From the NCBI GenBank assembly GCA_034521515.1, contig JAXHMH010000002.1:344379-408378 (forward strand): a stretch of 64,000 nucleotides of DNA. Direction: 5' to 3'. Within the stretch, counting starts at the first letter, position 1, and every line of letters starts with the position of its first letter. Source of the stretch: Candidatus Saccharimonadota bacterium (lineage in GTDB: Bacteria > Patescibacteriota > Saccharimonadia > Saccharimonadales > JAXHMH01). Both the position numbers and the translations under genes were made by a program. Of the stretch, positions 1 to 64,000 are shown one piece after another. Below the pieces are notes generated by a model. That model searched no databases. It had not been told where the DNA came from and saw only the letters and a program-made list of their open reading frames with translations.

Positions 1-416
1 TTGGTGGCTTCTGGCTCACCTTGGCTCAGCATATACTTAAACCCGCCGAATATAACCATCGCGACCGCCACCAAACCGGCTATCCGCAAAATTATCTCAA
101 AAACCGCCAGTAATACACGTCCAGCAGTGGCTCCAACGTCTGTATTCCCATCTTTATCAGTCGGCAATGTTAGCGAGCAGCCTTCGATTTCGCCTTCTTG
201 CGAGCCATCCAGATATTCATACTCTAGATATTCATACCAGGTAGGGAAGCTAAAAAACCCACCACCCGACGCACACTCACCAGATGCGGCTGATGAGTCT
301 GTGCCAGATTCATTATTATCGGCATTTACAACATTAGCCGGTAAGATGACCAACGCAAAAAACATAATAAAAACAAGCACCCAGGCTAAATAATTCGCTT
401 TGAAGGAATTAACCAC
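1..416 (-). CDS. Partial (3' end runs off window) small secreted membrane protein, VirB2/TrbC-pilin-like; paralog of the adjacent gene
   Basis: Absent from the ORF track because it is incomplete. Reverse-strand translation from GTG at 416-414 (AGGAGG 5 nt upstream) gives MVNSFKANYLAWVLVFIMFFALVILPANVVNA (signal peptide), then GECASGGGFFSFPTWYEYL. A hydrophobic helix follows, LLAVFEIILRIAGLVAVAMVIFGGFKYMLSQGEPEA, matching IGGIQYSMARDNPQA of the 409..1098 product. The listed + ORF 1..393 is its antisense shadow. Confidence 0.6.
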   Translation of the reverse strand, partial: MVNSFKANYLAWVLVFIMFFALVILPANVVNADNNESGTDSSAASGECASGGGFFSFPTWYEYLEYEYLDGSQEGEIEGCSLTLPTDKDGNTDVGATAGRVLLAVFEIILRIAGLVAVAMVIFGGFKYMLSQGEPEAT

Positions 417-1098
417 CGCTACCTCCTTGGAATAATCCACCCGGCACTAACCATTGAAGTATTGCAAACATCGCAAAGAATAGTACCAGCGCCAGCACAG
501 CATTAAATATTCTCTGACGTGCCGCAGCAACTGCTTGCGGATTATCACGTGCCATAGAGTACTGTATACCGCCGATTGTAATCATAATCACGATCACGAT
601 ACCAACCAAAGCAGAAAGACCGTTGATGAACGTCAACAGATAACCCATTATTGGACAGCTGTCCGGGTCAAGACCATCCCTACAGTTTGTATTGAGACTT
701 CCGTCCTGTCTTGCTAGTTGTTGTGTGCGCTCTTCTCTGGTGGTAACACCCTGACATTCGAGGTCACTCCGTCGGTCATCAGGGCTACAGGAGTCTATAA
801 CAGATTCTATATACGCTGTTTCGCTTATTTCTTGTGGCTGCCTATTACCTAAAGCTATCTCAGTTGCCATTTCAAGGCTATCAATCCTGTAATATTTTCC
901 GTCTTCCAGTCCATCGTACCCAGCTTCAGAACATAAACTCGCCGTGTAATTATCACCTGAGCTGCTGCGCCAAGCACACTTCGCTGGATCAGCAGCACTA
1001 ACATCACCTACGTCTATAAGTGGTACCCCGACGCTAACAGCCATAAAGACAACCGCCAAAGCTACATATTTTATGTGTTTATATTTTTGCTTGAACAT
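409..1098 (-). CDS. Secreted membrane protein, VirB2/TrbC-like pilin candidate
   Basis: Signal peptide MFKQKYKHIKYVALAVVFMAVSVGVPL and a Cys-containing ectodomain. The C-terminus has two hydrophobic helices separated by a charged loop (IVIVIMITIGGIQYSMARDNPQAVAAARQRIFNAVLALVLFFAMFAILQWL), the VirB2/TrbC topology. It sits in a T4SS-like gene context. Confidence 0.5.
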   Translation of the reverse strand: MFKQKYKHIKYVALAVVFMAVSVGVPLIDVGDVSAADPAKCAWRSSSGDNYTASLCSEAGYDGLEDGKYYRIDSLEMATEIALGNRQPQEISETAYIESVIDSCSPDDRRSDLECQGVTTREERTQQLARQDGSLNTNCRDGLDPDSCPIMGYLLTFINGLSALVGIVIVIMITIGGIQYSMARDNPQAVAAARQRIFNAVLALVLFFAMFAILQWLVPGGLFQGGSGG

Positions 1099-1213
1099 TT
1101 GTCATTACTATATCCTCACATCTCTCAAAAGACAAGGCTTACTCATAAATACAATGGGGTAGACACAAGCGTTTTCATGTGGTATAATACACAAAATCCT
1201 TTGCGTAAGTTTT

Positions 1214-2293
1214 TTGTTAATGAAGGATGACAGGATCGAAAGGAAACTAACCATGAATAATCTACCAAAAGAAAACATACCAGAAGAACAAGGCGAATTG
1301 TTTAATGCTGCGCCCAATACCGAGGGCACGGGTACTGATTATCACATCCCTGAGACACGGAATGGTATTGCTACGAATGAAGCTACGCTCCTGGCCAACG
1401 ATATTAATGACTCCGACACAACTAATCGAAAAGCTGAAACGATGGAAGGCAAGGAAAGGAAAGACTATGAATCTAACCTAGGTTCAATACCAGAGTCAAA
1501 TGAACAAAAGGTAAAAAACAAAAAACCGACAAGCTGGAACCGTATGCTTGGCGCAGGGGCAGCCTTAGCGCTTGTCGCAGGGGGAGCTTTTGCAGGAAAG
1601 TCCTTGTTATCTGACGAGCGCAGCGAGACAAATGGAGATAACGCTACTGCAGACTTATCCCAAGACGTGAGTCCAGAAGACTTGCGATTCAATGGATACA
1701 CCCCTTCCGTTGCAGAATTTCCCGGCTCTGAGTATCTCACTGAAGAAAACATGGAGATATACAACAACCCAGAGATAGATGACTTGGTTGATAGGTATAA
1801 TCTACGTAAAGTATCGTTTGAATATAGCGAATACGGAAACACGGATCTAGCCGACTATGCGTGGCGTCACCAACATCCAAATCAATATGTTGACCTATCG
1901 TCACTAAGTCAAAACGGCGTTAACGAAGCCGAGGTACAAGAACTTGCCCCTATTTACCTCCACAACCATATCGTAGCCCAAAATATTGACAATGACTCCA
2001 AAGTATGGAATGTTCCCGATTTCGGATACATCACCCCCCGAACTCACCTCTTCCTAGCATCAGCCACAACATTCGAAAATCCACCCACCGTTACTACAAA
2101 TAGCGACAAGTCTATAGAGCTATCGTTCTCCGGCTTAGACATACAAGCAACTAATATTGAAAAGATCCGACCGCTGGAAACCATAGGAAACACTGGACCA
2201 AGATCCTGGACTATGGACTTAACAATAGGGATAGACCCGGAGACCGGTAAGCCAGTGTACCTACGGCATGATGCTGAAGAAGTAAAATCATAG
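1214..2293 (+). CDS. Hypothetical bitopic membrane protein of the T4SS-like locus
   Basis: Long ORF with a single hydrophobic segment (MLGAGAALALVAGGAFAG) after a charged N-terminus, then a ~230-aa C-terminal domain. This is the topology of VirB8-like subunits, but no motif was recognised. ATG 1253 (MNNLPKEN) is an alternative start. Confidence 0.45.
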   Translation: MLMKDDRIERKLTMNNLPKENIPEEQGELFNAAPNTEGTGTDYHIPETRNGIATNEATLLANDINDSDTTNRKAETMEGKERKDYESNLGSIPESNEQKVKNKKPTSWNRMLGAGAALALVAGGAFAGKSLLSDERSETNGDNATADLSQDVSPEDLRFNGYTPSVAEFPGSEYLTEENMEIYNNPEIDDLVDRYNLRKVSFEYSEYGNTDLADYAWRHQHPNQYVDLSSLSQNGVNEAEVQELAPIYLHNHIVAQNIDNDSKVWNVPDFGYITPRTHLFLASATTFENPPTVTTNSDKSIELSFSGLDIQATNIEKIRPLETIGNTGPRSWTMDLTIGIDPETGKPVYLRHDAEEVKS

Positions 2294-2357
2294 ATACTTC
2301 TGTAGTAAGAGGAAAATTTCAGATTCCATAGTGTTGTGCTTGTGGTAAGCTAATTGT

Positions 2358-5132
2358 ATGAAACGAGTCTGGCTACTCTTAGCAATGTTTTTCGTTGCTG
2401 CTATTTTTCAACCTCTTTTCGTGTATGCAATGGATGTGCGTCCACTGGATCAAGCCCAAGTCCCTTCTGGAATCGCGCCTCGCGGAGATACTGGAAATCA
2501 GCTGGCCTTTACTGGTAATGGGCTCACTTTTAATATTATTAACCGTGCGGTAATTGAAGTTGAAGTAGACAATTCCAGTGACCAAGTCTGGACTGGCGTA
2601 GAGACGAGCTCTAGCACCATCGCCAATGTGGTTGGCGGTAGACTTATACGTTCACACCATCACCGTGATCGCTCCCCTAGTAGAGACTTAACTCACTACG
2701 TACTAGATAATTCTACTGATGGCTACGGATCCAAAGGGTATACGAGATATACTGCAATCCGAGACGTTAATGCACTGACAACTAGTTCTGCTGACTTGAG
2801 CGAGAGATGGAGGAGCCTTTCAGACCAAGATATAGTAGATTCATTCGATGGCTCTTGGGCGCAAATTATATCAACGTACGAAAGAATACCGGATCCGGTA
2901 AGAGACGGGTGTCAGCTTACTGTACACGGGCGAGGAGACCTCCATCCTGGTCTAGGTTTGACAAACGCAACTGACGACACCCCAGAATTGCCAGTTGCAT
3001 GGGCGTGCAACGCTGATAGAATTTTCGAGATAACCAACGCGTTAAATAACCTAGAGAATTACAATGTAACACACGAGGCTAACGATGACGGTACGACACT
3101 TGCCATCGTTTTCCCAGAAAACGACGCATCACGCGACTCATTTGTGTATTGCGACGACAATCAGTATGCCCTTGAGAGCTGTGAGAACCCTCGCGGCAAC
3201 TGGATTATAGATGGTCACAACCCTGACGACTTCATGAAAGACTCCAATGTGCCTGTAACCGTAACAAACGGGAGCCAATCATTCCCCATGTCAGTAGCGG
3301 GGAACGAATCAGAATCCTCTACACATATAGGTGGTGGAGGTTCATCGGATCCAGACCAAGACTCCTGTGAATCAGCTGGTAATTTGTCATGGATACTTTG
3401 CGGTTTAGTCCATATGACTGGAGGTGCTCTTAACTGGGTATCTGGCCAAGTTGAGACGCTGCTTGACGTCCCTGAAGAGCGCTATCGTCATGAGGGTATA
3501 CAACAATCGTGGACACTCGTCCGTAATCTTGCTTATATATTGCTCATTCCAGCTATGCTCATCATGGTTATTAGCACTGCGCTTGGTTTTGACTTCGTCA
3601 GCTCCTACACCGTAAAAAGTGCTTTGCCAAGAATGGTAGCGGCAACAATACTGATTGCGCTGTCATGGGAGTTGACTGGGTTTATGATTGCTGTTGTACA
3701 TGCTATAGGCCAGGGTATTGCTGGACTCATATTATACCCGTTCCCAGACGCAGCAACTGAACTTTCCAATATCGTTAGCATTACAACTGGTGGAGCATTA
3801 ACTGTTGGGGTTATTGCTGCCGTTGCTGTAGCTGGCGGTCTGTCAATAATACTATCGTTCCTCGGCTCAGCACTGCTTATAATATTTATGGTATTCATGT
3901 TCCTGGTGGCTCGAGAGATGATGATTTTGGCACTTATCATTGTCGCCCCGCTGGCAATCATAGCCTGGATTTTCCCGGGGCTTAACAAGTTATGGAGTAC
4001 CTGGTGGGGATATTTCTATAAACTATTGTTTATATATCCCGTAATTATGGCAATGTTAGCAATGGGGCTCGTATTTGCCCACATGCTAGACGATGCCCAA
4101 ACTACCGGAGGAGCCGCAGGCGAAGCCCAGAACGCCCTTATCCCACTATTTCAAATTGCTGCAGTAGTTATACCGTTTGCACTTATACCGTTGGCGTTCA
4201 AACAAGCCGGGGGTGCAATGGGAAGCTTAGCTAGTGCCGTAGATCAGAGAAGGCAAGGCGTAGAAGGCAGACTCAAAAAACAACGCGGCGCCAAGGCCGC
4301 CGAAAACTTTGCCAAAACACAAAATTTCAGCCGCTTCAAGGGAGCTAACAGAATATCTAGGGGGGCAAATAGCCTGCTAGGATATACCTCTAATGCCGGT
4401 AAGGCGGGTGTAAATCCACGCAAGTGGAAAAGAAAGCTAAGCACAGTCGCTTCAGATGCATCAATTGCACAGCATGAAGCAATGCTTAAGGATGAAGGTT
4501 ATGAGCCGTGGAAAGGTAACGACGGGCTCAATAAAGCTGCGTCATCAACAAACAATGCTAGGGAGCTAAGAAAAGCACTTATTGCATCGGGTGATTACAA
4601 AGGACCTAACGCTGCTGCAAATCTAAACAGAGACGTTGAACGTGTTGAAGCTATGCGCCAGAAATATGGTAATACGGCACTCAAGCAAGCTGCATGGGTA
4701 CAAGCAATTTCCGGTGGTACTGCATTCAAAGGAACTACTGATGCCTGGGAGGCAGCTGGTAAAATTGCAAACGGTGACGATGCCGTGCTCGCTAAGCTCG
4801 TTGCTCAAGGTCGTAGTGCAGCCATGGGAGCCGGAAGAATCGACCAGGGTGGTGCAGGTTTTATGGACACTATGAAAGTCGCGCAGTCATATTATGAAGA
4901 CCCTGGGTATCGACCTGAGGATGCTGATGCAACTCACGCAGCAAATGTCATTAAATCTCAAGGCCCAGGATCTCTAGCACATGCAAGCATGAAACCTACT
5001 GCAATCAAGAATCTTGCCCCGGCTTTCCAGAAACGCATTGAGGGAGCAACAAAACAGGGCGACAGAGAGACTGCTCAAGCATTGGCATCAGCCGCTGGAT
5101 CACTGACATTGGCACGTCGCCGTGCTTACTAG
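2358..5132 (+). CDS. Large polytopic membrane protein, VirB6/TrbL-like candidate
   Basis: Signal peptide (MKRVWLLLAMFFVAAIFQPLFVYA), ~330-aa ectodomain, about 8-9 hydrophobic helices between aa ~340 and 620, and a ~300-aa soluble C-terminal region. The architecture and position next to PrgI-like/VirB4 genes fit VirB6-type channel subunits. No catalytic motif is seen. Confidence 0.45.
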   Translation: MKRVWLLLAMFFVAAIFQPLFVYAMDVRPLDQAQVPSGIAPRGDTGNQLAFTGNGLTFNIINRAVIEVEVDNSSDQVWTGVETSSSTIANVVGGRLIRSHHHRDRSPSRDLTHYVLDNSTDGYGSKGYTRYTAIRDVNALTTSSADLSERWRSLSDQDIVDSFDGSWAQIISTYERIPDPVRDGCQLTVHGRGDLHPGLGLTNATDDTPELPVAWACNADRIFEITNALNNLENYNVTHEANDDGTTLAIVFPENDASRDSFVYCDDNQYALESCENPRGNWIIDGHNPDDFMKDSNVPVTVTNGSQSFPMSVAGNESESSTHIGGGGSSDPDQDSCESAGNLSWILCGLVHMTGGALNWVSGQVETLLDVPEERYRHEGIQQSWTLVRNLAYILLIPAMLIMVISTALGFDFVSSYTVKSALPRMVAATILIALSWELTGFMIAVVHAIGQGIAGLILYPFPDAATELSNIVSITTGGALTVGVIAAVAVAGGLSIILSFLGSALLIIFMVFMFLVAREMMILALIIVAPLAIIAWIFPGLNKLWSTWWGYFYKLLFIYPVIMAMLAMGLVFAHMLDDAQTTGGAAGEAQNALIPLFQIAAVVIPFALIPLAFKQAGGAMGSLASAVDQRRQGVEGRLKKQRGAKAAENFAKTQNFSRFKGANRISRGANSLLGYTSNAGKAGVNPRKWKRKLSTVASDASIAQHEAMLKDEGYEPWKGNDGLNKAASSTNNARELRKALIASGDYKGPNAAANLNRDVERVEAMRQKYGNTALKQAAWVQAISGGTAFKGTTDAWEAAGKIANGDDAVLAKLVAQGRSAAMGAGRIDQGGAGFMDTMKVAQSYYEDPGYRPEDADATHAANVIKSQGPGSLAHASMKPTAIKNLAPAFQKRIEGATKQGDRETAQALASAAGSLTLARRRAY

Positions 5133-5358
5133 CCCTCAACTTGCTGAAGTTTTTGCAGATAATGTAATGGGCTACGAAGTTGAAGGGTATGGAACCGTTA
5201 AGGACATGATTGAGGCCTACAGAAGTGACGATAACTTTAATCAGATGAGGCGAGAATATGAAAGACAGGCAACAGCTGATGCAGTAAGAAATTCAGCAAA
5301 TCCGCCAGCCGAACCCGGAGCTGGGCCACCTACAGCACCGCAAGATAGGCTTTCTTAA
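5122..5358 (+). CDS. Small hypothetical protein (possibly a frameshifted tail of the preceding gene)
   Basis: GTG start overlaps the stop of 2358..5132 by 11 nt; alternative ATG at 5167. No recognisable domain. It ends just before the SD of the ancestral prgI-like start. Confidence 0.3.
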   Translation: MLTSPQLAEVFADNVMGYEVEGYGTVKDMIEAYRSDDNFNQMRREYERQATADAVRNSANPPAEPGAGPPTAPQDRLS

Positions 5359-5373
5359 AAGGAGAAGGAAAGA

Positions 5374-5426
5374 TGGCAACATATAAAGTAATATCAGATA
5401 TCTAAGCAGAGTATAAACTGCTCGGA
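5374..5426 (+). pseudogene. Duplicated 5' fragment of the PrgI-like gene (remnant start left upstream of an inserted TA cassette)
   Basis: These 53 nt match 6245..6297: the first 30 nt are identical, followed by 4 mismatches. One mismatch (GAA to TAA at 5404-5406) stops the reading frame after 10 codons. The fragment is preceded by a strong SD (AAGGAGAAGGAAAG) that the intact copy lacks. Confidence 0.8.
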
Positions 5427-5518
5427 CAACGGGCTTAGTACAGTAAAACTATCCGAGTAACCTTTTGCAACAACTCGTAGATTAAACACCTAAATATGTA
5501 TATGAACGGAAGTTTAAC

Positions 5519-5558
5519 TTGACTTTAAGTTTAACTCGAGTTAAACTTGAACCATATG
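5519..5558 (+). promoter_or_regulatory. Promoter/operator of the Phd-VapC operon, leaderless configuration
   Basis: TTGACT (5519-5524), 17-nt spacer, TAAACT (5542-5547), then ATG at 5556, 8 nt after the -10. There is no SD. An 18-bp perfect palindrome GTTTAACTCGAGTTAAAC (5529-5546) overlaps the spacer and the -10. Confidence 0.6.
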
Positions 5559-5822
5559 AAAACTATATCTGCTAAAGAGCTGCGTGACAACCTTGGCGAA
5601 ATAACTAAACGGGTGAGCGCCGGCGAACATATCTACGTAAGCTACAGAAATAAACTGTCTTTCAAGCTAGAACCAGCGACCCCTCCAAAGCCCGCGCGTA
5701 AAAAGCTGGCTGGCCTAGAAGCCTTTTTGGCGGCACCAAAGAAGCCTTCTCAGCACAATCCGGACAAACCCGCAAAAGAAATATATCACGAGCTTCTGGA
5801 TGAAAAATATGGCTCCAAGTAA
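5556..5822 (+). CDS. Type II antitoxin, Phd/YefM family
   Basis: The N-terminus MKTISAKELRDNLGEITKRVSAGEHIYVSYRNKLSFKLEP is typical of Phd/YefM. It is small and overlaps the downstream PIN toxin gene. The ORF-track TTG at 5547 is less likely than ATG 5556. Confidence 0.75.
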   Translation: MKTISAKELRDNLGEITKRVSAGEHIYVSYRNKLSFKLEPATPPKPARKKLAGLEAFLAAPKKPSQHNPDKPAKEIYHELLDEKYGSK

Positions 5823-6198
5823 GCTGTTTTTGGATGCCAATATCCTAATAGAGATTCTAGAATCCCGGCCAAAACATAAAAAAGCGGAAAAACTGTTGCT
5901 TTCAGGTGCGGGGAATTTGCATATCTCTACCCTGACATGCCACATTGCTGCTTATGTGTCCCGAAAAAGAATTGGTCTGGAAGTACTCGAACAATTCTTA
6001 GGCGACTATATTTGGCTAGAGCTGAAACCTGAGGACATAGCTTGGGCATTTGATAACCGCCGTGACAATGACTTTGAAGACGCCCTGCAGATTGCCATGG
6101 CTGTAAGAAGTGGTTGTAGCGTGTTTTATACCCTAGATAAGCAACTCGTCAATGCCTATGCTACCTTGCCCACCCTGGAAGTAAAGTTACTCAAATAG
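5800..6198 (+). CDS. vapC: Type II toxin, PIN-domain VapC family
   Basis: PIN acidic-residue pattern: LFLDANILIE near the N-terminus, DFEDALQIAMA, and TLDKQL near the C-terminus. 132 aa, with a 23-nt overlap with the antitoxin gene. Confidence 0.75.
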   Translation: MKNMAPSKLFLDANILIEILESRPKHKKAEKLLLSGAGNLHISTLTCHIAAYVSRKRIGLEVLEQFLGDYIWLELKPEDIAWAFDNRRDNDFEDALQIAMAVRSGCSVFYTLDKQLVNAYATLPTLEVKLLK

Positions 6199-6212
6199 CA
6201 TAAGTATTTACT

Positions 6213-6240
6213 CAGCACTCTGTACTGTGTACTCTGTACT
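6213..6240. repeat. Heptad tandem tract (cagcact ctgtact gtgtact ctgtact)
   Basis: Four consecutive 7-nt units lie directly between the TA cassette and the ATG (6245) of the PrgI-like gene. Confidence 0.75.
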
Positions 6241-6244
6241 TACA

Positions 6245-7366
6245 ATGGCAACATATAAAGTAATATCAGATATCGAAGCAGAAGATAAACTGCTGGGGCC
6301 GCTGACACTCAGACAGTTTATCTATGCATGTATTGTCGTGGTATCGGGTTATATTGCATTTCGCCTTATATTTGTTAGTTGGCTGCTAGTATTGCCGCTA
6401 CTGCCAATCATGATATTTTTTGGTTTATTGGCGTTTCCATTTACCAAAGATCAACCGGCGGAAGTCTGGTTATTGGCGCGTTTGCGGTTTTTCTTAAAAC
6501 CACACTTACGAATCTGGAGCCAAGACGGCATACAAGAGCTAGTATCTGTTACTGCCCCTAAATTACCAGAAAAGCAGCTTACCAAAGACTTTTCCCAGAC
6601 CGAAGTAAAAAGCCGTCTAAGGGCTTTGGCAGATACAATTGATAGCCGTGGATGGGCAGTCAAGAACGTCAACGTTAATCTAACTGGCCAACCATCCGCC
6701 GCAAACGGTGCATCAGATCGGCTCGTCCAGGCCACGTCAACGCCTCAACCGGTTGCCGATATCGATATTGGAGCATCCGATGACATGCTGGATGAACAGT
6801 ATAACCCCCGCGCACAGTCTCTCGATAAACTCATAAACGCCTCCGGTCAAGCGCACCGGCAGCAAATAGTGCAACAGATGAAGCAGGCTCCCCAACAGAC
6901 GCAGGAACCGGCAGCTAATTACTGGTTTATGAACCAACCATCCGGACAACCGCAACCAGGCTACAACACCGGTAAAGGTACCGTAATCACGCCAGGAAGC
7001 AACGACCAAAAACCCTCAAACCAACAACCAACCACCCAAGAGGAACAAGCCTTGCTCGAGAAAATCCATAAATCAAAACAGCAGCCACAACCTGGCTCCA
7101 GTCATATCAAGACTATCCAACCCATCGATCAGAATAACCCCAATCCTGCGCAAACAACACAACCGCAACCAGAAGCTCCTAATCAAGCCAACACCCCACA
7201 ACAAGCTACTAACGAACATCCCCAAACCAGCCCCCAAAAAACACAGCCCGATCCAGCCCTATTAGAACTTGCCCATAACGACGATCTGAATGTCGAAACC
7301 ATAGCCCGCCAGGCCAACAAGCACAACGACGATGACCCGGAGGAAGTGGTAGTATCGCTACATTAA
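6245..7366 (+). CDS. PrgI-family (VirB3-like) T4SS membrane protein with long Q/P-rich C-terminal tail
   Basis: N-terminus MATYKVISDIEAEDKLLGPLTLRQFIY followed by two hydrophobic helices, the PrgI-family pattern. It lies immediately upstream of VirB4-like genes. The C-terminal ~180 aa are Q/P/N-rich low complexity. ATG 6245 is preferred over track GTG 6227 because the duplicated fragment at 5374 begins at the same ATG. Confidence 0.55.
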   Translation: MATYKVISDIEAEDKLLGPLTLRQFIYACIVVVSGYIAFRLIFVSWLLVLPLLPIMIFFGLLAFPFTKDQPAEVWLLARLRFFLKPHLRIWSQDGIQELVSVTAPKLPEKQLTKDFSQTEVKSRLRALADTIDSRGWAVKNVNVNLTGQPSAANGASDRLVQATSTPQPVADIDIGASDDMLDEQYNPRAQSLDKLINASGQAHRQQIVQQMKQAPQQTQEPAANYWFMNQPSGQPQPGYNTGKGTVITPGSNDQKPSNQQPTTQEEQALLEKIHKSKQQPQPGSSHIKTIQPIDQNNPNPAQTTQPQPEAPNQANTPQQATNEHPQTSPQKTQPDPALLELAHNDDLNVETIARQANKHNDDDPEEVVVSLH

Positions 7367-7368
7367 GC

Positions 7369-7403
7369 TGAAGTACTTAGTACATAGTCCTCAGTACCAA
7401 GTA
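7369..7403. repeat. Heptad tandem tract (gtac-type: gaagtac ttagtac atagtcc tcagtac caagtaa)
   Basis: Five 7-nt units lie between the PrgI-like stop and the 3' end of the four-helix-bundle gene. Confidence 0.65.
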
Positions 7404-7418
7404 AAAGCCACTCAACTT

Positions 7419-7769
7419 CTACGATGGTAATTTACGTATAAACCCTGACAGAAGCTTACTGACTTCAATAACCTCAGAAAGCAGTTTCTTTTGATTTTTG
7501 TCGTTAAGATAACCTAAATCTTTAGCAACAATAAGCATCGACTCAACTTCAAACGCTGATCCTTTGGCAATATACAGATAGTTTCTGAGAGATTTGTTGC
7601 TTTGTTTTGCATAACCTTCGGCAATGTTGTTCATAATCGATACAGCTGCGCGTTGAATCTGATCCCTGAACCCGTAATCCTTGCATGTACTAAAAGAACC
7701 GTAAACATCTGTCGTTAATTCGCGAGCTTTTTGCCACGCAATTATGTCTTTAAATGATTCAATACCCAC
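7419..7769 (-). CDS. Four-helix-bundle protein (23S rRNA intervening-sequence protein family)
   Basis: Shows AWQKARELTTDVY, NNIAEGYAKQS and AKGSAFEVESML, signatures of the PF05635/TIGR02436 family. 116 aa, GTG start. It is antisense to the surrounding T4SS genes. Confidence 0.8.
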   Translation of the reverse strand: MGIESFKDIIAWQKARELTTDVYGSFSTCKDYGFRDQIQRAAVSIMNNIAEGYAKQSNKSLRNYLYIAKGSAFEVESMLIVAKDLGYLNDKNQKKLLSEVIEVSKLLSGFIRKLPS

Positions 7770-7801
7770 TAATTCATTCTACCATCATTTAGTTACTAAC
7801 A

Positions 7802-7836
7802 TGTACTAGGTACTAGGTACTGTGTACTCCGTACTT
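7802..7836. repeat. Heptad tandem tract (tgtacta ggtacta ggtactg tgtactc cgtactt)
   Basis: Five phase-locked 7-nt units lie upstream of the four-helix-bundle gene. The CTAG-containing units give stops on both strands. Confidence 0.8.
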
Positions 7837-7898
7837 GGAGGCTTTGTTCTCTCGCGATTTTCCTCTATACTTAAGCTTATAATCTCCTCTTTCTGAGG

Positions 7899-8783
7899 GT
7901 GGGAAACGTTTATTTCATGAATCCTAATTCACCAAACCAACAACCACAACAAAACCAGCCTGCTGCCAACCAACAACAGGGCTATACTCCAGCCGGACAA
8001 CCTGCCTCCGGCCAAGTTAACGCACCCCAACAGCAACCAGCTCCCGCTAAAACCAATCCAAACAGCACGCAAAACTCCATGGAAATTGCCGAAATCCGCG
8101 ATGGGCTGGTGATCATGAATGACGGCAGCTTCCGATCAGTTGTGATGGCAAAGTCAATAAACTTTGACTTGATGAGCAACGAGGAGCGCGAAGCCGTTGA
8201 GTACAGTTATCAAGGCTTTTTAAACTCTTTGTACTTTCCGGTACAGATTTTTGTAAGGTCACAAAAAGTTGATTTGCGGCCGTATATTGAACGGCTTGAT
8301 AAAATTCGCACCGAGCACGACAATATGCTATTAGCGCTCATGATGGAGGATTACATTAATTTTATCGGTGATTTAAGTATGCAGACTAATATTATGGATA
8401 AGAAGTTTTATATTATCATCCCGTATTTCCCGTCAGTTGATGTTCAAAAAGCACTTACTCAGAGCAAGAATTTATTCACCGGAATTACCAGCATGTTTAA
8501 TAAAAATGAGCAGCATGTGGTTGTCAATGAACAAGATCTCAACAAGGCCAAAGATGAACTACGCAACCGTGTTCAGGCAGTGCTCGGCGGTTTACAACAA
8601 TCTGGCGTTCAAGGTCTGCCACTAGATACTCAGGAACTTATTGAGCTGTATTACGATTCATACAATCCAGATACTGCCACCAGACAGCAGCTGAAAAACT
8701 TCAACGATCTAACTGCTCCTATTGTTACACGCGGTGAAGGTCAGGCAGTAAACCCTAGTTTAGAAAGGGAGCTTGATCAATAA
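7899..8783 (+). CDS. VirB4 N-terminal-domain-like protein (first half of an apparently split VirB4)
   Basis: After a Q/P-rich N-terminus comes EIRDGLVIMNDGSFRSVVMAKSINFDLMSNEEREAVEYSYQGFLNSLYFPVQIFVRSQKVDLRPYIERL. This resembles the N-terminal region of Gram-positive VirB4/TraE-type ATPases. The stop overlaps the next ATG (TAATG at 8781-8785). Confidence 0.5.
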   Translation: MGNVYFMNPNSPNQQPQQNQPAANQQQGYTPAGQPASGQVNAPQQQPAPAKTNPNSTQNSMEIAEIRDGLVIMNDGSFRSVVMAKSINFDLMSNEEREAVEYSYQGFLNSLYFPVQIFVRSQKVDLRPYIERLDKIRTEHDNMLLALMMEDYINFIGDLSMQTNIMDKKFYIIIPYFPSVDVQKALTQSKNLFTGITSMFNKNEQHVVVNEQDLNKAKDELRNRVQAVLGGLQQSGVQGLPLDTQELIELYYDSYNPDTATRQQLKNFNDLTAPIVTRGEGQAVNPSLERELDQ

Positions 8784-10699
8784 TGCTCGGCAAGAAGAAA
8801 TCCGATACTCAAACTGATCCGGTCGCCCTAGCGCAAGCACAACGTGCCCGTGAGCAGCAGGAGGTTACTGCCGCTTTCCAAAAGGGCATAACGGCACTGC
8901 GCGATTTTATTGCTCCTGCTTCACTGGAGTTTAAGGGTACTCACTTCCAAATCGGCACTCGTTTTGCCCGTACGTTTTACGTTTACGGATACCCACGCCA
9001 AGTATTTACCGGCTGGATATCCAGTATGGTCAACCTCGATGAGGTGATGGATTTGAGTATATTTATCTATCCGGTCGAGAGCCAGGTAATACTAGAAAAC
9101 TTGCGCAAAAAAGTTTCCCAGATGGAGGCTGGCATCCAGATCGATGCCGAGAAAGGGCGTGTCCGCGACCCCGGCAGGCAGGCCGCCATCCAAGATGCCG
9201 AAGAAATGCGCGACAAATTACAGGTAGGCGAAGAGCGTTTTTTCCGTTTCGGATTTTATTTCACAGTTTACGGTGGCAGCATGGACGAGCTTGAATTTGT
9301 CACCCATAAGGTCGAGTCAGTTCTCGGTCAACAATTAATTTACTCAAAACCTGCCAGCAGCCAACAAGAACAAGGTCTTAACAGTACATTGCCGCAGTTC
9401 AGCGATCAATTACAAATCAGGCGAAACTTCAGCACCGGCGCGTTAAGTACCAGCTTTCCATTTACCAGCGCAGACCTTACACAGGATGAGGGCATCTTGT
9501 ATGGCATAAATATGCACAATTCCGGGCTAGTTATTTTTGACCGTTTCTCTCTAGAAAACGGCAACTCGGTGGTGTTTGCAAAATCCGGTGCCGGCAAATC
9601 GTTCACTGTTAAATTAGAGGCGCTGCGTAGCATGATGTTTGGTACTGAAGTATTTATTATTGACCCGGAAAACGAGTACCAGCGCATGGCAGAAGCCGTT
9701 GGTGGAGCTTATGTCCGGCTTAGTCTTAACTCTGGCACTCGACTTAACCCATTTGATTTACCACAAGTCATAGACACCGACGAGGCGGATAACGCTTTAC
9801 GCAGCAACCTCATAACACTTCATGGGCTATTAAGATTAATGATGGGTGGAGCGCAGACGCAGATGCTTGAGGGCACCGCAACAACTATGCCCGCCCTCGC
9901 ACCATCAGAAGAAGCCGACCTAGACGCCGCGTTAATTGAAACCTATGCCAAGGCCGGTATTACCAACGACCCACTCACCCATAAATCACAGCCCCCTACC
10001 ATAAACGACCTATATGACACATTGCTACACATGGGTGGCAGCGGCCCGCAACTTGCTCAACGCCTCCGTAAATACACTACCGGTACATTCGCCGGCATAT
10101 TCAGCCAACAATCCAACGTAGATATCAACAACCAGTTTGTAGTGTTCAACATCCGTGACCTAGAGGACGAGCTGCGCCCCGTGGCTATGTATATTGTCCT
10201 AAACTACATCTGGAACAAAACCAAATCCGACCAAAAAAGGCGCATGCTAGTAGTTGATGAGGCCTGGCAGCTCATGAAATATGAAGATTCTGCTAACTTC
10301 TTGTTTAGCCTGGCAAAACGCGCTCGCAAATATAACCTTGGTATCACCACGATAACTCAGGACGTAGAGGACTTTATGGGATCGCGCATGGGTCGGGCTA
10401 TTGTGGCCAACGCCAGTATGCAGATACTACTCAAGCAGTCTCCATCGGCTGTAGATGTACTAAGTGACGTGTTCAAACTTACCAGCGAAGAAAAGAAACG
10501 CCTCAGTCAGTTCCCGGTCGGCCAAGGTCTGTTTTTTGCCGGGCAAAACCATGTCCATATCCAGATTGCCGCTAGCCCAACCGAAACCGGTTTAATCACG
10601 ACCAATCCGCAACAAGTACAAGCCGCCGAACAGGGCGGTGAGCTTAATCAGCCCCAAGGTACAATTGACCTTCAAAATCGCCTAACACCAGGCGTATAA
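8783..10699 (+). CDS. virB4: VirB4-like T4SS ATPase (middle and ATPase domains)
   Basis: Walker A is FAKSGAGKSF and Walker B is RMLVVDEAWQLM. The VirB4-type middle region is FARTFYVYGYPRQVFTGWISSMVNLDEVMDLSIFIYP. Also present is RKYNLGITTITQDVEDF. Confidence 0.85.
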   Translation: MLGKKKSDTQTDPVALAQAQRAREQQEVTAAFQKGITALRDFIAPASLEFKGTHFQIGTRFARTFYVYGYPRQVFTGWISSMVNLDEVMDLSIFIYPVESQVILENLRKKVSQMEAGIQIDAEKGRVRDPGRQAAIQDAEEMRDKLQVGEERFFRFGFYFTVYGGSMDELEFVTHKVESVLGQQLIYSKPASSQQEQGLNSTLPQFSDQLQIRRNFSTGALSTSFPFTSADLTQDEGILYGINMHNSGLVIFDRFSLENGNSVVFAKSGAGKSFTVKLEALRSMMFGTEVFIIDPENEYQRMAEAVGGAYVRLSLNSGTRLNPFDLPQVIDTDEADNALRSNLITLHGLLRLMMGGAQTQMLEGTATTMPALAPSEEADLDAALIETYAKAGITNDPLTHKSQPPTINDLYDTLLHMGGSGPQLAQRLRKYTTGTFAGIFSQQSNVDINNQFVVFNIRDLEDELRPVAMYIVLNYIWNKTKSDQKRRMLVVDEAWQLMKYEDSANFLFSLAKRARKYNLGITTITQDVEDFMGSRMGRAIVANASMQILLKQSPSAVDVLSDVFKLTSEEKKRLSQFPVGQGLFFAGQNHVHIQIAASPTETGLITTNPQQVQAAEQGGELNQPQGTIDLQNRLTPGV

Positions 10700-10703
10700 C
10701 AAG

Positions 10704-10731
10704 TTATGAGCTATGAGTGTTGAACTATGAG
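10704..10731. repeat. Heptad tandem tract (ttatgag ctatgag tgttgaa ctatgag)
   Basis: Four 7-nt units lie directly after the virB4 stop. A TGA in each unit gives stops in all three + frames. An inverted copy of the unit (ctcataa) occurs at 10945-10951 on the far side of the truncated gene. Confidence 0.65.
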
Positions 10732-10951
10732 CAAAGCAGCAGAAGGTTACGCCAAACAAATCGACCGATCTTTTAGGCGCTTTTTGCTCACTGCCAAAGG
10801 GTCAGCTTCAAAAGTGCAGTCTATGCTTATACTGGCCGATGACATACAATATACATCAGAGGAGCAACTAGGATCACGCTTCACGTTAGCGAAAGAGGCG
10901 GCAAAGATTATAGGCGGACTTAAAAATAAACTCCATTCTCAAAACTCATAA
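10727..10951 (+). pseudogene. Truncated four-helix-bundle protein gene (C-terminal ~70 aa only)
   Basis: AEGYAKQIDRSFRRFLLTAKGSASKVQSMLIL aligns with residues ~50-116 of the 7419..7769 product. About 45 N-terminal residues (helices 1-2) are missing, and only 27 nt separate it from virB4. Confidence 0.7.
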
Positions 10952-10963
10952 CACATATCTATC

Positions 10964-13789
10964 ATGGCAGTAGAAGATAAAGAAAAATCCGGATCAAAAG
11001 AGGAAATCACGCCAGATTTTTTGCGTGAGGCTACTGGCATTAACCCCGAGCAAGAACAGACTATGGATCGCGAGGCACACAGCGGCGCCGCCAAAGACAT
11101 TGCCGAACGTGAAGGTATAGCCGGCACACAGAAAACTACCGAGGCCGACAAAGCGGAGAGTGACCGGATTGGCACTCCTGACGGTCAAATTGGCGGCGGT
11201 TACAAAGCTAATGCAAAGAAAAAACGTAAGTTTTGGACCAAGAAAAAAGGTGTCGGGGCTGGAATTGCTGGTTTAGCAGTATTCGGTGGCATGGGTCTAT
11301 TCGGTATAATGAGTGGTCCTTTTGGCGTCATGCATTTTGGCCAACTACTTAATCTCAATTTTTTACCCGGAAATTCTATTTTGACTAGCCGAGCGGGCAA
11401 TTTATATAAGTGGTCACAATGGTCTGACCAACCTGAAATGAGACGGTTGGGTGCAATCGGACGCCAATCCATGCGCGGTATCGATGCAAAATTTGAAAGA
11501 GCAGGTTATAGAAAAGTTGTCGGGTCAGGCGGGCGTCTTCATGCCGTTATTGCCCCAAACAACGAAAGAATACCAGTAGATCCACCCGGTACAGGCAAGT
11601 CTGCAGCTAAACAGAACTGGCGTAGAGTTGTTAGGCGAGTTAATTTGGTAAGCACAAAGCGTATTGGCCCTGTTGGATCGCGGTTTGCAACAAGAGCTTA
11701 CGGCATGAACATGGGAAACATACTAAACCCGAGGCGCACGTTACAGGATTGGCAGGCAAAAAGAACCCGAGTTAGAGAGGCTAGGCAGGCAAATAAAACA
11801 GGTACACAACCAGCAGACGTTAGGACTACTGCAGACGACGCCGACGTCGACCGTGCGCCCGGAGATCCAGACCCAAATGAGGGTACCGGAAGACAAAATA
11901 CTACCTCAAGACGAAACACAGCAAGAGCAATAAAAACGGCCTCTGGCATTGCGCTTGGATGTATTGCGATTGAACTTGCCGATCCTGAAGGTGTAGCCCA
12001 TAAAACAAACGTGATTCTTCCGTTAATACGTGGTGCTGGCCGATACTTAACTATCATGGGTCAATTACAGTCGGGTAACGTTGACCACGAGGAGCTCGGC
12101 ATTGTATATCAAGAGCTTGTTGCTGACAACGAAGACGGGGAGCCAACCTCCGCTTTTGCCTCAGCTCCAATGCAACATCTGGCTGGACGCGCCCCTACTG
12201 GTAGAGATATACCACCTGAAGCCCACCCGGTACGTTCAAAAAACTTTTTCGAAAATATCATGGGTGGTGTTTGGAGCAGTATAGAAGGAGTCCAAGGTCC
12301 TATCAGTGCTGGATGCCAACATATCTCCAGCACTGTCGGGCAAATTATTGGCGGCGGTATAGATATAGCTTTATGCGCGGTTAGCGGTGGAGCAACCTGT
12401 GTCGCAAGAGGCGCTATCCAGACTGCGCTTATCGGAGGAGGTATGCACGTACTAGTCAATATATTAGCCGGTGAACAGACTGCTGCTTGCTTTAGTGAAA
12501 CTGTAGAAGAGCTTGACGAGGAAGACACAGAAGTCGCTGGCAACACCCCTGTTGGCGGTGATATTGTAGGTGCCTGCGCAGGGTATGGCGCCCGCATATT
12601 TGCCAATGAGAACATGCTTAACTTTGGTGGCACACAATTAAGCGACGAGGAGTTTGCTGCTGTTCAGCGTTATAGCAATGAATTGGAAACTGAGCGCTTC
12701 CAAAACCAAAGCCTATTCGCAAGATTATTTAGCCCTTATGAACACAAATCCTTGTTCTCTAATGTCGCTCGTAATACATTGGTTTTTGCTTCTGGTAATA
12801 GTGGCCATAAATTCGCACACTCGCTACTGACAGCCCCCTTTGGCATAACGCAAAACTTACTCCAACCATTTAATTCGGCAGTTTACGCGCAGGACAATCG
12901 CACGTTTGATTGGGGCGGTTATCCAGCATACGGTTTTAGTATTGATGAACTGGATGATGAACGGTTTGATAACCCGTTTGAAAACGCTTCTATCGTCGCC
13001 GATAGACTTGATGATAGCGACGTAAAAGATAAAATTGAGCGCTGTTTTGCTCTTGAGCTGCAAGACGATTACTCCTTAAAAAGGATAGATGATGAGGTTA
13101 GGTCAGTACATTCACTTGATGGCTGCGACGACCAGGACGAAGTTTGGAAGCGTATAAGGTTTTATATACTAGACACCCAAATTGCGGAGACTATGAATTG
13201 TTATGAAGGCGATCATACCAGTTGCCGAACAATCGGTTTCGATGTCGCAAACGCTGAATCCGAACAATCCACCTCGCGACCAGCTCCCGACGAAGCTATT
13301 GTGGGAGATACTTCTGACCAACCCTGCGCATCAGGCACAGATGACCTCGGAACTGCAACCGGTTACAATAACGGGGACGCTTATACTATCCGGCTGTGCT
13401 CCATACCCGGTTTTACCTCTGAATGGCCGGGTGAAGAATTCATAAGAATAAACTCAACGGTATCAGGGAATTGGCTAAACTTATTCCAAGCTGCCCGAAC
13501 AGACGGTATAGATCTCCAAGCCGTCAATTCCTTCAGAAGCATGGAACGCCAGCAAGTGCTTTACGATCGATATCTGGCAGGCCGCGGGAACTTGGCCGCT
13601 CAACCAGGACACTCTAACCATCAGCTTGGTTTTGCAGTCGATATCGTTATGGATGACCGTGGTTTAAATCTAGAACAGTGCCGAGCTAATGCTGCACAAT
13701 ATCCAATATTTAGCTGGCTGAGAGATAACTCTTCCGACTTTGGCATCGAAGCAAATGTTCCAGATGAATGCTGGCATTGGTCGTCATGA
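10964..13789 (+). CDS. Large membrane-anchored protein with C-terminal M15B (VanY-type) D,D-peptidase domain
   Basis: Charged N-terminus, hydrophobic segment GAGIAGLAVFGGMGLFGIMSGPFGV and a large uncharacterised middle. C-terminal motifs are SFRSMERQQVLY, HSNHQLGFAVDI and DECWHWS, which are zinc D-Ala-D-Ala carboxypeptidase signatures. Confidence 0.7.
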   Translation: MAVEDKEKSGSKEEITPDFLREATGINPEQEQTMDREAHSGAAKDIAEREGIAGTQKTTEADKAESDRIGTPDGQIGGGYKANAKKKRKFWTKKKGVGAGIAGLAVFGGMGLFGIMSGPFGVMHFGQLLNLNFLPGNSILTSRAGNLYKWSQWSDQPEMRRLGAIGRQSMRGIDAKFERAGYRKVVGSGGRLHAVIAPNNERIPVDPPGTGKSAAKQNWRRVVRRVNLVSTKRIGPVGSRFATRAYGMNMGNILNPRRTLQDWQAKRTRVREARQANKTGTQPADVRTTADDADVDRAPGDPDPNEGTGRQNTTSRRNTARAIKTASGIALGCIAIELADPEGVAHKTNVILPLIRGAGRYLTIMGQLQSGNVDHEELGIVYQELVADNEDGEPTSAFASAPMQHLAGRAPTGRDIPPEAHPVRSKNFFENIMGGVWSSIEGVQGPISAGCQHISSTVGQIIGGGIDIALCAVSGGATCVARGAIQTALIGGGMHVLVNILAGEQTAACFSETVEELDEEDTEVAGNTPVGGDIVGACAGYGARIFANENMLNFGGTQLSDEEFAAVQRYSNELETERFQNQSLFARLFSPYEHKSLFSNVARNTLVFASGNSGHKFAHSLLTAPFGITQNLLQPFNSAVYAQDNRTFDWGGYPAYGFSIDELDDERFDNPFENASIVADRLDDSDVKDKIERCFALELQDDYSLKRIDDEVRSVHSLDGCDDQDEVWKRIRFYILDTQIAETMNCYEGDHTSCRTIGFDVANAESEQSTSRPAPDEAIVGDTSDQPCASGTDDLGTATGYNNGDAYTIRLCSIPGFTSEWPGEEFIRINSTVSGNWLNLFQAARTDGIDLQAVNSFRSMERQQVLYDRYLAGRGNLAAQPGHSNHQLGFAVDIVMDDRGLNLEQCRANAAQYPIFSWLRDNSSDFGIEANVPDECWHWSS

Positions 13790-15006
13790 TAAAAAAACAT
13801 TTCATTATACTGGTTGCAGCCGTTGTACTTGTCTCAAGTTTCATGTCACAAAGTGTGTTGGCGATTTCTGATGAGCAAAGAAGAATACTAGAATCCAATA
13901 TACTTTTCTACAACGTTGATGCTACCGACAGTATTGCGGACTCATGCACACTCCTTGTTGCCGGAAAAGGTGACATATTTAACGAAACTCAGTTGGAACA
14001 AATTGAGCGCAACCGTCTCGTATACGAAGAGGCTGGACAAGAGGCGGATGTCCCTTGGGAGATGTTGGCGGTTATACACCTGAAGGAGTCTGGGCTAGGT
14101 CGAGAAAACCCTAGTAATGGTCAAGGTGTTTACCAATTCGTCAATAAAAACGGCGGGCCATATCCACCAGGCCCGGTTAATGAGGCTGAGTTTGTTCGTC
14201 AAACAAAACTGGCAGCTCAATTTGTCCGCTCTAAGTTACCATCAAACCTTGAACATAACCGAAATTTAACATACTCAGGGGCTTCATCTGACACTATAAA
14301 AGATACGTTCTTCAGTTATAACGGCAGGAGCAGTGGTTATGCTGACCAGGCTGAAGCTTTGGGGTTTGATCGGGAGCGACAGCCATTTGAGGGATCACCA
14401 TATGTCATGAATAAGGCAGACCCCCAGCGAGATCCAGAAATTAACACTACCACCTGGGGACAAGTCAAGGAAGACTTTGGACCAATTGAATATCCAGCAA
14501 ATAATTTTTACGGCGCCTACGTAAGCTATGCGGCACTAGCTGGCACCGGTACAGACAACTGCGACCAAAATCTCGGTATTAGGGTTGTTGAGATAGCCCA
14601 AGAAGAGCTTGCTTTGGGTGCAAACGAAGCAGATAATTCCTACTTTAAATATACAGAAGGTATAGAGGCTGCTTGGTGTGCATATTTTGTAAGCTGGGTA
14701 TTCGATAAAGCTGGAGCTCCTTTCGAAGGCGGTCCACTTCCTCAAGTTTCAACTATGCAAGCCTATGCAAGAGACCGAGGTATGTATTACGAGTCAGACG
14801 ACAGCACTTTCACACCGCAACCAGGTGATATTGTTGTCTACAAGGAAGGGGTGCTGCCTTTTGAATCGCATGTTAATATAGTCATCTCTTACAATGCGGG
14901 TACTGAAATAATTACGACAATTGGCGGTAATGAGTCCGATACAATACTAGAACTAACAAACGAACGGTCACTACCTTCAATTAGTGGCTTTATAAGGATT
15001 CAGTAA
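13786..15006 (+). CDS. Secreted peptidoglycan hydrolase with C-terminal CHAP domain
   Basis: Signal peptide MIKKHFIILVAAVVLVSSFMSQSVLA, with ATG 13786 overlapping the upstream stop as ATGA. CHAP motifs are AAWCAYFVSWVFDKAG (Cys), GDIVVY, SHVNIVISY (His) and GGNESD. The N-terminal half (PWEMLAVIHLKESGLG) may be a second, lysozyme-like module, but this is uncertain. Confidence 0.7.
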   Translation: MIKKHFIILVAAVVLVSSFMSQSVLAISDEQRRILESNILFYNVDATDSIADSCTLLVAGKGDIFNETQLEQIERNRLVYEEAGQEADVPWEMLAVIHLKESGLGRENPSNGQGVYQFVNKNGGPYPPGPVNEAEFVRQTKLAAQFVRSKLPSNLEHNRNLTYSGASSDTIKDTFFSYNGRSSGYADQAEALGFDRERQPFEGSPYVMNKADPQRDPEINTTTWGQVKEDFGPIEYPANNFYGAYVSYAALAGTGTDNCDQNLGIRVVEIAQEELALGANEADNSYFKYTEGIEAAWCAYFVSWVFDKAGAPFEGGPLPQVSTMQAYARDRGMYYESDDSTFTPQPGDIVVYKEGVLPFESHVNIVISYNAGTEIITTIGGNESDTILELTNERSLPSISGFIRIQ

Positions 15007-15008
15007 TT

Positions 15009-15722
15009 ATGTATAACGTAAATAAAAAACATATTATCCTGGCAATCTTAGTGCTGTCCGCGCTACTGTTAATATTTGGAATAAAAATATACTTGGATAA
15101 CCAACGTTTCCAAGTCTTCTCGACTACTCCATCACTTACACAAACCGTCGCAACCAGCACTTCTGTAATAAAGCTTGACTTTAATAAACCGCTTTCAGAT
15201 GATTCTTCCTATAACAGAACGCTTATTAAGGATCTTGATGAGCTAGCATATATACATGATGTTGAGCGAGCTGGTGATTCACTGCTGGTTAGGCTGGGCA
15301 CACTCAACTCCGGACAAGAATACACTGTTACATTTAATGATATTATTTCAGCTGATGGTGATGTTATATCGGACTTAAGTTATACATTTTTTGTTGACTA
15401 TATTCCGTACGATCGACTATCTGAAGCACAGAAAGCTTTGGAGCTACAAGAAACTGATCGAGGGAGTGAAGATGACCCAGTGCTTAACTATGTACCACAC
15501 TCAACATTACGGTATGAAATTAATCCTATACAGAGAACCAACAACGACGGTGTATATTCGCTTGGCTTGGACATAAAAATTATCCTTTCTAACGCCGACA
15601 GGTCTAACCAAGATGCCGCTATCGCTACATATAAAGAAATGGCTATGGATTACTTGCGTTCTGTTGACATCAACCCAGACGATTATGATATTTACTACCG
15701 TATTATTGAACCGACTCTTTAG
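15009..15722 (+). CDS. Membrane-anchored hypothetical protein, possible Ig-like ectodomain
   Basis: N-terminal TM (HIILAILVLSALLLIFGI), then TPSLTQTVATSTSVIKLDFNKPLSDDS ... GQEYTVTFNDIISADG, which resembles SbsA/Big-type Ig-like domains. It is the last gene of the + strand cluster, and its 3' end overlaps the recF 3' end convergently. Confidence 0.4.
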   Translation: MYNVNKKHIILAILVLSALLLIFGIKIYLDNQRFQVFSTTPSLTQTVATSTSVIKLDFNKPLSDDSSYNRTLIKDLDELAYIHDVERAGDSLLVRLGTLNSGQEYTVTFNDIISADGDVISDLSYTFFVDYIPYDRLSEAQKALELQETDRGSEDDPVLNYVPHSTLRYEINPIQRTNNDGVYSLGLDIKIILSNADRSNQDAAIATYKEMAMDYLRSVDINPDDYDIYYRIIEPTL

Positions 15723-16785
15723 TTTTGTTTGTCGGAATAACGTGGCACTGGTCTAGAAAATGCTGCACAACGATATCAGCATCCGTGGTAGTTATAAACG
15801 TTTGATAACCAGCCAAAAACTCGGTTAACGCCATGCGCCGGGCGCCATCCAGCTCACTAAACACATCGTCAAGTAGTAGTATCGGTTTCTCATCGCGCAC
15901 TTCCTCGACCAACCGCACTTCAACAATCTTCAACCCAAGTAGTAGCGTCCGTATCTCGCCGCGCGACCCAACCTCATCCGCCGGATGATTGTCCAACGTA
16001 ATGTGCATATCGTCACGGTGAGGGCCGTACCCGGTAAAGCCACGCTGTATATCCAAGTCCTGCGTGGCTTCCAGTTTGCTCAACATCTGTGACTCATACT
16101 GATGCCCGCTACAAGCTGTTTTATACTTAACACCCACCGTAATCTTACTGTCTGACAGTTGTCGGTAGATAGTCTGGAGTTCTTGATTAATTCGGTTCAC
16201 CAGTGCCAGTCGTTCTTTAGCGATTGCACCACCTAGTTCTGCCAGCCTGATATTCCAGGCAAAAATCTGAGTGTTAACATGGCTATCGCCAGACTTTAAT
16301 AACGCATTACGTTGCGCCAACGTCCGCTTATATTGGCGGCGAAGCTGCCCGAAACCGACCACCATCTGCTCCAACATATCGTCCATAAACTCGCGCCGGC
16401 GTTCAGGTGATCCGGTAAGCAGCCGTAAATCATCCGGCTCAAACAATACAACCGGTACGGTTTTATTCAGCGACAAACGCTTGTATGTCTTATCCGCCAA
16501 AACAAAACTTTTCTGAACCCGATCGGCACCCTCTATTGTTTCTAATTTAACCGTGCGCGTCCCGTGGCTAGTAAATGCGTCGAGGCGCGACCACGGAGCT
16601 TTGTGGCGAACCAACTCACTATCCCGAGCCCTGTATGAACTACCCAGACACGCTACCAATAGCGCCTCCAGCAAATTTGTTTTACCGCTAGCGTTTGGGC
16701 CAACCACAATGTTAACCCCAGGCTCAAACTCAAAACTATCGTTATGATATGACCTAAAGTCCTGCAAGTTAAGCGCTTCAATCAC
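15703..16785 (-). CDS. recF: DNA replication and repair protein RecF
   Basis: Walker A is GPNASGKTNLLEAL and the Walker B-like motif is ILLLDDVFSELD. GTG start. It sits in the dnaA-dnaN-recF synteny. Confidence 0.9.
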   Translation of the reverse strand: MIEALNLQDFRSYHNDSFEFEPGVNIVVGPNASGKTNLLEALLVACLGSSYRARDSELVRHKAPWSRLDAFTSHGTRTVKLETIEGADRVQKSFVLADKTYKRLSLNKTVPVVLFEPDDLRLLTGSPERRREFMDDMLEQMVVGFGQLRRQYKRTLAQRNALLKSGDSHVNTQIFAWNIRLAELGGAIAKERLALVNRINQELQTIYRQLSDSKITVGVKYKTACSGHQYESQMLSKLEATQDLDIQRGFTGYGPHRDDMHITLDNHPADEVGSRGEIRTLLLGLKIVEVRLVEEVRDEKPILLLDDVFSELDGARRMALTEFLAGYQTFITTTDADIVVQHFLDQCHVIPTNKTKESVQ

Positions 16786-17158
16786 GCTTAGTCTCCCGTC
16801 GCTTGTCGCTTGTCGCTAGCTTACCAATAAACCCTGTCAGTAATTTTGAGATCTCTATTGAGATACCTGTGAATTGTTTGTACTCATTTTGATGAATTTT
16901 ATTTGCTGCTAGCGCAATATGAAGCATGGAGCGGACTTCCGCACATGAGCCACGTGCAATTACTAAAAACTGCCTAAGCTCCTTGTCCGAACTCCTGTCA
17001 AACCCTTCGGCAATATTGTTAGTGATAGATAAGCAAGCTCTCATAATCTGATCCTTAAACGATAGATCTCTCTCATACTTCAACTCCTTACTAAGCCCTA
17101 TGTATAGCTCTTCGCCTTTTTGCCAGGCAATCACATCCTCAAAATTCCTTATACGCAT
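16778..17158 (-). CDS. Four-helix-bundle protein (23S rRNA intervening-sequence protein family) inserted between dnaN and recF
   Basis: Shows VIAWQKGEELY, NNIAEGFDRSS and ARGSCAEVRSML. The C-terminal 10 aa (ATSDKRRETKRD) are encoded by a heptad tract, and the stop overlaps the recF GTG (GTGATTGA). Confidence 0.8.
   Translation of the reverse strand: MRIRNFEDVIAWQKGEELYIGLSKELKYERDLSFKDQIMRACLSITNNIAEGFDRSSDKELRQFLVIARGSCAEVRSMLHIALAANKIHQNEYKQFTGISIEISKLLTGFIGKLATSDKRRETKRD
16797..16817. repeat. Heptad tandem tract (cgtcgct tgtcgct tgtcgct) inside the 3' end of the four-helix-bundle ORF
   Basis: Three 7-nt units, stop-free on the minus strand, are translated as a C-terminal extension. Confidence 0.7.
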
Positions 17159-17210
17159 AACTATATTGTACTGGAGACTAAAATGACTGGTAACTAGTGA
17201 CTTAAAAGCT

Positions 17211-18302
17211 TTAGCTTTTCAGTGGCATAATCACATGCAAATAATCATCAGTGGCAATATCGTAGAGCAGTGATGGCTCGAGCTTATCGTTAAACCCAAA
17301 CCGCACCGTTTCACCAGATAACACATTAAGTGCATCAAGCAAGTAGCGCGAATTTAGCGTAATAACACCATCGCCCTTAACTTCAGCCGATGCGTTAGAA
17401 GTGTTTTCACCCAACTGAGAAGCGATGGAACGAATACTGAGTTGTTGATCCTTTTCGCTTAGATTAATTGTTACACTACCGGCGCTTTCCCTGGCAAATA
17501 AGCTTGATACTTTGGTTACATTGGTCAGTTCGCTGCGTTTTAAGGTAGCACTGGTGGCAAAATCTCGCGGTATAAGTTTGCGATAATCAGGATATTTACC
17601 GTCAATCAACCTGGTCACTAACTCAACATCACCCACCTTAAACAACACCTGCTGGTCATCATGCGACACCTCGACATCATCTTCGCCGTCAGACACAATC
17701 CGTAGCAAATCTTGCATAGCGTTAGCCGGTATAAGTAGATTTATGTTTTCTTTTGTTTTGTGTAGCTTCTTTTCAGCTAAACGGTAACTATCGGTTGCAA
17801 CCATATATAAATTACCTTCGTGTGTGTGTAGATACACACCGGTTAAAACTGGGCGGGCTTCGTCGTTAGAAGCCGCTACGATGACTTGTTGTAAGGCGGT
17901 TTTTAGGGTTTTTCCGGGTATAGTCCATTTGTTAGCTTGCTTAATCGCTGGCATTACCGGAAAATCCTCGGCTGATATACCGTTGATAGTTGAATTGTAT
18001 TTATCGGTTGTGATGTGTAAGCGGTTTTCTTCAAGTTCTAAATCGATAACGCCGCTCGGTAAACTACCTACAAAATCCTGCATAAGCCTAGCTGGTACAG
18101 TAATCGACCCTTCTTCGCTAACCTTTGACCCGATGTAGTGGGTGATTGCAATATCCAGGTTTGTTGCCGCAATACTCAAACGGTTATCAACTGTTTTTAT
18201 AAGCACATTGGCAAGTACAGGGAGTGTCCCACGCGTATTAGCAACTCGAGCCACGGTTTGTAGTGCTTTTGTTAAGTTTTCCTGGGTGACTTGTAGCTTC
18301 AT
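17211..18302 (-). CDS. dnaN: DNA polymerase III beta sliding clamp
   Basis: The N-terminus MKLQVTQENLTKALQTVARVANTRGTLPVLANVLI is typical. 363 aa, downstream of dnaA. Confidence 0.92.
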   Translation of the reverse strand: MKLQVTQENLTKALQTVARVANTRGTLPVLANVLIKTVDNRLSIAATNLDIAITHYIGSKVSEEGSITVPARLMQDFVGSLPSGVIDLELEENRLHITTDKYNSTINGISAEDFPVMPAIKQANKWTIPGKTLKTALQQVIVAASNDEARPVLTGVYLHTHEGNLYMVATDSYRLAEKKLHKTKENINLLIPANAMQDLLRIVSDGEDDVEVSHDDQQVLFKVGDVELVTRLIDGKYPDYRKLIPRDFATSATLKRSELTNVTKVSSLFARESAGSVTINLSEKDQQLSIRSIASQLGENTSNASAEVKGDGVITLNSRYLLDALNVLSGETVRFGFNDKLEPSLLYDIATDDYLHVIMPLKS

Positions 18303-18580
18303 TTTAGACTCCTTATTACTGATTTATATAAATAGTTTTAGTTATAGTAAGGCCTGTGTAAACCGTGTAAAACTCATATTTTACAGTGGTGTAAATACGT
18401 AAAAACCGTAGGAAAACCCTGCGTATAGATTGGGTATAAAATGTGCGCAAGTCGGGTGTTTTGTACCAGGATAACTAACCTACAAGCGCCTGTGAACAAC
18501 TGCACCAAACTACCCACAGGTTGTACAAGTATTTGTGCACAACTTACCCCCAGGTTTTCTGTACGCGAACTATAAGACTG

Positions 18581-18664
18581 CAACCTACTAACTACCAATT
18601 CCTTCACCCCATCTACCATATACCAACTACTAACTACCAACTGCCATCTACCAACTACCAGCCT
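18581..18664. repeat. Heptad tandem tract, 12 units (ccaacta/ccatcta/ctaacta type) abutting the dnaA stop
   Basis: The tract is 84 nt in unbroken 7-nt register. On the minus (dnaA sense) strand the units read tagttgg/tagatgg, giving TAG in all frames. It is the same unit family as 54585-54605. Confidence 0.8.
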
Positions 18665-20030
18665 ACGCATAAAGGCGCTCCTTTATCTGAGTTATAGCTG
18701 TCTTAATATTAGAATCGTAGTTGGCTTCTTTTTCAATCTTCTCCACGGAATGAATGGCGGTTGTGTGGTCTTTCCGGCCAAGTTCTCGGGCAATTTTAGG
18801 GAAACTCAAATGCAACTCGCTTCTTAACATATACATAGCAACCTGTCTTGGCACGACGATATCTTTATCTCGTTTTGGCCCCAGTATGTCGTCCATAGGT
18901 AATTGGAAATGTTTAGCAGTACGCTCAATGATCTGTTTTGCACTCAAATGTTTTGGGCGAGATTTATTGCCGCCGAGAACCGCATTGGCAATATGTAAAT
19001 CTGGTTCTAAACTGCGCATTTCACAGAATGCCAGCAATTGGTTTAAGGCGCCTTCCAGCTCCCTAATGTTGGTCTGAAAATTGTTCGCTAAAAATTCTAC
19101 GACGGGAGCAGGCAATTCAACCCCATGCGTGTCCGCCTTAGTTTGAATGATCGCGCAACGAGTTTCAAAATCCGGCGTTTGCATATCAATGCTCATACCC
19201 CACGCAAATCGTGAACGGAGTCGCTCTTCCAGGGTAGGTATGTCTTTTGGCGGCTTGTCAGAGCTAATAATAATCTGTTTGTTAGCTTGATGGAGCGCGT
19301 TAAAAGTGTGAAAGAACTCTTCCTGAGTCTTTTCTTTGCCAGCTATAAACTGCACATCGTCGATGATAAGCACATCTGCGCCGCGGTAATAACCGGCAAA
19401 ATCAGTGTTCTTCTTATATCTAATGGCGTCTAGAAATTCCTGCACGAACTGTTCTGTTGAAACATACACCACGTGAGCGTTAGGGTTGTTGGCTCGCACT
19501 TCGTTGCCGACAGCTTGGATTAAATGCGTTTTGCCAATACCAACGCCACCATATAAAAACAACGGGTTATACTTTGACCCTGGTTTTTGAGCAATCGCCT
19601 GACAGGCGGCATACGCCAACTCGTTTGCCGAACCGACAATAAAATTTTCAAACGTATAGCGATCATTTAAACCTTGGCGGTAAGTGTGCGTGAGAGTTGA
19701 TTTGGTGGCTTGTTTTGATTGAGGTTTCTCGGCTCGATTCTTTAGAAGCACCGGTTCATCATAAGTGGGTTTTTTAGAAGGCGTTATGCTGGAATGGATT
19801 TTATACTCGATCTGCGACGGTGAAACACCGTTCTTTTTCAAAGTATCCGTTACCAGTTGATTATATTTCTGTTCAAGTTGTTGTTTGATAAATACATTTG
19901 GTACGCCAACTATAAATAAATCTTTCTCTTGGCGAAGGAGTCGGGTGTTCTTAAACCAGGTAACAAAACTCGCACGTGATACAGACAGCTCTATTTCGCC
20001 GAGTACAGCTTGCCATAGGCGATCTTGCAT
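18663..20030 (-). CDS. dnaA: Chromosomal replication initiator DnaA
   Basis: Walker A is GGVGIGKTHL and Walker B is LIIDDVQF. Sensor motifs are present, and the C-terminal DNA-binding helix is DHTTAIHSVEKI. Confidence 0.95.
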   Translation of the reverse strand: MQDRLWQAVLGEIELSVSRASFVTWFKNTRLLRQEKDLFIVGVPNVFIKQQLEQKYNQLVTDTLKKNGVSPSQIEYKIHSSITPSKKPTYDEPVLLKNRAEKPQSKQATKSTLTHTYRQGLNDRYTFENFIVGSANELAYAACQAIAQKPGSKYNPLFLYGGVGIGKTHLIQAVGNEVRANNPNAHVVYVSTEQFVQEFLDAIRYKKNTDFAGYYRGADVLIIDDVQFIAGKEKTQEEFFHTFNALHQANKQIIISSDKPPKDIPTLEERLRSRFAWGMSIDMQTPDFETRCAIIQTKADTHGVELPAPVVEFLANNFQTNIRELEGALNQLLAFCEMRSLEPDLHIANAVLGGNKSRPKHLSAKQIIERTAKHFQLPMDDILGPKRDKDIVVPRQVAMYMLRSELHLSFPKIARELGRKDHTTAIHSVEKIEKEANYDSNIKTAITQIKERLYA

Positions 20031-20087
20031 AATCCCTCCGTGTTTTTAGTTACCTCAACAGCACCAATGATAACAGAAATAAGGCAG

Positions 20088-20212
20088 TTTTCCACAGAGA
20101 GAATTTTTAACAATAAATTTGTATAGAAAAATCCAAAAACAGGGGCAGTTTTATACACAGGCAAAAACGACCCCTGTTAAACTGTGGATAATTACTGAGG
20201 AAAAGTGGATAA
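20088..20212. promoter_or_regulatory. oriC-type DnaA-box cluster upstream of dnaA
   Basis: Four boxes were read directly: TTTTCCACA (20088-20096), TTATACACA (20151-20159), TGTGGATAA (20183-20191, a perfect reverse-complement of TTATCCACA) and AGTGGATAA (20204-20212). An AT-rich stretch lies at 20098-20140. Confidence 0.7.
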
Positions 20213-20299
20213 ACTATAGCTTTTCGGGAAAAAACATTGTGAAAATCACTAAAAAACGACCGCAACCGGTCGTTTAATAGGCACCCTGCACAGTACCGT

Positions 20300-20437
20300 C
20301 TAAGCGGACAGTTTGGCGCGGCCTTTGTTGCGGCGGCGCTTTAGTACGGCACGACCGGTCTTGGTGTGCATACGCTTAATAAAACCGTGCACGCGAGCAC
20401 GCTTTCGTGTCTTTGGTTGGAACGTTCGTTTTGGCAT
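20300..20437 (-). CDS. rpmH: 50S ribosomal protein L34
   Basis: Below the ORF-track size cutoff. Reverse translation gives [45 protein letters not shown] (45 aa), a canonical L34 sequence. Confidence 0.92.
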
Positions 20438-20567
20438 ATAGTGCCATAGTACAATAATTAAAAACAGAGGTCAACCTCTTGGTATATCGATCAGTTGGGT
20501 TTGGCAGGTGGGGCAGAGGCATAAAACTCTGCAAGCAGCTTTACGAGAACCGGTATAATACAGGTAA

Positions 20568-20912
20568 ATGATAAGCAAAAATCATCGTTTTCACGGATAT
20601 GGCAGTCTCCGGTATGTCTATCGGAATGGTAAAACAGTTCGCGGTCCGCTCTGTTCTTTGAAGTATGTGTATAACCCAAAGCGTTCATCATATAGATTAG
20701 CAGTGGTTGTCAGCCGCAAGGTGCATAAGTCAGCCGTGGTGCGTAATCGTATACGTCGGCGAATATATGAATCAGCTCGACGGCTGGAGGATCGGTTTTT
20801 GCAGCCGCATGACATTGTGATAACCGTATTTCACGAAAATATTGCGACCATGCCGAGCGAAGAGCTTAATAAACTTATCTACGCCCAACTCAAACAAGCC
20901 AAAATTATTTAA
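20568..20912 (+). CDS. rnpA: Ribonuclease P protein component
   Basis: Shows KNHRFHGYGSLRYVYRNGKTVRG and VVVSRKVHKSAVVRNRIRRRI (RNR motif). 114 aa, upstream of yidC. TATAAT at 20554-20559 ends 8 nt before the ATG. Confidence 0.85.
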   Translation: MISKNHRFHGYGSLRYVYRNGKTVRGPLCSLKYVYNPKRSSYRLAVVVSRKVHKSAVVRNRIRRRIYESARRLEDRFLQPHDIVITVFHENIATMPSEELNKLIYAQLKQAKII

Positions 20913-20962
20913 TACAAAAATCCAAGCTGCAACAGGGACGAACACATGCTATGATATAGACA

Positions 20963-21919
20963 ATGTTTGAAAATCTTATTGTACTGCCCATATTTAACTT
21001 GCTCGTTTTTATCTATGCAATTTTGCCAGGGCATAACTTTGGGCTCGCACTGATTATATTCACGGTTGTTGTGCGCATGCTGATGTGGCCGCTCATTAGA
21101 AAACAGCTTCATCACGCTAAAGCAATGCGTAAACTTCAACCAGAGATTAAGAAAATTAAACAGGCTACCAAGGGCGATCGACAAAAAGAGTCCATGATGC
21201 TCATGCAGCTGTACAAGGAACGTGAAGTTAGTCCGTTTAGTAGTCTCGGTGTTCTGGCAGTCCAGCTGGTTATATTCATAGGGCTCTACCAGGGTTTGAT
21301 CCGAGTTATTGAGGATCCGCAGGCGCTAATTGTGCACTCCTATAGCTGGATTGCAAACCTAGGGTGGATGCAACAACTGGCTGCCGATATCGGGCAATTT
21401 GACGCCACGCTTTTTGGACTGGTTGATTTGTCGCGGAGTGCTCTAGGATCCGGCGGTCTGTATATCCCAGCTCTACTACTAGTAATCGGTAGTGCCGCCA
21501 CACAGTATTATCAGAGCAAGCAACTCATGCCCGATGATAAAAATTCACGCGGTTTGCGGCAGATTATGCGTGAAGCCAGTGCTACTGGTAAACAAGCCGA
21601 CCAATCCGAAGTACAGGCTGCTACCGGGCGTATGATGCGCTACTTTATACCCGTTATGATATTCGTTGTTACTATTGGGCTGGCTTCAGCACTGGCGCTT
21701 TATTGGTTCACTAGCGGTATAGTTGCCTATCTCCAGCAATCTCGTATCTTAGGCCAGGATAAGGATGAGCTGGAAGAGCTAGCCCATAAAGACGACAAGA
21801 AGAACGATAAACAAAACGCCAAGAAACAAGTCATAGAAGGCGAAGTTATCCAAAAACCAAAAACCAAAAACCAAAAGACCAAAAAGACCTCCAAATCTAA
21901 AAAAAGGAGGAAACGATGA
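20963..21919 (+). CDS. yidC: Membrane protein insertase YidC (short, Gram-positive type) with lysine-rich tail
   Basis: Shows GLALIIFTVVVRMLMWPLIRKQLHHAKAMRKLQPEIKKIKQ and multiple TM helices. The basic C-terminal tail is KPKTKNQKTKKTSKSKKRRKR. It follows rnpA. Confidence 0.88.
   Translation: MFENLIVLPIFNLLVFIYAILPGHNFGLALIIFTVVVRMLMWPLIRKQLHHAKAMRKLQPEIKKIKQATKGDRQKESMMLMQLYKEREVSPFSSLGVLAVQLVIFIGLYQGLIRVIEDPQALIVHSYSWIANLGWMQQLAADIGQFDATLFGLVDLSRSALGSGGLYIPALLLVIGSAATQYYQSKQLMPDDKNSRGLRQIMREASATGKQADQSEVQAATGRMMRYFIPVMIFVVTIGLASALALYWFTSGIVAYLQQSRILGQDKDELEELAHKDDKKNDKQNAKKQVIEGEVIQKPKTKNQKTKKTSKSKKRRKR
21850..21884. repeat. Heptad tandem tract inside the yidC tail-coding region ((ccaaaaa)x3, ccaaaag, accaaaa)
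   Basis: Three perfect and two imperfect 7-nt units encode QKPKTKNQKTK. Confidence 0.75.
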
Positions 21920-22437
21920 GCGAAGACAAGCAATCAATTGACGAGGCTATTTTATACGCCAAAAAATACCTAGAGGATATATTGTCATTTTTTGGGTTAA
22001 ATACAGATGTTTACGCCACCACAGAGGATAGTGAAGTAATCGAGCTTAACGTGCCGAGCACGCACCTCAACGGGTTTCTTATCGGACAACGCGGTGACAC
22101 GATGCGGGCTTTGCAATTTTTGGTATCGAGCGCTCTAAAAAACAACGGTTATCAATACACGCGGGTCAATATAGATGTAGCTGACTATAAAAAGGTTCGC
22201 GCCAATCGGCTTGCCGAAACTGCGGCAGAGTGGGTTAAAAAAGTTAAGGACAGTGGTGAGCCAATGCACCTCAAACCAATGAGCCCGGCTGATCGTCGAA
22301 CCATTCACAAGTTTGCTGATGAGGAAGGTCTAGTAACTACCTCAGAAGGAGAGGGACGCGATCGCCACGTTGTCCTAAAGCCGTCTGTAGACAAAACCGA
22401 ACCCACCGAAGACACCGAAGAAACCGAAGAAGAGTAA
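21916..22437 (+). CDS. jag: Jag/KhpB-type RNA-binding protein (KH + R3H domains)
   Basis: KH-like FLIGQRGDTMRALQFL and R3H region MSPADRRTIHKFADEEGLVTTSEGEGRDRHVVLKP. There is an ATGA overlap with yidC. Confidence 0.8.
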   Translation: MSEDKQSIDEAILYAKKYLEDILSFFGLNTDVYATTEDSEVIELNVPSTHLNGFLIGQRGDTMRALQFLVSSALKNNGYQYTRVNIDVADYKKVRANRLAETAAEWVKKVKDSGEPMHLKPMSPADRRTIHKFADEEGLVTTSEGEGRDRHVVLKPSVDKTEPTEDTEETEEE

Positions 22438-22672
22438 CCACCGTAAATACACCTTCTTTATTTGTAGCAGCGTTACTCTGCTGTATAGCCAACCAACGGC
22501 TATCCGTATAAATCCTGCAAATAAAGGACTGCGACGCGCACCAAACAAATAGTTAATTCGCCAAAAACTAGTCGTGCAGAAGTCCCATACAGACTAAGTA
22601 TCACCCAAAAACTTAAAAATGTTTCCAACTTCCAAGACACCCTAGTTTTAGCCAATGGTAGCTATCAAGGCT

Positions 22673-22698
22673 AAACGCGCCAGTCGAGTGGCGCGTTT
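22673..22698. terminator. Perfect 10-bp-stem hairpin (AAACGCGCCA-gtcgag-TGGCGCGTTT); copy 1 of a 41-bp direct repeat
   Basis: The inverted repeat was read directly. It lies downstream of jag (+) and of the minus-strand block ending at 22871. The same sequence recurs at 27014-27039. Confidence 0.6.
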
Positions 22699-22870
22699 AT
22701 GGTTCGCTCATTTTGCGCGCCACAGATTAAGTAATTAAGCCACCAAAACTTTATAAGTTCACAAAAATTCCACACTTCACAACCAAAACCTTCTGACAAT
22801 TTGACGCATATGTGCAAAATTGTCAGAAGGTTTGTACTATAAACTAGTTGGCCGGACAAATGGATTTAAG

Positions 22871-23467
22871 TTACTTTTTGGCAGTGGAAAGAAGGTGTTT
22901 AAACCGCGAACGGAGTTTTTTCTCCGCGTCAATGTGCGATACCTCCAGATATGTAATATATCTACGCACACCAAGCGTAGTCGCGACCACTTCGATTTCG
23001 TGCCGGCACGGAAAGGGGTGTATCCAGATGCTTTTTTGTAGCTGTTTAAACCCGAGCTCGCGGAGCTTTATCGTTAGGCTTCTTCGGGCGCGATTTTTGT
23101 CAACGGGTATATCAAAAAGTACGAGGCGCCAACACTTGTCCCACGTATCAGGAGTAGGGATAGAAACATTATCATAATTAGCTTTTTGCAACCGTTTTCT
23201 GCCGCGTCTTGTAATTTGGAGACCATGTTCATAATCTTCGGCAGTTAGGCGTATTAAACCTCGTTGCTTCATATAGTAAACTACTCTACGTAGTTCACGT
23301 TCGCGTTCGCGTTCATCGAGCTTTTCGAGCATCTTTCTAGTTGGTTTGTCGACAGCTGGTAAGGCTAGTGGCGACAGAAAAGCAATACTAATCATCCCGC
23401 CGGCTGCCACAAATCGTAGCAGCCCGTCTACAATCGCGCTGGTGGTATCTTTGTTGGTTTGCTTCAT
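22871..23467 (-). CDS. PaaX-like / Cas2-fold putative transcriptional regulator
   Basis: WRLVLFDIPVDKNRARRSLTIKLRELGFKQLQKSIWIHP matches the ferredoxin-like (Cas2-like) core of PaaX C-terminal domains. The preceding YYMKQRGLIRL...GLQITRRGRKRL is wHTH-like. There is an N-terminal hydrophobic segment. Confidence 0.45.
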   Translation of the reverse strand: MKQTNKDTTSAIVDGLLRFVAAGGMISIAFLSPLALPAVDKPTRKMLEKLDERERERELRRVVYYMKQRGLIRLTAEDYEHGLQITRRGRKRLQKANYDNVSIPTPDTWDKCWRLVLFDIPVDKNRARRSLTIKLRELGFKQLQKSIWIHPFPCRHEIEVVATTLGVRRYITYLEVSHIDAEKKLRSRFKHLLSTAKK

Positions 23468-23484
23468 AAAATTTTATACCTTTT

Positions 23485-23498
23485 TGCACATATGTGCA
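23485..23498. promoter_or_regulatory. 14-bp perfect palindrome TGCACATATGTGCA upstream of the PaaX-like gene (candidate operator)
   Basis: It lies 18 nt upstream of the start codon at 23467. A related copy, GCATATGTGCA, is at 22806-22816. Confidence 0.45.
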
Positions 23499-23613
23499 TT
23501 TTAGTAATATGTAATGTTAATTAGTTTGTGGGGATTAGGGGGCGTGGTTTTTGGTGTGGAGAGTGGGTGGTCGATAGGGGGAGGTGTGTAGTTGGCTTGC
23601 ATGTCAAACGGGC

Positions 23614-26289
23614 TTAAAAGCGAGGATGCCAGAAAAATTTTGGTGTTGTATGTGGCTTGTTAATAGATCGTCGACTTTGCGCTGGGTGTTGCGATTCATC
23701 TGTTGGCTTGCCTTTGCGATTGGCGCGAGCCGGATGTTCGCCAAGGTTGTCTGTTAAATTACCGAGTACCAGCTCAAACGCACGACGTAATTTGTGCTTG
23801 ATTGAGCGAATAGCTTTTATAGCGGGGTGCACTTCTGGGCTTTCCTCAGGGGGATCATCTTCAACTGGTTCCTCTGGTGGTTCGTCAATAAAGCCGTCGC
23901 AGGCATCGTCTATACCGTCTTGGTCGTAATCTACGCCGCTTGGTTCAAACACCAAGCAGGAGTCTTGATCATTGGGGACACCGTCGCCGTCAAAATCATC
24001 TTCTGAGTGGGCGATATATACTGTCTTATAACGCGAAATATCTTCGCCGCCAAGTGTCGGCCCGTTTAGATGAAAGGTATGAAACCCGGGTTCAATATCC
24101 TCCGGGAGTGTGAACTCAATGTCCAGGTTGCCTTTGCTGTCAGTTGTGAAGTCACCAAGGTGTACTGGATCGGAAAAGAGCTGCAGTCCATACGCCGTAT
24201 TTGGCATAAGAGATGTGATACGGGTCAGGTGTGTTTCTCCGAAGTAAATAATGTCGTCAAACAAGTCATCAACATAACCATTGCTGCGAATCTGCGCTCC
24301 AATAACCGGTGCATCTATTAAATATTGCAAGAACTCATCATCTGTCATGCTCGGACGCGCAGCAAATAAAAACGGTTCGGGCATTTCTTTAGTGAGGCTA
24401 TCGGTTTCTTCAAGTATCCGTTGGGCGAGCAATCTTTGGCCGATATCTGTCGGGTGATAGCTGGCATTGCTCAAAACCTGCAATTTGTCACGTCCGGCGG
24501 TTACACCGTGTACGGCCAGCTCGCTAGACGGTCCGTCACAAAGCTGTCTGCCATGGAAGGCATCCTCCACGTCGACATACAATAACCCGGTTTGGGTAGC
24601 AGCAACTCTGATGGTTTTGTTCAAATAGCTAACAATACCGCGTGCAAACTCGCGCTCTTGCTGGTTGAGCTCCACGTTCAGTGCGCACTGATCATTGTCG
24701 GTTGCCGCCGCAATCTGTGGATAGCCCACCACATAATATCTGGTATCCGGCGAGGTTTGTTTAAGACGGAAAAGCGTCATATACATTTGATTAAACTGGC
24801 GGTCAATCTCTGTAAACACCTCCACGCGGCTCTCATAGGAGCTAAAACAGGTAGTTGGCGAACCAATACACCGCGAAAGCTTGTTGCCAAAACCAATATC
24901 GTTTCCGCCAATAGTTATGGTACTAGCGGCGGGAGAGTAAGCTGCCGGGAAATTAATTTGAGGTCGATATCCAGGGAGGAAATTGGTCATAATATGGTTA
25001 TCGAAACCAGGGTCTTGCATTAAGTTAATTTGAGGTAAGAACCCATTTACATTGTCTAGTTTTGCGCCACTACAAGCCACGCTATTAAATATCCCGTCAG
25101 TTTGGGGTGTTCTTTCCGGACCCTCGTGTATCCCGAGTTGCTCAGCCAGAATATACGGATAGCTGCGCTGACTTATCCGGCAGGTGTTTTCATCATTATT
25201 GCTGTAGTCTTCATAACTGCCTGCTCCCTCGCCACTAGAGAACGAATCACCCAGAGCTATATATTCCTTATCTGGTTTAACGTAGTCTGATCGGTATATT
25301 TCGGTGTACTTCTGAAGACTATCTTCTATCCGCGAGAGAGCCATTATTTTTTGGCCGTCGTGACTGAAGTGTATAAAGGTCAGAAAATTAAAGTCTGGGA
25401 TCTTGTCACGTAGAGTCAGGCGTAAATTACGGACGCCGCAGCCGGGTGACGTATCAACATCAATTTCTAGTGCATCGCTTGGTTCACAGCTAGCAAGATC
25501 GTACACAAAAGGCGTACCGCCATCATTTCTACTAACGTATTGGCTGAATGCAAACTGCCCATCATTGCTAATAGCAAGCTTATAGTTAGTGCCGTTATTT
25601 GTTGAAGCCTTAGCTATGGTCTGCATTGACATGGTAGGTATATGCACGCGCATAATAACCCGCTTAACACGAGCAATCATCCATTCACCGTTTTTAGAAA
25701 ACGCATGGTTGGATACGCCAATAATTTCACCTTCCTCATCAGTAAGATAATCCGGCTCAAAGTTTACACGGTAGGTTGCCTCACCGTGAATGATGTGCTC
25801 GCCAATATAGGGCAGGTCATCTATGAAGTACGCTTTATACGGGCTGTTGCCGTCATATCGGTTCAGTCCACCGCCAGCATATACTGTCGACTGCCCGGGT
25901 ATCGGCTTTACTCTACTGGCACCGACTATGTCTATCTTTTGAGCGTACTCACTACCGCTGAACTTAACGTAACCACTTTTTGAGATAAGCCCAAAAGGAG
26001 TCTGTACGGCGCACACAGATTTTTCTTCTGGGCTAGAGGTTGCTTCCTGGGGTATGTCGCGCCGGTGCGAGTAGATTTTTACCTTGAATGTTGTCGGGAA
26101 ACAGTCTTGACTCCTGTCAATTAAGCTTTCAACATCTGCATAATCATCAGAAACATCAATCTCTAGATCTGATCCGTCTGTCCAGGTTAGCTCGCTGTTG
26201 GCCTCGGCCGGCCGTTGAGTTCCGCTAAGCAATATACTTGTAAAAAATAGTACCACTAATAAGGCTGTACCTACACGTTTCATAAACAC
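23614..26289 (-). CDS. Large secreted SGNH/GDSL hydrolase with thrombospondin-type-3-like Ca-binding repeats
   Basis: Signal peptide MKRVGTALLVVLFFTSILLSG. SGNH blocks are YIALGDSFSSGEG (I), VACSGAKL (II), TIGGNDIGF (III) and SYHPTDIGQ (V). C-terminal DGDGVPNDQDSC...DYDQDGIDDACD is followed by a P/E-rich and basic tail. Confidence 0.7.
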   Translation of the reverse strand: MFMKRVGTALLVVLFFTSILLSGTQRPAEANSELTWTDGSDLEIDVSDDYADVESLIDRSQDCFPTTFKVKIYSHRRDIPQEATSSPEEKSVCAVQTPFGLISKSGYVKFSGSEYAQKIDIVGASRVKPIPGQSTVYAGGGLNRYDGNSPYKAYFIDDLPYIGEHIIHGEATYRVNFEPDYLTDEEGEIIGVSNHAFSKNGEWMIARVKRVIMRVHIPTMSMQTIAKASTNNGTNYKLAISNDGQFAFSQYVSRNDGGTPFVYDLASCEPSDALEIDVDTSPGCGVRNLRLTLRDKIPDFNFLTFIHFSHDGQKIMALSRIEDSLQKYTEIYRSDYVKPDKEYIALGDSFSSGEGAGSYEDYSNNDENTCRISQRSYPYILAEQLGIHEGPERTPQTDGIFNSVACSGAKLDNVNGFLPQINLMQDPGFDNHIMTNFLPGYRPQINFPAAYSPAASTITIGGNDIGFGNKLSRCIGSPTTCFSSYESRVEVFTEIDRQFNQMYMTLFRLKQTSPDTRYYVVGYPQIAAATDNDQCALNVELNQQEREFARGIVSYLNKTIRVAATQTGLLYVDVEDAFHGRQLCDGPSSELAVHGVTAGRDKLQVLSNASYHPTDIGQRLLAQRILEETDSLTKEMPEPFLFAARPSMTDDEFLQYLIDAPVIGAQIRSNGYVDDLFDDIIYFGETHLTRITSLMPNTAYGLQLFSDPVHLGDFTTDSKGNLDIEFTLPEDIEPGFHTFHLNGPTLGGEDISRYKTVYIAHSEDDFDGDGVPNDQDSCLVFEPSGVDYDQDGIDDACDGFIDEPPEEPVEDDPPEESPEVHPAIKAIRSIKHKLRRAFELVLGNLTDNLGEHPARANRKGKPTDESQHPAQSRRSINKPHTTPKFFWHPRF

Positions 26290-26350
26290 CCCACATTTAT
26301 TTATAGTGTAAAGTGTCTCAAATACATTATTTTATTACAAGAACTAAAAA

Positions 26351-26965
26351 TTATCGTACCGGAAAATGCTCCGTAAGGGCTCTTTGGGTGTAGGTTAAAG
26401 TAGTGGTGAGTGTTTCTTCTTCATCTTGATAATTTTGTGTTGCATGGGTAAACCTCATTGCTACTCTAATTTCTGGATTATTTTTAAATGTGAAGCCAAC
26501 ACTAGCTTTGTTTTGATGGCTATTGAGAGGTTGAAACGCGTCATCAGCTGCCAAATAATATAATTCACTGGTGCGGACTATAGTATCATCCTGTTCATCA
26601 ATAAATTTATCTAGCTGATTGACCATCCTATTCGCGTCTAAATAATCGTTTACACCAGTCTTAAGCTCAAAAGAAACCGAACAATTAAGGGGTCCCCTAC
26701 CTTCTTTATGCGAATCATAATGGCAATAACTAGACGGCGTCATAATATCAATATTATAAATTGAGCTGATTGTGGAGCTCAGTTCTGCTAGTTGTTCCTT
26801 TGCGTGGTCGAATTTAGCTCGTTCTTCGGAGATCTGGATTTGGTTGAATACAAAGTTGCCAATAAGCAGCAGCAAAATAACCAGCGGGACTGCTATGAGC
26901 AGGGTGCGTTTCATGTTTGGTTTTGATTCTTGTTCCTTTTGAGTTTTGCTCGTGCTTTTTGTCAT
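26351..26965 (-). CDS. Membrane-anchored hypothetical protein
   Basis: N-terminal basic region plus TM (TLLIAVPLVILLLLIGNFVF), then a ~150-aa ectodomain with no recognised motif. Confidence 0.45.
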   Translation of the reverse strand: MTKSTSKTQKEQESKPNMKRTLLIAVPLVILLLLIGNFVFNQIQISEERAKFDHAKEQLAELSSTISSIYNIDIMTPSSYCHYDSHKEGRGPLNCSVSFELKTGVNDYLDANRMVNQLDKFIDEQDDTIVRTSELYYLAADDAFQPLNSHQNKASVGFTFKNNPEIRVAMRFTHATQNYQDEEETLTTTLTYTQRALTEHFPVR

Positions 26966-27013
26966 GAGTAGTATTGTAGCAGCTTAATAAACACAAAATA
27001 CCAACCAAAAGCT

Positions 27014-27045
27014 AAACGCGCCAGTCGAGTGGCGCGTTTATTTTT
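27014..27045. terminator. Hairpin AAACGCGCCA-gtcgag-TGGCGCGTTT followed by a T-run; copy 2 of the 41-bp direct repeat
   Basis: Identical to 22673-22698. The flanks gctaaacgcg...cgtttat..cgctca are shared (22670-22710 vs 27011-27051). Confidence 0.6.
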
Positions 27046-27123
27046 ACGCTCAAAAACTAGTAGACTCAGTTAAGCAAAGTATTTTGTCGATGGTTGTGTT
27101 TTGAGTGGGGTATAATAAGGGCT

Positions 27124-27390
27124 ATGAAAAAACTATTGTCAACAACAGGTTTATTAGTGGCATTAATTGCTCTAACGGCATCCTGGACTGCGGTTCATGC
27201 GCCGGAGGTTGTGGCTCATGATGGAGTTGATTATAGCCAAGTCGGTGGTTTGTCCGAGGAAGAAACCGAATCATTTACAGAACACCAGAGTCTCAGAGAT
27301 CGTTACATGGACGTATCTGTGGTGGTTGCCGGAGCAACCTTCTTGTTTGCCGGCTTTTGGTTTATCCGCAAATCACTCAAAGATCGTTAG
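27124..27390 (+). CDS. Small secreted/membrane-anchored hypothetical protein
   Basis: ATG 27124 gives MKKLLSTTGLLVALIALTASWTAVHA (signal peptide) and a C-terminal TM plus basic tail (VVVAGATFLFAGFWFIRKSLKDR). Confidence 0.45.
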   Translation: MKKLLSTTGLLVALIALTASWTAVHAPEVVAHDGVDYSQVGGLSEEETESFTEHQSLRDRYMDVSVVVAGATFLFAGFWFIRKSLKDR

Positions 27391-27509
27391 ACGTACGAGA
27401 CCCTAACTGCAAGAACTCGATTATTTTCGGCGACAATACCGTTTTAGCAAGTAACTAGATACTCCCATTTAATCTACGTTAGTAGGAGAGTAAACTACCG
27501 AATAATTTT

Positions 27510-28601
27510 TTAAGACATTATAAGTCGGAGTAAATCCGTATAAATATATACAGTTGCGCCTTTTCGGCCTTTAAACTCAGTATATATTTCTATAACTTTA
27601 TCTTTAAGTAAGGCTTCAATTAAAGTCTTAGTAGTGTTCCTGTTGATTGATAGGTTGGCTGTGACTTCACTTGCCGTAAACACAGGATTCTCAAAAATAT
27701 AATCTACAATTCTCCGGATATTTGGTGACTGGCTACTTCCATAGCTGTTTTGTAATTCACCATTTAAATCAAGCATTGCATCAACAAGTGAAACCGAAAT
27801 CTCACTTTGTTTAACAATTGATTCAAGAAAGAAGCAAGTCCAAGCATTTAAATCTCTTGTCTTGTCCGTTTCTCGCAGTTTGTTTTTATAAAGCTCCTTA
27901 TTTTTTTCAAAGTACTGGCTGGTATATAAAACTGGTTCCGATAATACCCCTTGATAATTTAGCAGCGCTGGAATTAACATACGTCCAATACGGCCATTGC
28001 CGTCTTCAAAAGGGTGTATTGCTTCGAACATATAGTGAAAAATCGCTGTTTTTACGAGAGGCGACTCATCTTCACCATTGATATAACTTAGTAGGTTTTC
28101 CATCCTACTGTCTATCTGTGAAAAATGTGGAGTAACATACAGAGCTTCTTCAATGGGAGTTGTTTCGTTATTGCCAATCCAGGCATCTTTTTCTCTATAC
28201 TTTCCTAATTCACCTTTGTGGTGTGTGCCTTCAAGTAATACATGATGTATCTGCCTAATCTTAGTGTTACTAAGACCTTCGGTTTTATTGAACTCAGAAG
28301 CTAGTTTTAGGGCTTTTCTATAGTTTGCTACTACTGGTGTATCTTCCTTAGGCGATTTACCAGTAGCATCAAGAACAAACACGTCTTTTGAGTCTGTTAT
28401 GGTGCCTTCAATTTTTGAGCTAAGAGACGCCTCTCTTGTCAAGAGCGGCTTAATTAAATGATCTGAGTTTGCAATTTTTTTGTGGGCAATCTGAAGTTTT
28501 CCTAGCGCATAAGATGCTTGTTCCAGTTCTCTGTAATACCGTTCGGGTTTAAGCGTTATTGGTAAGTGAGGGGGGTTCCCATAGATTATTTTGTCTGACA
28601 T
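27510..28601 (-). CDS. Fic-family protein (AMPylase-type) with N-terminal inhibitory motif and C-terminal wHTH-like region
   Basis: Fic motif HPFEDGNGRIGRMLIPALL. An inhibitory-helix-like SSKIEG, matching (S/T)xxxE(G/N), lies upstream. ATG 28601 (MSDKIIYGNPP) is preferred over the track start at 28649. Confidence 0.8.
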   Translation of the reverse strand: MSDKIIYGNPPHLPITLKPERYYRELEQASYALGKLQIAHKKIANSDHLIKPLLTREASLSSKIEGTITDSKDVFVLDATGKSPKEDTPVVANYRKALKLASEFNKTEGLSNTKIRQIHHVLLEGTHHKGELGKYREKDAWIGNNETTPIEEALYVTPHFSQIDSRMENLLSYINGEDESPLVKTAIFHYMFEAIHPFEDGNGRIGRMLIPALLNYQGVLSEPVLYTSQYFEKNKELYKNKLRETDKTRDLNAWTCFFLESIVKQSEISVSLVDAMLDLNGELQNSYGSSQSPNIRRIVDYIFENPVFTASEVTANLSINRNTTKTLIEALLKDKVIEIYTEFKGRKGATVYIYTDLLRLIMS

Positions 28602-28826
28602 GATGCCTAATTTTATCAAATAATTAAGCGTTACGCAATAATCATGCATAATTGTTAACCATCATTATTTTAATCTGTGTTTTTCTCTTTTGAGCCCAGC
28701 TCCAAAACAATTTATTTTTGCCCAATGTCGAATAACAGAATTATGAGTAAGAAGCTATTTAAGAAAGCTTCGACGTTCGTTCCGAAAAAACAGGGCAAAT
28801 AGCTACTTTTTCTAGGTTAAGTCGCC

Positions 28827-29924
28827 TTATTTTATAACCGATTTATAAACGGCTAAGGTTTGTTCGGCCATTCTCTTCCACGAATACTTTTTAACCTGAG
28901 CGTAGCCCTTGCTTATGAGAGATTTACGCAGCCCAGTATCTTCAATAACCTCAGCAATTTTTTCGGCCATGTCTGCCGGTTCGTTGGGGTCAAAGTAATG
29001 CGCAGCGTCACCATAAACTTCCGGCAAACTGGTCGCATTGCTAGAAACCACCGGGCAGCCGTGCACCATCGCCTCTAACCCTGGCAGGCCAAACCCCTCG
29101 CTTAAAGACGGGAACACATACGCTTCGGCGTTTTGATACAACCATTTGAGCTCTTCATCAGGTATAAAGCCAGTAAGCACGACGTTTGAGATGTTATTTT
29201 CGCCGATATGATCCGCCAGTTTATCGTAGTATTGCTCTTGTTTGCCGGCTAGAACCAGCATCAAATCCGGACGGCGTTCTTGCAGCATCATAAACGCATC
29301 AACCAGCTTATCAAGGTTTTTGTGAGGGAACGCCGTGCCGACATAAAAAATAAACGGACGTTTAATACCTTCAGGTATCATCGTCTCGGTATCTAGCGGT
29401 GGCTCGCTGGCGCAGTGCGTGACCGTCACTTTGCCATCAGTAAATGGGTAGTGAGTTTGAAGATCCTTTTTAACGAACTTGCTGATAGTAATAATGTGTT
29501 TGGAGCGTTTATTGCCCAGCCAAAACAAGAACCGATAGGCCGCCATTTTGAGCCAGAATATCGGCAACGGTGTTTTGCCGGGGCGAGTAAAACGCAGCAT
29601 GGTTAAATCCATGGTGGTGGTGACGGATGGGCGCCAATAAAAAATTGGCTGGGCGTTAGTCGTAAAATGCACTAAATCGGCCTTGAGCTTATAGAGCTGC
29701 CGGGCAAACCCCAGTTCATGTAACGGGTTAAGCGAGAACTGTCCGTACTTTGTCTTAGCAACGCTGAAGTTGGAAGATTTTGGCTGCCACGGATCGTCTT
29801 GCTGCAAGAGGAATGTATAACGGTTGGTTTTATCTATATTTTGCAGATGTTCAACCAATCTATCTATGTAGCGGCCGGTGCTGCTACGTCGAATTCGTCC
29901 ATCTATAACAATATGCTTACTCAT
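28827..29924 (-). CDS. Glycosyltransferase, GT4 family
   Basis: C-terminal FPSLSEGFGLPGLEAMVHGCPVVSSNATSLPEV (EX7E-type GT4 motif); 365 aa. Confidence 0.8.
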   Translation of the reverse strand: MSKHIVIDGRIRRSSTGRYIDRLVEHLQNIDKTNRYTFLLQQDDPWQPKSSNFSVAKTKYGQFSLNPLHELGFARQLYKLKADLVHFTTNAQPIFYWRPSVTTTMDLTMLRFTRPGKTPLPIFWLKMAAYRFLFWLGNKRSKHIITISKFVKKDLQTHYPFTDGKVTVTHCASEPPLDTETMIPEGIKRPFIFYVGTAFPHKNLDKLVDAFMMLQERRPDLMLVLAGKQEQYYDKLADHIGENNISNVVLTGFIPDEELKWLYQNAEAYVFPSLSEGFGLPGLEAMVHGCPVVSSNATSLPEVYGDAAHYFDPNEPADMAEKIAEVIEDTGLRKSLISKGYAQVKKYSWKRMAEQTLAVYKSVIK

Positions 29925-30258
29925 TTTTTAGCGGTCCAAATACGTCTACAATATTTTTGCAGACCTTTCGTTTAGTAGATCCACCGATACGGCCAATTTT
30001 TCTAGTAATAAGCCCAGGGTCGGCTGTAAAAATCTTATCTGGTCGCACAAAGCTGATGCGGTTTAAGCCGCTATTATCAGTTTTGCCGTCAATCTGTACA
30101 GACGCGCCAGTTATCGGTGGCTTGCTGGTAATTTGGCAGACAATGACATTATCAAAATCAGAAAGTGCAGCAACTAAGACTGGCCTAACCTTTGAGCTTT
30201 GCAAGCCCGAGAAAGGGAAACGAACAAGCAGAACGTCTCCTACTGCAAATGTGCCCAT
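29917..30258 (-). CDS. mazF: Type II toxin, MazF/PemK family
   Basis: GDVLLVRFPFSG...KVRPVLVAA and ISFVRPDKIFTAD are typical of PemK/MazF. It overlaps the MazE-like gene upstream and the GT4 start downstream. Confidence 0.75.
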   Translation of the reverse strand: MGTFAVGDVLLVRFPFSGLQSSKVRPVLVAALSDFDNVIVCQITSKPPITGASVQIDGKTDNSGLNRISFVRPDKIFTADPGLITRKIGRIGGSTKRKVCKNIVDVFGPLKNE

Positions 30259-30479
30259 GCCTCATCCTCTTCCGGGTTATTCCAGTCACTGAGAGTTGCT
30301 TCGCTCAGCAGTGCCATTTCGCGAGCCGACATACCCTCAAAGCCGATATCTGATTTTATAACAATGGTGTTATTGCTAACTTCTAGCAGAACCTTATCAC
30401 CCAAATTAGTCTGTTCTAGAATCGCTTTAGGGATTCTAATGCCTTTGGAGTTGCCGATTCTAACAATTTTTGTACGCAT
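30240..30479 (-). CDS. mazE: Type II antitoxin, AbrB/MazE/SpoVT family
   Basis: MRTKIVRIGNSKGIRIPKAILEQ is a swapped-hairpin AbrB-type DNA-binding motif. Confidence 0.75.
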   Translation of the reverse strand: MRTKIVRIGNSKGIRIPKAILEQTNLGDKVLLEVSNNTIVIKSDIGFEGMSAREMALLSEATLSDWNNPEEDEAWAHLQ

Positions 30480-30488
30480 AGTAATTAC

Positions 30489-30517
30489 ATTGTAATTACA
30501 TACGCATTACTTGTCAA
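30489..30517 (-). promoter_or_regulatory. Promoter of the mazEF-like operon
   Basis: On the minus strand: TTGACA (30517-30512), 17 nt, TACAAT (30494-30489), then ATG 9 nt downstream. There is no SD. A GTAATTAC direct repeat overlaps the -10. Confidence 0.55.
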
Positions 30518-30533
30518 CCTTTTGTTTGTGGAA

Positions 30534-30794
30534 TCATCTGTAGAGTTTGCTGTGCGTTCCTATCAGCTTAAAGAGTATCAGTTCATCATCCATTTCTATA
30601 TAGACAGCTCTAATGTCACCGCCTATATTAATGCTGTATAAACCAGTATATTTACCCTTCAAAACATGACGGCGTAGTTGCGCATGATCAGGATTTTGGA
30701 TAAATAGTTCAAGTCGCTCCCAGAAACGTTTTTGCTCGTTTTTCTTGAGTGCCTGAAACTGTTTCTTGAAACGCCTAGTGTATCTAATCGTCAT
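30534..30794 (-). CDS. Type II toxin, RelE/YafQ family
   Basis: MTIRYTRRFKKQFQALKK...LRRHVLKGKYTGLYSINIGGDIRAVYIEMDDELILFKLIGTHSKLY follows the RelE/YafQ pattern. It is a paralog of 55098..55364. Confidence 0.75.
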   Translation of the reverse strand: MTIRYTRRFKKQFQALKKNEQKRFWERLELFIQNPDHAQLRRHVLKGKYTGLYSINIGGDIRAVYIEMDDELILFKLIGTHSKLYR

Positions 30795-31071
30795 TGGCTG
30801 CTTCCAGCCATCGCTTCATGTTTTTAGTGTCATGCACTTCAAACGCAGGGGATAGTTTGCCTTTTGCGATATCCTCAAACGATTCATCGAGCAGTTTTTC
30901 AAGTTGTGGCGTAATAGGTTCAGCAGGCAGGGTAACAGCGTTGCCTTGGGCAAAGCTGTACAGTTGGGTGTGGAGGACGCTACTCAGGGGCACGCCAAGT
31001 TTTTTGGCGCGTTTTTGAGCCAGAGCTTTAAGCTTGGGGTCTACTTTGAAGTTAATTACAGCTGTTTTCAT
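30784..31071 (-). CDS. Type II antitoxin, RelB/DinJ family
   Basis: The real start is ATG at 31071 (MKTAVINFKVDPKLKALAQKRAKKLGVPLSSVL, RHH-type). The track ORF extends to 31404 through non-coding-looking sequence. Confidence 0.7.
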   Translation of the reverse strand: MKTAVINFKVDPKLKALAQKRAKKLGVPLSSVLHTQLYSFAQGNAVTLPAEPITPQLEKLLDESFEDIAKGKLSPAFEVHDTKNMKRWLEAANDD

Positions 31072-31078
31072 ATCTAAA

Positions 31079-31106
31079 AGTATACACATTATATACACTT
31101 TGTAAA
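31079..31106 (-). promoter_or_regulatory. Promoter of the relBE-like operon
   Basis: On the minus strand: TTTACA (31106-31101), 16 nt, TATACT (31084-31079), then ATG 7 nt downstream. There is no SD. Confidence 0.55.
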
Positions 31107-31205
31107 CACCCAAACGTTTTAAGGTACAATTATAGTGTGAAATTAAAAATAACCAGAACTTTGTCGTTTTGGAGCAGTACAAGGCGTTGGCGAGGAGCAG
31201 ACTAA

Positions 31206-32705
31206 ATGGTACGAAAAAGTACAGTTCGGGAGCACCGCAGCCAACAACGCAGTAATGACCAAAAAGGGCTACGGCATGTCGAGCTTGGCTCGGCAACAGG
31301 TAGCCAGGCGCAAAGTGTCTGGAAACACATACCACTCTGGGGGAGCTACGCGCTGCTGGTGTACATGCCGTTTCATATCTTTTTGAGCCAGTGGTTGAGC
31401 ACATTTACCGGCGGTCTGGAAGCCTGGAAAATTGCCAAAGATGTAATAACGCTTGCCCTGGTAGTGGTTAGTCTGGGCTTAGTTTTATGGACCGGCGCGT
31501 ACAAACAACGAGTATTTATATGGGCTGCCGGGTTGTCGGTGGCGTACGTTGCACTGCATATTATTACCTACGCCATAAACCAGGACACCACACCGGAAGT
31601 TGCGGCGTTGGCCACGGTTTATAACAATCGCCTCCTGTGGTATTTGATAATCGGCCTGAGTGCTTGGTTGCTGACGCCAAAAAGTTTCACTATCAATAAA
31701 ATCACCAAGCTGGTGCTGATCGTCAGCACCATAACCGCCGGGTTAGGAGTGTTGCAGTATTTTGCGCCCGCTAACATCATGACGTATTTTGGCTACAGCT
31801 TGGATCGCGGCGTTTGGCCGGCATTCTTTATTGATAGCAAACCGGACTTGCCGCGGATTATGAGCACCGTGCGCGACCCCAACTCCTACGGGGCGTACTT
31901 AATCCTACCTCTTACTCTCCTCTGGACGCTGCTTTTGCAGAGTTTAAAAGTAAAAAGTAAAAAGTACAAAGCTCAAGTCTCAAAGCTCAAGTCTCCAGTC
32001 TCATCTATTAACTATCATCTATCAACTATGAGCAGCGCCACGCTGCTCCTCAGTGGCCTCTTCATGCTGCACGGTCTCGCGTTGTTTTTGACTTTTTCAC
32101 GGTCGGCTTGGATCGGGGCATTTGTCAGCTTGGTCATCGTCAGTTTAGTGGCAGAACGCCGGTTTATGAAACAGTGGTTTAAGCGGTTGTGGCCGTTTGT
32201 GACAGCGGCGATATTCGTGCTGGCGTTTGGAATACTCATGCTAAGGGATACCTACGTGGTGCAAAACATTATCTTTCATGCCGATGACAGCACAACTGCC
32301 GAAATGGACTCCAACGCACTGCATATTCATGCGCCACTAGAGGGGTTACGGCAGGCCGGCCAAAAACCACAAGGCTACGGTCCGGGCACTGCGGGTATTG
32401 TCTCGATCCAGAATGAGTCCGGCAGCTTTTTGACAGAAAACTACTACATACAGATATTGCACGAGGTCGGCATTGCCGGACTGGCGGTCTTTGGGGCGGC
32501 GCTGTTGTTTGTAGTGCGGCAACTACGGGTTGAGAGCAAACTTGGCGCAGCTTTGTTTGCATCGTTTTGGGGCTACTTCTTGATGAGCATGATTATGCAT
32601 TTATGGACCAATGAAGCAGTTGCTGCGCAGTGGTGGCTGGCGGCTGGCTTGCTGATCGGGGCGCAGATGGCAGCCAATGAGCACAAGCCAAAGCGACAGA
32701 ACTGA
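31206..32705 (+). CDS. O-antigen ligase/polymerase-like (Wzy_C-type) polytopic membrane protein
   Basis: At least 10 hydrophobic helices. LALFLTFSRSAWIGAFVSLVIV is typical of the O-antigen ligase family loop region. GAGGAG SD 7 nt before the ATG. Confidence 0.6.
   Translation: MVRKSTVREHRSQQRSNDQKGLRHVELGSATGSQAQSVWKHIPLWGSYALLVYMPFHIFLSQWLSTFTGGLEAWKIAKDVITLALVVVSLGLVLWTGAYKQRVFIWAAGLSVAYVALHIITYAINQDTTPEVAALATVYNNRLLWYLIIGLSAWLLTPKSFTINKITKLVLIVSTITAGLGVLQYFAPANIMTYFGYSLDRGVWPAFFIDSKPDLPRIMSTVRDPNSYGAYLILPLTLLWTLLLQSLKVKSKKYKAQVSKLKSPVSSINYHLSTMSSATLLLSGLFMLHGLALFLTFSRSAWIGAFVSLVIVSLVAERRFMKQWFKRLWPFVTAAIFVLAFGILMLRDTYVVQNIIFHADDSTTAEMDSNALHIHAPLEGLRQAGQKPQGYGPGTAGIVSIQNESGSFLTENYYIQILHEVGIAGLAVFGAALLFVVRQLRVESKLGAALFASFWGYFLMSMIMHLWTNEAVAAQWWLAAGLLIGAQMAANEHKPKRQN
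31950..32033. repeat. Heptad tract (12 units = 84 nt = 28 codons) embedded in-frame in the ligase-like CDS, inverted relative to the intergenic tracts
   Basis: The units read gtaaaaa gtaaaaa gtacaaa gctcaag tctcaaa gctcaag tctccag tctcatc tattaac tatcatc tatcaac tatgagc. The reverse complement contains gatgata, gttaata, ctggaga and cttgaga, units also found at 55383-55501 and 56054-56186. It encodes VKSKKYKAQVSKLKSPVSSINYHLSTMS. Confidence 0.8.
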
Positions 32706-32774
32706 TATACTAAAAGCTACAAAGACGATTATTTTTGGTTTTATACAAACGGTTAAGGAGGGACAAACAGCAAC

Positions 32775-33779
32775 ATGAAAAAACGAGCACTTATTACCGG
32801 TATTACTGGTCAGGACGGCGCACATTTAGCCCAACTGCTGCACGATAAAAACTATGAAGTGTTCGGTGTTATCCGCGGGCAACGCAACCCGCGCCGCGAG
32901 GCTACAGAGCAGCTTTTGCCTTACGTCACCCTAATAGAAGCTGATCTAACCGATTTATCCTCACTAGTCCGCGCCATGGAAACTTCCAAGCCTGATGAGG
33001 TGTATAACTTGGCTGCCATCAGTCATGTCGGTTATTCGTTCAAGGATCCTATTTTAACTGCAGAGGTTACTGGTAAGGGCGTGCTCAACATGCTGGAGGC
33101 AATACGTCTTAGCGGCGGCGAAAAAACCGTTAAGTTTTATCAGGCATCAACCTCAGAAATGTTTGGCGGCCTAGAATACAACCGTCCAGACAAAGGCTAT
33201 AACGAGGATGCTATCTTCCATCCGCGCAGCCCTTACGGCGTGGCTAAGCTATACGGTCACTGGATAGCTCGCAATTACCGCGAAAGTTACGGTATGTTCG
33301 TATCGTGCGGAATCTTATTCAATCATGAGGGCGAACACCGCGGGCTAGAGTTTGTGACCCGCAAAATTACCAACGCCGTGGCACGTATCAAGCTCGGCAA
33401 ACAAGACCATATAGAGCTTGGTGATCTATGGCCTAAGCGTGACTGGGGTTACGCCGGCGACTACACAGAAGGCATGTGGCGTATGTTGCAGCAAGACAAA
33501 CCTGATGATTATGTGCTGGCAACCGGTGAAACGCATTCTATTGAGGAGTTTTTGACCCTAGCGTTTAAAGAAATTGGCATTGATGACTGGAAACCATACG
33601 TCAAACAAAACCCGGCGTTTATGCGCCCGGCAGAGGTTGACGTATTGCTTGGTGATCCGTCCAAGGCAGAAAAGCAGCTTGGCTGGAAGCGCAAAGTCGA
33701 CTTTCCAGGTCTCGTCAAACTGATGGTCAAACACGATCTAGAGTTAGAGAAGCTTGATCAATCTGACAACAAAATCTGA
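32775..33779 (+). CDS. gmd: GDP-mannose 4,6-dehydratase
   Basis: MKKRALITGITGQDGAHLAQLL, SEMFG, YGVAKLY (YxxxK) and LFNHEGEHRG are all Gmd hallmarks. AAGGAGGG SD. Confidence 0.92.
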   Translation: MKKRALITGITGQDGAHLAQLLHDKNYEVFGVIRGQRNPRREATEQLLPYVTLIEADLTDLSSLVRAMETSKPDEVYNLAAISHVGYSFKDPILTAEVTGKGVLNMLEAIRLSGGEKTVKFYQASTSEMFGGLEYNRPDKGYNEDAIFHPRSPYGVAKLYGHWIARNYRESYGMFVSCGILFNHEGEHRGLEFVTRKITNAVARIKLGKQDHIELGDLWPKRDWGYAGDYTEGMWRMLQQDKPDDYVLATGETHSIEEFLTLAFKEIGIDDWKPYVKQNPAFMRPAEVDVLLGDPSKAEKQLGWKRKVDFPGLVKLMVKHDLELEKLDQSDNKI

Positions 33780-34706
33780 TTACTGGTTAACTATGTCTTT
33801 GATGGTTTGTTCAAATGGGATTTCCGGCTCCCAGCCGGTTTCGTCACTTAGGCGTTCAAAACTGCCGTATAAATCGGCCGGATCGTTTGGCCGGATTAGT
33901 GACTGATCAACATCAATTGTAACCTTATCTTTTAGCCCCATCTCGCTCACCAACGCATCTAGCACACTTTGGCCGGTGCGGCTGGTGCCGCTGCAGACGT
34001 TAAATAAGTTGTCTTGCAGGGTTTCGGCTGTGGCCAGGTCGCTGTAGGCGCGCACTACATCGCGCACATCGGTATAGTCACGCTTGGTGGTCAAATTGCC
34101 AACAGTTACTGGCTTACCAGTCTCTTTTGCATCAAGCAGTTTTTGGTATAAGTCTGGCAGCAAGAAACCAGGTGCTTGGCCAGGGCCAACGTGATTAAAC
34201 GGCCGTACGATAATACAGTCCAGCCCCTGTTTTTGGAGTTCTTGGGCGGCCTCTTCCATCATGATCTTGCTGAGTGCGTACGGCGAGCCTTCGGTTATAA
34301 GTTTGGATTCTTCAGTTAGCGGGGTCTGCTGTTTTGGGTCATAAACTGCACCGGTACTAACTGCTATCAGCCGGGCTTTTTCTTTGCTATCGAGCAGCCG
34401 TTCGCCTAAGGTAGTTAGCACCTCTACGTTTACTTTTTTATATAACTCTTCTGCACCAAAAGAGGCGCCAACATTGGCTAGGCCGGCCAAGTTTATAATC
34501 GTATCAACATTTTCTAGAGGCAGGGCGTCCACCTGGATTTTATCGGTCAGATCGCAGCTAAAATAGTCGTCCAGTTGATCGGCAATTTCAGGTGAGGGCA
34601 CGTCTTCTGTACCAAGCCCGAGCACCTCAAGTTCACGCGCTTTTAGCTCGCGCACTAGGTGTTTGCCGACAAAACCATTTACTCCGGTGACAAGTATTTT
34701 AAGCAT
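33780..34706 (-). CDS. NAD-dependent SDR, probable GDP-4-keto-6-deoxy-D-mannose reductase (Rmd-like)
   Basis: MLKILVTGVNGFVGKHL (Rossmann fold, Rmd-like GFVGKHL) and YALSKIMME (YxxxK). It is convergent with and abuts gmd. ATG 34706 is preferred over 34745. Confidence 0.55.
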   Translation of the reverse strand: MLKILVTGVNGFVGKHLVRELKARELEVLGLGTEDVPSPEIADQLDDYFSCDLTDKIQVDALPLENVDTIINLAGLANVGASFGAEELYKKVNVEVLTTLGERLLDSKEKARLIAVSTGAVYDPKQQTPLTEESKLITEGSPYALSKIMMEEAAQELQKQGLDCIIVRPFNHVGPGQAPGFLLPDLYQKLLDAKETGKPVTVGNLTTKRDYTDVRDVVRAYSDLATAETLQDNLFNVCSGTSRTGQSVLDALVSEMGLKDKVTIDVDQSLIRPNDPADLYGSFERLSDETGWEPEIPFEQTIKDIVNQ

Positions 34707-34798
34707 ACATAAGTAGCCTAACACGACAACTGCTCCCTGCCGCAATAAAATCTATCGTCCTTGTGGTACAGAGGTAAAACCTATAAAATAGACGCAAC

Positions 34799-35602
34799 GT
34801 GAAAAGACTTCAACAACGCTATCGATATTCCTTGATTTTGCTCAAGCAGCTGGTAAAAACGGATTTTAAATTGCGTTATCAAGGCTCCTTTTTGGGGTAT
34901 CTTTGGTCACTTCTGCGGCCGCTGGCGTTATTTGTCATTTTGTACATTGTGTTCGCGCGGTTTTTGCGGTTTGGCGAAGCTGTTCCAAACTTCCCGGTTT
35001 ACCTGTTGTTTGGCATTGTGCTGTGGAACTATTTTGTGGAGGTCACCAGCAACAGTGTCAGTGCTATCGTCGGCAAGGGCGACTTGATCCGCAAACTCAA
35101 CTTTCCTAAATACGTAATTATTATGTCCGGCTCGTTATCGGCGCTGATCAACCTAGGCATTAACATGATAGTCTTAGCGGCCTTTATGTGGTTTACCGGA
35201 GTAGATTTAAGGATCGAGGCTTTGCTGTTGCCAATTGTGTTGGCCGAGTTGTTCGTGTTTGCGCTGGCGCTAGCCTTTTTACTCAGCGCGCTGTTCGTGA
35301 AGTTCCGTGACATTACCTACATCTGGGAGGTCGTGTTGCAAGCTGGGTTTTACGCCACCCCGATCATTTATCCGCTAAGCTTAATCCCGGATATTGCCGC
35401 CAAACTGTTGTTGCTTAGCCCGGTGGCACAGATAATCCAAGATGCTCGATACCTGTTAATTACGCCAGAAACAACCACCCTAAGTCAGTTGTACGGTACG
35501 CATCTGGTGCGCCTGATACCATTGTCGGTTATTTTGGTCATATGTATTTTTTCTGTGACGTATTTCCGCAAGCGATCTAAATACTTTGCGGAGGAGGTGT
35601 AG
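34799..35602 (+). CDS. wzm: ABC-2 type polysaccharide export permease (Wzm/TagG-like)
   Basis: 267 aa with six hydrophobic helices. The N-terminal LVKTDFKLRYQGSFLGYLWSLLRP is the ABC-2 polysaccharide-exporter signature. It lies directly upstream of the ATPase. Confidence 0.8.
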   Translation: MKRLQQRYRYSLILLKQLVKTDFKLRYQGSFLGYLWSLLRPLALFVILYIVFARFLRFGEAVPNFPVYLLFGIVLWNYFVEVTSNSVSAIVGKGDLIRKLNFPKYVIIMSGSLSALINLGINMIVLAAFMWFTGVDLRIEALLLPIVLAELFVFALALAFLLSALFVKFRDITYIWEVVLQAGFYATPIIYPLSLIPDIAAKLLLLSPVAQIIQDARYLLITPETTTLSQLYGTHLVRLIPLSVILVICIFSVTYFRKRSKYFAEEV

Positions 35603-35604
35603 GT

Positions 35605-36810
35605 ATGGCCACCAAGAAAGACGCCGTTATCAAGGTGCAAAATGTCTCTAAGGACTTTCGGTTTGCTAGCAATCGTTCTGGCACACTCAAGAGTCTGTTT
35701 ACCGGATTATTACAGCGCAAAGAGGACGAAGAGGCTAAAATCCAGCACGCCCTAAAAGATATTAGTTTCGAGATCAAAAAAGGCGAGTTTTTTGGCATTG
35801 TCGGGCGTAATGGCAGTGGCAAGAGTACGTTGCTTAAGATGTTGGCGGGTATTTATCAGCCATCAGAGGGCAATATTCAGGTAGAGGGTAAGTTGGTGCC
35901 GTTTATTGAGCTCGGTGTAGGGTTTAATCCAGAACTAACCGGCAAAGAAAACGTCTATCTTAATGGTGCGCTATTGGGCTTTAGCGAAGATGAGGTAGAC
36001 AAATTTTATGATGAAGTAGTGGAGTTTGCCGAGCTAGAACAGTTCATGGACAAAAAGCTCAAAAACTACTCATCCGGCATGCAAGTGCGCCTGGCGTTTT
36101 CTATGGCCATCCGCGCCCAAGCCGACATTCTGCTAATTGACGAAGTATTAGCAGTCGGCGACGCCGATTTCCAGCGTAAGTGCTTTGAGTATTTTAATCA
36201 CCTGAAAAAAGTGAAAAGTACCGTTATATTTGTGAGTCACGATATGGAAGCCATTCGTCAATATTGTGATAGAGCGGTACTAGTAGAAGACAGTGTCTTA
36301 ATAGAAGAAGGTAGCGCGGAAACTGTAGCACAAGCCTACACAAGACAATTCACTGAGACGCAAACTAGCGTACGCGAGGATAATTCTGGTGAAGACAATC
36401 CAAAAAGATGGGGTGAGGGCGGCATTATTACAAAATCCGTCGCAGTGGATATCACTGAACAAAAAATTACCATGACGCAAACTTTACAAGCCAATGAAGA
36501 CATGAAGAGCTACATAGCCGGGATTAGACTGAAAAATACGGCTAACCAGTACATTACTGGCACAAACACAAAGATTGAACATAAAAAAGTTAACCCCCTT
36601 AAGGCTGGCGAAACGGTGGATATAATCTGGGAAATGTCGAACATACTAAGCGACGGTGACTACCTTATTGATCCAGCGGTACTTTATTCAAACGAGATTA
36701 CAGTCGGGGATTGGTGGGACGATGCAGTACAGTTCACAGTTAAGAGAAACAGAAAGATACCCTATATAATAGACCCGGGTTTTAAAGTACATGTAAAGGA
36801 TGTGCAGTAA
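35605..36810 (+). CDS. wzt: Polysaccharide ABC exporter ATP-binding protein (Wzt/TagH-like) with C-terminal extra domain
   Basis: Walker A is GRNGSGKSTLLKML, the signature motif is YSSGMQVRLAF and Walker B is ILLIDEVLAVGD. A ~150-aa C-terminal domain sits in the position of Wzt glycan-terminus-binding domains. Confidence 0.8.
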   Translation: MATKKDAVIKVQNVSKDFRFASNRSGTLKSLFTGLLQRKEDEEAKIQHALKDISFEIKKGEFFGIVGRNGSGKSTLLKMLAGIYQPSEGNIQVEGKLVPFIELGVGFNPELTGKENVYLNGALLGFSEDEVDKFYDEVVEFAELEQFMDKKLKNYSSGMQVRLAFSMAIRAQADILLIDEVLAVGDADFQRKCFEYFNHLKKVKSTVIFVSHDMEAIRQYCDRAVLVEDSVLIEEGSAETVAQAYTRQFTETQTSVREDNSGEDNPKRWGEGGIITKSVAVDITEQKITMTQTLQANEDMKSYIAGIRLKNTANQYITGTNTKIEHKKVNPLKAGETVDIIWEMSNILSDGDYLIDPAVLYSNEITVGDWWDDAVQFTVKRNRKIPYIIDPGFKVHVKDVQ

Positions 36811-36812
36811 AC

Positions 36813-37706
36813 ATGAAACCAATAATCTACTATGGTCAAAACCGTGAAGACCTTATTTTGTCAGCATTTTTTCCTGATGAGAAAGATGGGTTTTATGTTG
36901 ATGTCGGAGCTCATCATCCAGTAAAAGATTCGGTTACTAAATTGTTTTACGACAAGGGTTGGACGGGTATTAATATTGAACCCCAGCCTAAACAACATAA
37001 ACTTTTGAAACAAAAAAGACCTAGAGACATCAATTTACAGATTGGTATATCTGATAAGCCAGGCAAATTACAGCTGCGAAGCTATGCCATGGATGGGTTC
37101 TCTACCTTTTCGGATAGTATTAAAAAAGAGCACAAGCAAGGCAAAATAGAGGGCACAAAAAAATATCGTGACTATGAAGTAGAAGTTGATACGCTAGGCA
37201 ATGTATTTAAAAAGCACGGTGTCAAAAAGATTTCATTTTTAAAGGTGGACGTAGAAGGTCTTGAGTATGAGGTACTTGCTGGTAATAACTGGAATAAATT
37301 TAGGCCAGAAGTACTCTGCATTGAAGCCAATCATATAGTGAAAGACTGGCGGAGTTTACTAAAGCAAAACAGGTACTCTTATGTATTATTTGATGGATTA
37401 AATGAATATTTTGTATCACACGAAGCAGAATTCCGTATAGAACTATTCAGAAAAACCTATCCAGATATTCTTGTATCATCTTCAGTTCTGTCATATGGGT
37501 GGTCGCAACAAATCGATAAACTTTCGGCGCAATTACAGAAAGTGCAGGCAACTCTAGATAATCAAATGCACGCAAACAAACAACTACAAGAAACAATCAA
37601 TCAACAAGAAAAAGAGTTGCGCAGCGTAATCGCCTTGTCGAAACGGCTGGCGAAAAGAACAGTAAAAAAATTACTGCCAATAAAAAATAATTTTAACAAA
37701 GACTAG
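36813..37706 (+). CDS. FkbM-family methyltransferase with C-terminal coiled-coil
   Basis: GFYVDVGAHHPVKDS and ISFLKVDVEGLEYEVL are FkbM-type motifs. The C-terminal QLQKVQATLDNQMHANKQLQETINQQEKEL looks like a coiled coil. Confidence 0.65.
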   Translation: MKPIIYYGQNREDLILSAFFPDEKDGFYVDVGAHHPVKDSVTKLFYDKGWTGINIEPQPKQHKLLKQKRPRDINLQIGISDKPGKLQLRSYAMDGFSTFSDSIKKEHKQGKIEGTKKYRDYEVEVDTLGNVFKKHGVKKISFLKVDVEGLEYEVLAGNNWNKFRPEVLCIEANHIVKDWRSLLKQNRYSYVLFDGLNEYFVSHEAEFRIELFRKTYPDILVSSSVLSYGWSQQIDKLSAQLQKVQATLDNQMHANKQLQETINQQEKELRSVIALSKRLAKRTVKKLLPIKNNFNKD

Positions 37707-39031
37707 TTTTTTATAGCACGGATAATACTATCAGCCGTCTTATTCCAGCCAAATTTCTTTGCTTGTTTCTTTCCAGTCAAAGAGAACTTACTTGAGTCTG
37801 TGCTGTTAGATACCAAGTCTCTAACTGTGCGAGTAATACCCATAAAATCGTCTGCATAGATTGCCGCATCTTCAGCTACCTCTAAAATAGAAGTGTTGCG
37901 ATAAGTAATGACTGGCGTACCGTGGCGCATGGCTTCAAGTACCGGCAAACCAAACCCCTCATACACGCTAGGATATACAAATGCGACTGCATGTTTATAA
38001 AGCCATTCACGTTGGTAATCTTCTACGAACCCAAGGAAGTAAACATCGTCTAAATATGAGGTGTTTCTGAAGTAATCCTGCAAAGCTGGAACCGGTATGT
38101 CAAAAGGGCCTTTGGAAGTGTCGCCGGCAAGTACAAGTTTTATATCATGGCCTTGTGCACGCAAATTATTAAAAGCAGCTACAAGGTCAACAAGTTTTCT
38201 TCTGGGGTCAGCTCCGCCCAAAAACAACAAGAACTTCTTATCATTCAGGTCTAATTTACGGGGTATGGTTCCCCAGCTTGTATAGGTGTATCTGTGTAAC
38301 TGTGGGTCTTTATCTGTCTTCTTGGTTTTGCTGCCGTCTACCCCTAGCAAACAAACTTGTATTTTTTTGGCCGGCACCGATAGGCGGGTCACAAAATCTT
38401 TTTTAGTATGCTTTGAAATAGCTAATAAATAGTCAGCTCGTTTGCAATTAAACTTTAGGCGGCTTTTGTATTGCCGGCGGTGCAGGGCATGATTAAGCGC
38501 GCTTCTTCTGGTGCATCCTTTATTACGTGCAGTAGAGTAAGACAGTAAGTAATCTGCCTCCATGACGTAGGGGATCATGTCATATAAAACCAGCGCGACT
38601 TTACCTTTGGCGTGGCGTGGCAAATGTTGCTCTTGGTTAAACTGGATAAATTTATCAATATCACGCAATGAACCTAGACGCGTGTCTCCGAGGTAATAAT
38701 CTTTGTAAATTCTAAACTGATGTAGGGCAACTTTAAAGGGTGCTTTGATTATAGCCGGTACAAACCTACCCAATTGTTTGGCGATGTGTTTTAGCTTGTT
38801 TCTTCTTGGATTAGCTAGTGGGTTAGGTATCGAAACAATGCTATGGTTTACGCCTTTTAATTCTAGTAAATTGAGCGCTTGATCTTTGTCTTGTTCATAT
38901 AAGTACAGTACAAAATGGTGCTTAGTTTTTGCTTCTTTTGGCAGGTGGTTTATAAAGTTGATAAGCGTATAGCCAATGCCGCGCATCCGGTGCGGGCCTT
39001 GCAGCACAGTGGCGTCGATACCTATCTTCAT
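37703..39031 (-). CDS. Glycosyltransferase, GT4 family
   Basis: YPSVYEGFGLPVLEAMRHGTPVITYRNTSILEV. Confidence 0.8.
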   Translation of the reverse strand: MKIGIDATVLQGPHRMRGIGYTLINFINHLPKEAKTKHHFVLYLYEQDKDQALNLLELKGVNHSIVSIPNPLANPRRNKLKHIAKQLGRFVPAIIKAPFKVALHQFRIYKDYYLGDTRLGSLRDIDKFIQFNQEQHLPRHAKGKVALVLYDMIPYVMEADYLLSYSTARNKGCTRRSALNHALHRRQYKSRLKFNCKRADYLLAISKHTKKDFVTRLSVPAKKIQVCLLGVDGSKTKKTDKDPQLHRYTYTSWGTIPRKLDLNDKKFLLFLGGADPRRKLVDLVAAFNNLRAQGHDIKLVLAGDTSKGPFDIPVPALQDYFRNTSYLDDVYFLGFVEDYQREWLYKHAVAFVYPSVYEGFGLPVLEAMRHGTPVITYRNTSILEVAEDAAIYADDFMGITRTVRDLVSNSTDSSKFSLTGKKQAKKFGWNKTADSIIRAIKN

Positions 39032-40209
39032 TTGGTTTTCTCCATAATCAAATCCCAGTATTGTTGGGCACTCTTTTCCCAGGCGAAGTTGCTGGCTTGT
39101 TCCGGGCCGGCGGTTATTGTTTTAGCTGAGACTGCTTCAATGTTGTCCAGGTGGTGTTTTATGTGTTTTACAAAGCCGTCTAAATCAGTGCAATTTAACA
39201 AAACACCAGCATCACCTACAACCTCAGGCAAGGATGAATTATCCGCAGAGATAACCGGTACTCCGCATGCCAGTGCTTCAAGCGGTGGCATACCAAAGCC
39301 CTCGTAGTGGCTCGGATATACCAGCATTTTAGCTCCAGAAATAATCGCCGGCTTGTCTTTGTCCGATACATATTCAGATGGTCGTACAATATCGTAGCCA
39401 TCTTTAACTAGCTCAACAATTTTGGCAAACAATGCGTCGGTCTTCCAGCCACTCACACCAACAAGCAACAAACTGATATCTTTACGGTATTTTTCTGGAA
39501 GTTTGCAGTAGGCATCAACCAAAAGATCTAAATTTTTGCGCGGCTCTAGGTTTGATAGGGCTAGAATATAGTTTTTCTTTATACCGTATTTTTGCTTTAC
39601 CTTGTTTATCTCTTGCTCCGAGCGGCGGTAAAAGTAGCGTTGGTCGGCCGCAGGAGTAGCCACGATAACATCATTTTTAGGTAGGTTATAAAAACTAGCA
39701 ATTTCTTGTTTGCCGTTTTCTGATATGGCAAAAACTTTCTCTACCTGCTTTATAGACTTCTTAACACCTTTGGAGAGGAAGTTAGCATTGCGCTCATCGG
39801 AGTATTGGCGGTAATGCTCATAAGACAGGTCATATATAACTACCGAAGATTTACTAAAAACTAATGGCATCGTCACAAAACGCGTGAATATGTAGTAGCC
39901 ACGGCCGCACCAAAGGTCTAAAGGCGGCATAAGGTTGTGATGCCATAGCCGAGCCATGGTTCTGAATGTTATAGGCAACCGTTTGGCACGTATGTGTTTA
40001 AACTTATATGACTGGAATTTGTCTAGGGTATTGTAAGGGATAATAACCCGAACGTCTGGCACAGGGTTACCAGCAAGCTTCTCTCGCTCTAGTATGGCGT
40101 CTATACCGCGCAACGTGCCGAGAATATATTGACCAATACCGCTAAAATGCCCCTCAACGAGGCCAAGCCCTTCAAAATATATTCTTTTTTTGATCATGTA
40201 CCATAACAT
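39028..40209 (-). CDS. Glycosyltransferase, GT4 family
   Basis: YPSHYEGFGMPPLEALACGVPVISADNSSLPEV; 4-nt overlap with the downstream GT4 gene. Confidence 0.8.
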   Translation of the reverse strand: MLWYMIKKRIYFEGLGLVEGHFSGIGQYILGTLRGIDAILEREKLAGNPVPDVRVIIPYNTLDKFQSYKFKHIRAKRLPITFRTMARLWHHNLMPPLDLWCGRGYYIFTRFVTMPLVFSKSSVVIYDLSYEHYRQYSDERNANFLSKGVKKSIKQVEKVFAISENGKQEIASFYNLPKNDVIVATPAADQRYFYRRSEQEINKVKQKYGIKKNYILALSNLEPRKNLDLLVDAYCKLPEKYRKDISLLLVGVSGWKTDALFAKIVELVKDGYDIVRPSEYVSDKDKPAIISGAKMLVYPSHYEGFGMPPLEALACGVPVISADNSSLPEVVGDAGVLLNCTDLDGFVKHIKHHLDNIEAVSAKTITAGPEQASNFAWEKSAQQYWDLIMEKTK

Positions 40210-40375
40210 TCTATCAAATTATTAGAGGTACACGCATCAACTACTATTTATTCATAGTCCACGTAGCCCGGACTGATTACTTTACCGCCAGTATTTTATA
40301 GCTAATTCTCATAATTCGGCACAGACTAGCATTGCCCCTGAGTATCTAAAGACAACCAGATTGTGTAAGCCATTG

Positions 40376-42466
40376 TTAATATGTACCGGTGTGCCAGGTT
40401 GGTCGTCCGGTACTTTTCCGGTACAAAACTAAATTGTTATCTTCCTGTAAGACCAACCTCGAAGACCCCATGCCGTTTGTATTTGTGTACCAAACAGGGT
40501 CTCCATCAGTGTTGTAGAGCACCAAATTACCGTCGCTCTGCATGGCGAGATATTTAATGTTTTCTCCAACAGTGTACGTTGCCCATAGCGCCTTGCCTTG
40601 GTCATATAACACCAAGTTCCCGTCACTTTGTATTACTAGTTTTCGTTTACGGTCAGCGGTTTCTAATTTTTGGCCGGGGAAAAGTTTATAAGCAGGCAGG
40701 GTAGGGGTAACATGTTTAAGCATGTGCGGCCTTTGTACAGTATTACTTGCCCATAAGGGCACATTATCTTCGCTATACACAACCATATTCCCATCATGCT
40801 GTACGGCGAACCAAGCTCCTGCATTGCCATATGTTCCAGTGTGCCAAACAGGGTTTCCGCTGGTGTTGTACAACACTAAATTGCCATCCCCCTGCATAAC
40901 CAACCTTTTTAGTTGGTTATGGGGGCTCTTTTGCCAGATTTCTTCAAAACTACTCATTAGTCTTAAGCTCTTCTTCTCAAGACGTAGTACGTTATATCTA
41001 TCAGAAGAAAGTAGATGTTCGCCAAAGTTAATTTGTTCGCCAGGCTCCAGAATGTTTTTTGTATTAGCCGGATTAAGCTCACTAGTAACATGGACTGTAA
41101 AAGTAAGTCCATTTGCTTTCATCCACTTCTTGCCCTCAACAACCATGTTGAACGATTCTTTGTATGTCCCGAGTTCTTGGGGTGCAGTTATAGAAAATTC
41201 GTAAGTACCAAAAGTGCCTGGTACGACTTCGGTTTCGGCAAGCTTAGATGCGCGCGTAGAGCTAAGCCAGCTTTCATCTGCGAAAATGCTGCTTCTATCT
41301 TGTTTGTTCCAGGTTCCTAGATGAGTCTTTGATTGTGTCCAGCTCTTATTGCCTATGTTGTGAACTTTGACTCGTATATAGGCGGTTTCACCAGGAAGGA
41401 GAGAGATATCTTTTTTTGTAAATTTTGTTGTTCGCTGAGAATTTATGTATACCTCACTTGTCTCGAGTGACCATCCATAATCAATGTTGGAGTGCGTAGA
41501 CCCGAACCAGTCATTATACATGCGCCAGAAGTTCCGGTTACCGTAAGCGCTACAACCATTTCCGGTACCATAAAGATTATCCAGTGCGGCTTTGTTGGGT
41601 TGATAAGGCGTGTAGTTATAAAGCCCGGCGGTTGCTTGTGAGCGCAGAAGTAAATCGGTGCCACCACAACCAGTATTGGGATTGTATTGGACGTAGTTAA
41701 CAAATCCGACGCGATAATTCGGCCCGTCAACCTTATCATAGTGTTTGTAAACTCGGCCTGCATAGTATACCTGGTTGAAAAATCCTTCATACTGGTCATA
41801 GCAACCGTTTTGATTGCTATCAACCTTGCTGGACAGTTTGGTATCTGGGCAACCATAGCCGGTTGCCTTTGTATACTGGATGCCCCATGGCCATGTGTCT
41901 TTAATCAAGCTTTGCTCCTTTTGTAGCAGTACAAGCAACACTCTGGTGCTAACTCCGCAAGCTTTGGAGACATCATGGATTATTTGAGCAGCAGGCTGAT
42001 CGCTTTTGGAGCTGATCGCTTTACACAATCCTGACTCGGCAGGCTTTGACGGTGTGTTTATCCTGTAATCTTTGAGGCAAGTGTACGGTGCACGAGACCC
42101 GTAGGTCGGGCCAAGGTCATCATAAACCCGCTGTCCGTAGATAGCACGAGATGTCGTAACCCACTGGTCTCCATTCCATTCACCATCACGGTTGTTTACT
42201 TCTCCTGTGTCTGGGTTGTAATAATAAGATCGAGACTTCTCACCATCTGTATCACAAACTGGTACTTTACTATTTAAAAACGTCTGAATTTGTGAAACAG
42301 TCAAGTCGCCGGCTCTGAAAAACACCGTGTCGTCCATGATTCTTTCAGGATTGAATTGGCTGCCGGATAAGGCGCTTGTTGGTGTAGTTTGCAGGGTGGT
42401 AAATATGCCAGACAAGACGAGGACTGTCAAAAGTGTTATCGATAAGTATTTGTGTAAGGTTTTCAT
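40376..42466 (-). CDS. Secreted multidomain protein with two C-terminal bulb-type (GNA-like) mannose-binding lectin domains
   Basis: Signal peptide present. Five QxDxNxVxY motifs occur: QGDGNLVLY, QHDGNMVVY, QSDGNLVLY, QSDGNLVLY and QEDNNLVLY. A central Ig-like/NBR1-FW-like segment is GETAYIRVKVHNIGNKSW...GTYEFSITAP. The N-terminal ~330 aa contain RVLLVLLQKEQSLI; their function was not assigned. Confidence 0.7.
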   Translation of the reverse strand: MKTLHKYLSITLLTVLVLSGIFTTLQTTPTSALSGSQFNPERIMDDTVFFRAGDLTVSQIQTFLNSKVPVCDTDGEKSRSYYYNPDTGEVNNRDGEWNGDQWVTTSRAIYGQRVYDDLGPTYGSRAPYTCLKDYRINTPSKPAESGLCKAISSKSDQPAAQIIHDVSKACGVSTRVLLVLLQKEQSLIKDTWPWGIQYTKATGYGCPDTKLSSKVDSNQNGCYDQYEGFFNQVYYAGRVYKHYDKVDGPNYRVGFVNYVQYNPNTGCGGTDLLLRSQATAGLYNYTPYQPNKAALDNLYGTGNGCSAYGNRNFWRMYNDWFGSTHSNIDYGWSLETSEVYINSQRTTKFTKKDISLLPGETAYIRVKVHNIGNKSWTQSKTHLGTWNKQDRSSIFADESWLSSTRASKLAETEVVPGTFGTYEFSITAPQELGTYKESFNMVVEGKKWMKANGLTFTVHVTSELNPANTKNILEPGEQINFGEHLLSSDRYNVLRLEKKSLRLMSSFEEIWQKSPHNQLKRLVMQGDGNLVLYNTSGNPVWHTGTYGNAGAWFAVQHDGNMVVYSEDNVPLWASNTVQRPHMLKHVTPTLPAYKLFPGQKLETADRKRKLVIQSDGNLVLYDQGKALWATYTVGENIKYLAMQSDGNLVLYNTDGDPVWYTNTNGMGSSRLVLQEDNNLVLYRKSTGRPTWHTGTY

Positions 42467-42471
42467 AATTT

Positions 42472-42987
42472 TTATTTTACCGTAACCTCTTTAGTGTCTG
42501 ACAAACCTGAAGCTACTTCTGACGAGTATTCTACAATTGCTGTCCATTTACCGGGTGTTAGTTTTGACAGAGGTACTTTTATAAAACCACAGGAGACATC
42601 GGAAACGTTGCGTGTTGCTGTACTCGTTGCTTTAACTTCTTTGGATCCGCTTTTCAGAGTGAGTTCGCAGGTGCCACCGTCTTCAAATATGCTCGGAACA
42701 CGTGCCGCAAGCTCGAAGTACTCACCAGATTGACCCCAAGAAGTAATTTGTGGGGTTACCTGGCTACTACTATTTGAAGTAGTGTTGTTTTCTTCACTGG
42801 GCTGATTTGCTAGTTCTTCCTTGTGCTTTTCAGCTTCCTGTAAATCAGTTTCGTCAATGCCTGGTTGTTCGACGCTATTATTGGATGAAGTAGCGTATAT
42901 ATAAGCGGCAGAAAGAATAACAAGCAACAGGGCTAGTAAAATTAAGCCGATGCGTTTATTAGTGCGCGATTTTGTAGAATATTTCAT
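42472..42987 (-). CDS. Membrane-anchored hypothetical protein
   Basis: N-terminal TM (IGLILLALLLVILSAAYIY), a low-complexity linker and a ~90-aa beta-rich C-terminal domain. It is co-oriented with the lectin gene and 5 nt from it. Confidence 0.45.
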   Translation of the reverse strand: MKYSTKSRTNKRIGLILLALLLVILSAAYIYATSSNNSVEQPGIDETDLQEAEKHKEELANQPSEENNTTSNSSSQVTPQITSWGQSGEYFELAARVPSIFEDGGTCELTLKSGSKEVKATSTATRNVSDVSCGFIKVPLSKLTPGKWTAIVEYSSEVASGLSDTKEVTVK

Positions 42988-43413
42988 TTTTTGTTTTACT
43001 TTACGTATCTGTATGATATCATATTATTCTCCAAAAAGCAATAGCTAAAATTAAGAATTAGCGGATTGTAATTATAGCACATAATAATCAAGAAATCCTG
43101 ACAACGGCATCTATCTGCATGTTATGATAAGTGGCAAATGAGAGATAGAAAACTTTTAAGAACTAGATTTCAGGATAATTTTTGGTCTTGGGTTGAGGCG
43201 TTACCTATCATATTGCCAGTATTCTTGGCTTCTTTCGGCTTGGTTATTATGCTTTTACTTTTGCTGGGAGTTTTTTATGCGAGCTACGTATATATTTCGG
43301 GCTACCAATTGCAGCGCTTTCATGTTTGATGGTCTACCGCTTAGATAAAACACCACATATCGTATGTGTTTTTGAATCTGCTTAGACATCTTTCATGATA
43401 TTATCGTTATCGT

Positions 43414-44898
43414 ATGAGGAAAACGAAAAAAACACTTGATGTTATCACAAACAAAGCAATAGACATCCTTGGCAAAAAAGAGTTATTTTATTTTATTTTA
43501 TTTATTGCGGTATTCCAGGGCGTATGGTACGCACTTTCAATCATTCCTGGGATGTTTGACGAAGTAAGACATATCGACGCTATAATGTTCCAAAAAGAGC
43601 TAATAAATCCCTTTATAGATAGTCAGCCAGAGCATTGGGATATTATTGGTAATGGTATTAGAGATCCAAGTTATTTATTCTACTACCTTATGAGTTGGCC
43701 GGTCCGGTTAATTGCAGCAATTACGAACAACCAAGCTGCCCAGGTAATTGCATTGCGCTTGATTATGGTCGGGTTTTTTACATGGGCGTTATTTTTGTGG
43801 AGGAAAGCGCTTCTCAGGCTATCTATAAGTCCTATATCTATAAATGTCGGGCTACTATTTGTCGTTTTAACACCTGCAACAGCACCATTAGCGGGGACCA
43901 TTAATTACGACAACCTTATATTTTTCGCTACAGCCCTGTGCCTACTTTTCTCAATAAAGGTTATTAACACAAAGAGGATAGAGATTAACTCGCTTATTGG
44001 CCTACTCGCTACCGGTATGTTTTTTAGTGTTATAAAATATACATTTTTAGCAATATTTATCCCTATTTTGGCATATACTCTGTGGCGTCTATTTTCGAGC
44101 TACGGTAAAAAATTACCCTCATTGTTGAGAAGTTCGTTTAAGCAACTATCAAGCGCCGGGAAGATAGTTGGTGTATTATTGCTCGTAATCTCTTTTGGTC
44201 TTTTTTTGGAGAGGCCGATATACAATACCGTTAGATATGGCAATCCAAAGCCCGCCTGCAAACAGATAATTGATGAACGTAGATGTTCGGCTAATGATTT
44301 GATCAAGAGCAGAATCACACTACAAAAAAATCGTCCGGCCGATTTCAAACCCAAAAGTCCATTTGAATATGGGTTGAAAAACTGGGCTCCAATAATGATT
44401 ACTGGGAGCAGCCGAGTGATAAATGCCCAAACTCCAACGATCGTCATGCATTTTTTGTATTATTCTTTTGCCTTTACCGGAATAGGTATGGTTATTTATT
44501 ATCTAAGAGACCACCTGCAGTTTAAAGCGAATATACTATTACTAATTGTTGTACTTACTTATTTAGCAGTACTCTTTCTTACCAATTATTCATCTTACAA
44601 TAAAAATGCAGGAGTTGTGGCGGTCAATGCGAGATATTTTTTGCCAGTATTGCCAATTCTACTCGTGTTTGTGGCTGAGTCGTTTTTAAGGGCACTCAGA
44701 AAATACAGAGCAGTATCAACAGTCCTATTGACTGTTATTATTTTGAGCTTTTCGCAAGGTGGAGGGTTGATAAGTACGTTAATTGTATTTAACCAGCAGC
44801 ATTATTGGAACAATAGCCTAGTAATACAGGTGAATAATAAAACAAAAAAAGCTTTGCACAATATTGTATTTGAAAGAACTCCATTTCGTAGACTGTAG
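43414..44898 (+). CDS. Polytopic membrane protein, GT-C-fold glycosyltransferase candidate
   Basis: More than 10 hydrophobic helices. An acidic motif in the first extracytoplasmic loop (GMFDEVRHID) recalls the DE/DxD loop of PMT/ArnT/DUF2142-type enzymes. It sits in the glycan locus. Confidence 0.4.
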   Translation: MRKTKKTLDVITNKAIDILGKKELFYFILFIAVFQGVWYALSIIPGMFDEVRHIDAIMFQKELINPFIDSQPEHWDIIGNGIRDPSYLFYYLMSWPVRLIAAITNNQAAQVIALRLIMVGFFTWALFLWRKALLRLSISPISINVGLLFVVLTPATAPLAGTINYDNLIFFATALCLLFSIKVINTKRIEINSLIGLLATGMFFSVIKYTFLAIFIPILAYTLWRLFSSYGKKLPSLLRSSFKQLSSAGKIVGVLLLVISFGLFLERPIYNTVRYGNPKPACKQIIDERRCSANDLIKSRITLQKNRPADFKPKSPFEYGLKNWAPIMITGSSRVINAQTPTIVMHFLYYSFAFTGIGMVIYYLRDHLQFKANILLLIVVLTYLAVLFLTNYSSYNKNAGVVAVNARYFLPVLPILLVFVAESFLRALRKYRAVSTVLLTVIILSFSQGGGLISTLIVFNQQHYWNNSLVIQVNNKTKKALHNIVFERTPFRRL

Positions 44899-45019
44899 CC
44901 ATTAATAAATGGATGCAGTTGCGATGGTTGTCGCAGCTACGATGAGGTCATGTTGGGGAATTGTCTGTCCTGATTTTATGATGCGCAATGAAAACAGTAA
45001 ACACTGATATACTAGTTGA

Positions 45020-46159
45020 ATGAAGATAACGGTTTTAAGTAGTCTTCCGCCTACAAAAGGGGTGAGTAAATATACCGCGGGATTGCTCGGAGGTTTACAC
45101 AAACACACAGAAGTTGAGGCCGTTGGATTTAAACGGATGTATCCTGAATTTTTGTATCCTGGTGGCACAAAAGACGACAGCCTAAAACCTATTTATCTAG
45201 AGGGCGTCAAAGTTAGGAACACATTGACATGGTATAACCCGTTCGGTTGGGTTTGGGCAGGGCTCACAATAAAAGGTGACGTCGTTCACGCCCAGTGGTG
45301 GAGCTACGTATTAGCACCGGTGTATGCCACCATTTTGTTTATAGCTAAGTTTATAAGACGAAAAAAAATCATCATCACCATACATAACGTAAAACCTCAC
45401 GAACAAGGATTTATAAAAAACCTGGCCAATAAGATTATTTTTGCACTCGGTGATAAGTTTATAGTTCATACCAAACAGAATAAAAAAGAGCTAACCAAAA
45501 GTTTCAAAATACCAGCTAGTAAAGTAACAGTTATCTCCCATGGTGTACTGATGCCGGACGTTCCAATAAGGGACACAACCAAAAAACAGGCAAGGAAACA
45601 ACTTGGTATTGCAGATAACAAAAAAGTTCTGTTATTTTTTGGTATAATCCGCGACTACAAAGGATTGGACGTACTGTTGAGTGCGCTTGCTGAAGTGAAA
45701 AAGCAAGTCCCTGAAGTCCTTTTGCTTATAGCAGGGAAACCGTGGGAAGGATGGAGTAAATATCAGAGAATAATCGATAAAAATAATTTACAAGATACCG
45801 TAAAAACCGATCTACGTTTTATCCCTGAGGAAGATATCGAGATGTACTTTGCTGCCACTGATCTAGTTGTCTTGCCCTATAAACATTTTGACGCGCAAAG
45901 CGGAGCAGGCTCATTGGCTTTACCATTCGGCAAGGCAATGCTTGTAACTGATAACGGCGGTTTAAGTGAACTGGTTAAAGATGAAGCAGCAGTCGTTGAA
46001 CCAAATAGCAAAAAAGATCTTTCAAAAAAGATTGTCAGTGTACTCAATGACTCAGAATTAAGAAAAAAGCTGGATAAAGACTCTCTTGATTTGGCTAAAC
46101 AACTCTCTTGGGATGAAATTGCCAAAGAAACACGAAAATTATACAAAAAACTAATGTAG
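45020..46159 (+). CDS. Glycosyltransferase, GT4/GT1-like
   Basis: MKITVLSSLPPTKGVSKY, and a C-terminal Glycos_transf_1-like region (LIAGKPWEG...DLVVLPYKHFDAQSGAGSLALPFGKAMLVTDNGGLSELV). Confidence 0.65.
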   Translation: MKITVLSSLPPTKGVSKYTAGLLGGLHKHTEVEAVGFKRMYPEFLYPGGTKDDSLKPIYLEGVKVRNTLTWYNPFGWVWAGLTIKGDVVHAQWWSYVLAPVYATILFIAKFIRRKKIIITIHNVKPHEQGFIKNLANKIIFALGDKFIVHTKQNKKELTKSFKIPASKVTVISHGVLMPDVPIRDTTKKQARKQLGIADNKKVLLFFGIIRDYKGLDVLLSALAEVKKQVPEVLLLIAGKPWEGWSKYQRIIDKNNLQDTVKTDLRFIPEEDIEMYFAATDLVVLPYKHFDAQSGAGSLALPFGKAMLVTDNGGLSELVKDEAAVVEPNSKKDLSKKIVSVLNDSELRKKLDKDSLDLAKQLSWDEIAKETRKLYKKLM

Positions 46160-46305
46160 GAAGATGGCTTACCCACGAACTTGTAAAACTTTGCATCTAA
46201 CGGCAAATAATATTGTGCTTTTAACCGAGAGTGAAAAGCAGACTTATTGCTCCAATTGTATTACAATAACTTACTGTGTTGTTTAAGTAGTATTAACACT
46301 TATCT

Positions 46306-47391
46306 ATGAAAAAAATTATAAAGCTAATAGCCTCAATACCTCTAGTGCGACCAGCACATAAAATGTTTAAACGGACACTCTTTTCTGTTGCTTCAATAAA
46401 TAGAGTGGCAAGTACGCTATATCACCAGATATCATTTTTTACTTATAACAGGGAGCAGTATGCTGTCCTTAAGGGTGCTAAAGCGTATTTTAATAATATA
46501 AAGAAGTCTAGGCCGAGCAGGGTTGAGTTGCGCAGGAACATTCATCGTATCGAAAAAGGCTTACTCATGAGGCCCCGAAGAAAAGTTTTTGCTAAAGACT
46601 ATATTTATGAAACGGTTGTATCATATAAAGCTGTTGCACAAGATATAGCAAAGGGTATTGTAGTTGATGAAAGCGAAGCTCAGTGGGCTCACGATGTTTT
46701 AGACGAATATTTTAACGTTATACAGGTAGATGGTGATAAGCAAGTTCGCAAGGCACATGACGTGTTCGAGGGGATGCAAAGGAAAAGCAAAGTAAAAACA
46801 CAAAACAACAAACCGTACAATTATAAAGAAATTAAAAAGTCAGAAATAGGCTACGAAGAGTTTCTTAAGCTTTCTTTGCAACGTAGGTCAGTACGTTGGT
46901 TTAAAAAGAAAAAGGTACCCAGAGAACTAGTTGACAAGGCGGTTATCGTTGGAAGACAAGCTCCTACAGCATGCAACCGCATACCTTATGAGTTTAGGAT
47001 TTATGACGATCCTGAGTTAGTACGTAAGATTGCAGGAATCCCTTTCGGTACAGCTGGTTACGCCCACAACATACCGATGATTATAGTATTGGTCGGAAGA
47101 CTGGACAGCTATTTTGAGGCCAGTGATAGACATGCAATTTATATTGACGCCTCACTTGCAGCGATGTCATTCATGTTTGCCCTAGAAACACTGGGTCTCA
47201 ATTCATTGGCTATACACTGGCCGGCATACGAGTTTATGGAACGTAAAATGCAAAAACTTTTAGGGCTTAAGGTTTACGAAAGACCGATATTTCTAATGGG
47301 GGTAGGGTATGCAGAGCCAGAAGGCATGATAGCTTTCTCCCAAAAGAAACCTCTAGATATTCTTAGGTCATACAATAAGATAGATAATTGA
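46306..47391 (+). CDS. Nitroreductase-family protein
   Basis: LQRRSVRWFKKKKVPRELVDKAVIVGRQAPTACNRIPYEFRIY is an FMN nitroreductase signature. It has an extended N-terminal domain. Confidence 0.6.
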   Translation: MKKIIKLIASIPLVRPAHKMFKRTLFSVASINRVASTLYHQISFFTYNREQYAVLKGAKAYFNNIKKSRPSRVELRRNIHRIEKGLLMRPRRKVFAKDYIYETVVSYKAVAQDIAKGIVVDESEAQWAHDVLDEYFNVIQVDGDKQVRKAHDVFEGMQRKSKVKTQNNKPYNYKEIKKSEIGYEEFLKLSLQRRSVRWFKKKKVPRELVDKAVIVGRQAPTACNRIPYEFRIYDDPELVRKIAGIPFGTAGYAHNIPMIIVLVGRLDSYFEASDRHAIYIDASLAAMSFMFALETLGLNSLAIHWPAYEFMERKMQKLLGLKVYERPIFLMGVGYAEPEGMIAFSQKKPLDILRSYNKIDN

Positions 47392-47423
47392 AGCCGAAGA
47401 AACTGCGATAAACAGGCTTTCCG

Positions 47424-48662
47424 CTAGTTGTTTTTTAGAATATTGTTTATTTTGTTTACATTTTCCAAAGAGCTTTTCTTTATCTTTTCATTTTTCGATT
47501 TTAGTGTTTTTGTCATCGAGTCGTGGTTTTCTAAGATGTCATTCAACTTTTCATTAACTGTGAATCTATCAATATATTTTGCATCGATTATATATTCCTG
47601 CATACCCAAAGTACTCATTATACCCAAAGTCTTGTGGCTATAGCTCAACGCGATGGTTGGAACGTTGGTTGATAATGCTGCTATGTTTGAATGCATACGA
47701 GAACCTAAAAAAACCTTACAGAAGGATATTATGCCCTTTACTTCCTGTGGCCCATAGTCGTCATTGAGTGCAAACGCATTTTTTCTATTTTTCATGTTAG
47801 CAAGAATGCTATTCGCCACGATTCGGTCATCCTTTTCGTCTGTAGGCCCCGTCACGTGACTAACAAATAAAACGTTAACTCCAAAATTATCTATTACATC
47901 GTCAAGAATATTTGCAAAACTAATATCAAAGTATTCTTTATTTACTTTATTAAATCTTTTTTGAATTATACCGCTAACAGTAATCCCTAACAGAGGTTTA
48001 GATAAATCGACTTTTTCTTTCTGAAGTACTTTATTTATTTTTATTTTTGGTATTGGCTCTAGTAGAAAGGCCATGTCTGACTCTAGATACAATTTGTTTT
48101 TCGGTAGTCCCAAGCTTTCTAGATATTCATAAGTAACTCTTTCACGTGCCGTAATACCAGCACATCCTCGCAAAGTTAACTTTACCAACCATCTAGTTAA
48201 CTTAAACGGCCCCATAGATTGGGCGCAGATATAGACCGGTGTTCCGAGTAGATGAGCAGACATAATTGGTAAAAGGTGAGAGTAGGTTACATGAGGCCCG
48301 TAATCTTCCGTAATGGTATCTCCGCTAAGATCAATCAGTATATCGGCTTCTTTTATAGCTTTTAATTCTTTGGTCAGAAGTAAGAAATTCAGATTTATTC
48401 CGACTTTTGAGAGCGCCCAATAAATCGACAATGGCAACAATAAAAAACTAGAGCTTATTATTTTTCGACGACGAGATCTGACTATATTGTAGTTTCTATA
48501 TAAATTCTTGTCATATTCTGGGAAAGGAGCGCTTATAGTAATCTCACAATTTGGCCATCGCTTTTTTAATGCTCCAGCCGTGGCGAGTTGCATCGCAGCA
48601 TCACCTTTATTGTATGAGGAATAGGTGCCTGTCAATAAAAAACTAAACTTCTTATTTTCCAT
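47424..48662 (-). CDS. Polysaccharide pyruvyl transferase family protein
   Basis: LLTGTYSSYNKGDAAMQLATAGALKKRWP and LGSRMHSNIAALSTNVPTIALSY are WcaK/CsaB-type PS_pyruv_trans motifs. Confidence 0.7.
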   Translation of the reverse strand: MENKKFSFLLTGTYSSYNKGDAAMQLATAGALKKRWPNCEITISAPFPEYDKNLYRNYNIVRSRRRKIISSSFLLLPLSIYWALSKVGINLNFLLLTKELKAIKEADILIDLSGDTITEDYGPHVTYSHLLPIMSAHLLGTPVYICAQSMGPFKLTRWLVKLTLRGCAGITARERVTYEYLESLGLPKNKLYLESDMAFLLEPIPKIKINKVLQKEKVDLSKPLLGITVSGIIQKRFNKVNKEYFDISFANILDDVIDNFGVNVLFVSHVTGPTDEKDDRIVANSILANMKNRKNAFALNDDYGPQEVKGIISFCKVFLGSRMHSNIAALSTNVPTIALSYSHKTLGIMSTLGMQEYIIDAKYIDRFTVNEKLNDILENHDSMTKTLKSKNEKIKKSSLENVNKINNILKNN

Positions 48663-48883
48663 TCCGGTAAACCCTTAATTAAAATACTCAGTCAGACTAT
48701 AGTCTACACTAATGACTTGCCTAATAGTAACCTGTAACGGGCTTTATAATCATTAAGGTGCCACTGTAATTCAAGTAGCGCATTTCTTTTGTAGCAAGTC
48801 TGTTCTAGTATAATAGAGATGAGCGATTTGTCTGTATAATGTCTATCGTAGTCTGATATTGCAAATAAGAGGAGCTTTTTTTA

Positions 48884-49921
48884 GTGAAAAATGCCAAACC
48901 TAAATTCAATGGTCCCCTATTTGTTATCGGGATGTCACGGAGCGGGACAAAGCTTCTCATGAATATTCTTAATAACAGTCCAGAGATATGCATACCTAGC
49001 TCTGAGTCCCATTTTATTCCTTATTTGGTAGAGAATTTCTCCAAAAACCGTTTTCCGCTTAATAAACGTGATAAAAATAAGCTTAAGTATATTCTTACAG
49101 AGGGCATTTTTTACCATGAAGTTAAGAGAGAAACTAAAGAATTTGATGAGCTGCATATCGACAGTATATTAAAAGCAAAAAATGTACAAGAAGTCATTGA
49201 AAATACCATACGCCAGACAAGCAAGGATCAATCTAAAAAAGATGCGACTATTTGGGGCGATAAAACCCCAAACAATTTATTGCACATCTGCCTCTTAAAA
49301 AAAGCTTTTCCAGAGGCAAAGTTTGTCCATATTATTCGTGACCCCCGGGAGCGTGCCTTATCGGCGCATAAAGCATGGGGAGCAAATATGTATTTATCGG
49401 CTGATCGGTGGCGTAGAAGCGTAGAGTCAGCGAGACGACAAGGTCAGGCTATAGGAGCGGACTATATAGAGGTGCAGTACGAAAAATTAGTAAATCATCC
49501 GGAAAAAGAAGTAGAAAAGGTATGCACTTTCTTGAATATTAGGTTTTCTAATAGTCTTTTATATTTCGAAGACCCCCTAGAGAACCATAATACTGCGGGG
49601 AGCAAGACCAATGCTGCACAAACAATTGTAAAAAATAATACTGAAAAATTCAGAACAGAAGTAAGTTCAGATATAGTTAAACGTATGGAAATGATTGCTA
49701 GTCCGACAATAATACAACTAGGGTATTCAAGAAAAACCAGTAACAATAAAGAGCCTTCGTTAAGTAAAAATCATAGGAAGTTTTTAATGGCACAAGATTA
49801 TGTTCGCTCTGTCATGTACCACATGCGAAGGTGGGGTGTCTGGAACGGTTTACGTTTCGTCAAGTGGAGAAGTATTATAAATAAAGTAGGCAGAGCGAAC
49901 AAAAATGATAATCAGCGATAA
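48884..49921 (+). CDS. Sulfotransferase (PAPS-dependent)
   Basis: The 5'-PSB-like loop is FVIGMSRSGTKLLMNIL and the 3'-PB-like motif is HIIRDPRERALS. Confidence 0.7.
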   Translation: MKNAKPKFNGPLFVIGMSRSGTKLLMNILNNSPEICIPSSESHFIPYLVENFSKNRFPLNKRDKNKLKYILTEGIFYHEVKRETKEFDELHIDSILKAKNVQEVIENTIRQTSKDQSKKDATIWGDKTPNNLLHICLLKKAFPEAKFVHIIRDPRERALSAHKAWGANMYLSADRWRRSVESARRQGQAIGADYIEVQYEKLVNHPEKEVEKVCTFLNIRFSNSLLYFEDPLENHNTAGSKTNAAQTIVKNNTEKFRTEVSSDIVKRMEMIASPTIIQLGYSRKTSNNKEPSLSKNHRKFLMAQDYVRSVMYHMRRWGVWNGLRFVKWRSIINKVGRANKNDNQR

Positions 49922-50660
49922 ACATAAGTATGTCTTTCTTGAAACCCCGCATACAGGGTCAACAGCTATAAGCAAAGAATTGCGAGAAAATTATTCTGGG
50001 GAAGAAGTGCTGCACAAACATGCAAATTACCACGAGTTTCTTAAGGTTGCTTCACCTGAGCAGAAAAAATACTTTGTTTTTGCTGGGCTAAGGAATCCGC
50101 TCGATGAAGCAACGAGCGTGTATAGTAAATTTTTATTCAATCATAAAGGCAACTATACAAATAATAAAAAAGAACTTGACCGAGGTGGCTGGGTGACCAA
50201 AAGAAAAGTAGAAATATTTAAGCTGGTTGCTTCAGGAGGAAGTTTTTGCCAATTTTTGGAGAAATACTACCCGCGCACCTACACCAGTAATATTAATATC
50301 AATAAAAGACATGTAGATCACGTTATTAGGTTTGAAGATATCAACAAAGATTTCATGGAAGTGCTTGAAAAACTTAACATTAAACCACTAAGAGATTTGC
50401 CGGTGGTCAATAAGACAAAGAAAGAAGGTAATTTTAAAGAATATTATGACTATGAATGTAGGGGCTATGCGATAAAGATTTTTAGTCCGTTCATGAAGGA
50501 GTGGGGTTACGAGTTGCCAAAAGGGTGGCCAAATAAAAAAGTACGTGCATGGAGTCTAGGCGTCTATAGTTTTAACAAGATTGGCAGGGTTGCTTACTCT
50601 AGTCACATAAAAACTGGTCCGCTTAAAAAACTTACAGCACTTCGCAACATATTGGAATAA
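49905..50660 (+). CDS. Sulfotransferase family 2-like protein
   Basis: KYVFLETPHTGSTAISKEL (PKTGGT-like PAPS loop) and GLRNPLDEATSVYSK (RNPxDR-like). It overlaps the upstream sulfotransferase gene by 17 nt. Confidence 0.6.
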   Translation: MIISDKHKYVFLETPHTGSTAISKELRENYSGEEVLHKHANYHEFLKVASPEQKKYFVFAGLRNPLDEATSVYSKFLFNHKGNYTNNKKELDRGGWVTKRKVEIFKLVASGGSFCQFLEKYYPRTYTSNININKRHVDHVIRFEDINKDFMEVLEKLNIKPLRDLPVVNKTKKEGNFKEYYDYECRGYAIKIFSPFMKEWGYELPKGWPNKKVRAWSLGVYSFNKIGRVAYSSHIKTGPLKKLTALRNILE

Positions 50661-50663
50661 CGG

Positions 50664-51632
50664 CTATTTAAAACGACTAATTTTTGTAAGTGATGTGTTG
50701 AGGAGTGCAGGAGCGAAATATCCAGATAAAGCACTTACTAGCAAGAAAGTTAAAAGACGGTTAAGAATTGCAACAGTTAGAGTTATTGGTACGGGCACTT
50801 GCATTAATGTGGCGCCTAGTGCCATAAGACTTTCTTTCACGCCTATGCCAGCGGGCGTAATTGAAAATATCATAGTCCAGCTTGATAAGGCGGCGATAAA
50901 CAGCGACTGAGCTATACCTATTTCAAATCCCAGGACTCTATAAAGGAGGAATAGGTTAACACCAGTGGTAACTAGAGTGATTAAAGCCCAGAAAGCTGAG
51001 CGATAAATAAATTTGGGGTGTTTCCTTACTTTGTCGTACTCTTCTGCTGCCGCATGAAGTCTCTCCAGCACCTTATAGGAGTGTTTATTGTGTAGTCGTA
51101 TAAGGCCACCAATAAGCTTTGATAACGGCGCGTAGAGTGTTGTTAAGAACAAAGATACAGCAATAATTATCAACAACATCGGCAAAGAGTAAGCGCCCGG
51201 CTGGCTATGTAGCGATGTGAATATTAAAATTGCCAGCAGACCTGACATGACGAACTGTAAAATGTTACTTAATACTAGACTGGACGAGAACTTAGCATAA
51301 GAGACCCCGTAACTCTTTTTTAAATAGAAGGCGCGTACAGTTAGCCCGATATAGCCAGGCGTTACCTGCTTGCTGAATCTTGTTAATGCTGATAAGCCAA
51401 AAATTTCTTTTTTGCTTAGCTTAACTCCGTGTGGCTCAATCGCCAGCTCGATTAGGTAGCCCATAGTGTAGATATTTAGTGCAATAAATAGTATTACAGG
51501 CAGCAATAGCCATGGATTTGTTAGAGAAATTTGCTGGAAATTATCCCAGTTAGTGTTTATGTACCAAAAGAAAACCGCTAACAATACGGATACAGTGGTG
51601 ATGCTTAATATGCGTTTATATTTTTTACTCAT
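50664..51632 (-). CDS. UPF0104/LPG-synthase-TM-type (flippase-like) membrane protein
   Basis: 322 aa with ~8 hydrophobic helices. It is paired with an upstream GT2 polyprenyl-phosphate glycosyltransferase gene, a recurrent arrangement for this family. Confidence 0.4.
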   Translation of the reverse strand: MSKKYKRILSITTVSVLLAVFFWYINTNWDNFQQISLTNPWLLLPVILFIALNIYTMGYLIELAIEPHGVKLSKKEIFGLSALTRFSKQVTPGYIGLTVRAFYLKKSYGVSYAKFSSSLVLSNILQFVMSGLLAILIFTSLHSQPGAYSLPMLLIIIAVSLFLTTLYAPLSKLIGGLIRLHNKHSYKVLERLHAAAEEYDKVRKHPKFIYRSAFWALITLVTTGVNLFLLYRVLGFEIGIAQSLFIAALSSWTMIFSITPAGIGVKESLMALGATLMQVPVPITLTVAILNRLLTFLLVSALSGYFAPALLNTSLTKISRFK

Positions 51633-51649
51633 TGCGTGAATGGATTTGT

Positions 51650-52591
51650 CTAATCATCTATCTGGATAGTTTTTAATCGTTCCAAAGTATCTTCGAGCAG
51701 CGTTCGGTTGGTTTTAATAAGGTCTGCAATTACGGCGAGTGCGTAGGCTAGTACCGAAACAAATATCAGTACAGCGCCAAGCAGCAACGACTGAATGTGC
51801 TCGCCCCTATCACCACCGGCGTAGAGCACCAAATAGCGCGCAAAAGGAATAATACCAAGCACTAGGAAGAAAGTGCCAAGCGAAATAAACAGCAAATGAG
51901 GGCGGTACATAATATAGCTGCGCACAATGGCACTGCCGGACTTAAACATATGCTGCCAGATGTTTTTGAATAACCTAGATTCACGAGTCTTGGGGTTGGT
52001 CTTAATCTTAATGCTGGTTATTGGTATGCGCTTGTTGCCAGCCTGGATAATGGTCTCCATGCAGTAACTAAACTCAGTCACGATGTTTAGACGCATTAAA
52101 GATTCTTTTGAGTAAGCACGGAAGCCGCTAGCTGCATCTGGCAAGTTGGTGCGCGCAGCTTTGTTAACTACGGCGCTACCAATGCGCTGCATCAGCTTTT
52201 TAAACCCGGAAAAGTGCTCTATTTTACTAGTTTGGCGGTCGCCAATAACAATCTCTGACTCGCCATTAATTATCGGCTGCACTAGATCACCAATAACCTC
52301 TTGCGGGTACTGGTTGTCGCCATCGGTGTTAACAACTATATCTGCGCCGTGGGCGAGGGCGTAGTTTACGCCATCGTGAAACGAGCGAGCCAAACCCATG
52401 TTTTTGCTGTGCAGTACAAAGTGCTTTACGCCGTGACGTTTGGCAACCTCGACAGTTTTATCAGTACTGCCATCATCAATAATTAACACTTCTACGCTAT
52501 CAACGCCCTTGATTTTTTTGGGGATGGTTTTGAGGACCAATGGCAAGGTCTGTTCCTCATTAAGGCAAGGTATCTGAATGTAAACTTTCAC
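51650..52591 (-). CDS. GT2 glycosyltransferase, polyprenyl-phosphate sugar synthase (GtrB/DPM1-like)
   Basis: VKVYIQIPCLNEEQTLP, LIIDDGSTDKT and NTDGDNQY (DxD), with two C-terminal TM helices. GTG 52591 with GGAG 7 nt upstream is preferred over the track start at 52663. Confidence 0.75.
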   Translation of the reverse strand: MKVYIQIPCLNEEQTLPLVLKTIPKKIKGVDSVEVLIIDDGSTDKTVEVAKRHGVKHFVLHSKNMGLARSFHDGVNYALAHGADIVVNTDGDNQYPQEVIGDLVQPIINGESEIVIGDRQTSKIEHFSGFKKLMQRIGSAVVNKAARTNLPDAASGFRAYSKESLMRLNIVTEFSYCMETIIQAGNKRIPITSIKIKTNPKTRESRLFKNIWQHMFKSGSAIVRSYIMYRPHLLFISLGTFFLVLGIIPFARYLVLYAGGDRGEHIQSLLLGAVLIFVSVLAYALAVIADLIKTNRTLLEDTLERLKTIQIDD

Positions 52592-52678
52592 CGTTTTTCT
52601 CCGTTTTGCTTCCAGTGTATTGTACCAGAGAAGTATTACCCGTAATATAGGTATGTTGATCAAAAAGAAAGGGAGTTG

Positions 52679-54406
52679 ATGTCCGGACAGCTAAACACGC
52701 CGCATGGCGGCAAACTTATAGACCTTATTGCAGGTGATAAAAAGGCAGCAGAATTAAAGAACAAAGCCCAAGATTATAAAAGCTGGGATCTAACACCGCG
52801 TCAGATTTGCGACACAGAGATGATTATTAACGGCGCATTCTCTCCGTTAACCGGTTTTATGAACCAGGCAGATTACGAGAGTGTTTGTAGTGACATGCGT
52901 CTCAGTGACAGTACGCTGTGGCCGATACCGATAACACTGGATGTTAGCGAAGAGTTTGGCAAAAGCCTCAAAAAGGGTGAAAAGGTCGCGCTGCGCGATC
53001 AAGAAGGCGTTATCTTGGCGATACTAGAGGTTGGTGACGTGTGGCAGCCTGATAAAGCCAAAGAGGCCGAGCAAGTGTATGGGGCTAATGATACAGCGCA
53101 TCCAGCCGTACATCACATGCACAATGAAGCACACGATATGTATGTAGGCGGTACGCTGACAGGTCTAGAGCTACCGAGTTATTATGATTTTAAAGAGCTA
53201 CGCAACTCGCCAAAAGAGCTACGGACATATTTTGAAAAAATGGGCTGGACCAAAGTGGTGGCTTTTCAGACGCGTAACCCGATGCACCGTGCTCATGTTG
53301 AGTTAACGCTGCGGGCTGCCAAACAGACCGAGGCCAACCTATTGATTCATCCAGTTGTCGGTATGACAAAGCCGGGTGATATAGATCATTACACCCGAGT
53401 GCGTATTTATAAGAAGCTCCAAGAACGCTATCCGGCGTCAACCGCCATGATTTCTCTACTGCCGCTGGCAATGCGCATGGGTGGCCCGCGCGAGGCAGTT
53501 TGGCACGCTATAATCCGCAAAAATTACGGTGTAACCCACTTTATCGTTGGCCGTGACCACGCCGGACCGGGCAAGAACTCTAAAGGCGAGGACTTTTACG
53601 GTCCGTACGACGCGCAAAAACTTGTCGAGGAATATAAGGACGAACTCGGCATAGAGATTGTGCCGTTCCAGATGATGGTGTATGTACCGAGCAAAGATAT
53701 GTACATGGCTATTGATGAAGTGCCGGAAGGTACGGAGTTTGCCAGTATCTCTGGCACAGAACAGCGTGAGCGGCTGGCTACTGGCCGGGAGTTGCCTGAA
53801 TGGTTCACCTATCCGGAGGTTGAGCAAGAATTACGGCGAACCACCAAGCCGCTGCATCAGCGAGGTTTTACAGTGTTTTTCACAGGGCTTTCTGGTTCTG
53901 GCAAGTCAACCGTAGCAAACGCCTTGCGTATTAAACTGCTAGAACAGGGTGATAAAACCGTGTCGTTACTAGACGGGGATGTGGTGCGCAAGCACTTGTC
54001 ATCTGAACTTGGATTTAGCAAAGAGCATCGGGATCTAAATGTGCTAAGAATTGGATATGTGGCTTCTGAGATTGCCAAACACGGCGGCGTAGCTATATGT
54101 GCCCCGATTGCACCATATGACAAAACCAGAAAACAGGTGCGCCAGATGGTAGAAGAAACCAATGCCAAGTTCATTTTGGTGCATGTTGCGACCTCGCTGG
54201 AAGTGTGCGAGGAGCGTGACCGCAAAGGACTCTACGCTGCGGCGCGTGCCGGGAAAATCAAGGAGTTCACCGGGATATCAGACCCGTACGAAGAACCGAC
54301 CGACGCGGATTTGGTGCTAGATACGGTAGATACAACACCGGAAGCTTTGGCGCAAGAAGTGCTATTGCATCTGGAAAAAGAAGGTCTGTTGCACGACGAA
54401 GCATAA
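52679..54406 (+). CDS. sat: Bifunctional sulfate adenylyltransferase (ATP sulfurylase) / adenylylsulfate (APS) kinase
   Basis: The ATP-sulfurylase part has QTRNPMHRAHVEL and VGRDHAGPG. The C-terminal APS kinase has FFTGLSGSGKSTVANAL (P-loop) and LDGDVVRKHL. Confidence 0.9.
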   Translation: MSGQLNTPHGGKLIDLIAGDKKAAELKNKAQDYKSWDLTPRQICDTEMIINGAFSPLTGFMNQADYESVCSDMRLSDSTLWPIPITLDVSEEFGKSLKKGEKVALRDQEGVILAILEVGDVWQPDKAKEAEQVYGANDTAHPAVHHMHNEAHDMYVGGTLTGLELPSYYDFKELRNSPKELRTYFEKMGWTKVVAFQTRNPMHRAHVELTLRAAKQTEANLLIHPVVGMTKPGDIDHYTRVRIYKKLQERYPASTAMISLLPLAMRMGGPREAVWHAIIRKNYGVTHFIVGRDHAGPGKNSKGEDFYGPYDAQKLVEEYKDELGIEIVPFQMMVYVPSKDMYMAIDEVPEGTEFASISGTEQRERLATGRELPEWFTYPEVEQELRRTTKPLHQRGFTVFFTGLSGSGKSTVANALRIKLLEQGDKTVSLLDGDVVRKHLSSELGFSKEHRDLNVLRIGYVASEIAKHGGVAICAPIAPYDKTRKQVRQMVEETNAKFILVHVATSLEVCEERDRKGLYAAARAGKIKEFTGISDPYEEPTDADLVLDTVDTTPEALAQEVLLHLEKEGLLHDEA

Positions 54407-54410
54407 TGAT

Positions 54411-54724
54411 TAATAGGAAATAGGAAATAGGAAATAGGAAATAGGAAATAGGAAATAGGAAATAGGAGTTGGGAGGGGTGAGACTAGAGACTAGAGACTA
54501 GAGAATTGATAGTTAATAGATGATAATTAATAGGTGATAGATAATAGGTGAGAATTGATAGTTGATAGGTGATGGAAGGTGGAAGATGGTAGTTGGTAGG
54601 TGGTAGGCGGGGTGGTGAGACTTGAGACTAGAGACGTGAGGGGTGATAGATAATAGGTGAGAATTAATAGATGATAGGGGGTGGAAGTTGTCAGTGGGCT
54701 GTGGTCTGTTGTCAGTTGTCTGTC
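54411..54724. repeat. Heptad tract of ~45 phase-locked 7-nt units in several sequence blocks
   Basis: The blocks are: (aaatagg)x8 perfect at 54411-54466; gagacta x3 plus one degenerate unit at 54480-54507; gatagtt/aataggt-type units; gatggta/ggtggta-type units; acttgag/actagag/acgtgag; and gtcagtg/gtctgtt/gtcagtt/gtctgtc. The tract was parsed by hand with no register loss. Confidence 0.9.
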
Positions 54725-54774
54725 CACAACCTGTTCACTGACGACTGATTACGGGCTACTAGCGAATGCTACAA

Positions 54775-54813
54775 TTGACATAAATCCTTCCGTTATATAT
54801 ACTTTGGTATATG
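54775..54813 (+). promoter_or_regulatory. Promoter of the DinJ/YafQ-like operon, leaderless configuration
   Basis: TTGACA (54775-54780), 17 nt, TATACT (54798-54803), then ATG at 54811, 7 nt after the -10. There is no SD. Confidence 0.6.
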
Positions 54814-55101
54814 AAAACCGATGATAGTAAGAACACCATCTTAAACATTAAGTTAAGCAAATCGCTAAAGCTAGAGGCTCAAAGTATTGCCAAAGAAATG
54901 GGCATACCGCTAACTACTGTCGTTAAGGCCGGCCTTAACGACTTTGTTAGAAGTAGATCGGTCACTTTATCTACATCTCCTAAACTTAAGCCAGAAGTTG
55001 AGCGTAAACTAGTTGAAGCGGCGCAAGAAGCCAGACAAGGAAAGAATATATCTGACAAGTTCACTACACTAGAAGAAGGATTCGACTGGCTGGATGCATG
55101 A
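54811..55101 (+). CDS. Type II antitoxin, RelB/DinJ-like
   Basis: 96 aa. ILNIKLSKSLKLEAQSIAKEMGIPLTTVVKAGLNDFV is RHH/DinJ-like. There is a 4-nt overlap with the toxin gene. Confidence 0.65.
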   Translation: MKTDDSKNTILNIKLSKSLKLEAQSIAKEMGIPLTTVVKAGLNDFVRSRSVTLSTSPKLKPEVERKLVEAAQEARQGKNISDKFTTLEEGFDWLDA

Positions 55102-55364
55102 TCGAAGATATTCGTTATTCCAAAAAGTTCAAGAAACAGTACAAAAAGTTACCATTTAAAATCCAACAACGGACAAAAGAGCGCATTAGGTTGCTTTATG
55201 AAGATCCGTTTAATCCTATTTTGAAGCACCACATACTATCAGGTAATCTCAGGGGCGTACATAGTATAAATATAACCGCCGATTACAGAGCGCTTTACAT
55301 AGAAATAAACAATAAGAAAATAATGTTCGATATGATAGGGGCTCACTCACAATTGTATAAATAG
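55098..55364 (+). CDS. Type II toxin, RelE/YafQ family
   Basis: IRYSKKFKKQYKKL...LKHHILSGNLRGVHSINITADYRALYIEINNKKIMFDMIGAHSQLY. It is a paralog of 30534..30794. Confidence 0.75.
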   Translation: MIEDIRYSKKFKKQYKKLPFKIQQRTKERIRLLYEDPFNPILKHHILSGNLRGVHSINITADYRALYIEINNKKIMFDMIGAHSQLYK

Positions 55365-55382
55365 AATATAGTATTTCGTATC

Positions 55383-55501
55383 TAGGAGGTAGTAGATGGG
55401 GGCGGTGAGACTAGAGACGTGAGACTAGAGACTAGAGACTTGAGACTTGAGACTAGAGAGGTGAGGGGTGATAGATGATAGTTAATAGATGATAGTTAAT
55501 A
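55383..55501. repeat. Heptad tract of ~17 units (ggtgaga ctagaga cgtgaga ... gatgata gttaata)
   Basis: A gagac-type block is followed by a gata/taata-type block, forming the spacer between two TA cassettes. Confidence 0.85.
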
Positions 55502-55518
55502 TTCTACTTCCGTATATT

Positions 55519-55556
55519 TTGACAGCATGCCGTCATGACGGTAAAATGGCATCATG
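55519..55556 (+). promoter_or_regulatory. Promoter/operator of the RHH/RelE operon, leaderless configuration
   Basis: TTGACA (55519-55524), 17 nt, TAAAAT (55542-55547), then ATG at 55554, 6 nt after the -10. A 12-bp palindrome CCGTCATGACGG (55530-55541) lies in the spacer. Confidence 0.6.
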
Positions 55557-55784
55557 ACTAAAAAAACTACTCTTTATCTGGATCCGAGCCTGTATAAAGG
55601 CATAAAGTTACGCGCCGTGGAAACTGGCCAATCGGTTTCTGCCCTAATGAACGAAGCTCTGCGTGATCAGCTGAGTGAAGATTTGTCGGATATCACCAGC
55701 ATCAGAAACCGCCTTGCCAAAAAAGACAAGCCTTTGACCTATGACCAAGCGCTGAGTGAGCTTAAGAGAGATGGCCTCATATAA
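55554..55784 (+). CDS. Type II antitoxin, ribbon-helix-helix (CopG-like)
   Basis: MTKKTTLYLDPSLYKGIKLRAVETGQSVSALMNEALRDQL shows the RHH pattern. Confidence 0.7.
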   Translation: MTKKTTLYLDPSLYKGIKLRAVETGQSVSALMNEALRDQLSEDLSDITSIRNRLAKKDKPLTYDQALSELKRDGLI

Positions 55785-56031
55785 CGTTCTGATCCTGCCA
55801 GTTGTTATCAAAAAGGATTTGCCTAAAATTCCTAAGAACGACGTTCGCAAAATCATGAGCCGTATTGAATCACTTGGCGAAAACCCCCGACCAGATTGGT
55901 CTAAAAAGCTGTCTGGCAGAGAGGAATACCGAGCTAGGTCAGGCAACTACCGGATACTGTATGTCATTGATGACGGCATAAAGATTGTGCAAGTAACTAA
56001 AGTCAGAGATCGCAAGAAAGTATATAAATGA
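55771..56031 (+). CDS. Type II toxin, RelE/ParE family
   Basis: YRARSGNYRILYVIDDGIKIVQVTKVRDRKKVY. ATG 55771 overlaps the antitoxin 3' end; the track start at 55756 is less likely. Confidence 0.7.
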   Translation: MASYNVLILPVVIKKDLPKIPKNDVRKIMSRIESLGENPRPDWSKKLSGREEYRARSGNYRILYVIDDGIKIVQVTKVRDRKKVYK

Positions 56032-56053
56032 ATAGCACCTATTAACTAAAATT

Positions 56054-56186
56054 GTAGACGCATGAGACATGAGACTGGAGACTAGAGACATGAGACGTGA
56101 GACTAGAGACTAGAGGGGTAATAGATGATAGGTAATAGGTAATAGGTAATAGATAATAGATGATAGGTAATAGGTAATAGATGATG
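56054..56186. repeat. Heptad tract of ~19 units (catgaga ctggaga ctagaga ... ggtaata gatgata)
   Basis: A gagac-type block is followed by ggtaata/gataata/gatgata units. The cysQ ATG codons (56181-56189) lie in the last units. Confidence 0.85.
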
Positions 56187-56951
56187 ATGGATAAATTACT
56201 AGAGCAAGTTATAGGGATCGCGCAGCAAGCCGGGGACGCCATTATGGAGGTTTATCACTCTGATGAGCACGGTGTAGAAACAAAAGAAGATGATTCACCG
56301 CTCACCATTGCCGATAAAGCGGCCAACGACATCATTGTGCGGGAGCTAGAAAAAATATCTAAACTCCCGATTATTTCTGAAGAAAACGAGCAACGCGAAG
56401 GTGCAGACACCTTCTGGTTAGTAGATCCGTTGGATGGTACCAAGGAATTCATTAAGAAAAACGGCGAATTTACCGTTAATATCGGGCTTATTCATAATAA
56501 AAAGCCGATACTTGGCGTGGTATACGCACCGGACAAAGGTGTGACTTACGTTGGCTCCGAGGCTGGTGCTTTCAAATATGAGGCCGGTCAAGAAACCAAA
56601 ATTACCGCGCACCATGATGAGGCGATGCCAACAATCGTCGCTAGCCGTTCGCACCGTGACGAACGAGTCGATGCGCTACTTGAGAATATTGGCGAGCACA
56701 AGATTGTGAGTATGGGATCATCCTTCAAACTATGCCTCGTAGCGGACGGTACAGCCATGCTATATCCGCGCTTAGCTCCGACCTACCTATGGGATACGGC
56801 TGCAGCCGATGCAGTTGTACGGGCGGCAGGCGGGAGAGTGCAAAACCTGGCTGGCGAGGATTTGACGTATGACCCAGCAAAAGATATGAAAAACCCATTT
56901 TTTGTGGTTAGTACTAAAAACTGTATTGATTGGCAAAGATACTTAGGCTAA
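56181..56951 (+). CDS. cysQ: 3'(2'),5'-bisphosphate nucleotidase CysQ (PAP phosphatase)
   Basis: Inositol-monophosphatase-family motifs ISEE and WLVDPLDGTKEF, with C-terminal WDTAAADAVV. 256 aa. Confidence 0.8.
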   Translation: MMMDKLLEQVIGIAQQAGDAIMEVYHSDEHGVETKEDDSPLTIADKAANDIIVRELEKISKLPIISEENEQREGADTFWLVDPLDGTKEFIKKNGEFTVNIGLIHNKKPILGVVYAPDKGVTYVGSEAGAFKYEAGQETKITAHHDEAMPTIVASRSHRDERVDALLENIGEHKIVSMGSSFKLCLVADGTAMLYPRLAPTYLWDTAAADAVVRAAGGRVQNLAGEDLTYDPAKDMKNPFFVVSTKNCIDWQRYLG

Positions 56952-58708
56952 AAGCTTAGCCCAAAACCAAAGCTCAACAACACGGTCAAACTAATGGTAG
57001 TGATGATATTGAGCCAGATACCCAGACGCATAAAATCGCTGAATTTATAGGCTCCGGCACTGTAGACCATGGTGTTGGTTTGATAACCGAGCGGACTTAT
57101 GAATGAAAGTGAGGCAGCAATAGCAATGGCAATGGCGAACATACGCGGGTCAGCCGAACTCTGCACAGCCGTAGCTATGGCGATAGGGAACACTAACAAC
57201 GCAGCAGCCGCATTAGTAATAAGCTCGGTCAAAATTGAGGTGGCAATAATAACACCGAGCAATAGACCAATTGTGCCAAACACACCCATGTAATCAATAA
57301 TTGTTTGGCTGAGTGCAGTAGCCAGCCCCGAGGCATCAACACCTTTGGCTACACCGATGGCGGCGGCAATCATAACCAGCAGATCAAAATCTATGGCGTT
57401 GCGCGCCTGGGTGGTGCTATTGAGTCGCAGTAGGATAGTAGATAAAGCACCACTGAGCACGGCGATGGATAGCGGCACGCCAAGAGCAATCAGGCCGATA
57501 ATTAGCCCGACGGTGACGGTTATTAGGAAGCTACCTTTGTCGTTGCTGGTTTTTGTTTTGCTGACATAGCGCATGTATAAGAAATCGCTGCGATCTTGCC
57601 AACGAGGAATAAACGCTTCGTCACTGACGATAAGCAAGCTATCGCCAGGGCGAAGGGCTACGTTGCCCAGCGATCCGCTGATCTTTTCACCGGCACGGAA
57701 AATAGCCAACACAGCTGCTTGGTACTTGGAGCGGAAGCCAATTTCTGCCAGCGTACTGCCAACCAGTGATTTGTTGTGGCCAACCACTACTTCTATGTAG
57801 CTAGTTTTATGCGCCAGTCGACTGGCGTGTTTATCTTCAACTGCTTTTAAGCTTGTATGATGAGCCAGTTCAATTAGTGAGTCTGCGTTGCCGGAAAATC
57901 GAAGTACATCACCGGGCTGAATAGTCGTGGCGGGGTTTACCGGAGCGAGCACATCGCCGTTTTGCCGAATAAGCTCCACCAAAAACACGTCTTTTAGGTT
58001 GCGCAGACCAGCCTGGTTGATGCTCTTGCCGATCACGGTTTTTTTAGGCAGCATGTCTATGGTAAAGCGTTTTTCTATGTCTGCTGCATCAATATCTGCC
58101 AGTGTCCGCTCCGGAATGAGTCGGGGCGCAAACAGCACGATAAAACCAATGCCAATGATTGCGAGTGGCAGGCTGTAGGCGGTGAGTTCAAAAAATGAAA
58201 AACCCTCGAACCCGTAATCTGTCAGTAAACCAGATACGACCAGGTTGGTGGAGGTGCCAATTAGTGTCAATGCTCCGCCAAATATGGCTGCGTACGATAG
58301 CGGGATTAAAAACTTAGATGATGGCAGGTGGTTCTTTTTAGACCAGGTGATAATGGGGTTAATCAGCATAGCCACCACAGGCGTATTATTAACAAACGCC
58401 GAGCTGATGCTTACTGGAGCCATGATTCTAATTAACCCGCGCCGGATGCTTTTTGAGGCACCAAATAATTTAGCAGTTATTTTATCTACCTGGACGGTGT
58501 TTTCTATGGCACGGGCAATCACAAACAGCGAAGCAATGGTGATAAGGCTCTGGTTGCTAAAGCCAACAAAAGCCTCGTTAATAGATACAATGTCGGTTAT
58601 AACCAAAGCAGCCAAGCCGATCAAGAATGCGACTGATGGCGCGACCAAACCCCTTAAAAGGCTAATAAATATCCCCGCAAGTACAAGCAAGGTTATGAGT
58701 TCTTGCAT
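56948..58708 (-). CDS. SLC13/DASS-family anion permease with two central TrkA-C (RCK_C) domains; probable sulfate transporter by context
   Basis: 586 aa with N- and C-terminal polytopic halves. The central soluble region has two repeats of the GxxLxExxFR-type pattern (GSTLAEIGFRSKYQAAVLAIFR, GKSINQAGLRNLKDVFLVELIR). It has a 4-nt overlap with cysQ, convergent. Confidence 0.6.
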   Translation of the reverse strand: MQELITLLVLAGIFISLLRGLVAPSVAFLIGLAALVITDIVSINEAFVGFSNQSLITIASLFVIARAIENTVQVDKITAKLFGASKSIRRGLIRIMAPVSISSAFVNNTPVVAMLINPIITWSKKNHLPSSKFLIPLSYAAIFGGALTLIGTSTNLVVSGLLTDYGFEGFSFFELTAYSLPLAIIGIGFIVLFAPRLIPERTLADIDAADIEKRFTIDMLPKKTVIGKSINQAGLRNLKDVFLVELIRQNGDVLAPVNPATTIQPGDVLRFSGNADSLIELAHHTSLKAVEDKHASRLAHKTSYIEVVVGHNKSLVGSTLAEIGFRSKYQAAVLAIFRAGEKISGSLGNVALRPGDSLLIVSDEAFIPRWQDRSDFLYMRYVSKTKTSNDKGSFLITVTVGLIIGLIALGVPLSIAVLSGALSTILLRLNSTTQARNAIDFDLLVMIAAAIGVAKGVDASGLATALSQTIIDYMGVFGTIGLLLGVIIATSILTELITNAAAALLVFPIAIATAVQSSADPRMFAIAIAIAASLSFISPLGYQTNTMVYSAGAYKFSDFMRLGIWLNIITTISLTVLLSFGFGLSF

Positions 58709-58713
58709 ATTAT

Positions 58714-60069
58714 TTACCTGCCGACACCGATATATTTAAGAGACGCGCCACTAATCGCCCTGGTATCAAATGAGTTTACGGCGTCTACAAATAACTTGCC
58801 CTTCATGTTTTTGGCTAGTTTCGTCAGGTCATATTCTATAAATTCTGGCCAGCCAGTAGCGATAAACACGGCATCTACTTGCTTAACGCACTCTTCTGCT
58901 GAGCTACAAATCGTAATTCCTTTGCGCAGGTCGTCTTTGGCTTCTTGGTTTGCCTGAGGATCGTAGGCTCTTACATCTGCGCCATTTTTGCTGAGGATAT
59001 TGGCCAATTTAACGCCAGGGGATTTACGAGCGTCACTGGTACCGGGCTTGAAAGCCAGGCCAAGTACCGCAACTTTTTTAGCTTTAAGCGAGCCGCCAAG
59101 GGCTTCTTGCGCCTTGTTGGCGATATAGCCGGGCATGGTTTCATTAAGGTCGGCAGCTGCAGTCATGATGCCTAGATCTACGCCATAATCAGTGGCGCTG
59201 CTAATAAGCCCGGACACGTCTTTAGGGAAACATCCGCCGCCATAGCCACGCCCAGCACTCAAAAACGCTCGACCAATCCGTTTGTCGGCACCAACTGCAT
59301 CCATTACTTCGTTAACATCCGCTCCGGTTTCATCGGCCAGTTTGGCGATAGAGTTAGCAAAAGATATTTTAAGTGCCAAAAATGCGTTGGAGGTAACCTT
59401 AATGAGCTCCGCACTGTTTCGGTTGGTGCCGATGTAGTGACCATCGTGGTCAACTGGGCCGGTTAGCCCGGCGCGGTTAGCTATGGTGTCGCGGTGCTTT
59501 TCTATTGTGCGGTATAGATCCATGGCGGATTCAACCGCTTTGGCGTCCTCGCCGCCAACCACAATCCGGTCAAACCACAGAGTGTCTGAGATTGCCGTGC
59601 CTTCGCGCAAAAACTCCGGGTTTGACAGGTAGGTTATGCGTTTGCCAAGCTCTTTAAATAACTTTTCTACCTGTTGGCCGGTGCCGACGGGCACGGTGCT
59701 TTTCTGGATGTAAATCGTACCGGGCTGCATGTGTTTGGCGGCTTCTTCGGCGGCACTAAATACGTAGCTGAGATTAGAGCTGCCATCCGGATTGTCTGGC
59801 GTGCCAACACAAGAGAAAACGTAGCCGCTAGAAGGAATCGCCTTTGCATAAGAATCGGTCGGTATTAGCTTGCCGCTATCTACTGCGTGCTTGACGAGCG
59901 GATCTATACCAGCCTCATAAAAGAATGAGCGGCCTTTGCGGATAGCATCAAGCCGCTCTTGATTAATGTCCAGGGCGTACACCGTATAGCCAGCTTCTGC
60001 TAGTAGAGTTGCAGTAGTTAGTCCAACGTAGCCTGTCCCAATAACTGTAATAGTTTCAGCTTTTGCCAT
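58714..60069 (-). CDS. ugd: UDP-glucose/GDP-mannose 6-dehydrogenase family protein
   Basis: ITVIGTGYVGLTTATLLAEAG (Rossmann fold) and the catalytic GGGCFPKD. Substrate (UDP-Glc vs GDP-Man) was not resolved. Confidence 0.8.
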   Translation of the reverse strand: MAKAETITVIGTGYVGLTTATLLAEAGYTVYALDINQERLDAIRKGRSFFYEAGIDPLVKHAVDSGKLIPTDSYAKAIPSSGYVFSCVGTPDNPDGSSNLSYVFSAAEEAAKHMQPGTIYIQKSTVPVGTGQQVEKLFKELGKRITYLSNPEFLREGTAISDTLWFDRIVVGGEDAKAVESAMDLYRTIEKHRDTIANRAGLTGPVDHDGHYIGTNRNSAELIKVTSNAFLALKISFANSIAKLADETGADVNEVMDAVGADKRIGRAFLSAGRGYGGGCFPKDVSGLISSATDYGVDLGIMTAAADLNETMPGYIANKAQEALGGSLKAKKVAVLGLAFKPGTSDARKSPGVKLANILSKNGADVRAYDPQANQEAKDDLRKGITICSSAEECVKQVDAVFIATGWPEFIEYDLTKLAKNMKGKLFVDAVNSFDTRAISGASLKYIGVGR

Positions 60070-60140
60070 ATCTATACATACATCTTAATGCAGCGGGGCA
60101 CGAATATACAGTGTACTTTTTACAGTCGATGGCGAGGTAG

Positions 60141-60386
60141 CTATAAGCCTTTGTAAGTTTTATCGTTTCTGCGGTCTATGCGAATAATATGCATTTTTGA
60201 GGCCGATTTGCGGTAAACAATACGTAGACGCCCTTTACGGACACGGAATAAATCAGAGTGCCCTCTGAGCTGTTTTATATCTAGACCTTCTGTATCGTCT
60301 AGCTTTAAGCGCAAGATAAGTAATTTGATAAGCTCGCGTTCTTTAGGGGACAGTTTGGCGAGGAGTTTTGTTATTTTGTCGACCAT
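60141..60386 (-). CDS. Type II toxin, RelE/ParE-like
   Basis: LRGHSDLFRVRKGRLRIVYRKSASKMHIIRIDRRNDKTY. It lies downstream of a Phd-type antitoxin gene. Confidence 0.6.
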   Translation of the reverse strand: MVDKITKLLAKLSPKERELIKLLILRLKLDDTEGLDIKQLRGHSDLFRVRKGRLRIVYRKSASKMHIIRIDRRNDKTYKGL

Positions 60387-60398
60387 GAAGATTAAGCC

Positions 60399-60629
60399 CT
60401 AAAGTTTGGCTAGTATTTCGTCTGCTGGAACGCCGTCAGGGTTGAGTTGTGTAAAATCGGCAATAGTTTGCCAATCTCCCTCGTCGCCCACCGGGTTAAT
60501 CTGAAATATCGGCTTAGATCGTTTAACTACCGTGAAGCTCTGGCCTTGGGCAATAGCCTCGATATATTTTGGGAACTGTTCCCGCAATTCTTTGAGGCTA
60601 ACTGTGTTGTTGGGTGTCATCTTACTCAT
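60399..60629 (-). CDS. Type II antitoxin, Phd/YefM family
   Basis: VSLKELREQFPKYIEAIAQGQSFTVVKRSKPIFQINP. Confidence 0.7.
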   Translation of the reverse strand: MSKMTPNNTVSLKELREQFPKYIEAIAQGQSFTVVKRSKPIFQINPVGDEGDWQTIADFTQLNPDGVPADEILAKL

Positions 60630-60636
60630 GCCACGA

Positions 60637-60665
60637 AGTTTAACTTAACGTTAACCTGTAGTCAA
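60637..60665 (-). promoter_or_regulatory. Promoter/operator of the Phd/RelE operon, leaderless configuration
   Basis: On the minus strand: TTGACT (60665-60660), 17 nt, TAAACT (60642-60637), then ATG 7 nt downstream. A palindrome TTAACGTTAA (60645-60654) lies in the spacer. The hexamers are the same as in the Phd promoter at 5519. Confidence 0.6.
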
Positions 60666-60752
60666 TGCCACGGATATTAACAGACATACGCGCGGGGTTT
60701 GGCTTAGGCTGGAGTATAGGTATTACTCGCTAGCTTTGCTATGATATAAATC

Positions 60753-61802
60753 ATGATTACTGTCATCATCGCGGGAGGGAGTGGAACGAGGCTGTGGCCG
60801 CTATCTACGCCGGATTATCCAAAACACCTGCTGAATGTTAATAGCGATGATAAATCTCTTTTGCAGCATACCTACGAGCGTGCCAAAACAATTAGTAACA
60901 AAGTATATGTGATTACAGAGGCTGGGCACGCCCACCATATCAAAGACCAGCTACCGGAGCTTGATGATGACGCCTTTGTGATTGAACCTGCACGGCGCGG
61001 CACAGCCAACTGCTACTTAGCGGCTATTAACCATGTAAAAAAACGCCATGATGAAAACGAGGCAATTGCTATGCTTTCTGCCGATCACTTTATACGTGAC
61101 ACGGTTGGGTTTGCGCATAGTTTTAAGGTTGCTTCAGATGTTTCTGAAAAAGAAGGCCGGATTGTACTGGTCGGAGTGGAGCCTGATCACCCGGCAACTG
61201 GGTTTGGCTATATCCAGAAGGACGGCATATTTGACGAAGACAGTCTGGTTTATAGTGTGCACTCATTTAAGGAAAAGCCAGACTATAACACGGCTCTTAA
61301 ATTCATGAAGAGTGGTAAGTACCTATGGAACTGTGGGTATTTTGTCGGCTCCGTTAAAACGTTCAGCAATAAAATAAAGGCAGCCTCTCCAGTTTTGCAG
61401 AGTAATTTAACCAAACTCAAGTCAGCCAAAGATCGCGCCGAATTTGAAAAGATATATCTAGATTTTGATAATGATGCCATAGAGTTCGCATTAATGGAAA
61501 AACTAGACGATTTACTTGTGGTGCCGGCTACTTTTGACTGGATGGATGTAGGTTCGTTTACTGATTTACATAAAGCAGTCGGAGCCGACAAACAAGGCAA
61601 TTATGTGGGCAGCGGCTCGGTAGAGTTAGAAGGCGTAGAAAACTCATATATCGAGAACCATGAAGAAAAGCCAGTGGCAGTTATTGGTTTGGACAATATA
61701 GTGGTGGTTAACACCAAGAGCGGTGTGTTGGTTGCTCGCAAAGACCTCGGCCAAAAAGTCGGCGAAGTAGCCAAAAGAATCGCCAAGAAAGATTCCGATT
61801 GA
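60753..61802 (+). CDS. manC: Mannose-1-phosphate guanylyltransferase
   Basis: MITVIIAGGSGTRLWPLS is the NTP-transferase signature. 349 aa, without the C-terminal cupin, which is encoded separately at 62679. Confidence 0.8.
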   Translation: MITVIIAGGSGTRLWPLSTPDYPKHLLNVNSDDKSLLQHTYERAKTISNKVYVITEAGHAHHIKDQLPELDDDAFVIEPARRGTANCYLAAINHVKKRHDENEAIAMLSADHFIRDTVGFAHSFKVASDVSEKEGRIVLVGVEPDHPATGFGYIQKDGIFDEDSLVYSVHSFKEKPDYNTALKFMKSGKYLWNCGYFVGSVKTFSNKIKAASPVLQSNLTKLKSAKDRAEFEKIYLDFDNDAIEFALMEKLDDLLVVPATFDWMDVGSFTDLHKAVGADKQGNYVGSGSVELEGVENSYIENHEEKPVAVIGLDNIVVVNTKSGVLVARKDLGQKVGEVAKRIAKKDSD

Positions 61803-61926
61803 AGTATAAAAAAAGCCAGCATCGGCGGTCGGTCGAAACCTTAGGCCTATCTGGCAATGGTGATAAAAGGATTATAACGAAAAAGAGTAAAAAAAGCAGC
61901 ACTAAGCGAAAGGGAGAATCAAGCAA

Positions 61927-62682
61927 ATGAAGAAAGTTATCGCGTTTGATCTGGACGATACGTTAGCAGTCACAAAATCACCAATTACTGACCGAATGGC
62001 GGAGCTGCTGGGCGAATTATTAGAAACGCATCAGGTTTGTGTGATTTCTGGGGGCAACTTCGAACAATTTAAAAAACAAGTGGTAGACAACTTGCCAATT
62101 GAGCACCACTTGTTACTTAACATGCACCTTATGCCGACATGTGGCACACGGTATTATCGGTTTAACGACATCAAGCAAGAATGGGTCTGTGTCTATGCTG
62201 AGGATATACCGGAAACCGACAAGAAGCGGATAATTGACGCGTTATTTTATGCAGCAGAAGAAACCGGCTATCTAGAGAAGGAACCGTACGGGGAGATTAT
62301 AGAAGATCGCCAAAGCCAAATAACCTTTTCTGCCTGTGGCCAGCAAGCTCCACCAAAAGTGAAATATGCCTGGGATCCTGACATGAAAAAACGGATGAAG
62401 ATACGTGAAAAAATTGCACCGGTGCTGACGGACTACGAGGTCCGGATTGGCGGCACGACTTCAATTGACGTCACCAAACCTGGCATTGATAAAGCTTATG
62501 GCATGGAAAAACTTATGAATGTACTAGAAGTGGGCAAAGAAGAAATATTATTTGTGGGCGACAAATTAGAAGAGGGTGGAAACGATTATCCAGTTAAAAC
62601 TATCGGCATAGAGACTATTGCGGTTGAAGACTGGGAAGATACAGCGTTGGTAGTTGAAACAATAATCAAAAGTACGCGATGA
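61927..62682 (+). CDS. HAD-IIB family hydrolase, probable eukaryotic-type phosphomannomutase
   Basis: VIAFDLDDTLA (DxDxT) and VISGGNFEQFKKQV, with C-terminal FVGDKLEEGGNDYP. It sits between manC and the PMI cupin. Confidence 0.55.
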   Translation: MKKVIAFDLDDTLAVTKSPITDRMAELLGELLETHQVCVISGGNFEQFKKQVVDNLPIEHHLLLNMHLMPTCGTRYYRFNDIKQEWVCVYAEDIPETDKKRIIDALFYAAEETGYLEKEPYGEIIEDRQSQITFSACGQQAPPKVKYAWDPDMKKRMKIREKIAPVLTDYEVRIGGTTSIDVTKPGIDKAYGMEKLMNVLEVGKEEILFVGDKLEEGGNDYPVKTIGIETIAVEDWEDTALVVETIIKSTR

Positions 62683-63182
62683 TGTCCAAAGAAGAACTAA
62701 AGCAAGTAAAAACTGAGCTTATTGAAGCGAAGGGCTACCGCATTGCCGATGTAGATGAGGAAAAGCCGTGGGGGGCGTATTTTCGGCTGGCTGATGATTG
62801 TGCAGAGCAGTTTGTGGAAGAATATTTTCCAGGCAGAACCGTAGAGGAGCTAGGGCAAGGCGGCAGTTTAAGCCCCAAGTTTTTGGTGTTTGAACCGGGT
62901 AAAAAACTGAGCCTGCAGTATCACCATAGACGGGCTGAAATATGGCGGGTTATCTCTGGTACATTAACCGCAGCTATCTCTGATACCGACCAAGAGGGTG
63001 AGTGGAAAGAATATACTGCCGGCGAAGAATTATCCTACGGAGCTGGTGTGCGTCACCGCGCCGGAGCACCAGAAGGGGGTGAATGGGTGGTTGTAGCCGA
63101 AATCTGGCAACACACTGACCCAGACAACCCAACCGACGAATCAGATATAGTCCGCCTAGCCGATGACTTCGGCCGCGCATAA
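62679..63182 (+). CDS. Cupin, type II phosphomannose isomerase C-terminal-domain-like
   Basis: EKPWGAYFRL, and PGKKLSLQYHHRRAEIWRVISG (cupin motif 1). Confidence 0.6.
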   Translation: MMSKEELKQVKTELIEAKGYRIADVDEEKPWGAYFRLADDCAEQFVEEYFPGRTVEELGQGGSLSPKFLVFEPGKKLSLQYHHRRAEIWRVISGTLTAAISDTDQEGEWKEYTAGEELSYGAGVRHRAGAPEGGEWVVVAEIWQHTDPDNPTDESDIVRLADDFGRA

Positions 63183-63201
63183 GTTTAGCCAGACATTCAT
63201 T

Positions 63202-63250
63202 GAATAGTTGATAGATAATAATTGCTATTTGAGACAGGAAGTTGTTACAA
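63202..63250. repeat. Short heptad tract (gaatagt tgataga taataat tgctatt tgagaca ggaagtt gttacaa)
   Basis: About seven degenerate 7-nt units of the same families (gata, gagac, ggaagtt) lie immediately upstream of the VapBC promoter. Confidence 0.5.
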
Positions 63251-63278
63251 AGAACGTCCTTGTACAGTGGGGTTTAGA

Positions 63279-63317
63279 TTGACAAAATGCAGGCATGCAT
63301 GCTATCATGCCTGCATG
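63279..63317 (+). promoter_or_regulatory. Promoter/operator of the VapBC operon, leaderless configuration
   Basis: TTGACA (63279-63284), 18 nt, TATCAT (63303-63308), then ATG at 63315, 6 nt after the -10. A 10-bp inverted repeat, TGCAGGCATG (63288-63297) and CATGCCTGCA (63306-63315), spans the spacer, the -10 and the start. Confidence 0.6.
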
Positions 63318-63587
63318 AATACAAAGCAATACACTGTCCGAAATATCCCAAGTAAAGTTGACAGATATCTACGCAAGCGTGCACAGCTAAGTGGCAAGAG
63401 CTTAAACCAGGTTGTGATTGATGAACTGTCCGAACGCGCTGGCATGCCTTCAGAAAGTTTGGCGGATTCACTGGACTGGTTTATTGGCAGTGGCACAATC
63501 GAAGATGCCTCCATACAGGCCATTGAAGATAAGGACGCTCACCAAAAGCAAACTCTACGCAAACAGTGGGATAGCGAGGGTAAGTAA
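63315..63587 (+). CDS. vapB: Type II antitoxin, RHH (VapB/FitA-like)
   Basis: MNTKQYTVRNIPSKVDRYLRKRAQLSGKSLNQVVIDEL is RHH. The track start at 63222 is upstream of the promoter. Confidence 0.7.
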   Translation: MNTKQYTVRNIPSKVDRYLRKRAQLSGKSLNQVVIDELSERAGMPSESLADSLDWFIGSGTIEDASIQAIEDKDAHQKQTLRKQWDSEGK

Positions 63588-63588
63588 C

Positions 63589-63981
63589 ATGCTGATTGAC
63601 ACAAACGTATATAGCGCGCTGAACAAAGGTCACCAGGCGGCTGCCAGGCTTATAGGTGCACAGCAGTCAATATATGTGCCAGTGGTGGTTGTCGGGGAGC
63701 TACGGTACGGCTTTGCGTACGGGACTAAGCAGGTTGAAAACGAGGAGCAGCTGAACCGGTTTATTGCGAGTACAGCGGTTGAGTTATTGTATATTTCGCA
63801 CAAAACCACCGAGTTATATGCCGAGCTGGCTGCTTATTGCCGAAGGTCTGGCAGGGTATTGTCAGACAATGACCTATGGATTGCAGCGTTAGCTCAAGAG
63901 CACGGCCTAAGCCTTGCGACTTATGACAAAGATTTTGAAGTGCTAAGAAGCGAGTTTGGCTCTCGTCTTAAGATACTCTAG
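63589..63981 (+). CDS. vapC: Type II toxin, PIN-domain VapC
   Basis: MLIDTNVYSAL (first Asp), VVVGELRYG (Glu), LSDNDLWIAALA (Asp) and ATYDKDF (Asp). ATG 63589 lies 1 nt after the antitoxin stop. Confidence 0.8.
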   Translation: MLIDTNVYSALNKGHQAAARLIGAQQSIYVPVVVVGELRYGFAYGTKQVENEEQLNRFIASTAVELLYISHKTTELYAELAAYCRRSGRVLSDNDLWIAALAQEHGLSLATYDKDFEVLRSEFGSRLKIL

Positions 63982-64000
63982 CTAAGAACTGGTAAGTTCC

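Follow-up and report, generated by a model that had tools for sequence, protein, structure and literature searches.

Between prgI and virB4N of a type IV secretion operon in a Candidatus Saccharimonadota bacterium (Saccharimonadales), an antisense four-helix-bundle gene of the S23p/PF05635 family is bracketed by two tandem arrays of 7-nt units, one being the reverse complement of the other. Arms of this kind are coupled to PF05635 cassettes across phyla, their complementarity is specific to each cassette, and the architecture is identical to that of a true intervening sequence (IVS) of rRNA. By analogy with the latter, we consider it probable that the cassette is an IVS-type element residing outside rRNA, whose heptad arms would form a stem of the kind cleaved by RNase III. 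The DNA analysed, hereafter the window, comprises 64,000 nt (GCA_034521515.1, contig JAXHMH010000002.1, positions 344,379-408,378, forward strand); gene boundaries within it were assigned with Pfam/NCBIfam profiles (Table 1). It was compared with a set of 103 PF05635 genes from Saccharimonadales, from metagenomes and from cyanobacterial, Bacteroidota and Azospirillum plasmids. As two of the seven unit positions vary, most arms escaped a strict search for tandem repeats requiring 12 of 14 matches, and flank-centred scoring was used in its place.

A preliminary description of the window had reported three tracts of NNGTACN-type heptads with 4, 5 and 5 units, located at the boundaries between a toxin-antitoxin (TA) cassette, the prgI-like gene, the four-helix-bundle gene and virB4-N. 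Direct reading confirmed the tracts, and the profile searches the gene borders. Tract 1 ends 4 nt upstream of the prgI ATG, and tract 2 begins 3 nt past the prgI stop codon; the latter is too degenerate to be detected by TRF, but nonetheless contains GTAC at 7373, 7380 and 7394. The three tracts are far beyond chance, with GTAC recurring at a spacing of exactly 7 nt seven times in the 64 kb, every time within one of them. Tracts of period 7 number 20 in the window, compared to none or one for each other period from 4 to 12, and 262 over 1.87 Mb, compared to 2 after shuffling. The key to the structure, missed in the preliminary description, is the orientation of tract 2 (AGTAC), which is the reverse complement of that of tracts 1 and 3 (GTACT). 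Rather than being general marks of gene junctions, the tracts are paired inverted arms around a cassette: tract 2 as the left and tract 3 as the right arm bracket the PF05635 gene as a 468-nt unit.

Table 1. Features of the window discussed in the text; coordinates refer to its forward strand.
Feature	Position	Strand	Description	Basis
Duplicated 5' end of prgI	5373-5425	+	53 nt, 92% identical to 6245-6297	
Decayed left arm	5434-5449		CTTAGTACA-GTAAAAC	Alignment with tract 2 (common to both: CTTAGTACA, GTAAAA) and 9-mer position
Phd-type antitoxin	5547-5822	+		PF02604, 4e-5
PIN-domain toxin	5800-6198	+		PF01850, 9e-12
Tract 1	6213-6240		GTACT-type, 4 units: cagcact ctgtact gtgtact ctgtact	Direct reading and TRF
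prgI-like type IV secretion gene	6245-7366	+	Host gene outside the cassette; syntenic in 77 relatives	PF12666, 8e-10
Tract 2	7369-7403		AGTAC-type, 5 units: tgaagta cttagta catagtc ctcagta ccaagta	Direct reading
Intact four-helix-bundle/S23p gene	7419-7769	-	116 aa; cassette cargo	PF05635, 6e-35, full model; TIGR02436 (23S_rRNA_IVP), 1.5e-32
Tract 3	7802-7836		GTACT-type, 5 units: tgtacta ggtacta ggtactg tgtactc cgtactt	Direct reading and TRF
virB4 N-part	7917 (start)-8783			Pfam/NCBIfam
Left arm of second, decayed cassette	10702-10736		ATGAG-type: agttatg agctatg agtgttg aactatg agcaaag; between virB4C and VanY-domain gene	
Truncated four-helix-bundle gene	10727-10951	+	C-terminal two thirds only	PF05635, 7.6e-11, model positions 44-105
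Right arm of second cassette	10938-10966		Degenerate CTCAT-type, weak; overlaps start codon of next gene (10964)	
Third four-helix-bundle gene	16778-17158	-	Between dnaN and recF	PF05635, 3.5e-26
Heptad arm upstream of third gene	about 17159-17215	-	NAGT-type	Flank reading

For both strands, the MFE and centroid folds of 7355-7850 closed the cassette through pairing of tract 2 with tract 3. The predicted duplex between the two arms reached -36.0 kcal/mol on the plus and -33.4 kcal/mol on the minus strand, exceeding all 500 pairs of random 35-mers drawn from the window (-11.4 +/- 4.4 kcal/mol, minimum -30), and the z-scores of the whole-cassette fold were modest (-2.25 and -1.65). The stem is a string of 5-bp helices with 2x2 mismatches between them, which makes it a poorer RNase III substrate than the near-perfect stem of the Coxiella IVS. 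In a scan of 5100-8100, promoters and terminators were no more frequent than expected from shuffled sequence. A search confined to the 64-kb window, and hence uninformative for the genome as a whole, yielded no rnc gene signature; nor did the window match rRNA or any other Rfam family, and the cassette lies between prgI and virB4N, not in helix 9, 25 or 45 of 23S rRNA.

The proposed link between tracts and cassette insertion withstood the synteny comparison that had been named as able to refute it. Of 77 related Saccharimonadales loci, 70 have neither insert nor tract in the prgI-virB4N spacer, tracts being found only together with a cassette or its remnant; the tracts therefore travel with the cassette. 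Wherever a PF05635 gene occupies this site (L008, L053, L059, L070, L078), tracts flank it on both sides, and in L062 the gene has been lost and a 2-unit arm remnant kept. Among the 103 PF05635 genes, the repeat consists of a 5-nt core and a 2-4-nt spacer, arranged in tandem, inverted between the flanks and with a unit specific to the cassette, consistent with the locally homogenised units suggested earlier. Such inverted, cassette-specific arms were present in 17 Saccharimonadales cassettes and in 6 of 8 plasmid cases (Cyanobacteria, Bacteroidota, Alphaproteobacteria). In 78 independent metagenome cassettes, similarity between the upstream and the reverse-complemented downstream flank exceeded the 99th percentile of controls in 59%, while direct flank similarity did so in only 13%. 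Paired arms have a median length of 27 nt and 88% identity; about 40% of the sampled PF05635 genes have no clear arm pair, and a few are flanked by direct or unrelated arrays (L084, L088).

The window contains further PF05635 genes. The second cassette is decayed, and a complete orthologous cassette with the same ATGAG-type unit family exists in L070. The site of the third gene, dnaN|recF, is also occupied, with other units, in L002, L015, L017, L059, L069 and L070; the units of the cassettes at this site differ (AAAGT, ATAGT, NAGT, GNAAYTG), and arm complementarity is retained in each. The three PF05635 genes of the window share 46-51% mutual identity, and their arm units are unrelated. A divergent subfamily of four-helix-bundle proteins (SxGANYxEA...KEAxET), outside the reach of the first family profile, is found at the virB4N|virB4C junction. 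The window also holds heptad arrays without an inverted partner, at the dnaA stop codon, at cysC-cysQ and within a Wzy-like ORF. Those at cysC-cysQ repeat a composite block, (GAGACTN)n(TGATAGN)n, in direct orientation and are not inverted pairs, and the single process that had been envisaged for this locus and the GTAC tracts is therefore not established. We also considered a 98-aa ORF behind the dnaA heptad tract as a further cassette, and rejected it, as it matches no family, the tract lacks an inverted counterpart, and the spacer, crowded with DnaA-box-like 9-mers, is probably oriC.

It is conceivable that the tracts are neutral, slippage-prone microsatellites with no role of their own, accumulating wherever insertions have left non-coding DNA; the common process with locally homogenised units of the preliminary description is an account of this kind. 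Among the long simple repeats of many bacteria, those with heptanucleotide units are the most frequent, and polymerase slippage is seen as their source (Mrazek 2007, as summarised in PMC4679880); copy number differs among Coxiella strains (PMC4990558), and the window has heptad arrays that lack inverted partners. Neutral slippage, however, does not predict reverse-complementary units on the two sides of a gene, for which permutation of own against foreign arms gave 0/5000 in each dataset, nor does it predict a single gene family within inverted pairs, of which 47 of 77 in 1.87 Mb enclose a lone PF05635 ORF. Equally unpredicted are the persistence of complementarity despite unit turnover at an orthologous site, and the preference for one polarity, the 5' arm being rich in purines and poor in C in 53 of 58 cassettes. 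We had taken this composition as a sign of polarity relative to the ORF, a reading now withdrawn: an inverted pair is identical from both strands, and the 53:5 bias therefore belongs to the pair and not to ORF orientation. For the paired arms, and for these only, neutrality is largely refuted, and we regard it as a very improbable account of the tracts.

Upstream of prgI, the same arms appear to have received different cargo. An insertion bearing the TA pair is bounded on the left by the duplicate of the prgI 5' end, which has the native ribosome-binding site ahead of it and is terminated after 10 codons. A second copy of the 9-mer cttagtaca does exist next to it, as the preliminary description had stated, but at 5434-5442 instead of 5429-5437. 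Tract 1 and 7801-7836 share 81% identity across 36 nt, with the units matching in register, one for one. Judging from these alignments, tract 1 seemingly duplicates the right arm (tract 3) and 5434-5449 is a remnant resembling tract 2, so that the TA pair would represent alternative cargo in a second, decayed copy of the tract 2/tract 3 arms. Pairing of 5434-5449 with tract 1 is at the random level (-11.6 kcal/mol); the left arm of the TA cassette no longer pairs, and the stem is therefore unneeded for the persistence of this cassette. Elsewhere, a HicA/HicB-like pair lies within inverted arms (L110), and hairpins without any cargo occur as well, for example in L075 at -50 kcal/mol.

One arm pair around two different cargos in the window, the HicA/HicB-like pair in L110 and the MITE-like derivatives without cargo would also suit an explanation at the DNA level, which is compatible with an RNA stem and to which we give a rather low probability. 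The arms would be the terminal inverted repeats of a mobile cassette, cut and joined upon movement or cargo exchange, and their units an array bound by a recombinase or by the protein that the cassette encodes. Along the same lines, presence and absence differ at identical junctions among close relatives, both orientations occur, the prgI|virB4N site holds at least two protein subfamilies, and four junctions of one operon have been colonised repeatedly; moreover, an old proposal sees IVSs as mobile and their ORF as a means of moving (Ralph and McClelland 1993, as cited in PMC4990558). The absence of a G.U bias fits here too: 54 versus 51 arm mismatches are G.U-compatible, with no bias on either strand. 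This asymmetry test is uninformative, because the mismatches, mostly transversions, fall largely into the variable spacers, at unpaired positions; as far as can be read from the sequences, nothing specific favours RNA over DNA pairing. On the other hand, the units differ in almost every cassette while the most conserved protein residues are invariant, and a shared sequence-specific recogniser is therefore unlikely. The cassette encodes no transposase or integrase, none of its immediate neighbour genes is an integrase, and the arms are tandem repeats, unlike the attC sites of integron gene cassettes. The several near-identical copies with common ends that define a transposon or MITE are missing from the window, where the arms of one cassette alone are duplicated. 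No target-site duplication is definable, the empty-site spacers being too diverged for alignment, and the 53-nt prgI duplication is unlike a transposase footprint, given its excessive length and its start precisely at the ATG.

Another idea, in our judgement improbable, is that each heptad binds one subunit of a ring-shaped pentamer, the arm being a periodic array of such sites. The four-helix-bundle protein would then attach to its own flanks, either on RNA or on single-stranded DNA, and so autoregulate, protect or process its transcript. The homologues 2GSC and 2RLD in the PDB have five chains per entry, and a homopentameric toroid has been described for Xcc0516 (Lin 2006, via PMC4990558). 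Arms most often comprise 4 units (median 4.4), the median distance between the 5' arm and the start codon is 21 nt, and the arm's purine-rich, C-poor composition would be expected of a single-strand binding site. Yet unit counts have a long tail reaching 18, an arm of about 30 nt suits an RNase III stem equally well, and the conserved protein motif, QxxRxxxSxxxNIAEG ... GSxxE in the protein alignment, is the same whatever the arm unit. In addition, cargo-less hairpins persist without the protein, and in Coxiella the IVS is processed although S23p is apparently not made in vivo (PMC4990558).

The reading we prefer, an IVS-type element outside rRNA, may be pictured as follows. A cassette of about 470 nt, composed of the S23p gene and two arms of 4-5 tandem 7-nt units each (a 5-nt core plus 2 variable bases), would have entered the prgI-virB4N spacer of the Saccharibacteria type IV secretion operon as one unit. 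Upon transcription of either strand, the arms would pair, and an imperfect stem of about 30 bp would loop out the cassette. RNase III could then cut this stem, as in the S23p-bearing 23S IVSs, and the insert would be removed or insulated from the host transcript, which would explain its tolerance inside essential operons. Replication slippage is the most likely origin of the repeats in the arms; it would leave the two arms able to pair in any register, shift the copy number and homogenise units within each cassette.

'Four helix bundle protein' genes are found in thousands of genomes, often within cas, secretion and replication operons. As a tentative extension, which we hold to be possible rather than likely, most free-standing PF05635 genes could belong, as cargo, to a single ancient class of intercistronic elements bracketed by hairpins, with the 23S IVS as the best-known landing site. 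Slippage-built arms might then make up a substantial share of the unexplained heptamer repeats in cyanobacteria and other phyla, the pentamer might process or move the element via its 4-5-unit arms, and TA pairs could replace it as cargo. If true, an annotation dead end would become a defined element with a testable mechanism, inserts in essential operons would be explained, and rRNA IVSs would join a much wider family. An origin would also be offered for some of the cyanobacterial heptamer tandem repeats, known since 1990. Paired inverted arms of short repeats would provide a simple annotation signature for inserted cassettes and their decayed remnants.

In the literature searched, where subscription journals were poorly covered, we found no prior link between S23p/PF05635 genes outside rRNA and flanking tandem repeats. 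PF05635 resembles Avd, the accessory protein of diversity-generating retroelements (PMC10053308), which assembles as a pentamer and has the fold and the family neighbourhood in common with the cassette protein. We rejected a retroelement of this type, as both reverse transcriptase and template/variable repeats are absent: no reverse transcriptase gene lies near any of the three window genes, whose neighbours are Phd, PIN, PrgI, VirB4, VanY-domain, CHAP and CopC-domain genes, and 2000-14500 contains no template/variable repeat pair of about 100 bp, the only direct repeats there being arm copies and the 53-nt prgI duplication.

Intergenic heptanucleotide repeats are known as the STRR of cyanobacteria, as the long simple sequence repeats (LSSR) of Mrazek 2007, and as the TAACTGA repeats of Beggiatoaceae, Cyanobacteria and Bacteroidetes (PMC4679880). 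They are tandem intergenic 7-nt units that in many cases stop just short of a start codon, by a few bases, as is the case here, and the excess of such units over other periods is likewise seen in our data; the phyla with STRR/LSSR repeats overlap those in which we find heptad-armed PF05635 genes. However, these known repeats have been described as directly repeated arrays, with a single unit throughout the genome and no inverted partner or link to a gene family reported, whereas the arms described here are cassette-specific and form an inverted pair around one gene family. The Correia elements of Neisseria, an example of miniature intergenic elements whose hairpins are cleaved by RNase III after co-transcription, are akin to the cassette in their inverted ends, their insertion between genes of operons, their transcript stem and the existence of cargo-less copies. 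They differ in having one conserved end sequence genome-wide, no ORF, and ends that are not tandem repeats.

The ORF-bearing 23S IVSs of the Leptospira, Coxiella, Brucella and Xanthomonas type have the S23p/PF05635 cargo in common with the cassette. Unlike them, the window-type cassettes lie between protein-coding genes (type IV secretion, dnaN-recF and, in cyanobacteria, cas operons), and may face either way with respect to the host genes; the stem in the window is broken every 5 bp by variable spacers, and the arms are able to hold other cargo, such as a TA pair, or none. Terminal inverted repeats, an ORF inside a stem of about 28 bp, a patchy distribution and signs of decay are shared, and the 468 nt of the window cassette are close to the 428-444 nt of the Coxiella IVS, whose 28-bp stem (PMC4990558) matches the median paired arm of 27 nt. 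A direct counterpart is provided by Azospirillum (L086), where a genuine 23S rRNA gene (RF02541, 2537 bits) carries, in helix 45, an IVS with a PF05635-like ORF flanked by GACNGAN heptad arms. Tandem heptamers in the 5' arm are thus common to the window cassette, the Azospirillum IVS and the Coxiella IVS, in which the number of GACAGAT units varies by strain and the 5' cut of RNase III has been mapped to the first repeat (PMC4990558).

The three heptad tracts reported in the preliminary description are present in the sequence exactly where it had placed them (see table), and its gene calls proved correct: a Phd/PIN toxin-antitoxin (TA) pair, a PrgI-family gene, an antisense four-helix-bundle gene (PF05635/TIGR02436) and VirB4, which in the window consists of two ORFs, N and C. 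The second copy of cttagtaca had been misplaced, its actual position being 5434-5442. GTAC spaced by exactly 7 nt occurs seven times in 64 kb, always within tracts 1-3, and for periods between 4 and 12 the window holds 20 tracts of period 7 compared to 0-1 at other periods. Relative to tracts 1 and 3 (GTACT), tract 2 (AGTAC) has reverse-complement orientation. Tracts 2 and 3 enclose the four-helix-bundle gene, and we refer to gene and inverted arms together as the cassette.

Heptad tracts and TA pairs of the window, and arm units of the cassettes between prgI and virB4N in the window and in related loci
Feature	Position in window	Tract units or left-arm unit	Right-arm unit
Tract 1	6213-6240	cagcact ctgtact gtgtact ctgtact	
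Tract 2	7369-7403	tgaagta cttagta catagtc ctcagta ccaagta	
Tract 3	7802-7836	tgtacta ggtacta ggtactg tgtactc cgtactt	
RelB/DinJ+YafQ-like TA pair	54811-55364		
RHH+ParE TA pair	55554-56031		
Window arms		AGTAC	GTACT
L008 arms		AGACTTA	TAAGTCT
L078 arms		TAGGTT	AACCTA
L059 arms		AGAGATG	CNTCTCA
L053 arms		GAGTC	GACTC
L070 arms		TGAGT	CTCAA

The cassette is 468 nt long, and tracts 2 and 3 are paired in its MFE and centroid folds on both strands; their duplex (-36 kcal/mol) is more stable than any of 500 random 35-mer pairs. At the Azospirillum locus, which is a 23S rRNA gene (RF02541, 2537 bits), the PF05635-like ORF constitutes a helix-45 intervening sequence (IVS), with arms GACGGAT GACAGAG GACGGAG GACAGAA and their inverse. 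The Coxiella IVS (428-444 nt) carries an S23p ORF in the loop of a 28-bp terminal inverted-repeat stem that is cut by RNase III; tandem GACAGAT heptamers, differing in copy number among strains, precede the S23p start, and the 5' RNase III site lies at the first of them (PMC4990558). Based on the IVS-like size and fold of the cassette, its arm duplex and the heptad arms in Azospirillum and Coxiella, the tracts are best read as arms of an IVS-type element located in an mRNA operon and not in an rRNA gene.

A VirB4C scan yielded 80 related loci (83-90% amino-acid identity, nearly all labelled Saccharibacteria or Saccharimonadales), in which the gene order PrgI, VirB4N, VirB4C is kept. At 70 of 77 loci the prgI|virB4N junction has no insert, and a short spacer leads into a conserved GGTGGG...ATG(A/G)ATCC start. 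The preliminary description had named tracts at such insert-free sites as the observation that would decouple them from insertion; all 70 empty loci are tract-free, which favours the coupling. In L008, L053, L059, L070 and L078 the junction is occupied by PF05635 genes of two protein subfamilies and in either orientation. Every gene at this site lies between two arms of 4-5 heptads that are mutually reverse-complementary, and the unit itself changes from cassette to cassette (table). In L062 the gene is gone and two units of the L053-type right arm remain. A second PF05635 gene of the window (10727-10951) is truncated, has ATGAG-type arms and possesses a complete orthologue in L070; a third (16778-17158) is intact and lies between dnaN and recF, a site filled in six relatives with differing units (AAAGT, ATAGT, NAGT, GNAAYTG), where each cassette's own two arms are nevertheless complementary.

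VirB4 is split at one same point in all 80 loci (N ORF about 290 aa, C ORF 638 aa; window 7917-10699). The two ORFs abut in 61 loci; in 13 they are separated by 61-250 nt of inserted sequence with heptad tracts, which in some loci is a hairpin without cargo (L075, -50 kcal/mol; L069; L079), and in L059 and L070 a divergent PF05635 gene forms the insert. At 6893-8449 of L059, a gene of the divergent subfamily is interrupted by a Mutator-family IS (transposase 7369-8202), with CAATTTN heptad arms still around both halves. Arm ends also adjoin host start codons in the window, at 6240-6247 (prgI ATG 6245) and 10959-10966 (VanY-domain gene ATG 10964), with no Shine-Dalgarno sequence between arm end and ATG at either gene; the native prgI ribosome-binding site is kept in front of the fragment duplicated at 5373.

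This fragment, a 53-nt duplicate of the prgI start, adjoins the Phd/PIN pair. Tract 1 duplicates tract 3 (81% over 36 nt, units in register one by one), and CTTAGTACA and GTAAAA are common to 5434-5449 and tract 2, indicating that the TA pair sits in a second copy of the same arm pair. The left arm of this copy has lost its pairing (-11.6 kcal/mol, the random level). The arrangement would fit a tandem duplication of prgI and cassette with subsequent deletion and exchange of cargo. Alternative cargo is not confined to the window: inverted arms enclose a HicA/HicB-like pair in L110, and in L059 a PIN-type TA pair (6152-6846) separates the IS-interrupted cassette from another four-helix-bundle cassette.

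The architecture is general. Among 78 PF05635 genes from an independent metagenome sample, similarity of the upstream flank to the reverse complement of the downstream flank exceeded the 95th control percentile in 67% and the 99th in 59%, compared to 18% and 13% for direct similarity. Period 7 fitted best for 40 genes, period 9 for 15 and period 8 for 12; as a rule, the unit consists of a 5-nt core and a spacer of 2-4 nt. Permuting own against foreign arms gave 0/5000 in each of three datasets. In 1.87 Mb we found 262 tracts, compared to 2 in shuffled sequence, and 47 of 77 inverted tract pairs held exactly one PF05635 ORF and nothing more. Arms comprise 4 units in the mode (median 4.4); the median paired segment measures 27 nt with 88% identity, the 5' arm stopping 21 nt short of the start codon and the 3' arm starting 15 nt past the stop (medians). 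Plasmids of Nostoc, Geminocystis, Picosynechococcus (between cas10 and cmr3), Anabaena (between cas6 and cas4), Riemerella and Azospirillum show the same architecture; exceptions are Pseudanabaena, whose direct arrays are long, and a single Nostoc case in which the two sides carry unrelated units.

On three cyanobacterial plasmids (L082, L083, L084), heptad-flanked four-helix-bundle genes lie within CRISPR-cas operons, between cas10 and cmr3 or between cas6 and cas4; L082 and L083 have inverted arms, L084 direct arrays. An earlier survey took 18 such genes in cas loci as candidates for cas-associated functions (PMC3936711), whereas their arms suggest that they are inserted cassettes.

The preliminary description had also proposed a process shared with the cysC-cysQ locus (54404-56186), where two TA pairs lie between the sat/cysC end (54406) and the cysQ start (56181). 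The arrays separating them repeat a composite purine-rich (GAGACTN)n(TGATAGN)n block in direct orientation and, not being inverted, differ in arrangement from the GTAC arms; a common origin is possible. The locus also contains (AATAGGA)8 and (TGGTAGG)5 (54573-54607), the latter similar to a seven-unit TGGTAGN tract (coding strand) at 18608-18662, for which no inverted partner was found. This tract directly follows the dnaA stop in the operon dnaA-dnaN-cassette-recF (15703-20030, minus strand). The dnaA-dnaN spacer (18303-18662) is dense in DnaA-box-like 9-mers (ttgtgcaca, ttgttcaca, ttataccca, tttacacca and others) and is therefore probably oriC; 18374-18670 holds a 98-aa ORF that is probably spurious. 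Within a Wzy/O-antigen-ligase-like membrane protein ORF (31206-32705), three heptad families, (AAAAGTA)(CTCAAGT)(TCAACTA), form a 96-nt in-frame block (31938-32033) that lengthens the protein by about 32 residues immediately before the Wzy_C domain. Repeats in the lysine-rich C-terminal tail of YidC (CCAAAAA x5, 21844-21886) and the acidic one of a KH/R3H (Jag-like) protein (9-nt unit, 22390-22440) are coding and unrelated to cassette arms.

Among 61 clear-armed PF05635 cassettes (window and L001-L168; 3 ties), 53 of the 58 informative ones have a 5' arm rich in purines and poor in C (G 29%, C 8%), and the mirror polarity is almost absent, which argues against neutrality; as a strand-symmetric trait of inverted pairs, however, this polarity does not tell which strand is transcribed. 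Arm mismatches showed no G.U bias, and sequence alone does not separate pairing in RNA from pairing in DNA. The cassette may also be a mobile element acting at the DNA level, as the gain and loss of cassettes, cargo-less hairpins and alternative cargo would suggest, a reading compatible with the RNA one. A pentamer of the four-helix-bundle protein might conceivably bind the arms, given five chains per PDB entry of homologues, a published toroid and arms of 4-5 units, but the idea is weakened by a protein motif that does not vary and by a Coxiella ORF that is apparently not translated.

For the IVS-type element, arms and cassette are demonstrably coupled, and we infer that they arrived as one unit. 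Folding predicts that the arms pair in transcripts from either strand, and by homology with characterised IVSs, RNase III would cleave the stem and so insulate the insert from the host operon. The tandem build probably stems from slippage, which would keep arms pairable in any register and units homogenised; the strain-level copy-number variation in Coxiella supports this origin. S23p-bearing IVSs, their inverted-repeat stems, RNase III excision and the Coxiella heptamers are already known. In a literature search covering few subscription journals, we found no prior report of such arms around PF05635 genes outside rRNA and across phyla, of arms as systematic tandem repeats with cassette-specific units and fixed polarity, or of arms that are empty or hold TA genes.

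Follow-up and report, generated by a model that had tools for sequence, protein, structure and literature searches.

Intervening sequences (IVS) of 23S rRNA occupy helix 25 or helix 45, and those that carry an ORF, as in Leptospira, Coxiella burnetii and Brucella, have the S23p ORF in helix 45. Cutting by RNase III has been demonstrated for the IVS of Coxiella, Leptospira and Salmonella, and to our knowledge only for such rRNA versions. Members of the S23p or "23S rRNA IVS protein" family number in the thousands. Avd, a small basic protein, is pentameric and binds nucleic acids; we know of no description of Avd genes flanked by inverted heptad arrays. As for repeat systems, RAYT is an HUH Y1 transposase, the REP sequence being fixed in each genome; the STRR of cyanobacteria have been described as dispersed repeats, linked to no protein; and the Foldback (FB) transposons of Drosophila and MITEs have long terminal inverted repeats made from short tandem repeats, many copies being non-coding. 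FB elements are eukaryotic, their repeats are much longer and some copies have a known transposase partner. The Coxiella IVS carries three GACAGAT heptads in its 5' arm, has a terminal stem and is cleaved by RNase III (PMC4990558), Avd, the DGR accessory variability determinant, is referred to PF05635 (PMC10053308), and a 2024 paper still described the S23p family as functionally uncharacterised (PMC11270868). In the literature searched, coverage of which was incomplete, this remark on the Coxiella IVS was the only link of the family to heptamer or tandem repeats, and neither a connection between STRR and the family nor an inverted pairing of such arrays was found.

The DNA considered here (the window) is a stretch of 64,000 nucleotides from a Saccharibacterium, with three members of the family, referred to below as 4HB for their four-helix bundle. 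Their positions and strands, together with those of the flanking arms and of the host genes beside the third copy, are:

7419..7769 (-): c1, full-length 4HB ORF (PF05635/TIGR02436), 116 aa, antisense to the surrounding T4SS genes
7773..7847 (-): c1 5' arm, tandem AGTACnn heptads with their core at 7802-7836, and the sequence leading to the start codon
7361..7438 (-): c1 3' arm, tandem nnGTACT heptads with their core at 7369-7403, reverse-complementary to the 5' arm
10727..10951 (+): c2, decayed 4HB copy, C-terminal half only, 74 aa
10703..10731 (+): c2 5' arm, TTATGAG / CTATGAG heptads
10937..10952 (+): c2 3' arm, CTCAAAA / CTCATAA units, reverse complement of the 5' arm
16778..17158 (-): c3, full-length 4HB ORF between dnaN and recF, 126 aa
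17159..17210 (-): c3 5' arm, units of the AGTCnnn type across the whole dnaN-c3 spacer, less pronounced than those of c1
16790..16819 (-): c3 3' arm, AGCGACA x3 and GGAGACT within the ORF tail, which the predicted fold pairs with the 5' arm
17211..18302 (-): dnaN, host gene upstream of the c3 insertion site, 71-80% identity to DnaN of 80 Saccharibacteria loci
15703..16785 (-): recF, host gene downstream of the c3 insertion site, from synteny in relatives

The three genes, located by a first-pass annotation from the sequence, were borne out by their ORFs and by matches to PF05635 (E-values of 6e-35, 7.6e-11 and 3.5e-26 for c1, c2 and c3; bit scores of 120.1, 42.6 and 91.9 against a curated cut-off of 33.8) and TIGR02436 (112, 42 and 86, all above the cut-off of 24). 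Pairwise identities among them are 46%, 42% and about 30%, and no further copy was found in the window by tblastn. The annotation had also placed c1 antisense in a T4SS cluster, called c2 truncated and put c3 between dnaN and recF with its stop overlapping the recF GTG start, all of which proved correct: c1 and its T4SS neighbours are on opposite strands, c2 aligns to PF05635 profile positions 44-105 only and is therefore the C-terminal half, and the overlap of c3 with recF spans 16778-16785. The tract said to be translated in c3 is indeed so, GTCGCTT x3 encoding the C-terminal tail ATSDKRRETKRD, and the last 12 codons of this ORF come from its 3' arm. Similarly, the 3' arm of c1 extends into the final codons of its ORF, and the ATG of c2 is supplied by the last heptad of its upstream tract. 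Neither rRNA nor any other Rfam family was found in the window, all three copies lying between protein-coding genes.

Heptad tracts had been reported to border each copy, and this stood for all three; their inversion had been recognised for c2 only, whereas in each of c1, c2 and c3 the two tracts are mutual reverse complements, so that they form a long imperfect stem with the gene in its loop. The tracts at 7802-7836 (GTACTnn) and 16797-16817 are strong, and those at 7369-7403, 10704-10731/10945-10952 and 17166-17202 are weaker yet visible, with core sequences that differ among the copies. Both the MFE and the centroid fold of c1 pair 7773-7847 with 7361-7438, the cognate arm duplex reaching -43 kcal/mol (z = -7.3), and GUUAUGAG pairs with CUCAUAAC in both folds of c2. 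The ends of all three elements are closed in MFE and centroid folds, while folding z-scores of the whole elements are weak (c1 -1.65, c3 -2.15, c2 -0.9). A gapless inverted-repeat search of the whole window was uninformative, missing the heptad stems because of register shifts between units. In each cassette, tandem 7-9-nt units make up the 5' arm, a 4HB ORF of about 115 aa follows, and the reverse-complement units form the 3' arm; the two arms are mutually complementary.

Eleven strong period-7 tracts were counted in the window, compared with 0-1 for each other period from 4 to 12. Two of them lie in the flanks of the 4HB genes, a space of roughly 600 nt in which 0.1 would be expected (Poisson P = 0.005), and most heptad tracts in the window adjoin no 4HB gene. 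Other arrays flank three toxin-antitoxin modules (in direct orientation), follow dnaA or stand alone, and such arrays are therefore not exclusive to the 4HB cassette. In-frame heptad arrays were also seen inside a Wzy-like gene and in the YidC tail.

The wider family was represented by 87 members from CPR metagenomes, cyanobacteria, Bacteroidota, Gemmatimonadota and an Azospirillum 23S rRNA. Seventy-one of these elements have two or more occurrences of one 5-mer core upstream and two or more of its reverse complement downstream, with units spaced by 7, 8 or 9 nt and arrays typically of 3-5 units. The association with flank repeats holds beyond the present genome, as upstream and reverse-complemented downstream flanks share a median of 13 6-mers (77 members), the corresponding figure for 1200 control genes being 2 (P = 4e-32), and control genes of the same contigs are without mirror symmetry. 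By eye, the same mirror design was seen in eight of ten copies carried on plasmids of other phyla; in a ninth the upstream arm has been replaced by an IS. Direct rather than inverted arrays occur in a Pseudanabaena element (L164) and in the tandem copies of L105. The core differs by lineage with the mirror symmetry retained, as in AAAGT/ACTTT, AGCT, AGTAC/GTACT, ATAGT/ACTAT and ACGTC/GACGT, or GGGAAAA/TTTTCCC, GGAGATA/TATCTCC, CAGGTGA/TCACCTG, AAGGTT/AACCTT and GACAGAG/CTCTGTC. Family genes with mirror arrays also lie inside cas operons, as with the cas10-cmr3 copy of Picosynechococcus PCC 7003, and between parA and parB; Anabaena sp. 90, Nostoc and Riemerella are further culturable carriers of the family. 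The Azospirillum element is located inside LSU rRNA, where heptad arrays make its stem (z = -9.5). Across rRNA, dnaN-recF, cas and parA-parB sites, 4HB genes are linked to mirror-image arrays of which the sequence drifts and the symmetry is conserved.

Complementarity of the arms goes beyond the core: among 36 AAAGT-type elements, cognate arms pair at -43.3 kcal/mol compared with -36.5 for non-cognate arms (P = 5e-5). The arms also show strand-specific signals. The sense-strand duplex, with more G-U pairs, is stabler than the antisense duplex in 49 cases against 27 (P = 0.016), a modest asymmetry among elements that are not phylogenetically independent. Purine content is higher in the 5' than in the 3' arm in 74 of 85, and neighbouring genes are nearly always co-oriented with the cassette (upstream 50/51, downstream 37/43).

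Compared with 23S rRNA IVS, the window copies share the protein family, complementary termini that pair into a stem with the ORF in its loop, 5' arms containing tandem heptamers (GACAGAT in Coxiella, GACAGAG/GACGGAT in the Azospirillum 23S copy), a sporadic distribution and a decaying ORF. They differ in lying not in rRNA but between protein-coding genes (T4SS, dnaN-recF), and in stems that are longer but periodically mismatched. Avd has a homologous four-helix-bundle fold and belongs to the same family; a DGR role was rejected since no reverse transcriptase adjoins c1, c2 or c3 (neighbours by synteny and tblastn), and no TR/VR-type repeat pair was seen. REP/REPIN-RAYT systems are similar in having a single small gene between inverted short repeats, with the repeat also gene-free in many spacers, but the window protein is a PF05635 member with neither a catalytic motif nor a Y1 transposase family match, each cassette has its own core and the arms are tandem arrays, whereas REPs are single palindromes; the copies were accordingly not assigned to that class. 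STRR share the tandem heptanucleotide arrays in intergenic DNA, although the window organism is not a cyanobacterium, and arrays of the STRR kind bracket 4HB genes on plasmids of Nostoc, Anabaena, Picosynechococcus, Geminocystis and Stanieria. Inverted termini built of short tandem repeats recall FB elements and MITEs; judged as an IS or MITE, the cassette has inverted termini and 4HB as its only ORF, and filled and empty sites are without clear target-site duplication. An integron gene cassette was rejected, the repeats being tandem arrays on both sides of the ORF with no integrase beside any copy.

Occupancy was surveyed at 75 related Saccharibacteria loci having both dnaN and recF. The spacer is empty (9-44 nt) in 53 of them and holds a 4HB cassette in 6, so that the suspected presence/absence polymorphism was found, and no 4HB gene occurs at the c1 or c2 site in 80 related loci; the copies are not conserved in position. 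Two further loci contain decayed remnants, one keeping the stem without an ORF (L028) and one a 10-codon stub (L069), and with the truncation of c2 they confirm the decay proposed earlier. Carriers are scattered on the host tree (DnaA+DnaN) and 4HB identity is incongruent with host-gene identity. These sequence comparisons indicate clearly that the cassette has entered the dnaN-recF site more than once, independently, and that it decays to ORF-less hairpins or truncated ORFs. The sporadic occupancy, the scattered carriers and the incongruent identities led us to reject an ordinary gene under vertical inheritance. The mobile or selfish behaviour put forward in the first-pass annotation is supported by sporadic occupancy and decay. 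No convincing target-site duplication was found at filled versus empty dnaN-recF and T4SS junctions and no recombinase was identified with the cassettes, so that mobility, like the word selfish, is deduced from distribution only. A likeness of some array cores to the ancestral spacer (AGCTA, ACTATAG) is too weak to claim. Only one relative was detected in 2.9 million viral contigs with a narrow peptide pattern, suggesting that phage carriage of this subfamily is unlikely.

On balance we consider it fairly probable that the copies are stem-loop cassettes of the IVS type, which reside in operon spacers, are acquired and lost sporadically and are probably selfish, and that they are likely co-transcribed and stem-processed. 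The cassette would be transcribed within the host operon, and its arms would pair into a long imperfect stem to be cut, by analogy with rRNA IVS, by RNase III. Such a cut may release the ORF-bearing loop and limit damage to the host transcript, so that the element could persist in essential operons and rRNA alike. Counting against an IVS-type reading, c1 is antisense to its neighbours and a promoter scan around the gene revealed no convincing promoter on its coding strand. The stems are also broken every 5-6 bp by unmatched spacers whereas those of Coxiella and Azospirillum are near-perfect, suggesting poorer RNase III substrates. The weak folding z-scores of the whole elements, the modest sense/antisense asymmetry, the copies with direct arrays and the occurrence of arrays away from the cassette weigh against it too.

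The 4HB protein is under purifying selection (dN/dS 0.04-0.28) and therefore does something. The nearest solved structure to c1 is PDB 2GSC (XCC0516, five chains; E = 1e-11 by sequence), a relative from which a pentameric toroid is predicted. An AlphaFold2 model gave four helices at a mean pLDDT of only 49.5 (alignment of three window sequences). Family proteins are basic (median pI 9.0). Nucleic-acid binding is the most likely activity by analogy with the DGR relative Avd, and the protein probably binds its own arms. A broader proposal, which taken as a whole we hold to be unlikely, is that, in several bacterial phyla, hairpins of tandem 7-9-nt arrays have 4HB (S23p/Avd-like) proteins as their partner; the class would take in ORF-less rRNA IVS, cyanobacterial STRR heptamers and the solo heptad tracts of this genome. 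The partnership would be REPIN/RAYT-like, with a pentameric toroid recognising the periodicity and structure of the arrays and not a fixed sequence, and creating, maintaining or moving them without a known transposase.

It is also conceivable, if rather doubtful, that the inverted arrays work at the DNA level as terminal inverted repeats, in the form of cruciforms or lagging-strand hairpins, for insertion, excision or recombination, with a 4HB oligomer binding them and ORF-less heptad hairpins as non-autonomous derivatives like those of REPIN/RAYT or MITE/transposon pairs. Polymorphic presence and repeated entry into one site would fit, as would the inverted heptad pairs without an ORF that occur at further operon junctions and in 4HB-bearing contigs, and a match of cognate arms beyond the core is expected if one arm was copied from the other. 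Strong period-7 tracts reach 172/Mb in the window and 124/Mb in 4HB-bearing metagenome contigs away from the gene, about 30-fold above the 80 related loci mostly without 4HB (about 5/Mb), although this comparison is confounded by lineage and by contig selection. However, no nuclease or recombinase motif was found in the 4HB protein and none is encoded nearby, target-site duplication was not found, and cores differ between copies of one genome, leaving no shared recognition sequence. Nor would a symmetric DNA element be expected to show so strong an orientation bias relative to adjacent genes, or arms with a purine/pyrimidine polarity.

Less probable still are operator arrays, in which the tandem units would be dsDNA sites for 4HB or a host factor, placed symmetrically on either side of the gene for autoregulation or insulation, arm pairing being incidental. 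The omega repressor of pSM19035 binds heptad iterons, and the conserved 5-nt cores with 2-4-nt spacers that vary within an array are the pattern of iterated binding sites; the typical 3-5 units would suit a pentameric binder such as 2GSC, and the basic proteins agree with this. Related proteins nevertheless have unrelated cores (AGTAC in c1 and AGCT in L009, at 58% identity) and the AAAGT core is common to distant ones, while cognate arms outpair non-cognate arms of identical core, the same arrays form the processed RNA stem of true rRNA IVS, and ORF-less hairpins outlast the loss of the protein gene. A passive by-product, with heptad arrays as a genome-wide slippage product like cyanobacterial STRR that accumulates in dispensable spacers made by any small accessory-gene insertion, the 4HB link being functionless, is already disfavoured and very improbable, for although window arrays also occur at toxin-antitoxin modules, after dnaA and within the Wzy-like gene and YidC tail, and Coxiella strains differ in array copy number (PMC4990558), slippage cannot explain a reverse-complement downstream array in most elements across phyla, and the cognate-arm match beyond the core, the arm polarity and the control genes without symmetry stand against it.

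Returning to the IVS-type cassette, it bears on the origins of IVS and of bacterial heptamer repeats as well as on the function of the family; since mirror arrays surround nearly all of the sampled members, these three puzzles reduce to one element whose anatomy of stem, ORF and predicted pentameric protein is well defined and can be tested. The 4HB genes of cas operons are probably insertions and not CRISPR accessories. Caution is also needed in annotation, as gene tails or in-frame inserts can be translated from tandem heptad arrays.

The three four-helix-bundle (4HB) genes of the window, designated c1, c2 and c3, are best explained as cassettes of the type found in 23S rRNA intervening sequences (IVS), here residing as stem-loop elements in operon spacers and sporadically gained, lost and degraded. 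The mobile or selfish, repeat-bounded cassette proposed in the first-pass annotation was supported. The three genes were present in the ORF listing at the positions first assigned to them, and all scored above the curated cut-offs of both Pfam PF05635 (23S_rRNA_IVP) and NCBIfam TIGR02436 ("four helix bundle protein"):

7419-7769, (-) strand, c1, matching PF05635 and TIGR02436
10727-10951, (+) strand, c2, matching PF05635 (profile positions 44-105 only) and TIGR02436
15703-16785, recF, on one side of c3
16778-17158, (-) strand, c3, matching PF05635 and TIGR02436
17211-18302, dnaN, on the other side of c3

No fourth copy was found by tblastn across the 64 kb. Mutual identities among the three are 46%, 42% and about 30%, and the closest solved structure by sequence is Xanthomonas campestris XCC0516 (PDB 2GSC, five chains; E = 1e-11 with c1). 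Of the three, c2 is truncated to its C-terminal half, as its partial profile match indicates; c1 is oriented opposite to the surrounding T4SS genes, with no promoter detectable for it; and c3 lies between dnaN and recF with its stop codon overlapping the recF GTG, its GTCGCTT x3 tract being translated into a 12-aa tail.

The heptad tracts said to border the copies are real. Eleven strong period-7 tracts occur in the window, compared with none or one for each other period from 4 to 12. Two of the eleven lie directly beside 4HB ORFs, against an expectation of 0.1 (P = 0.005). The key feature, overlooked at first, is that the 5' and 3' tracts (arms) of each copy are mutual reverse complements on the coding strand:

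c1, 5' arm AGTACnn x5, 3' arm nnGTACT x5
c2, 5' arm TTATGAG / CTATGAG, 3' arm CTCAAAA / CTCATAA
c3, 5' arm AGTCnnn units, 3' arm GCGAC / GAGACT units

When the whole c1 element was folded, the MFE and centroid structures agreed in joining its flanks into a terminal stem of about 70 nt, and its arms in isolation gave -43 kcal/mol (z = -7.3 versus shuffles); the ends of c2 and c3 also close on folding, more weakly than those of c1. On these predicted folds, each 4HB gene lies within the loop of a long stem with mismatches at regular intervals.

Classical IVS with an ORF are built in the same way, as the IVS of Azospirillum and Coxiella likewise have heptads and a terminal stem, but the window copies lie outside rRNA. 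The Azospirillum 4HB copy is located inside an LSU rRNA gene, and its GACAGAG/GACGGAT heptads pair into a stem that is nearly perfect (z = -9.5). In the published Coxiella IVS, the S23p ORF is preceded by GACAGAT heptads, whose number differs from strain to strain, and RNase III cuts the terminal stem (PMC4990558). By analogy with rRNA IVS, the cassette stem would be processed by RNase III, and the 4HB protein, as judged from rRNA IVS and the related Avd protein of diversity-generating retroelements, may bind nucleic acid. No description of a general inverted-array architecture, or of a link to repeats like the cyanobacterial heptamers (STRR), was found in the searchable literature.

Metagenomes searched with the 4HB alignment yielded 80 further loci. 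Symmetry was scored as the number of six-mers that the adjoining 100 nt on the upstream side have in common with those on the downstream side, the latter read as their reverse complement. The median was 13 in 77 full-length 4HB copies versus 2 in 1200 control genes from the same contigs (Mann-Whitney P = 4e-32), with at least eight in common in 70% of copies and 5% of controls. After ten plasmid-borne copies from cultured bacteria were added, 71 of 87 elements had one and the same 5-mer two or more times upstream and, as its reverse complement, two or more times downstream. Units were spaced by 7 nt in 132 cases, 8 nt in 69 and 9 nt in 124, so the "heptad" is just one mode. The repeated cores also vary, as these examples show:

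GGGAAAA/TTTTCCC, Nostoc and Geminocystis
GGAGATA/TATCTCC, Picosynechococcus
CAGGTGA/TCACCTG, Anabaena 90
AAGGTTn/nAACCTT, Riemerella
GGCAGAA/TTCTGCC, Stanieria and Gemmatirosa

A few copies (L164, L105) have direct rather than inverted arrays. Locus L105 (1006-4237) holds three tandem 4HB copies, two of them 90% identical, with direct GACTTTn arrays between, and L086 (2971-3345) is a 4HB pseudogene split by an internal stop.

The plasmid copies, too, occupy conserved operons, in cas10-cmr3, cas6-cas4 and parA-parB gaps. Cassettes lie inside cas operons (cas10/cmr2-cmr3; cas6-cas4) in Picosynechococcus PCC 7003 (L162), Anabaena sp. 90 (L163) and Pseudanabaena galeata (L164), and a GGGAAAA/TTTTCCC-armed one separates parA (AAA ATPase in the annotation) from parB on a Geminocystis NIES-3709 plasmid (L168). 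The cas-operon cassettes look like insertions, not CRISPR accessory genes, and may explain why a large-scale survey lists '23S rRNA IVP' with the CRISPR-linked domains (PMC10910872).

The host is a soil-type Saccharibacterium whose DnaN is 71-80% identical to that of 80 Saccharimonadales genomes, and these 80 related species were compared over 10 kb on each side of dnaN. The dnaN-recF spacer is 9-44 nt in 53 of the 75 loci with both genes, while six (L005, L006, L009, L022, L050, L080) carry a 4HB gene there and two hold decayed remnants, namely 91 nt of inverted GAGTAnT arrays without an ORF (L028) and a stub, MRIKSFDDVEPR, flanked by TGTC-type heptads (L069). The filled sites share a common design with differing cores:

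AAAGTnn/nnACTTT, L005, L022 and L050
ATAGT/ACTAT, L006
AGCT, palindromic, on both sides, L009 and L080

The carriers are dispersed across a neighbour-joining tree of DnaA+DnaN, where every one of them has closer relatives whose site is empty, and in pairwise comparison 4HB identity does not track that of host genes: L009 and L080 share 71% in 4HB and 57% in RecF, L005 and L009 45% in 4HB and 84% in DnaA. The L009 and L080 copies are closer to c1 (57-58%), though it comes from another site, than to c3 (44-45%). It follows that this junction was entered independently by at least two, and probably four, cassette types.

At the c1 and c2 positions none of the 80 related loci has a 4HB gene, and the orthologous spacers are short. 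Elsewhere in the same T4SS operon, junctions are occupied by heptad hairpins lacking an ORF (L003, L025, L048) or by distant PF05635 genes whose arrays are of GAAA/TTTC type (L030 and a second copy in L005). The dnaN-recF junction itself looks like a general insertion hot spot. In relatives it also contains other small inserts: an element of 129 nt that includes a perfect hairpin of 29 bp in L045, related inserts of about 133 nt in L033, L071 and L077, and further inserts of 235-700 nt in L018, L051, L058 and L072.

Four results concern whether the arms act as RNA or as DNA. As the elements are not phylogenetically independent, P values of the arm and strand comparisons are optimistic: among 36 AAAGT-core elements, cognate arms pair better than non-cognate ones (-43.3 versus -36.5 kcal/mol, P = 5e-5), hence arm matching extends past the core, and the sense duplex exceeds the antisense one in stability in 49 cases versus 27 (P = 0.016; G-U pairs 448 versus 380), which modestly suggests that the transcript is under selection. 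The 5' arm exceeds the 3' arm in purine content in 74 of 85 elements, unrelated cores included. Neighbours are co-oriented with the 4HB gene upstream in 50 of 51 cases and downstream in 37 of 43, an arrangement compatible with co-transcription in the host operon. Purifying selection acts on the protein (dN/dS 0.04-0.28, with a value of 0.14 where dS, at 0.40, is unsaturated), which is basic (median pI 9.0).

The genome also has heptad arrays that do not belong to 4HB genes. Between sat-cysC (52676-54406) and cysQ (56181-56951), the following features were found:

54407-54723, composite heptad block, direct orientation
54811-55364, RelE/ParE-type toxin-antitoxin module
55398-55501, composite heptad block, direct orientation
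55554-56031, RelE/ParE-type toxin-antitoxin module
56060-56193, composite heptad block, direct orientation

The blocks separating the two modules consist of (GAGACTA)n, then (GATAGnn/AATAGnn)n, and the layout of 54407-56193 resembles a cassette array. Strong period-7 tracts reach 172/Mb in the window versus about 5/Mb in the 80 related loci (about 30-fold), and 124/Mb on 4HB-bearing metagenome contigs at distances above 200 nt from the gene, many as ORF-less inverted pairs, which hints at a genome-level link between protein and arrays, the density comparison being confounded.

Solo arrays stand directly 3' of the dnaA stop in the window (18609-18660), L032 (6017-6045), L044 (9567-9618) and L050 (1519-1554), with units differing in each genome (TAGTTGG, AGAATAA, GGAAAAT, AGGAATC); no inverted partner was seen in any of the four. 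Twelve heptads (31946-32029, 84 nt; AAAAGTA, CAAGTCT and CATCTAT units) run in-frame in a Wzy_C/O-antigen-ligase-like ORF (31206-32705), adding 28 codons directly before the Wzy_C domain, and a CCAAAAA x5 tract (21845-21885) encodes the C-terminal tail, rich in Lys and Pro, of YidC (60KD_IMP; gene at 20963-21919). A Phd/YefM-PIN toxin-antitoxin module (5547-5822, 5800-6198; insert within 5373-6274) follows codon 10 of a T4SS-cluster gene, which now starts at 6245 and whose first 30 nt are exactly duplicated (5373-5402 = 6245-6274). The upstream duplicate retains its Shine-Dalgarno sequence and then reads into a stop codon, and the insert ends with a tract of GTACT heptads (6210-6240).

Follow-up and report, generated by a model that had tools for sequence, protein, structure and literature searches.

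A heptanucleotide tandem repeat directly downstream of dnaA in a Saccharibacteria genome, probably kin to the long heptamer repeats of other bacteria

The 64,000-nt stretch of contig JAXHMH010000002.1 analysed here (the window; assembly GCA_034521515.1, Candidatus Saccharimonadota bacterium) carries, immediately downstream of dnaA, a 7-base tandem repeat that is genuine but unremarkable. On balance, we consider this tract to be probably a solitary heptanucleotide SSR, related to the long heptamer SSRs and STRR repeats of cyanobacteria, Xanthomonas and Beggiatoaceae. In the best reading of the data, a kind of repeat is newly seen here in the phylum Saccharibacteria, in a host genome that is unusually rich in heptanucleotide repeats.

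Results

Sequence and periodicity of the tract

The dnaA gene (455 aa; 18663–20030, minus strand; Pfam Bac_DnaA, E=3.9e-71) ends with a TAG stop at 18665–18663 and is followed on the same strand by dnaN (363 aa; 17211–18302). The first-pass annotation had described a tract of 12 heptad units abutting the dnaA stop, and both TRF and lag-7 statistics bear this out. The intergenic array, at 18581–18664 on the minus strand, comprises 12 registers of 7 nt, which read as (TGGTAGT)n in the sense direction of dnaA, and begins 2 nt past the TAG. Read along dnaA, the stop is followed by GC and then by the units TGGTAGT, TGGTAGA, TGGCAGT, TGGTAGT, TAGTAGT, TGGTATA, TGGTAGA, TGGGGTG, AAGGAAT, TGGTAGT, TAGTAGG and TTGCAGT; in 7-nt register, the plus strand of 18581–18664 reads CAACCTA, CTAACTA, CCAATTC, CTTCACC, CCATCTA, CCATATA, CCAACTA, CTAACTA, CCAACTG, CCATCTA, CCAACTA and CCAGCCT. 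Ten of the 12 units agree with TGGTAGT at five or more of the seven positions, and the remaining two are degenerate. The best-preserved core (18609–18660) was reported by TRF with period 7, 7.4 copies and 80% matches. The sense strand contains 35 G, 28 T, 19 A and 2 C (approximately 44% GC).

At lag 7, the tract matched itself at 49 of 77 positions. When the 64-kb window was shuffled 200 times, no place in it exceeded 40; 20,000 shuffles of the tract's own composition gave 25 on average and never more than 42. None of the other lags from 5 to 11 attained this level anywhere in the window. Among short periods of 3–12 nt, period 7 dominates the window, with 13 segments covering 886 nt, while each other period accounts for at most 5 segments and 159 nt; it is again the leading period in 878 kb of sequence from relatives. 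The units thus stand head to tail, in at least three copies and beyond chance expectation, as in heptanucleotide long SSRs and STRR-type repeats.

The tract is one of many dispersed arrays in the window. Its previously proposed family likeness to the units at 54585–54605 is real, since the sister array at 54573–54607 (plus strand) consists of TGGAAGG, TGGAAGA, TGGTAGT, TGGTAGG and TGGTAGG. This array belongs to the first of three composite heptad blocks on the plus strand, located after sat/cysC at 54411–54727 and made up of (AATAGGA)8, (GAGACTA)n, (RATAGNT)n, (TGGWAGN)n and (TTGTCWG)n. The second, (GAGACNN)8 GAGGGGT (RATAGNT)5, lies between two toxin-antitoxin cassettes at 55385–55503, and the third, (GAGACNN)8 GAGGGGT (AATAGRT)10, runs into the start of cysQ at 56055–56192. 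A solitary AGTAC-family array is found on the minus strand at 6208–6245, just past a Phd/PIN toxin-antitoxin pair.

Recurrence after dnaA and relation to the origin module

The 80 dnaA relatives compared were all Saccharibacteria/Saccharimonadales MAGs, with DnaA identities of 74–82%; in a search of 5.8 billion proteins, the closest DnaA apart from the identical one showed 83% identity. The single near-identical strain with an identical DnaA (L081) has exactly the same tract. About 8 of 78 relatives carry a heptad tract in the slot after the dnaA stop, and some 70 have none. In L041, L047, L055, L077, L075, L054 and L070, the tracts begin 0–12 nt past the stop and their units differ, with TGGAAAA, AGGAATC, GCAGCGA and AGTCNNN found in this slot across species. 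The slot therefore varies between species both in the presence of a tract and in its unit. Near-identical runs do occur in different species, as between L047 and the sister array of the window.

The first-pass annotation had also pointed out that, in Firmicutes-type bipartite origins, the dnaA-dnaN spacer holds a second origin module. This parallel stands for the spacer and not for the tract. Six sites within one mismatch of TTWTNCACA form a DnaA-box cluster at 18355–18542, an origin-type module from which the array is excluded. The module is conserved among 78 relatives, whose spacers contain 494 box-like sites where shuffled sequence gave about 50. A further cluster upstream of dnaA (20088–20246) is the densest in the window and includes three perfect boxes; by box density, 20051–20400 ranks first and 18301–18600 second. 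The cumulative GC-skew minimum falls at about 16–20 kb of the window. Judging from the sequence, the two clusters together suggest a bipartite origin, and the AT-rich stretch adjoining the dnaN ribosome-binding site (18303–18345) would be a better candidate unwinding element than the array. The spacer measures 360 nt here against a median of 257 nt in the 78 relatives. Since the first box follows the dnaA stop at +124 nt, compared with a median of 29 nt in relatives, the tract represents inserted or expanded sequence that lies beyond the origin module.

No terminator-like site was detected after dnaA, and the tract had no Rfam family match. Its RNA folds worse than its own shuffles (z=+2.26). 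No G-quadruplex was predicted in the tract, whose G-runs are only GG; the minimum free energy was the same with and without the G4 option, whereas the same model did predict a quadruplex for the control (GGGAAUC)6. A sigma-70-like match, TTGGTA-18-TATAGT, overlaps the distal end of the tract, and promoter-like matches in the region are at chance level (13 against 6.9 +/- 2.9 expected).

Stop codons and strand orientation

The tract had been said to contain TAG in every frame, which is not the case. Its sense strand holds 10 stop triplets, five in the dnaA frame (the first of them four codons past the dnaA TAG) and five in one other frame. The third frame is open throughout and gives rise to a spurious 98-aa ORF (18374–18670) that was called as a 118-aa gene in L081. 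Because T followed by two purines gives a stop in three of its four combinations, stops are dense on any purine-rich strand that contains T, and the stop codons of the tract are a by-product of a strand of T and purines and of a period not divisible by three.

The proposal that the stop-dense strand coincides with the coding strand of the flanking genes agrees with several window tracts, including that after dnaA; the tract at 10704–10731 has a partner arm of opposite polarity. When orientation was tabulated against flanking genes, no rule emerged. In 80 metagenome loci chosen for carrying (TGGWAGN)3, in which 67 of 86 arrays were intergenic and genes were called crudely from the longest ORFs with a GC3 filter on high-GC contigs, arrays between co-directional genes were split 13 same to 13 opposite. 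Within the lineage, a hand tally gave roughly 14 sense to 5 antisense arrays against a compositional baseline of 56%, a trend rather than a rule; antisense arrays include those at 6208 in the window, 7509 in L047 and 3878, 4306 and 4641 in L055. For the purine-skewed tracts next to dnaA in the lineage, the purine-rich strand was the sense strand in 7/7 by hand tally.

Heptad arrays around IVP genes

The tracts at 10704–10731, 7802–7836 and 16797–16817 do not stand alone; each is one arm of an array pair around an IVP-family gene. The partner arm is the reverse complement, and hence of opposite polarity, for 10704–10731 and 7802–7836; the match between arms is weak for 16797–16817. The earlier idea of directional insertion consequently has some merit, although not in the sense first intended: what was inserted is an IVP cassette, of which several tracts form the arms.

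The cassette inserted between dnaN and recF (16778–17202, minus strand), a gap of 12–35 nt in relatives, holds an IVP gene at 16778–17158 with a 5' array of AGTCACT, AGTTACC and AGTCATT at 17168–17202 and a 3' array (AGCGACA)3 GGGAGACT at 16787–16817. A second cassette (7369–7836, minus strand) has its IVP gene at 7419–7769, a 5' arm (AGTACNN)5 at 7794–7836 and a 3' arm (NNGTACT)5 at 7369–7403; these arms pair in the predicted RNA fold (terminal stem z=-2.2; 25-nt arms 80% complementary). The third (10704–10959, plus strand) contains a 5'-truncated IVP ORF at 10727–10951 (PF05635, E=7.6e-11, profile positions 44–105) between arms of (TATGAGN) at 10704–10731 and (ACTCATN) at 10930–10959. All three window IVP ORFs thus have paired arrays, with clear inversion at two.

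Beyond the window, IVP/S23p ("four helix bundle") genes lie between heptad or octad arrays, usually inverted and IVS-stem-like, in addition to the three of three in the window. Six such cases come from relatives and three from metagenome loci, and most of 16 IVP genes on plasmids, cyanobacterial and other, are likewise flanked. In relatives, the paired arrangement is repeated at six IVP genes inserted at dnaN-recF, and the arm unit tracks the IVP subfamily. Periodicity on both flanks of IVP genes exceeds that of 844 control genes (p=3.6e-5); in 50-kb control stretches, arrays were rare and clustered at IVP genes. Not every small accessory gene draws arrays, as a VapC pair on the Nostoc punctiforme plasmid pNPUN02 has none. 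The unit family of the dnaA tract serves as cassette arms elsewhere: in L136 and L183, metagenome loci picked only for (TGGWAGN)3, IVP genes have TGGTAGC/TCGTAGC arrays paired with GCTACSA arrays.

Discussion

Comparison with known heptamer repeats

STRR repeats of cyanobacteria were reportedly described by Mazel et al. in 1990, and the STRR1-3 units of heterocystous cyanobacteria are CCCCAGT, TTGGTCA and CAACAGT. Membership of STRR1-3 in the strict sense was rejected, the unit here being TGGTAGT and the host a Saccharibacteria MAG. A heterocystous cyanobacterium as host, which the STRR-like heptads had brought to mind, was likewise rejected, as every dnaA relative belongs to a Saccharibacteria MAG. 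As far as the work of Mrazek, Guo and Shah (2007) is represented in later papers [PMC4679880, PMC4692102], heptamers are the commonest class of long SSR in bacteria, with polymerase slippage proposed as their source, and the present arrays resemble them in their tandem 7-nt units, mostly intergenic position, many dispersed copies, several unit families, excess of period 7 and unexplained function. They differ from the known long SSR and STRR repeats in their units, which are not those of STRR1-3, and in their Saccharibacteria/CPR host with its very small genome (~0.7 Mb); our literature searches returned no paper linking Saccharibacteria with heptanucleotide repeats.

A G- or purine-rich heptad array on the coding strand just past a stop, as noted here, is a published pattern in Xanthomonas and Nostoc, where G-rich heptamer arrays (GGGAATC / GGGGA(T/C)T) sit 0–50 bp past stops (Rehm et al. 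2015, PMC4692102). At 2 nt past the TAG and with its G-rich strand on the dnaA strand, the dnaA array falls within this distance; shared features also include frequent inverted pairs and variation in length and sequence between related species at one intergenic site. Its unit, TGGTAGT, differs in offering only GG rather than four or more runs of at least three G, and no quadruplex is predicted. The TAACTGA repeats of Beggiatoaceae, cyanobacteria and Bacteroidetes (MacGregor 2015, PMC4679880) similarly have a stop-filled 'forward' strand that restricts their site and orientation near or in genes, and the taxa carrying them overlap those rich in IVP genes. Those arrays, in contrast, lie mostly just upstream of starts, with a single unit in 2–6 copies, whereas here the position is downstream of a stop and the unit families are many. 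In the 23S rRNA IVS of Coxiella burnetii (Warrier et al. 2016, PMC4990558), tandem GACAGAT heptamers of strain-variable copy number directly precede an S23p/IVP ORF, and RNase III cuts at the first repeat. The window IVP cassettes, though not the dnaA tract, which has neither partner arm nor ORF, share with it an ORF enclosed as a loop between terminal inverted repeats that pair into a stem; they differ in residing in protein-coding operons (dnaN-recF and a type IV secretion cluster) instead of rRNA and in having whole heptad arrays as arms.

Alternative readings of the dnaA tract

Selection for read-through termination, suggested in the first-pass annotation, would mean that the stops are retained to halt ribosomes that have read past the dnaA stop or shifted frame near it. 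The stops in two frames, with the first in-frame stop so close to the gene, and the sense orientation of several window tracts agree with this. It is nevertheless largely refuted and, in our judgement, extremely unlikely: one frame is wholly open, composition predicts the stop density, about 70 of 78 relatives do without any tract, the same-slot tracts of L041, L077 and L033 contain 0–1 stops, the metagenome arrays are randomly oriented and the lineage has antisense arrays. Such selection is unneeded and fits poorly. It is likewise very unlikely, if marginally less so, that the array is a working part of the replication origin, as an unwinding element, a DnaA-trio-like single-stranded site, a spacer or a G-quadruplex. 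The array adjoins the conserved box cluster and its G-rich strand presents GG each 7 nt, but no G4 is predicted. The DnaA-trios of B. subtilis oriC have period 3. We rejected the tract as a DUE, DnaA-trio or incC element because it lies outside the conserved boxes, which are confined to 18355–18542, contains no box match itself, is not AT-rich, has period 7 and is missing from most relatives, in which boxes directly follow the stop. A further reading, which we regard as improbable, makes the tract an RNA- or DNA-level platform for a protein that tunes the fate of dnaA mRNA or the expression of dnaN. Candidate binders would be a reader of repeated UAG-N4/UGG-N4 motifs (an arrangement like that of Bacillus HutP), KhpA/B or the heptamer-binding factor postulated in Nostoc. 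Being regular, unstructured and C-poor, the array would be accessible to a binder. Tracts recur in the slot with constant strand polarity, and the promoter-like match overlaps the distal end of the present one. Nostoc heptamer arrays have shown effects on reporters [bioRxiv 10.1101/2022.06.06.494920], and MacGregor suggests binding of S1, Csp or CsrA to TAACTGA arrays [PMC4679880]. Against this, the units in the slot differ so widely between species that they offer no common motif, the tract is missing from most relatives, no candidate binder emerged and the promoter match is at chance level.

The tract might, with a probability that we hold to be low, be related to IVS-like IVP cassettes, either as a footprint or solo arm left after loss of the gene and the other arm or as a landing pad still awaiting insertion. 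The paired arrays at all three window IVP ORFs, the six similar dnaN-recF insertions with co-varying arm units, the flank periodicity and the use of TGGTAGT-like arms in L136 and L183 argue for such an origin, as does pNPUN02, on which a solitary GGAGTCA array lies 7 kb from an IVP gene with GGAGTCA arms. Moreover, genomes with an IVP gene at dnaN-recF largely coincide with those bearing a heptad tract after dnaA ([[5,2],[1,66]]; Fisher p=7.6e-6, a test that ignores phylogeny, although DnaA+DnaN identities among the relatives are star-like). On the other hand, no inverted partner of the tract was detected in 16600–18700, the dnaA-dnaN spacer holds no IVP-like ORF or remnant and no extra sequence, and the array alone accounts for the excess spacer length. 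The arm units of the window cassettes (AGTAC, AGTCA and TATGAG) are also unlike TGGTAGT. An inverted partner lies within 1 kb of only about 5–8 of the 128 metagenome TGGWAGN arrays, and three have an IVP gene, so most of them are unrelated to cassettes. The general form of this idea, in our view similarly unlikely, is that heptad arrays, solitary ones included, are cis-elements of widespread and hitherto unrecognised IVS-like selfish cassettes, in which an S23p/IVP gene and inverted arrays pairing into an RNase III-type stem would be harmless inside operons, with solitary arrays as footprints or landing pads. In the literature searched, no paper combined IVP or 'four helix bundle protein' with heptamers, and only the Coxiella IVS paper [PMC4990558] mentions heptamers beside an S23p ORF.

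The solitary SSR reading, which we prefer, does not give the array a function of its own in ending translation or in firing the origin. Slipped-strand mispairing of 7-nt units would have created the array and would change its size, and point mutation would let it decay, of which the two degenerate units and the 80% matches are signs. As an insertion or expansion of about 85–100 nt, the array fills the only unconstrained slot, from the dnaA stop to the first DnaA box, and it is probably copied into the dnaA mRNA as a C-poor 3' tail without structure. Several observations count against neutral slippage as the whole account. The recurrence at this slot, the G/purine-rich strand that is always sense (7/7) and the near-identical runs across species hint at more, and the co-occurrence of the tract with IVP at dnaN-recF suggests that a cassette system is involved and not polymerase error alone. 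The reporter effects in Nostoc, obtained with heptamer arrays near recF and recO, also weigh against it.

Conclusion

Taken alone, the dnaA tract is of little weight; it carries an unexplained class of bacterial heptanucleotide repeats into a CPR/Saccharibacteria genome. It also illustrates that selection does not have to lie behind 'stop codons in all frames'. For annotation, gene callers make false genes from the open frame of such arrays, as at 18374–18670, and the tract should be left out of oriC by origin predictors. Its wider value lies with IVP/S23p, a large family of no known function that in each phylum sampled shows periodic heptad or octad arms, usually inverted. If solitary arrays stem from IVP cassettes, the origin of STRR-type repeats could be put to the test in hosts amenable to experiment, for example Nostoc, Xanthomonas and Riemerella. 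If true, the cassette view would unite the 35-year-old puzzle of STRR and heptamer repeats with the function-less IVP family across Saccharibacteria, cyanobacteria, Bacteroidota and Xanthomonas/Coxiella.

Heptad tract downstream of dnaA

[quoted passage not shown] The TAG stop of dnaA occupies 18665-18663, and a heptad array begins 2 nt past it. In a 7-nt register, 18581-18664 makes up 12 units, which on the dnaA strand read TGGTAGT, TGGTAGA, TGGCAGT, TGGTAGT, TAGTAGT, TGGTATA, TGGTAGA, TGGGGTG, AAGGAAT, TGGTAGT, TAGTAGG and TTGCAGT. TRF detected a core at 18609-18660 (period 7, 7.4 copies, 80% matches). The lag-7 self-match over 18581-18664, the coordinates of the first-pass annotation, was 49/77. 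Shuffling the whole window 200 times gave at most 40 for the best 84-nt stretch, shuffling the letters of the tract alone 20,000 times gave a maximum of 42, and none of the other lags from 5 to 11 attained this level anywhere in the window. The tract that this annotation had described next to the dnaA stop is therefore real, and it is period-7-specific. Period 7 is a feature of the whole window and not of the tract alone, with 13 segments covering 886 nt, while no other period from 3 to 12 exceeded 5 segments and 159 nt.

As RNA, the tract is less structured than shuffled versions of itself (z=+2.26), 199 of 200 of which fold at least as well. No G-quadruplex was predicted in it by the model in which a (GGGAAUC)6 control forms one, no terminator-like site was found after dnaA, and no Rfam family matched anywhere in the window. 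A sigma-70-like match overlaps the distal tract end, such matches being at about chance level in the region.

Heptad tracts beginning 0-12 nt past the dnaA stop were detected in seven Saccharibacteria relatives, with different units: TGGAGGT TGGAAGG TGGTATT and more in L041, TGGAAGG TGGAAGA TGGTAGG and more in L047, TGGTAGT TGGGGTT TGGAAGA in L055, (TGGAAAA)5 in L077, AGGAATC AGGAATC AGGAAAT in L075, repeated GCAGCGA GCAATGA in L054, and AGTCNNN, with no clear purine skew, in L070. In a hand tally that left out L070, the purine/G-rich strand was the sense strand in 7/7 purine-skewed tracts (six relatives and the window). This polarity agrees with a regularity described in Xanthomonas and Nostoc, where G-rich heptamer arrays that follow a gene mostly occupy the coding strand 0-50 bp from the stop and in some cases overlap it (PMC4692102). 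L081, a Logan assembly and the sole available near-identical strain, carries a tract identical to that of the window; the next closest DnaA shares 83% identity. L047 (7366-7500) has two copies, about 97 nt apart, of the final bases of dnaA together with the TTTGGAAGGTGGAAGATGGTAGGTGGAAGATGG array, produced either by tandem duplication or by an insertion that duplicated a long target inside the array, and a second array, (ACTCTTT/GCTCTTT)5, comes after the duplicated one.

The dnaA-dnaN spacer as an origin-type module

All 80 loci recovered with DnaA were Saccharibacteria/Saccharimonadales MAGs (74-82% identity), and a protein identical to the window's DnaA occurs in an NCBI Saccharibacteria MAG. 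The dnaA-dnaN spacer has a median of 257 nt in 78 relatives (interquartile range 247-287) and 360 nt in the window. DnaA-box-like sites, defined by at most one mismatch to TTWTNCACA, numbered 494 in these 78 spacers versus about 50 in shuffles, with a median of six per spacer and a fixed polarity, TGTGNAWAA sites being dnaN-distal and TTWTNCACA sites dnaN-proximal. This conserved downstream box module supports the earlier suggestion that the spacer could house a second origin module. In the window, the spacer cluster at 18355-18542 (within 18301-18600; six one-mismatch boxes) is second in density to that at 20051-20400, upstream of dnaA (three perfect and five one-mismatch boxes), and cumulative GC skew reaches its lowest value at about 16-20 kb. 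The presence of clusters on both sides of dnaA suggests a bipartite origin as in Bacillus or Helicobacter.

The tract itself is not part of this module, given that it has no DnaA box at up to one mismatch, has 44% GC and is absent from about 70 of the 78 relatives, and that the first box, a median of 29 nt past the dnaA stop in relatives, is shifted to +124 in the window. It is thus an insertion or expansion between the dnaA stop and the first DnaA box.

Stop codons and orientation of arrays

The tract had been described as carrying TAG in every frame, which does not hold: the 10 stop triplets of its sense strand are confined to two frames. The dnaA frame has five, the first lying four codons past the TAG, and the third frame is stop-free throughout, producing a spurious 98-aa ORF (18374-18670) with no Pfam match. 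Open frame and spacer together give ORFs of 98-118 aa without a family match in the window and in L081 (3997-4353), where the public assembly annotates the ORF as a gene, and comparable spurious ORFs occur in the spacers of L033, L041, L054 and L075. These ORFs are an annotation artefact produced by such arrays. Because three quarters of T-purine-purine triplets are stops, a purine-rich strand containing T is stop-dense, and a period of 7 scatters the stops over frames. The stop density is explicable without selection, and the selection for read-through termination that had been invoked is not needed.

The first-pass annotation also held that tract orientation follows the flanking genes. Among listed tracts between co-directional genes in the window and relatives, counted by hand, the purine-rich strand was sense in about 14 and antisense in about 5 (among them window 6208, L047 7509, and L055 3878 and 4641); the baseline in ordinary co-directional intergenic DNA is 56%. 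The tally includes four blocks at 54-56 kb that are not mutually independent. Sense orientation is a trend in the lineage, not a rule. A metagenome scan for (TGGWAGN)3, on contigs of GC 0.33-0.71, placed 67 of 86 arrays in intergenic DNA and, between co-directional genes, 13 in the same and 13 in the opposite orientation, with crude gene calls in both counts.

Arrays within genes are necessarily on the stop-free strand, a constraint that MacGregor argued for TAACTGA repeats (PMC4679880). At 31936-32034, (AAAAGTA)3.7, (CTCAAGT)4.6 and (TCAACTA)4 follow one another in frame over 99 nt and encode a loop of a 499-aa O-antigen-ligase-like (Wzy_C) membrane protein, the coding strand being the stop-free one. 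The 3' coding end of yidC is a (CCAAAAA)n array (21843-21887) encoding a Lys/Pro-rich C-terminal tail; it recurs in L005 (4220-4259), L016 (1704-1731), L033 (3968-3996) and L072 (3546-3576), and is a coding heptad repeat kept across species.

IVP genes bracketed by heptad arrays

Three of the other tracts listed by the first-pass annotation are not free-standing, each being an arm beside an IVP gene. Upstream of the minus-strand IVP gene at 7419-7769 is (AGTACNN)5 (7794-7836), and downstream of it is the reverse complement, (NNGTACT)5 (7369-7403). The two arms form the terminal stem of element 7369-7836 in both minimum-free-energy and centroid folds (z=-2.2). Arrays of (TATGAGN) at 10704-10731 and (ACTCATN) at 10930-10959 flank a 5'-truncated IVP ORF at 10727-10951 (PF05635, E=7.6e-11). 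The gene at 16778-17158 is bracketed by AGTCACT AGTTACC AGTCATT and (AGCGACA)3 GGGAGACT, within a cassette spanning 16778-17202. Where the arrays are inverted, the 5' and 3' arms can base-pair with the ORF between them.

Two IVP cassettes, together with a Phd/PIN toxin-antitoxin pair, break up a type IV secretion-like cluster of this small Saccharibacteria genome at 5547-10699, with a PrgI-like gene (6227-7366) and a VirB4/TraG-like ATPase gene (8783-10699). An AGTAC-family array (6208-6245) is inverted relative to the IVP arm at 7369-7403, with the PrgI-like gene between them. Elsewhere, the interval from sat/cysC to cysQ (54411-56192) contains two inserted toxin-antitoxin cassettes, one with a YafQ/ParE-like toxin (54811-55364) and one with a ParE-like toxin (~55554-56031). 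The region begins with (AATAGGA)8, and a composite block, (GAGACNN)n GAGGGGT (RATAGNT)n, precedes each cassette and also follows the pair, being seen four times in all, a layout suggestive of cassettes captured at heptad arrays or of duplication of the arrays.

The dnaN-recF gap, usually 12-35 nt, contains an IVP gene in the window and in L005, L011, L041, L047, L054 and L075. Inverted arrays beside it have AAAGT/ACTTT units in L041, L047 and L075, and ATAGT/ACTAT units of period 8 in L011 and L054. The arm unit tracks the IVP subfamily (62-68% identity within groups, 41-56% between them), and host DnaA+DnaN identities are star-like (66-80%). Periodicity was higher on both flanks of IVP genes than for 844 control genes (Mann-Whitney p=3.6e-5). 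All IVP/S23p genes seen in the window, relatives and metagenome loci, a family classed as PF05635 and as TIGR02436 "four helix bundle protein", lie between period-7 or -8 arrays, usually inverted.

In metagenome loci selected only for (TGGWAGN)3, the array had an IVP gene no more than 200 nt away in three cases (L118, L136 and L183), with TGGTAGC/TCGTAGC arms matched by GCTACSA arms in L136 and L183. The association extends beyond Saccharibacteria. A tblastn search of 72,556 plasmids with the window IVP returned 29 records, mostly Nostocales, with Riemerella, Azospirillum and Gemmatirosa. The sample (L202-L220) included Nostoc, Anabaena, Calothrix, Scytonema, Stanieria, Geminocystis, Picosynechococcus, Pseudanabaena, Riemerella, Azospirillum and Gemmatirosa; a period-7/-8 array flanked the IVP gene in 15-16 of 16 cases, and complementary inverted arms were present in 10 of 16, such as GGAGTCA/TGACTCC in N. 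punctiforme, GGTGACA/TGTCACC in Anabaena 90, GGGTGTA/TACACCC in Calothrix, AAGGTTN/NAACCTT in Riemerella and GGAGATAA/TTATCTCC in Picosynechococcus. Within control stretches of 50 kb, arrays were scarce and concentrated at IVP genes: 2/2 in Riemerella, 3/4 in Anabaena 90 pANA02 and 2/6 in N. punctiforme pNPUN02, where one solitary array with the unit of the IVP arms lies 7 kb away. The fourth pANA02 array, (TGGTAAT)3 (L212 4004-4032), lies between avd, a homologue within the IVP fold family, and a reverse-transcriptase gene, both diversity-generating retroelement genes. Several plasmid IVP genes are located inside CRISPR-cas operons (cas6-IVP-cas4, cas10-IVP-cmr3).

In the Coxiella 23S intervening sequence, tandem GACAGAT heptamers of strain-variable copy number precede the S23p ORF, and RNase III cleaves at the first heptamer, in a terminal stem (PMC4990558), which fits the array-bracketed IVP pattern. 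In Xanthomonas campestris ATCC 33913, GGGAATC array #15 (622956-622983) overlaps the start codon of XCC0516 (PMC4692102 supplement), an IVP-family protein whose structure (PDB 2GSC) is, among solved homologues, the one closest to the window's IVP.

Nature of the tract and implications

The best-supported reading, which we consider probable, is that the tract is a solitary heptanucleotide simple-sequence repeat, of the kind termed LSSR or STRR, without a role in read-through protection or at the origin. In this view slippage would have created the tract and altered its length, and it sits in the single unconstrained slot between the dnaA stop and the origin boxes. The main rival reading, in which the tract is a footprint of the IVP cassette system or a landing pad for it, draws on the co-occurrence across genomes of an IVP gene at dnaN-recF with a heptad tract after dnaA ([[5,2],[1,66]], Fisher p=7.6e-6, kinship ignored) and on the use of the tract's unit family as IVP arms elsewhere; with no inverted partner or IVP remnant found near the tract, and TGGWAGN arrays in metagenomes mostly solitary like it, we regard this as unlikely. 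A protein-binding platform appears less probable again. The box-free composition of the tract and its rarity among relatives make an origin element very improbable, and a read-through backstop, for a sequence with one fully open frame and stops that follow from T plus purine composition, is if anything more so.

Reports of heptamer repeats already exist for cyanobacteria, Xanthomonas, Beggiatoaceae and Bacteroidetes; the literature searched contained none from Saccharibacteria, nor any general link of IVP or "four helix bundle protein" genes to heptamer repeats. The association of IVP genes with inverted heptad arms is foreshadowed only by the Coxiella description, and the published tables of PMC4692102 may already contain more such pairs. 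This association would join heptamer repeats and the IVP family, two long-standing unknowns, in one testable framework.
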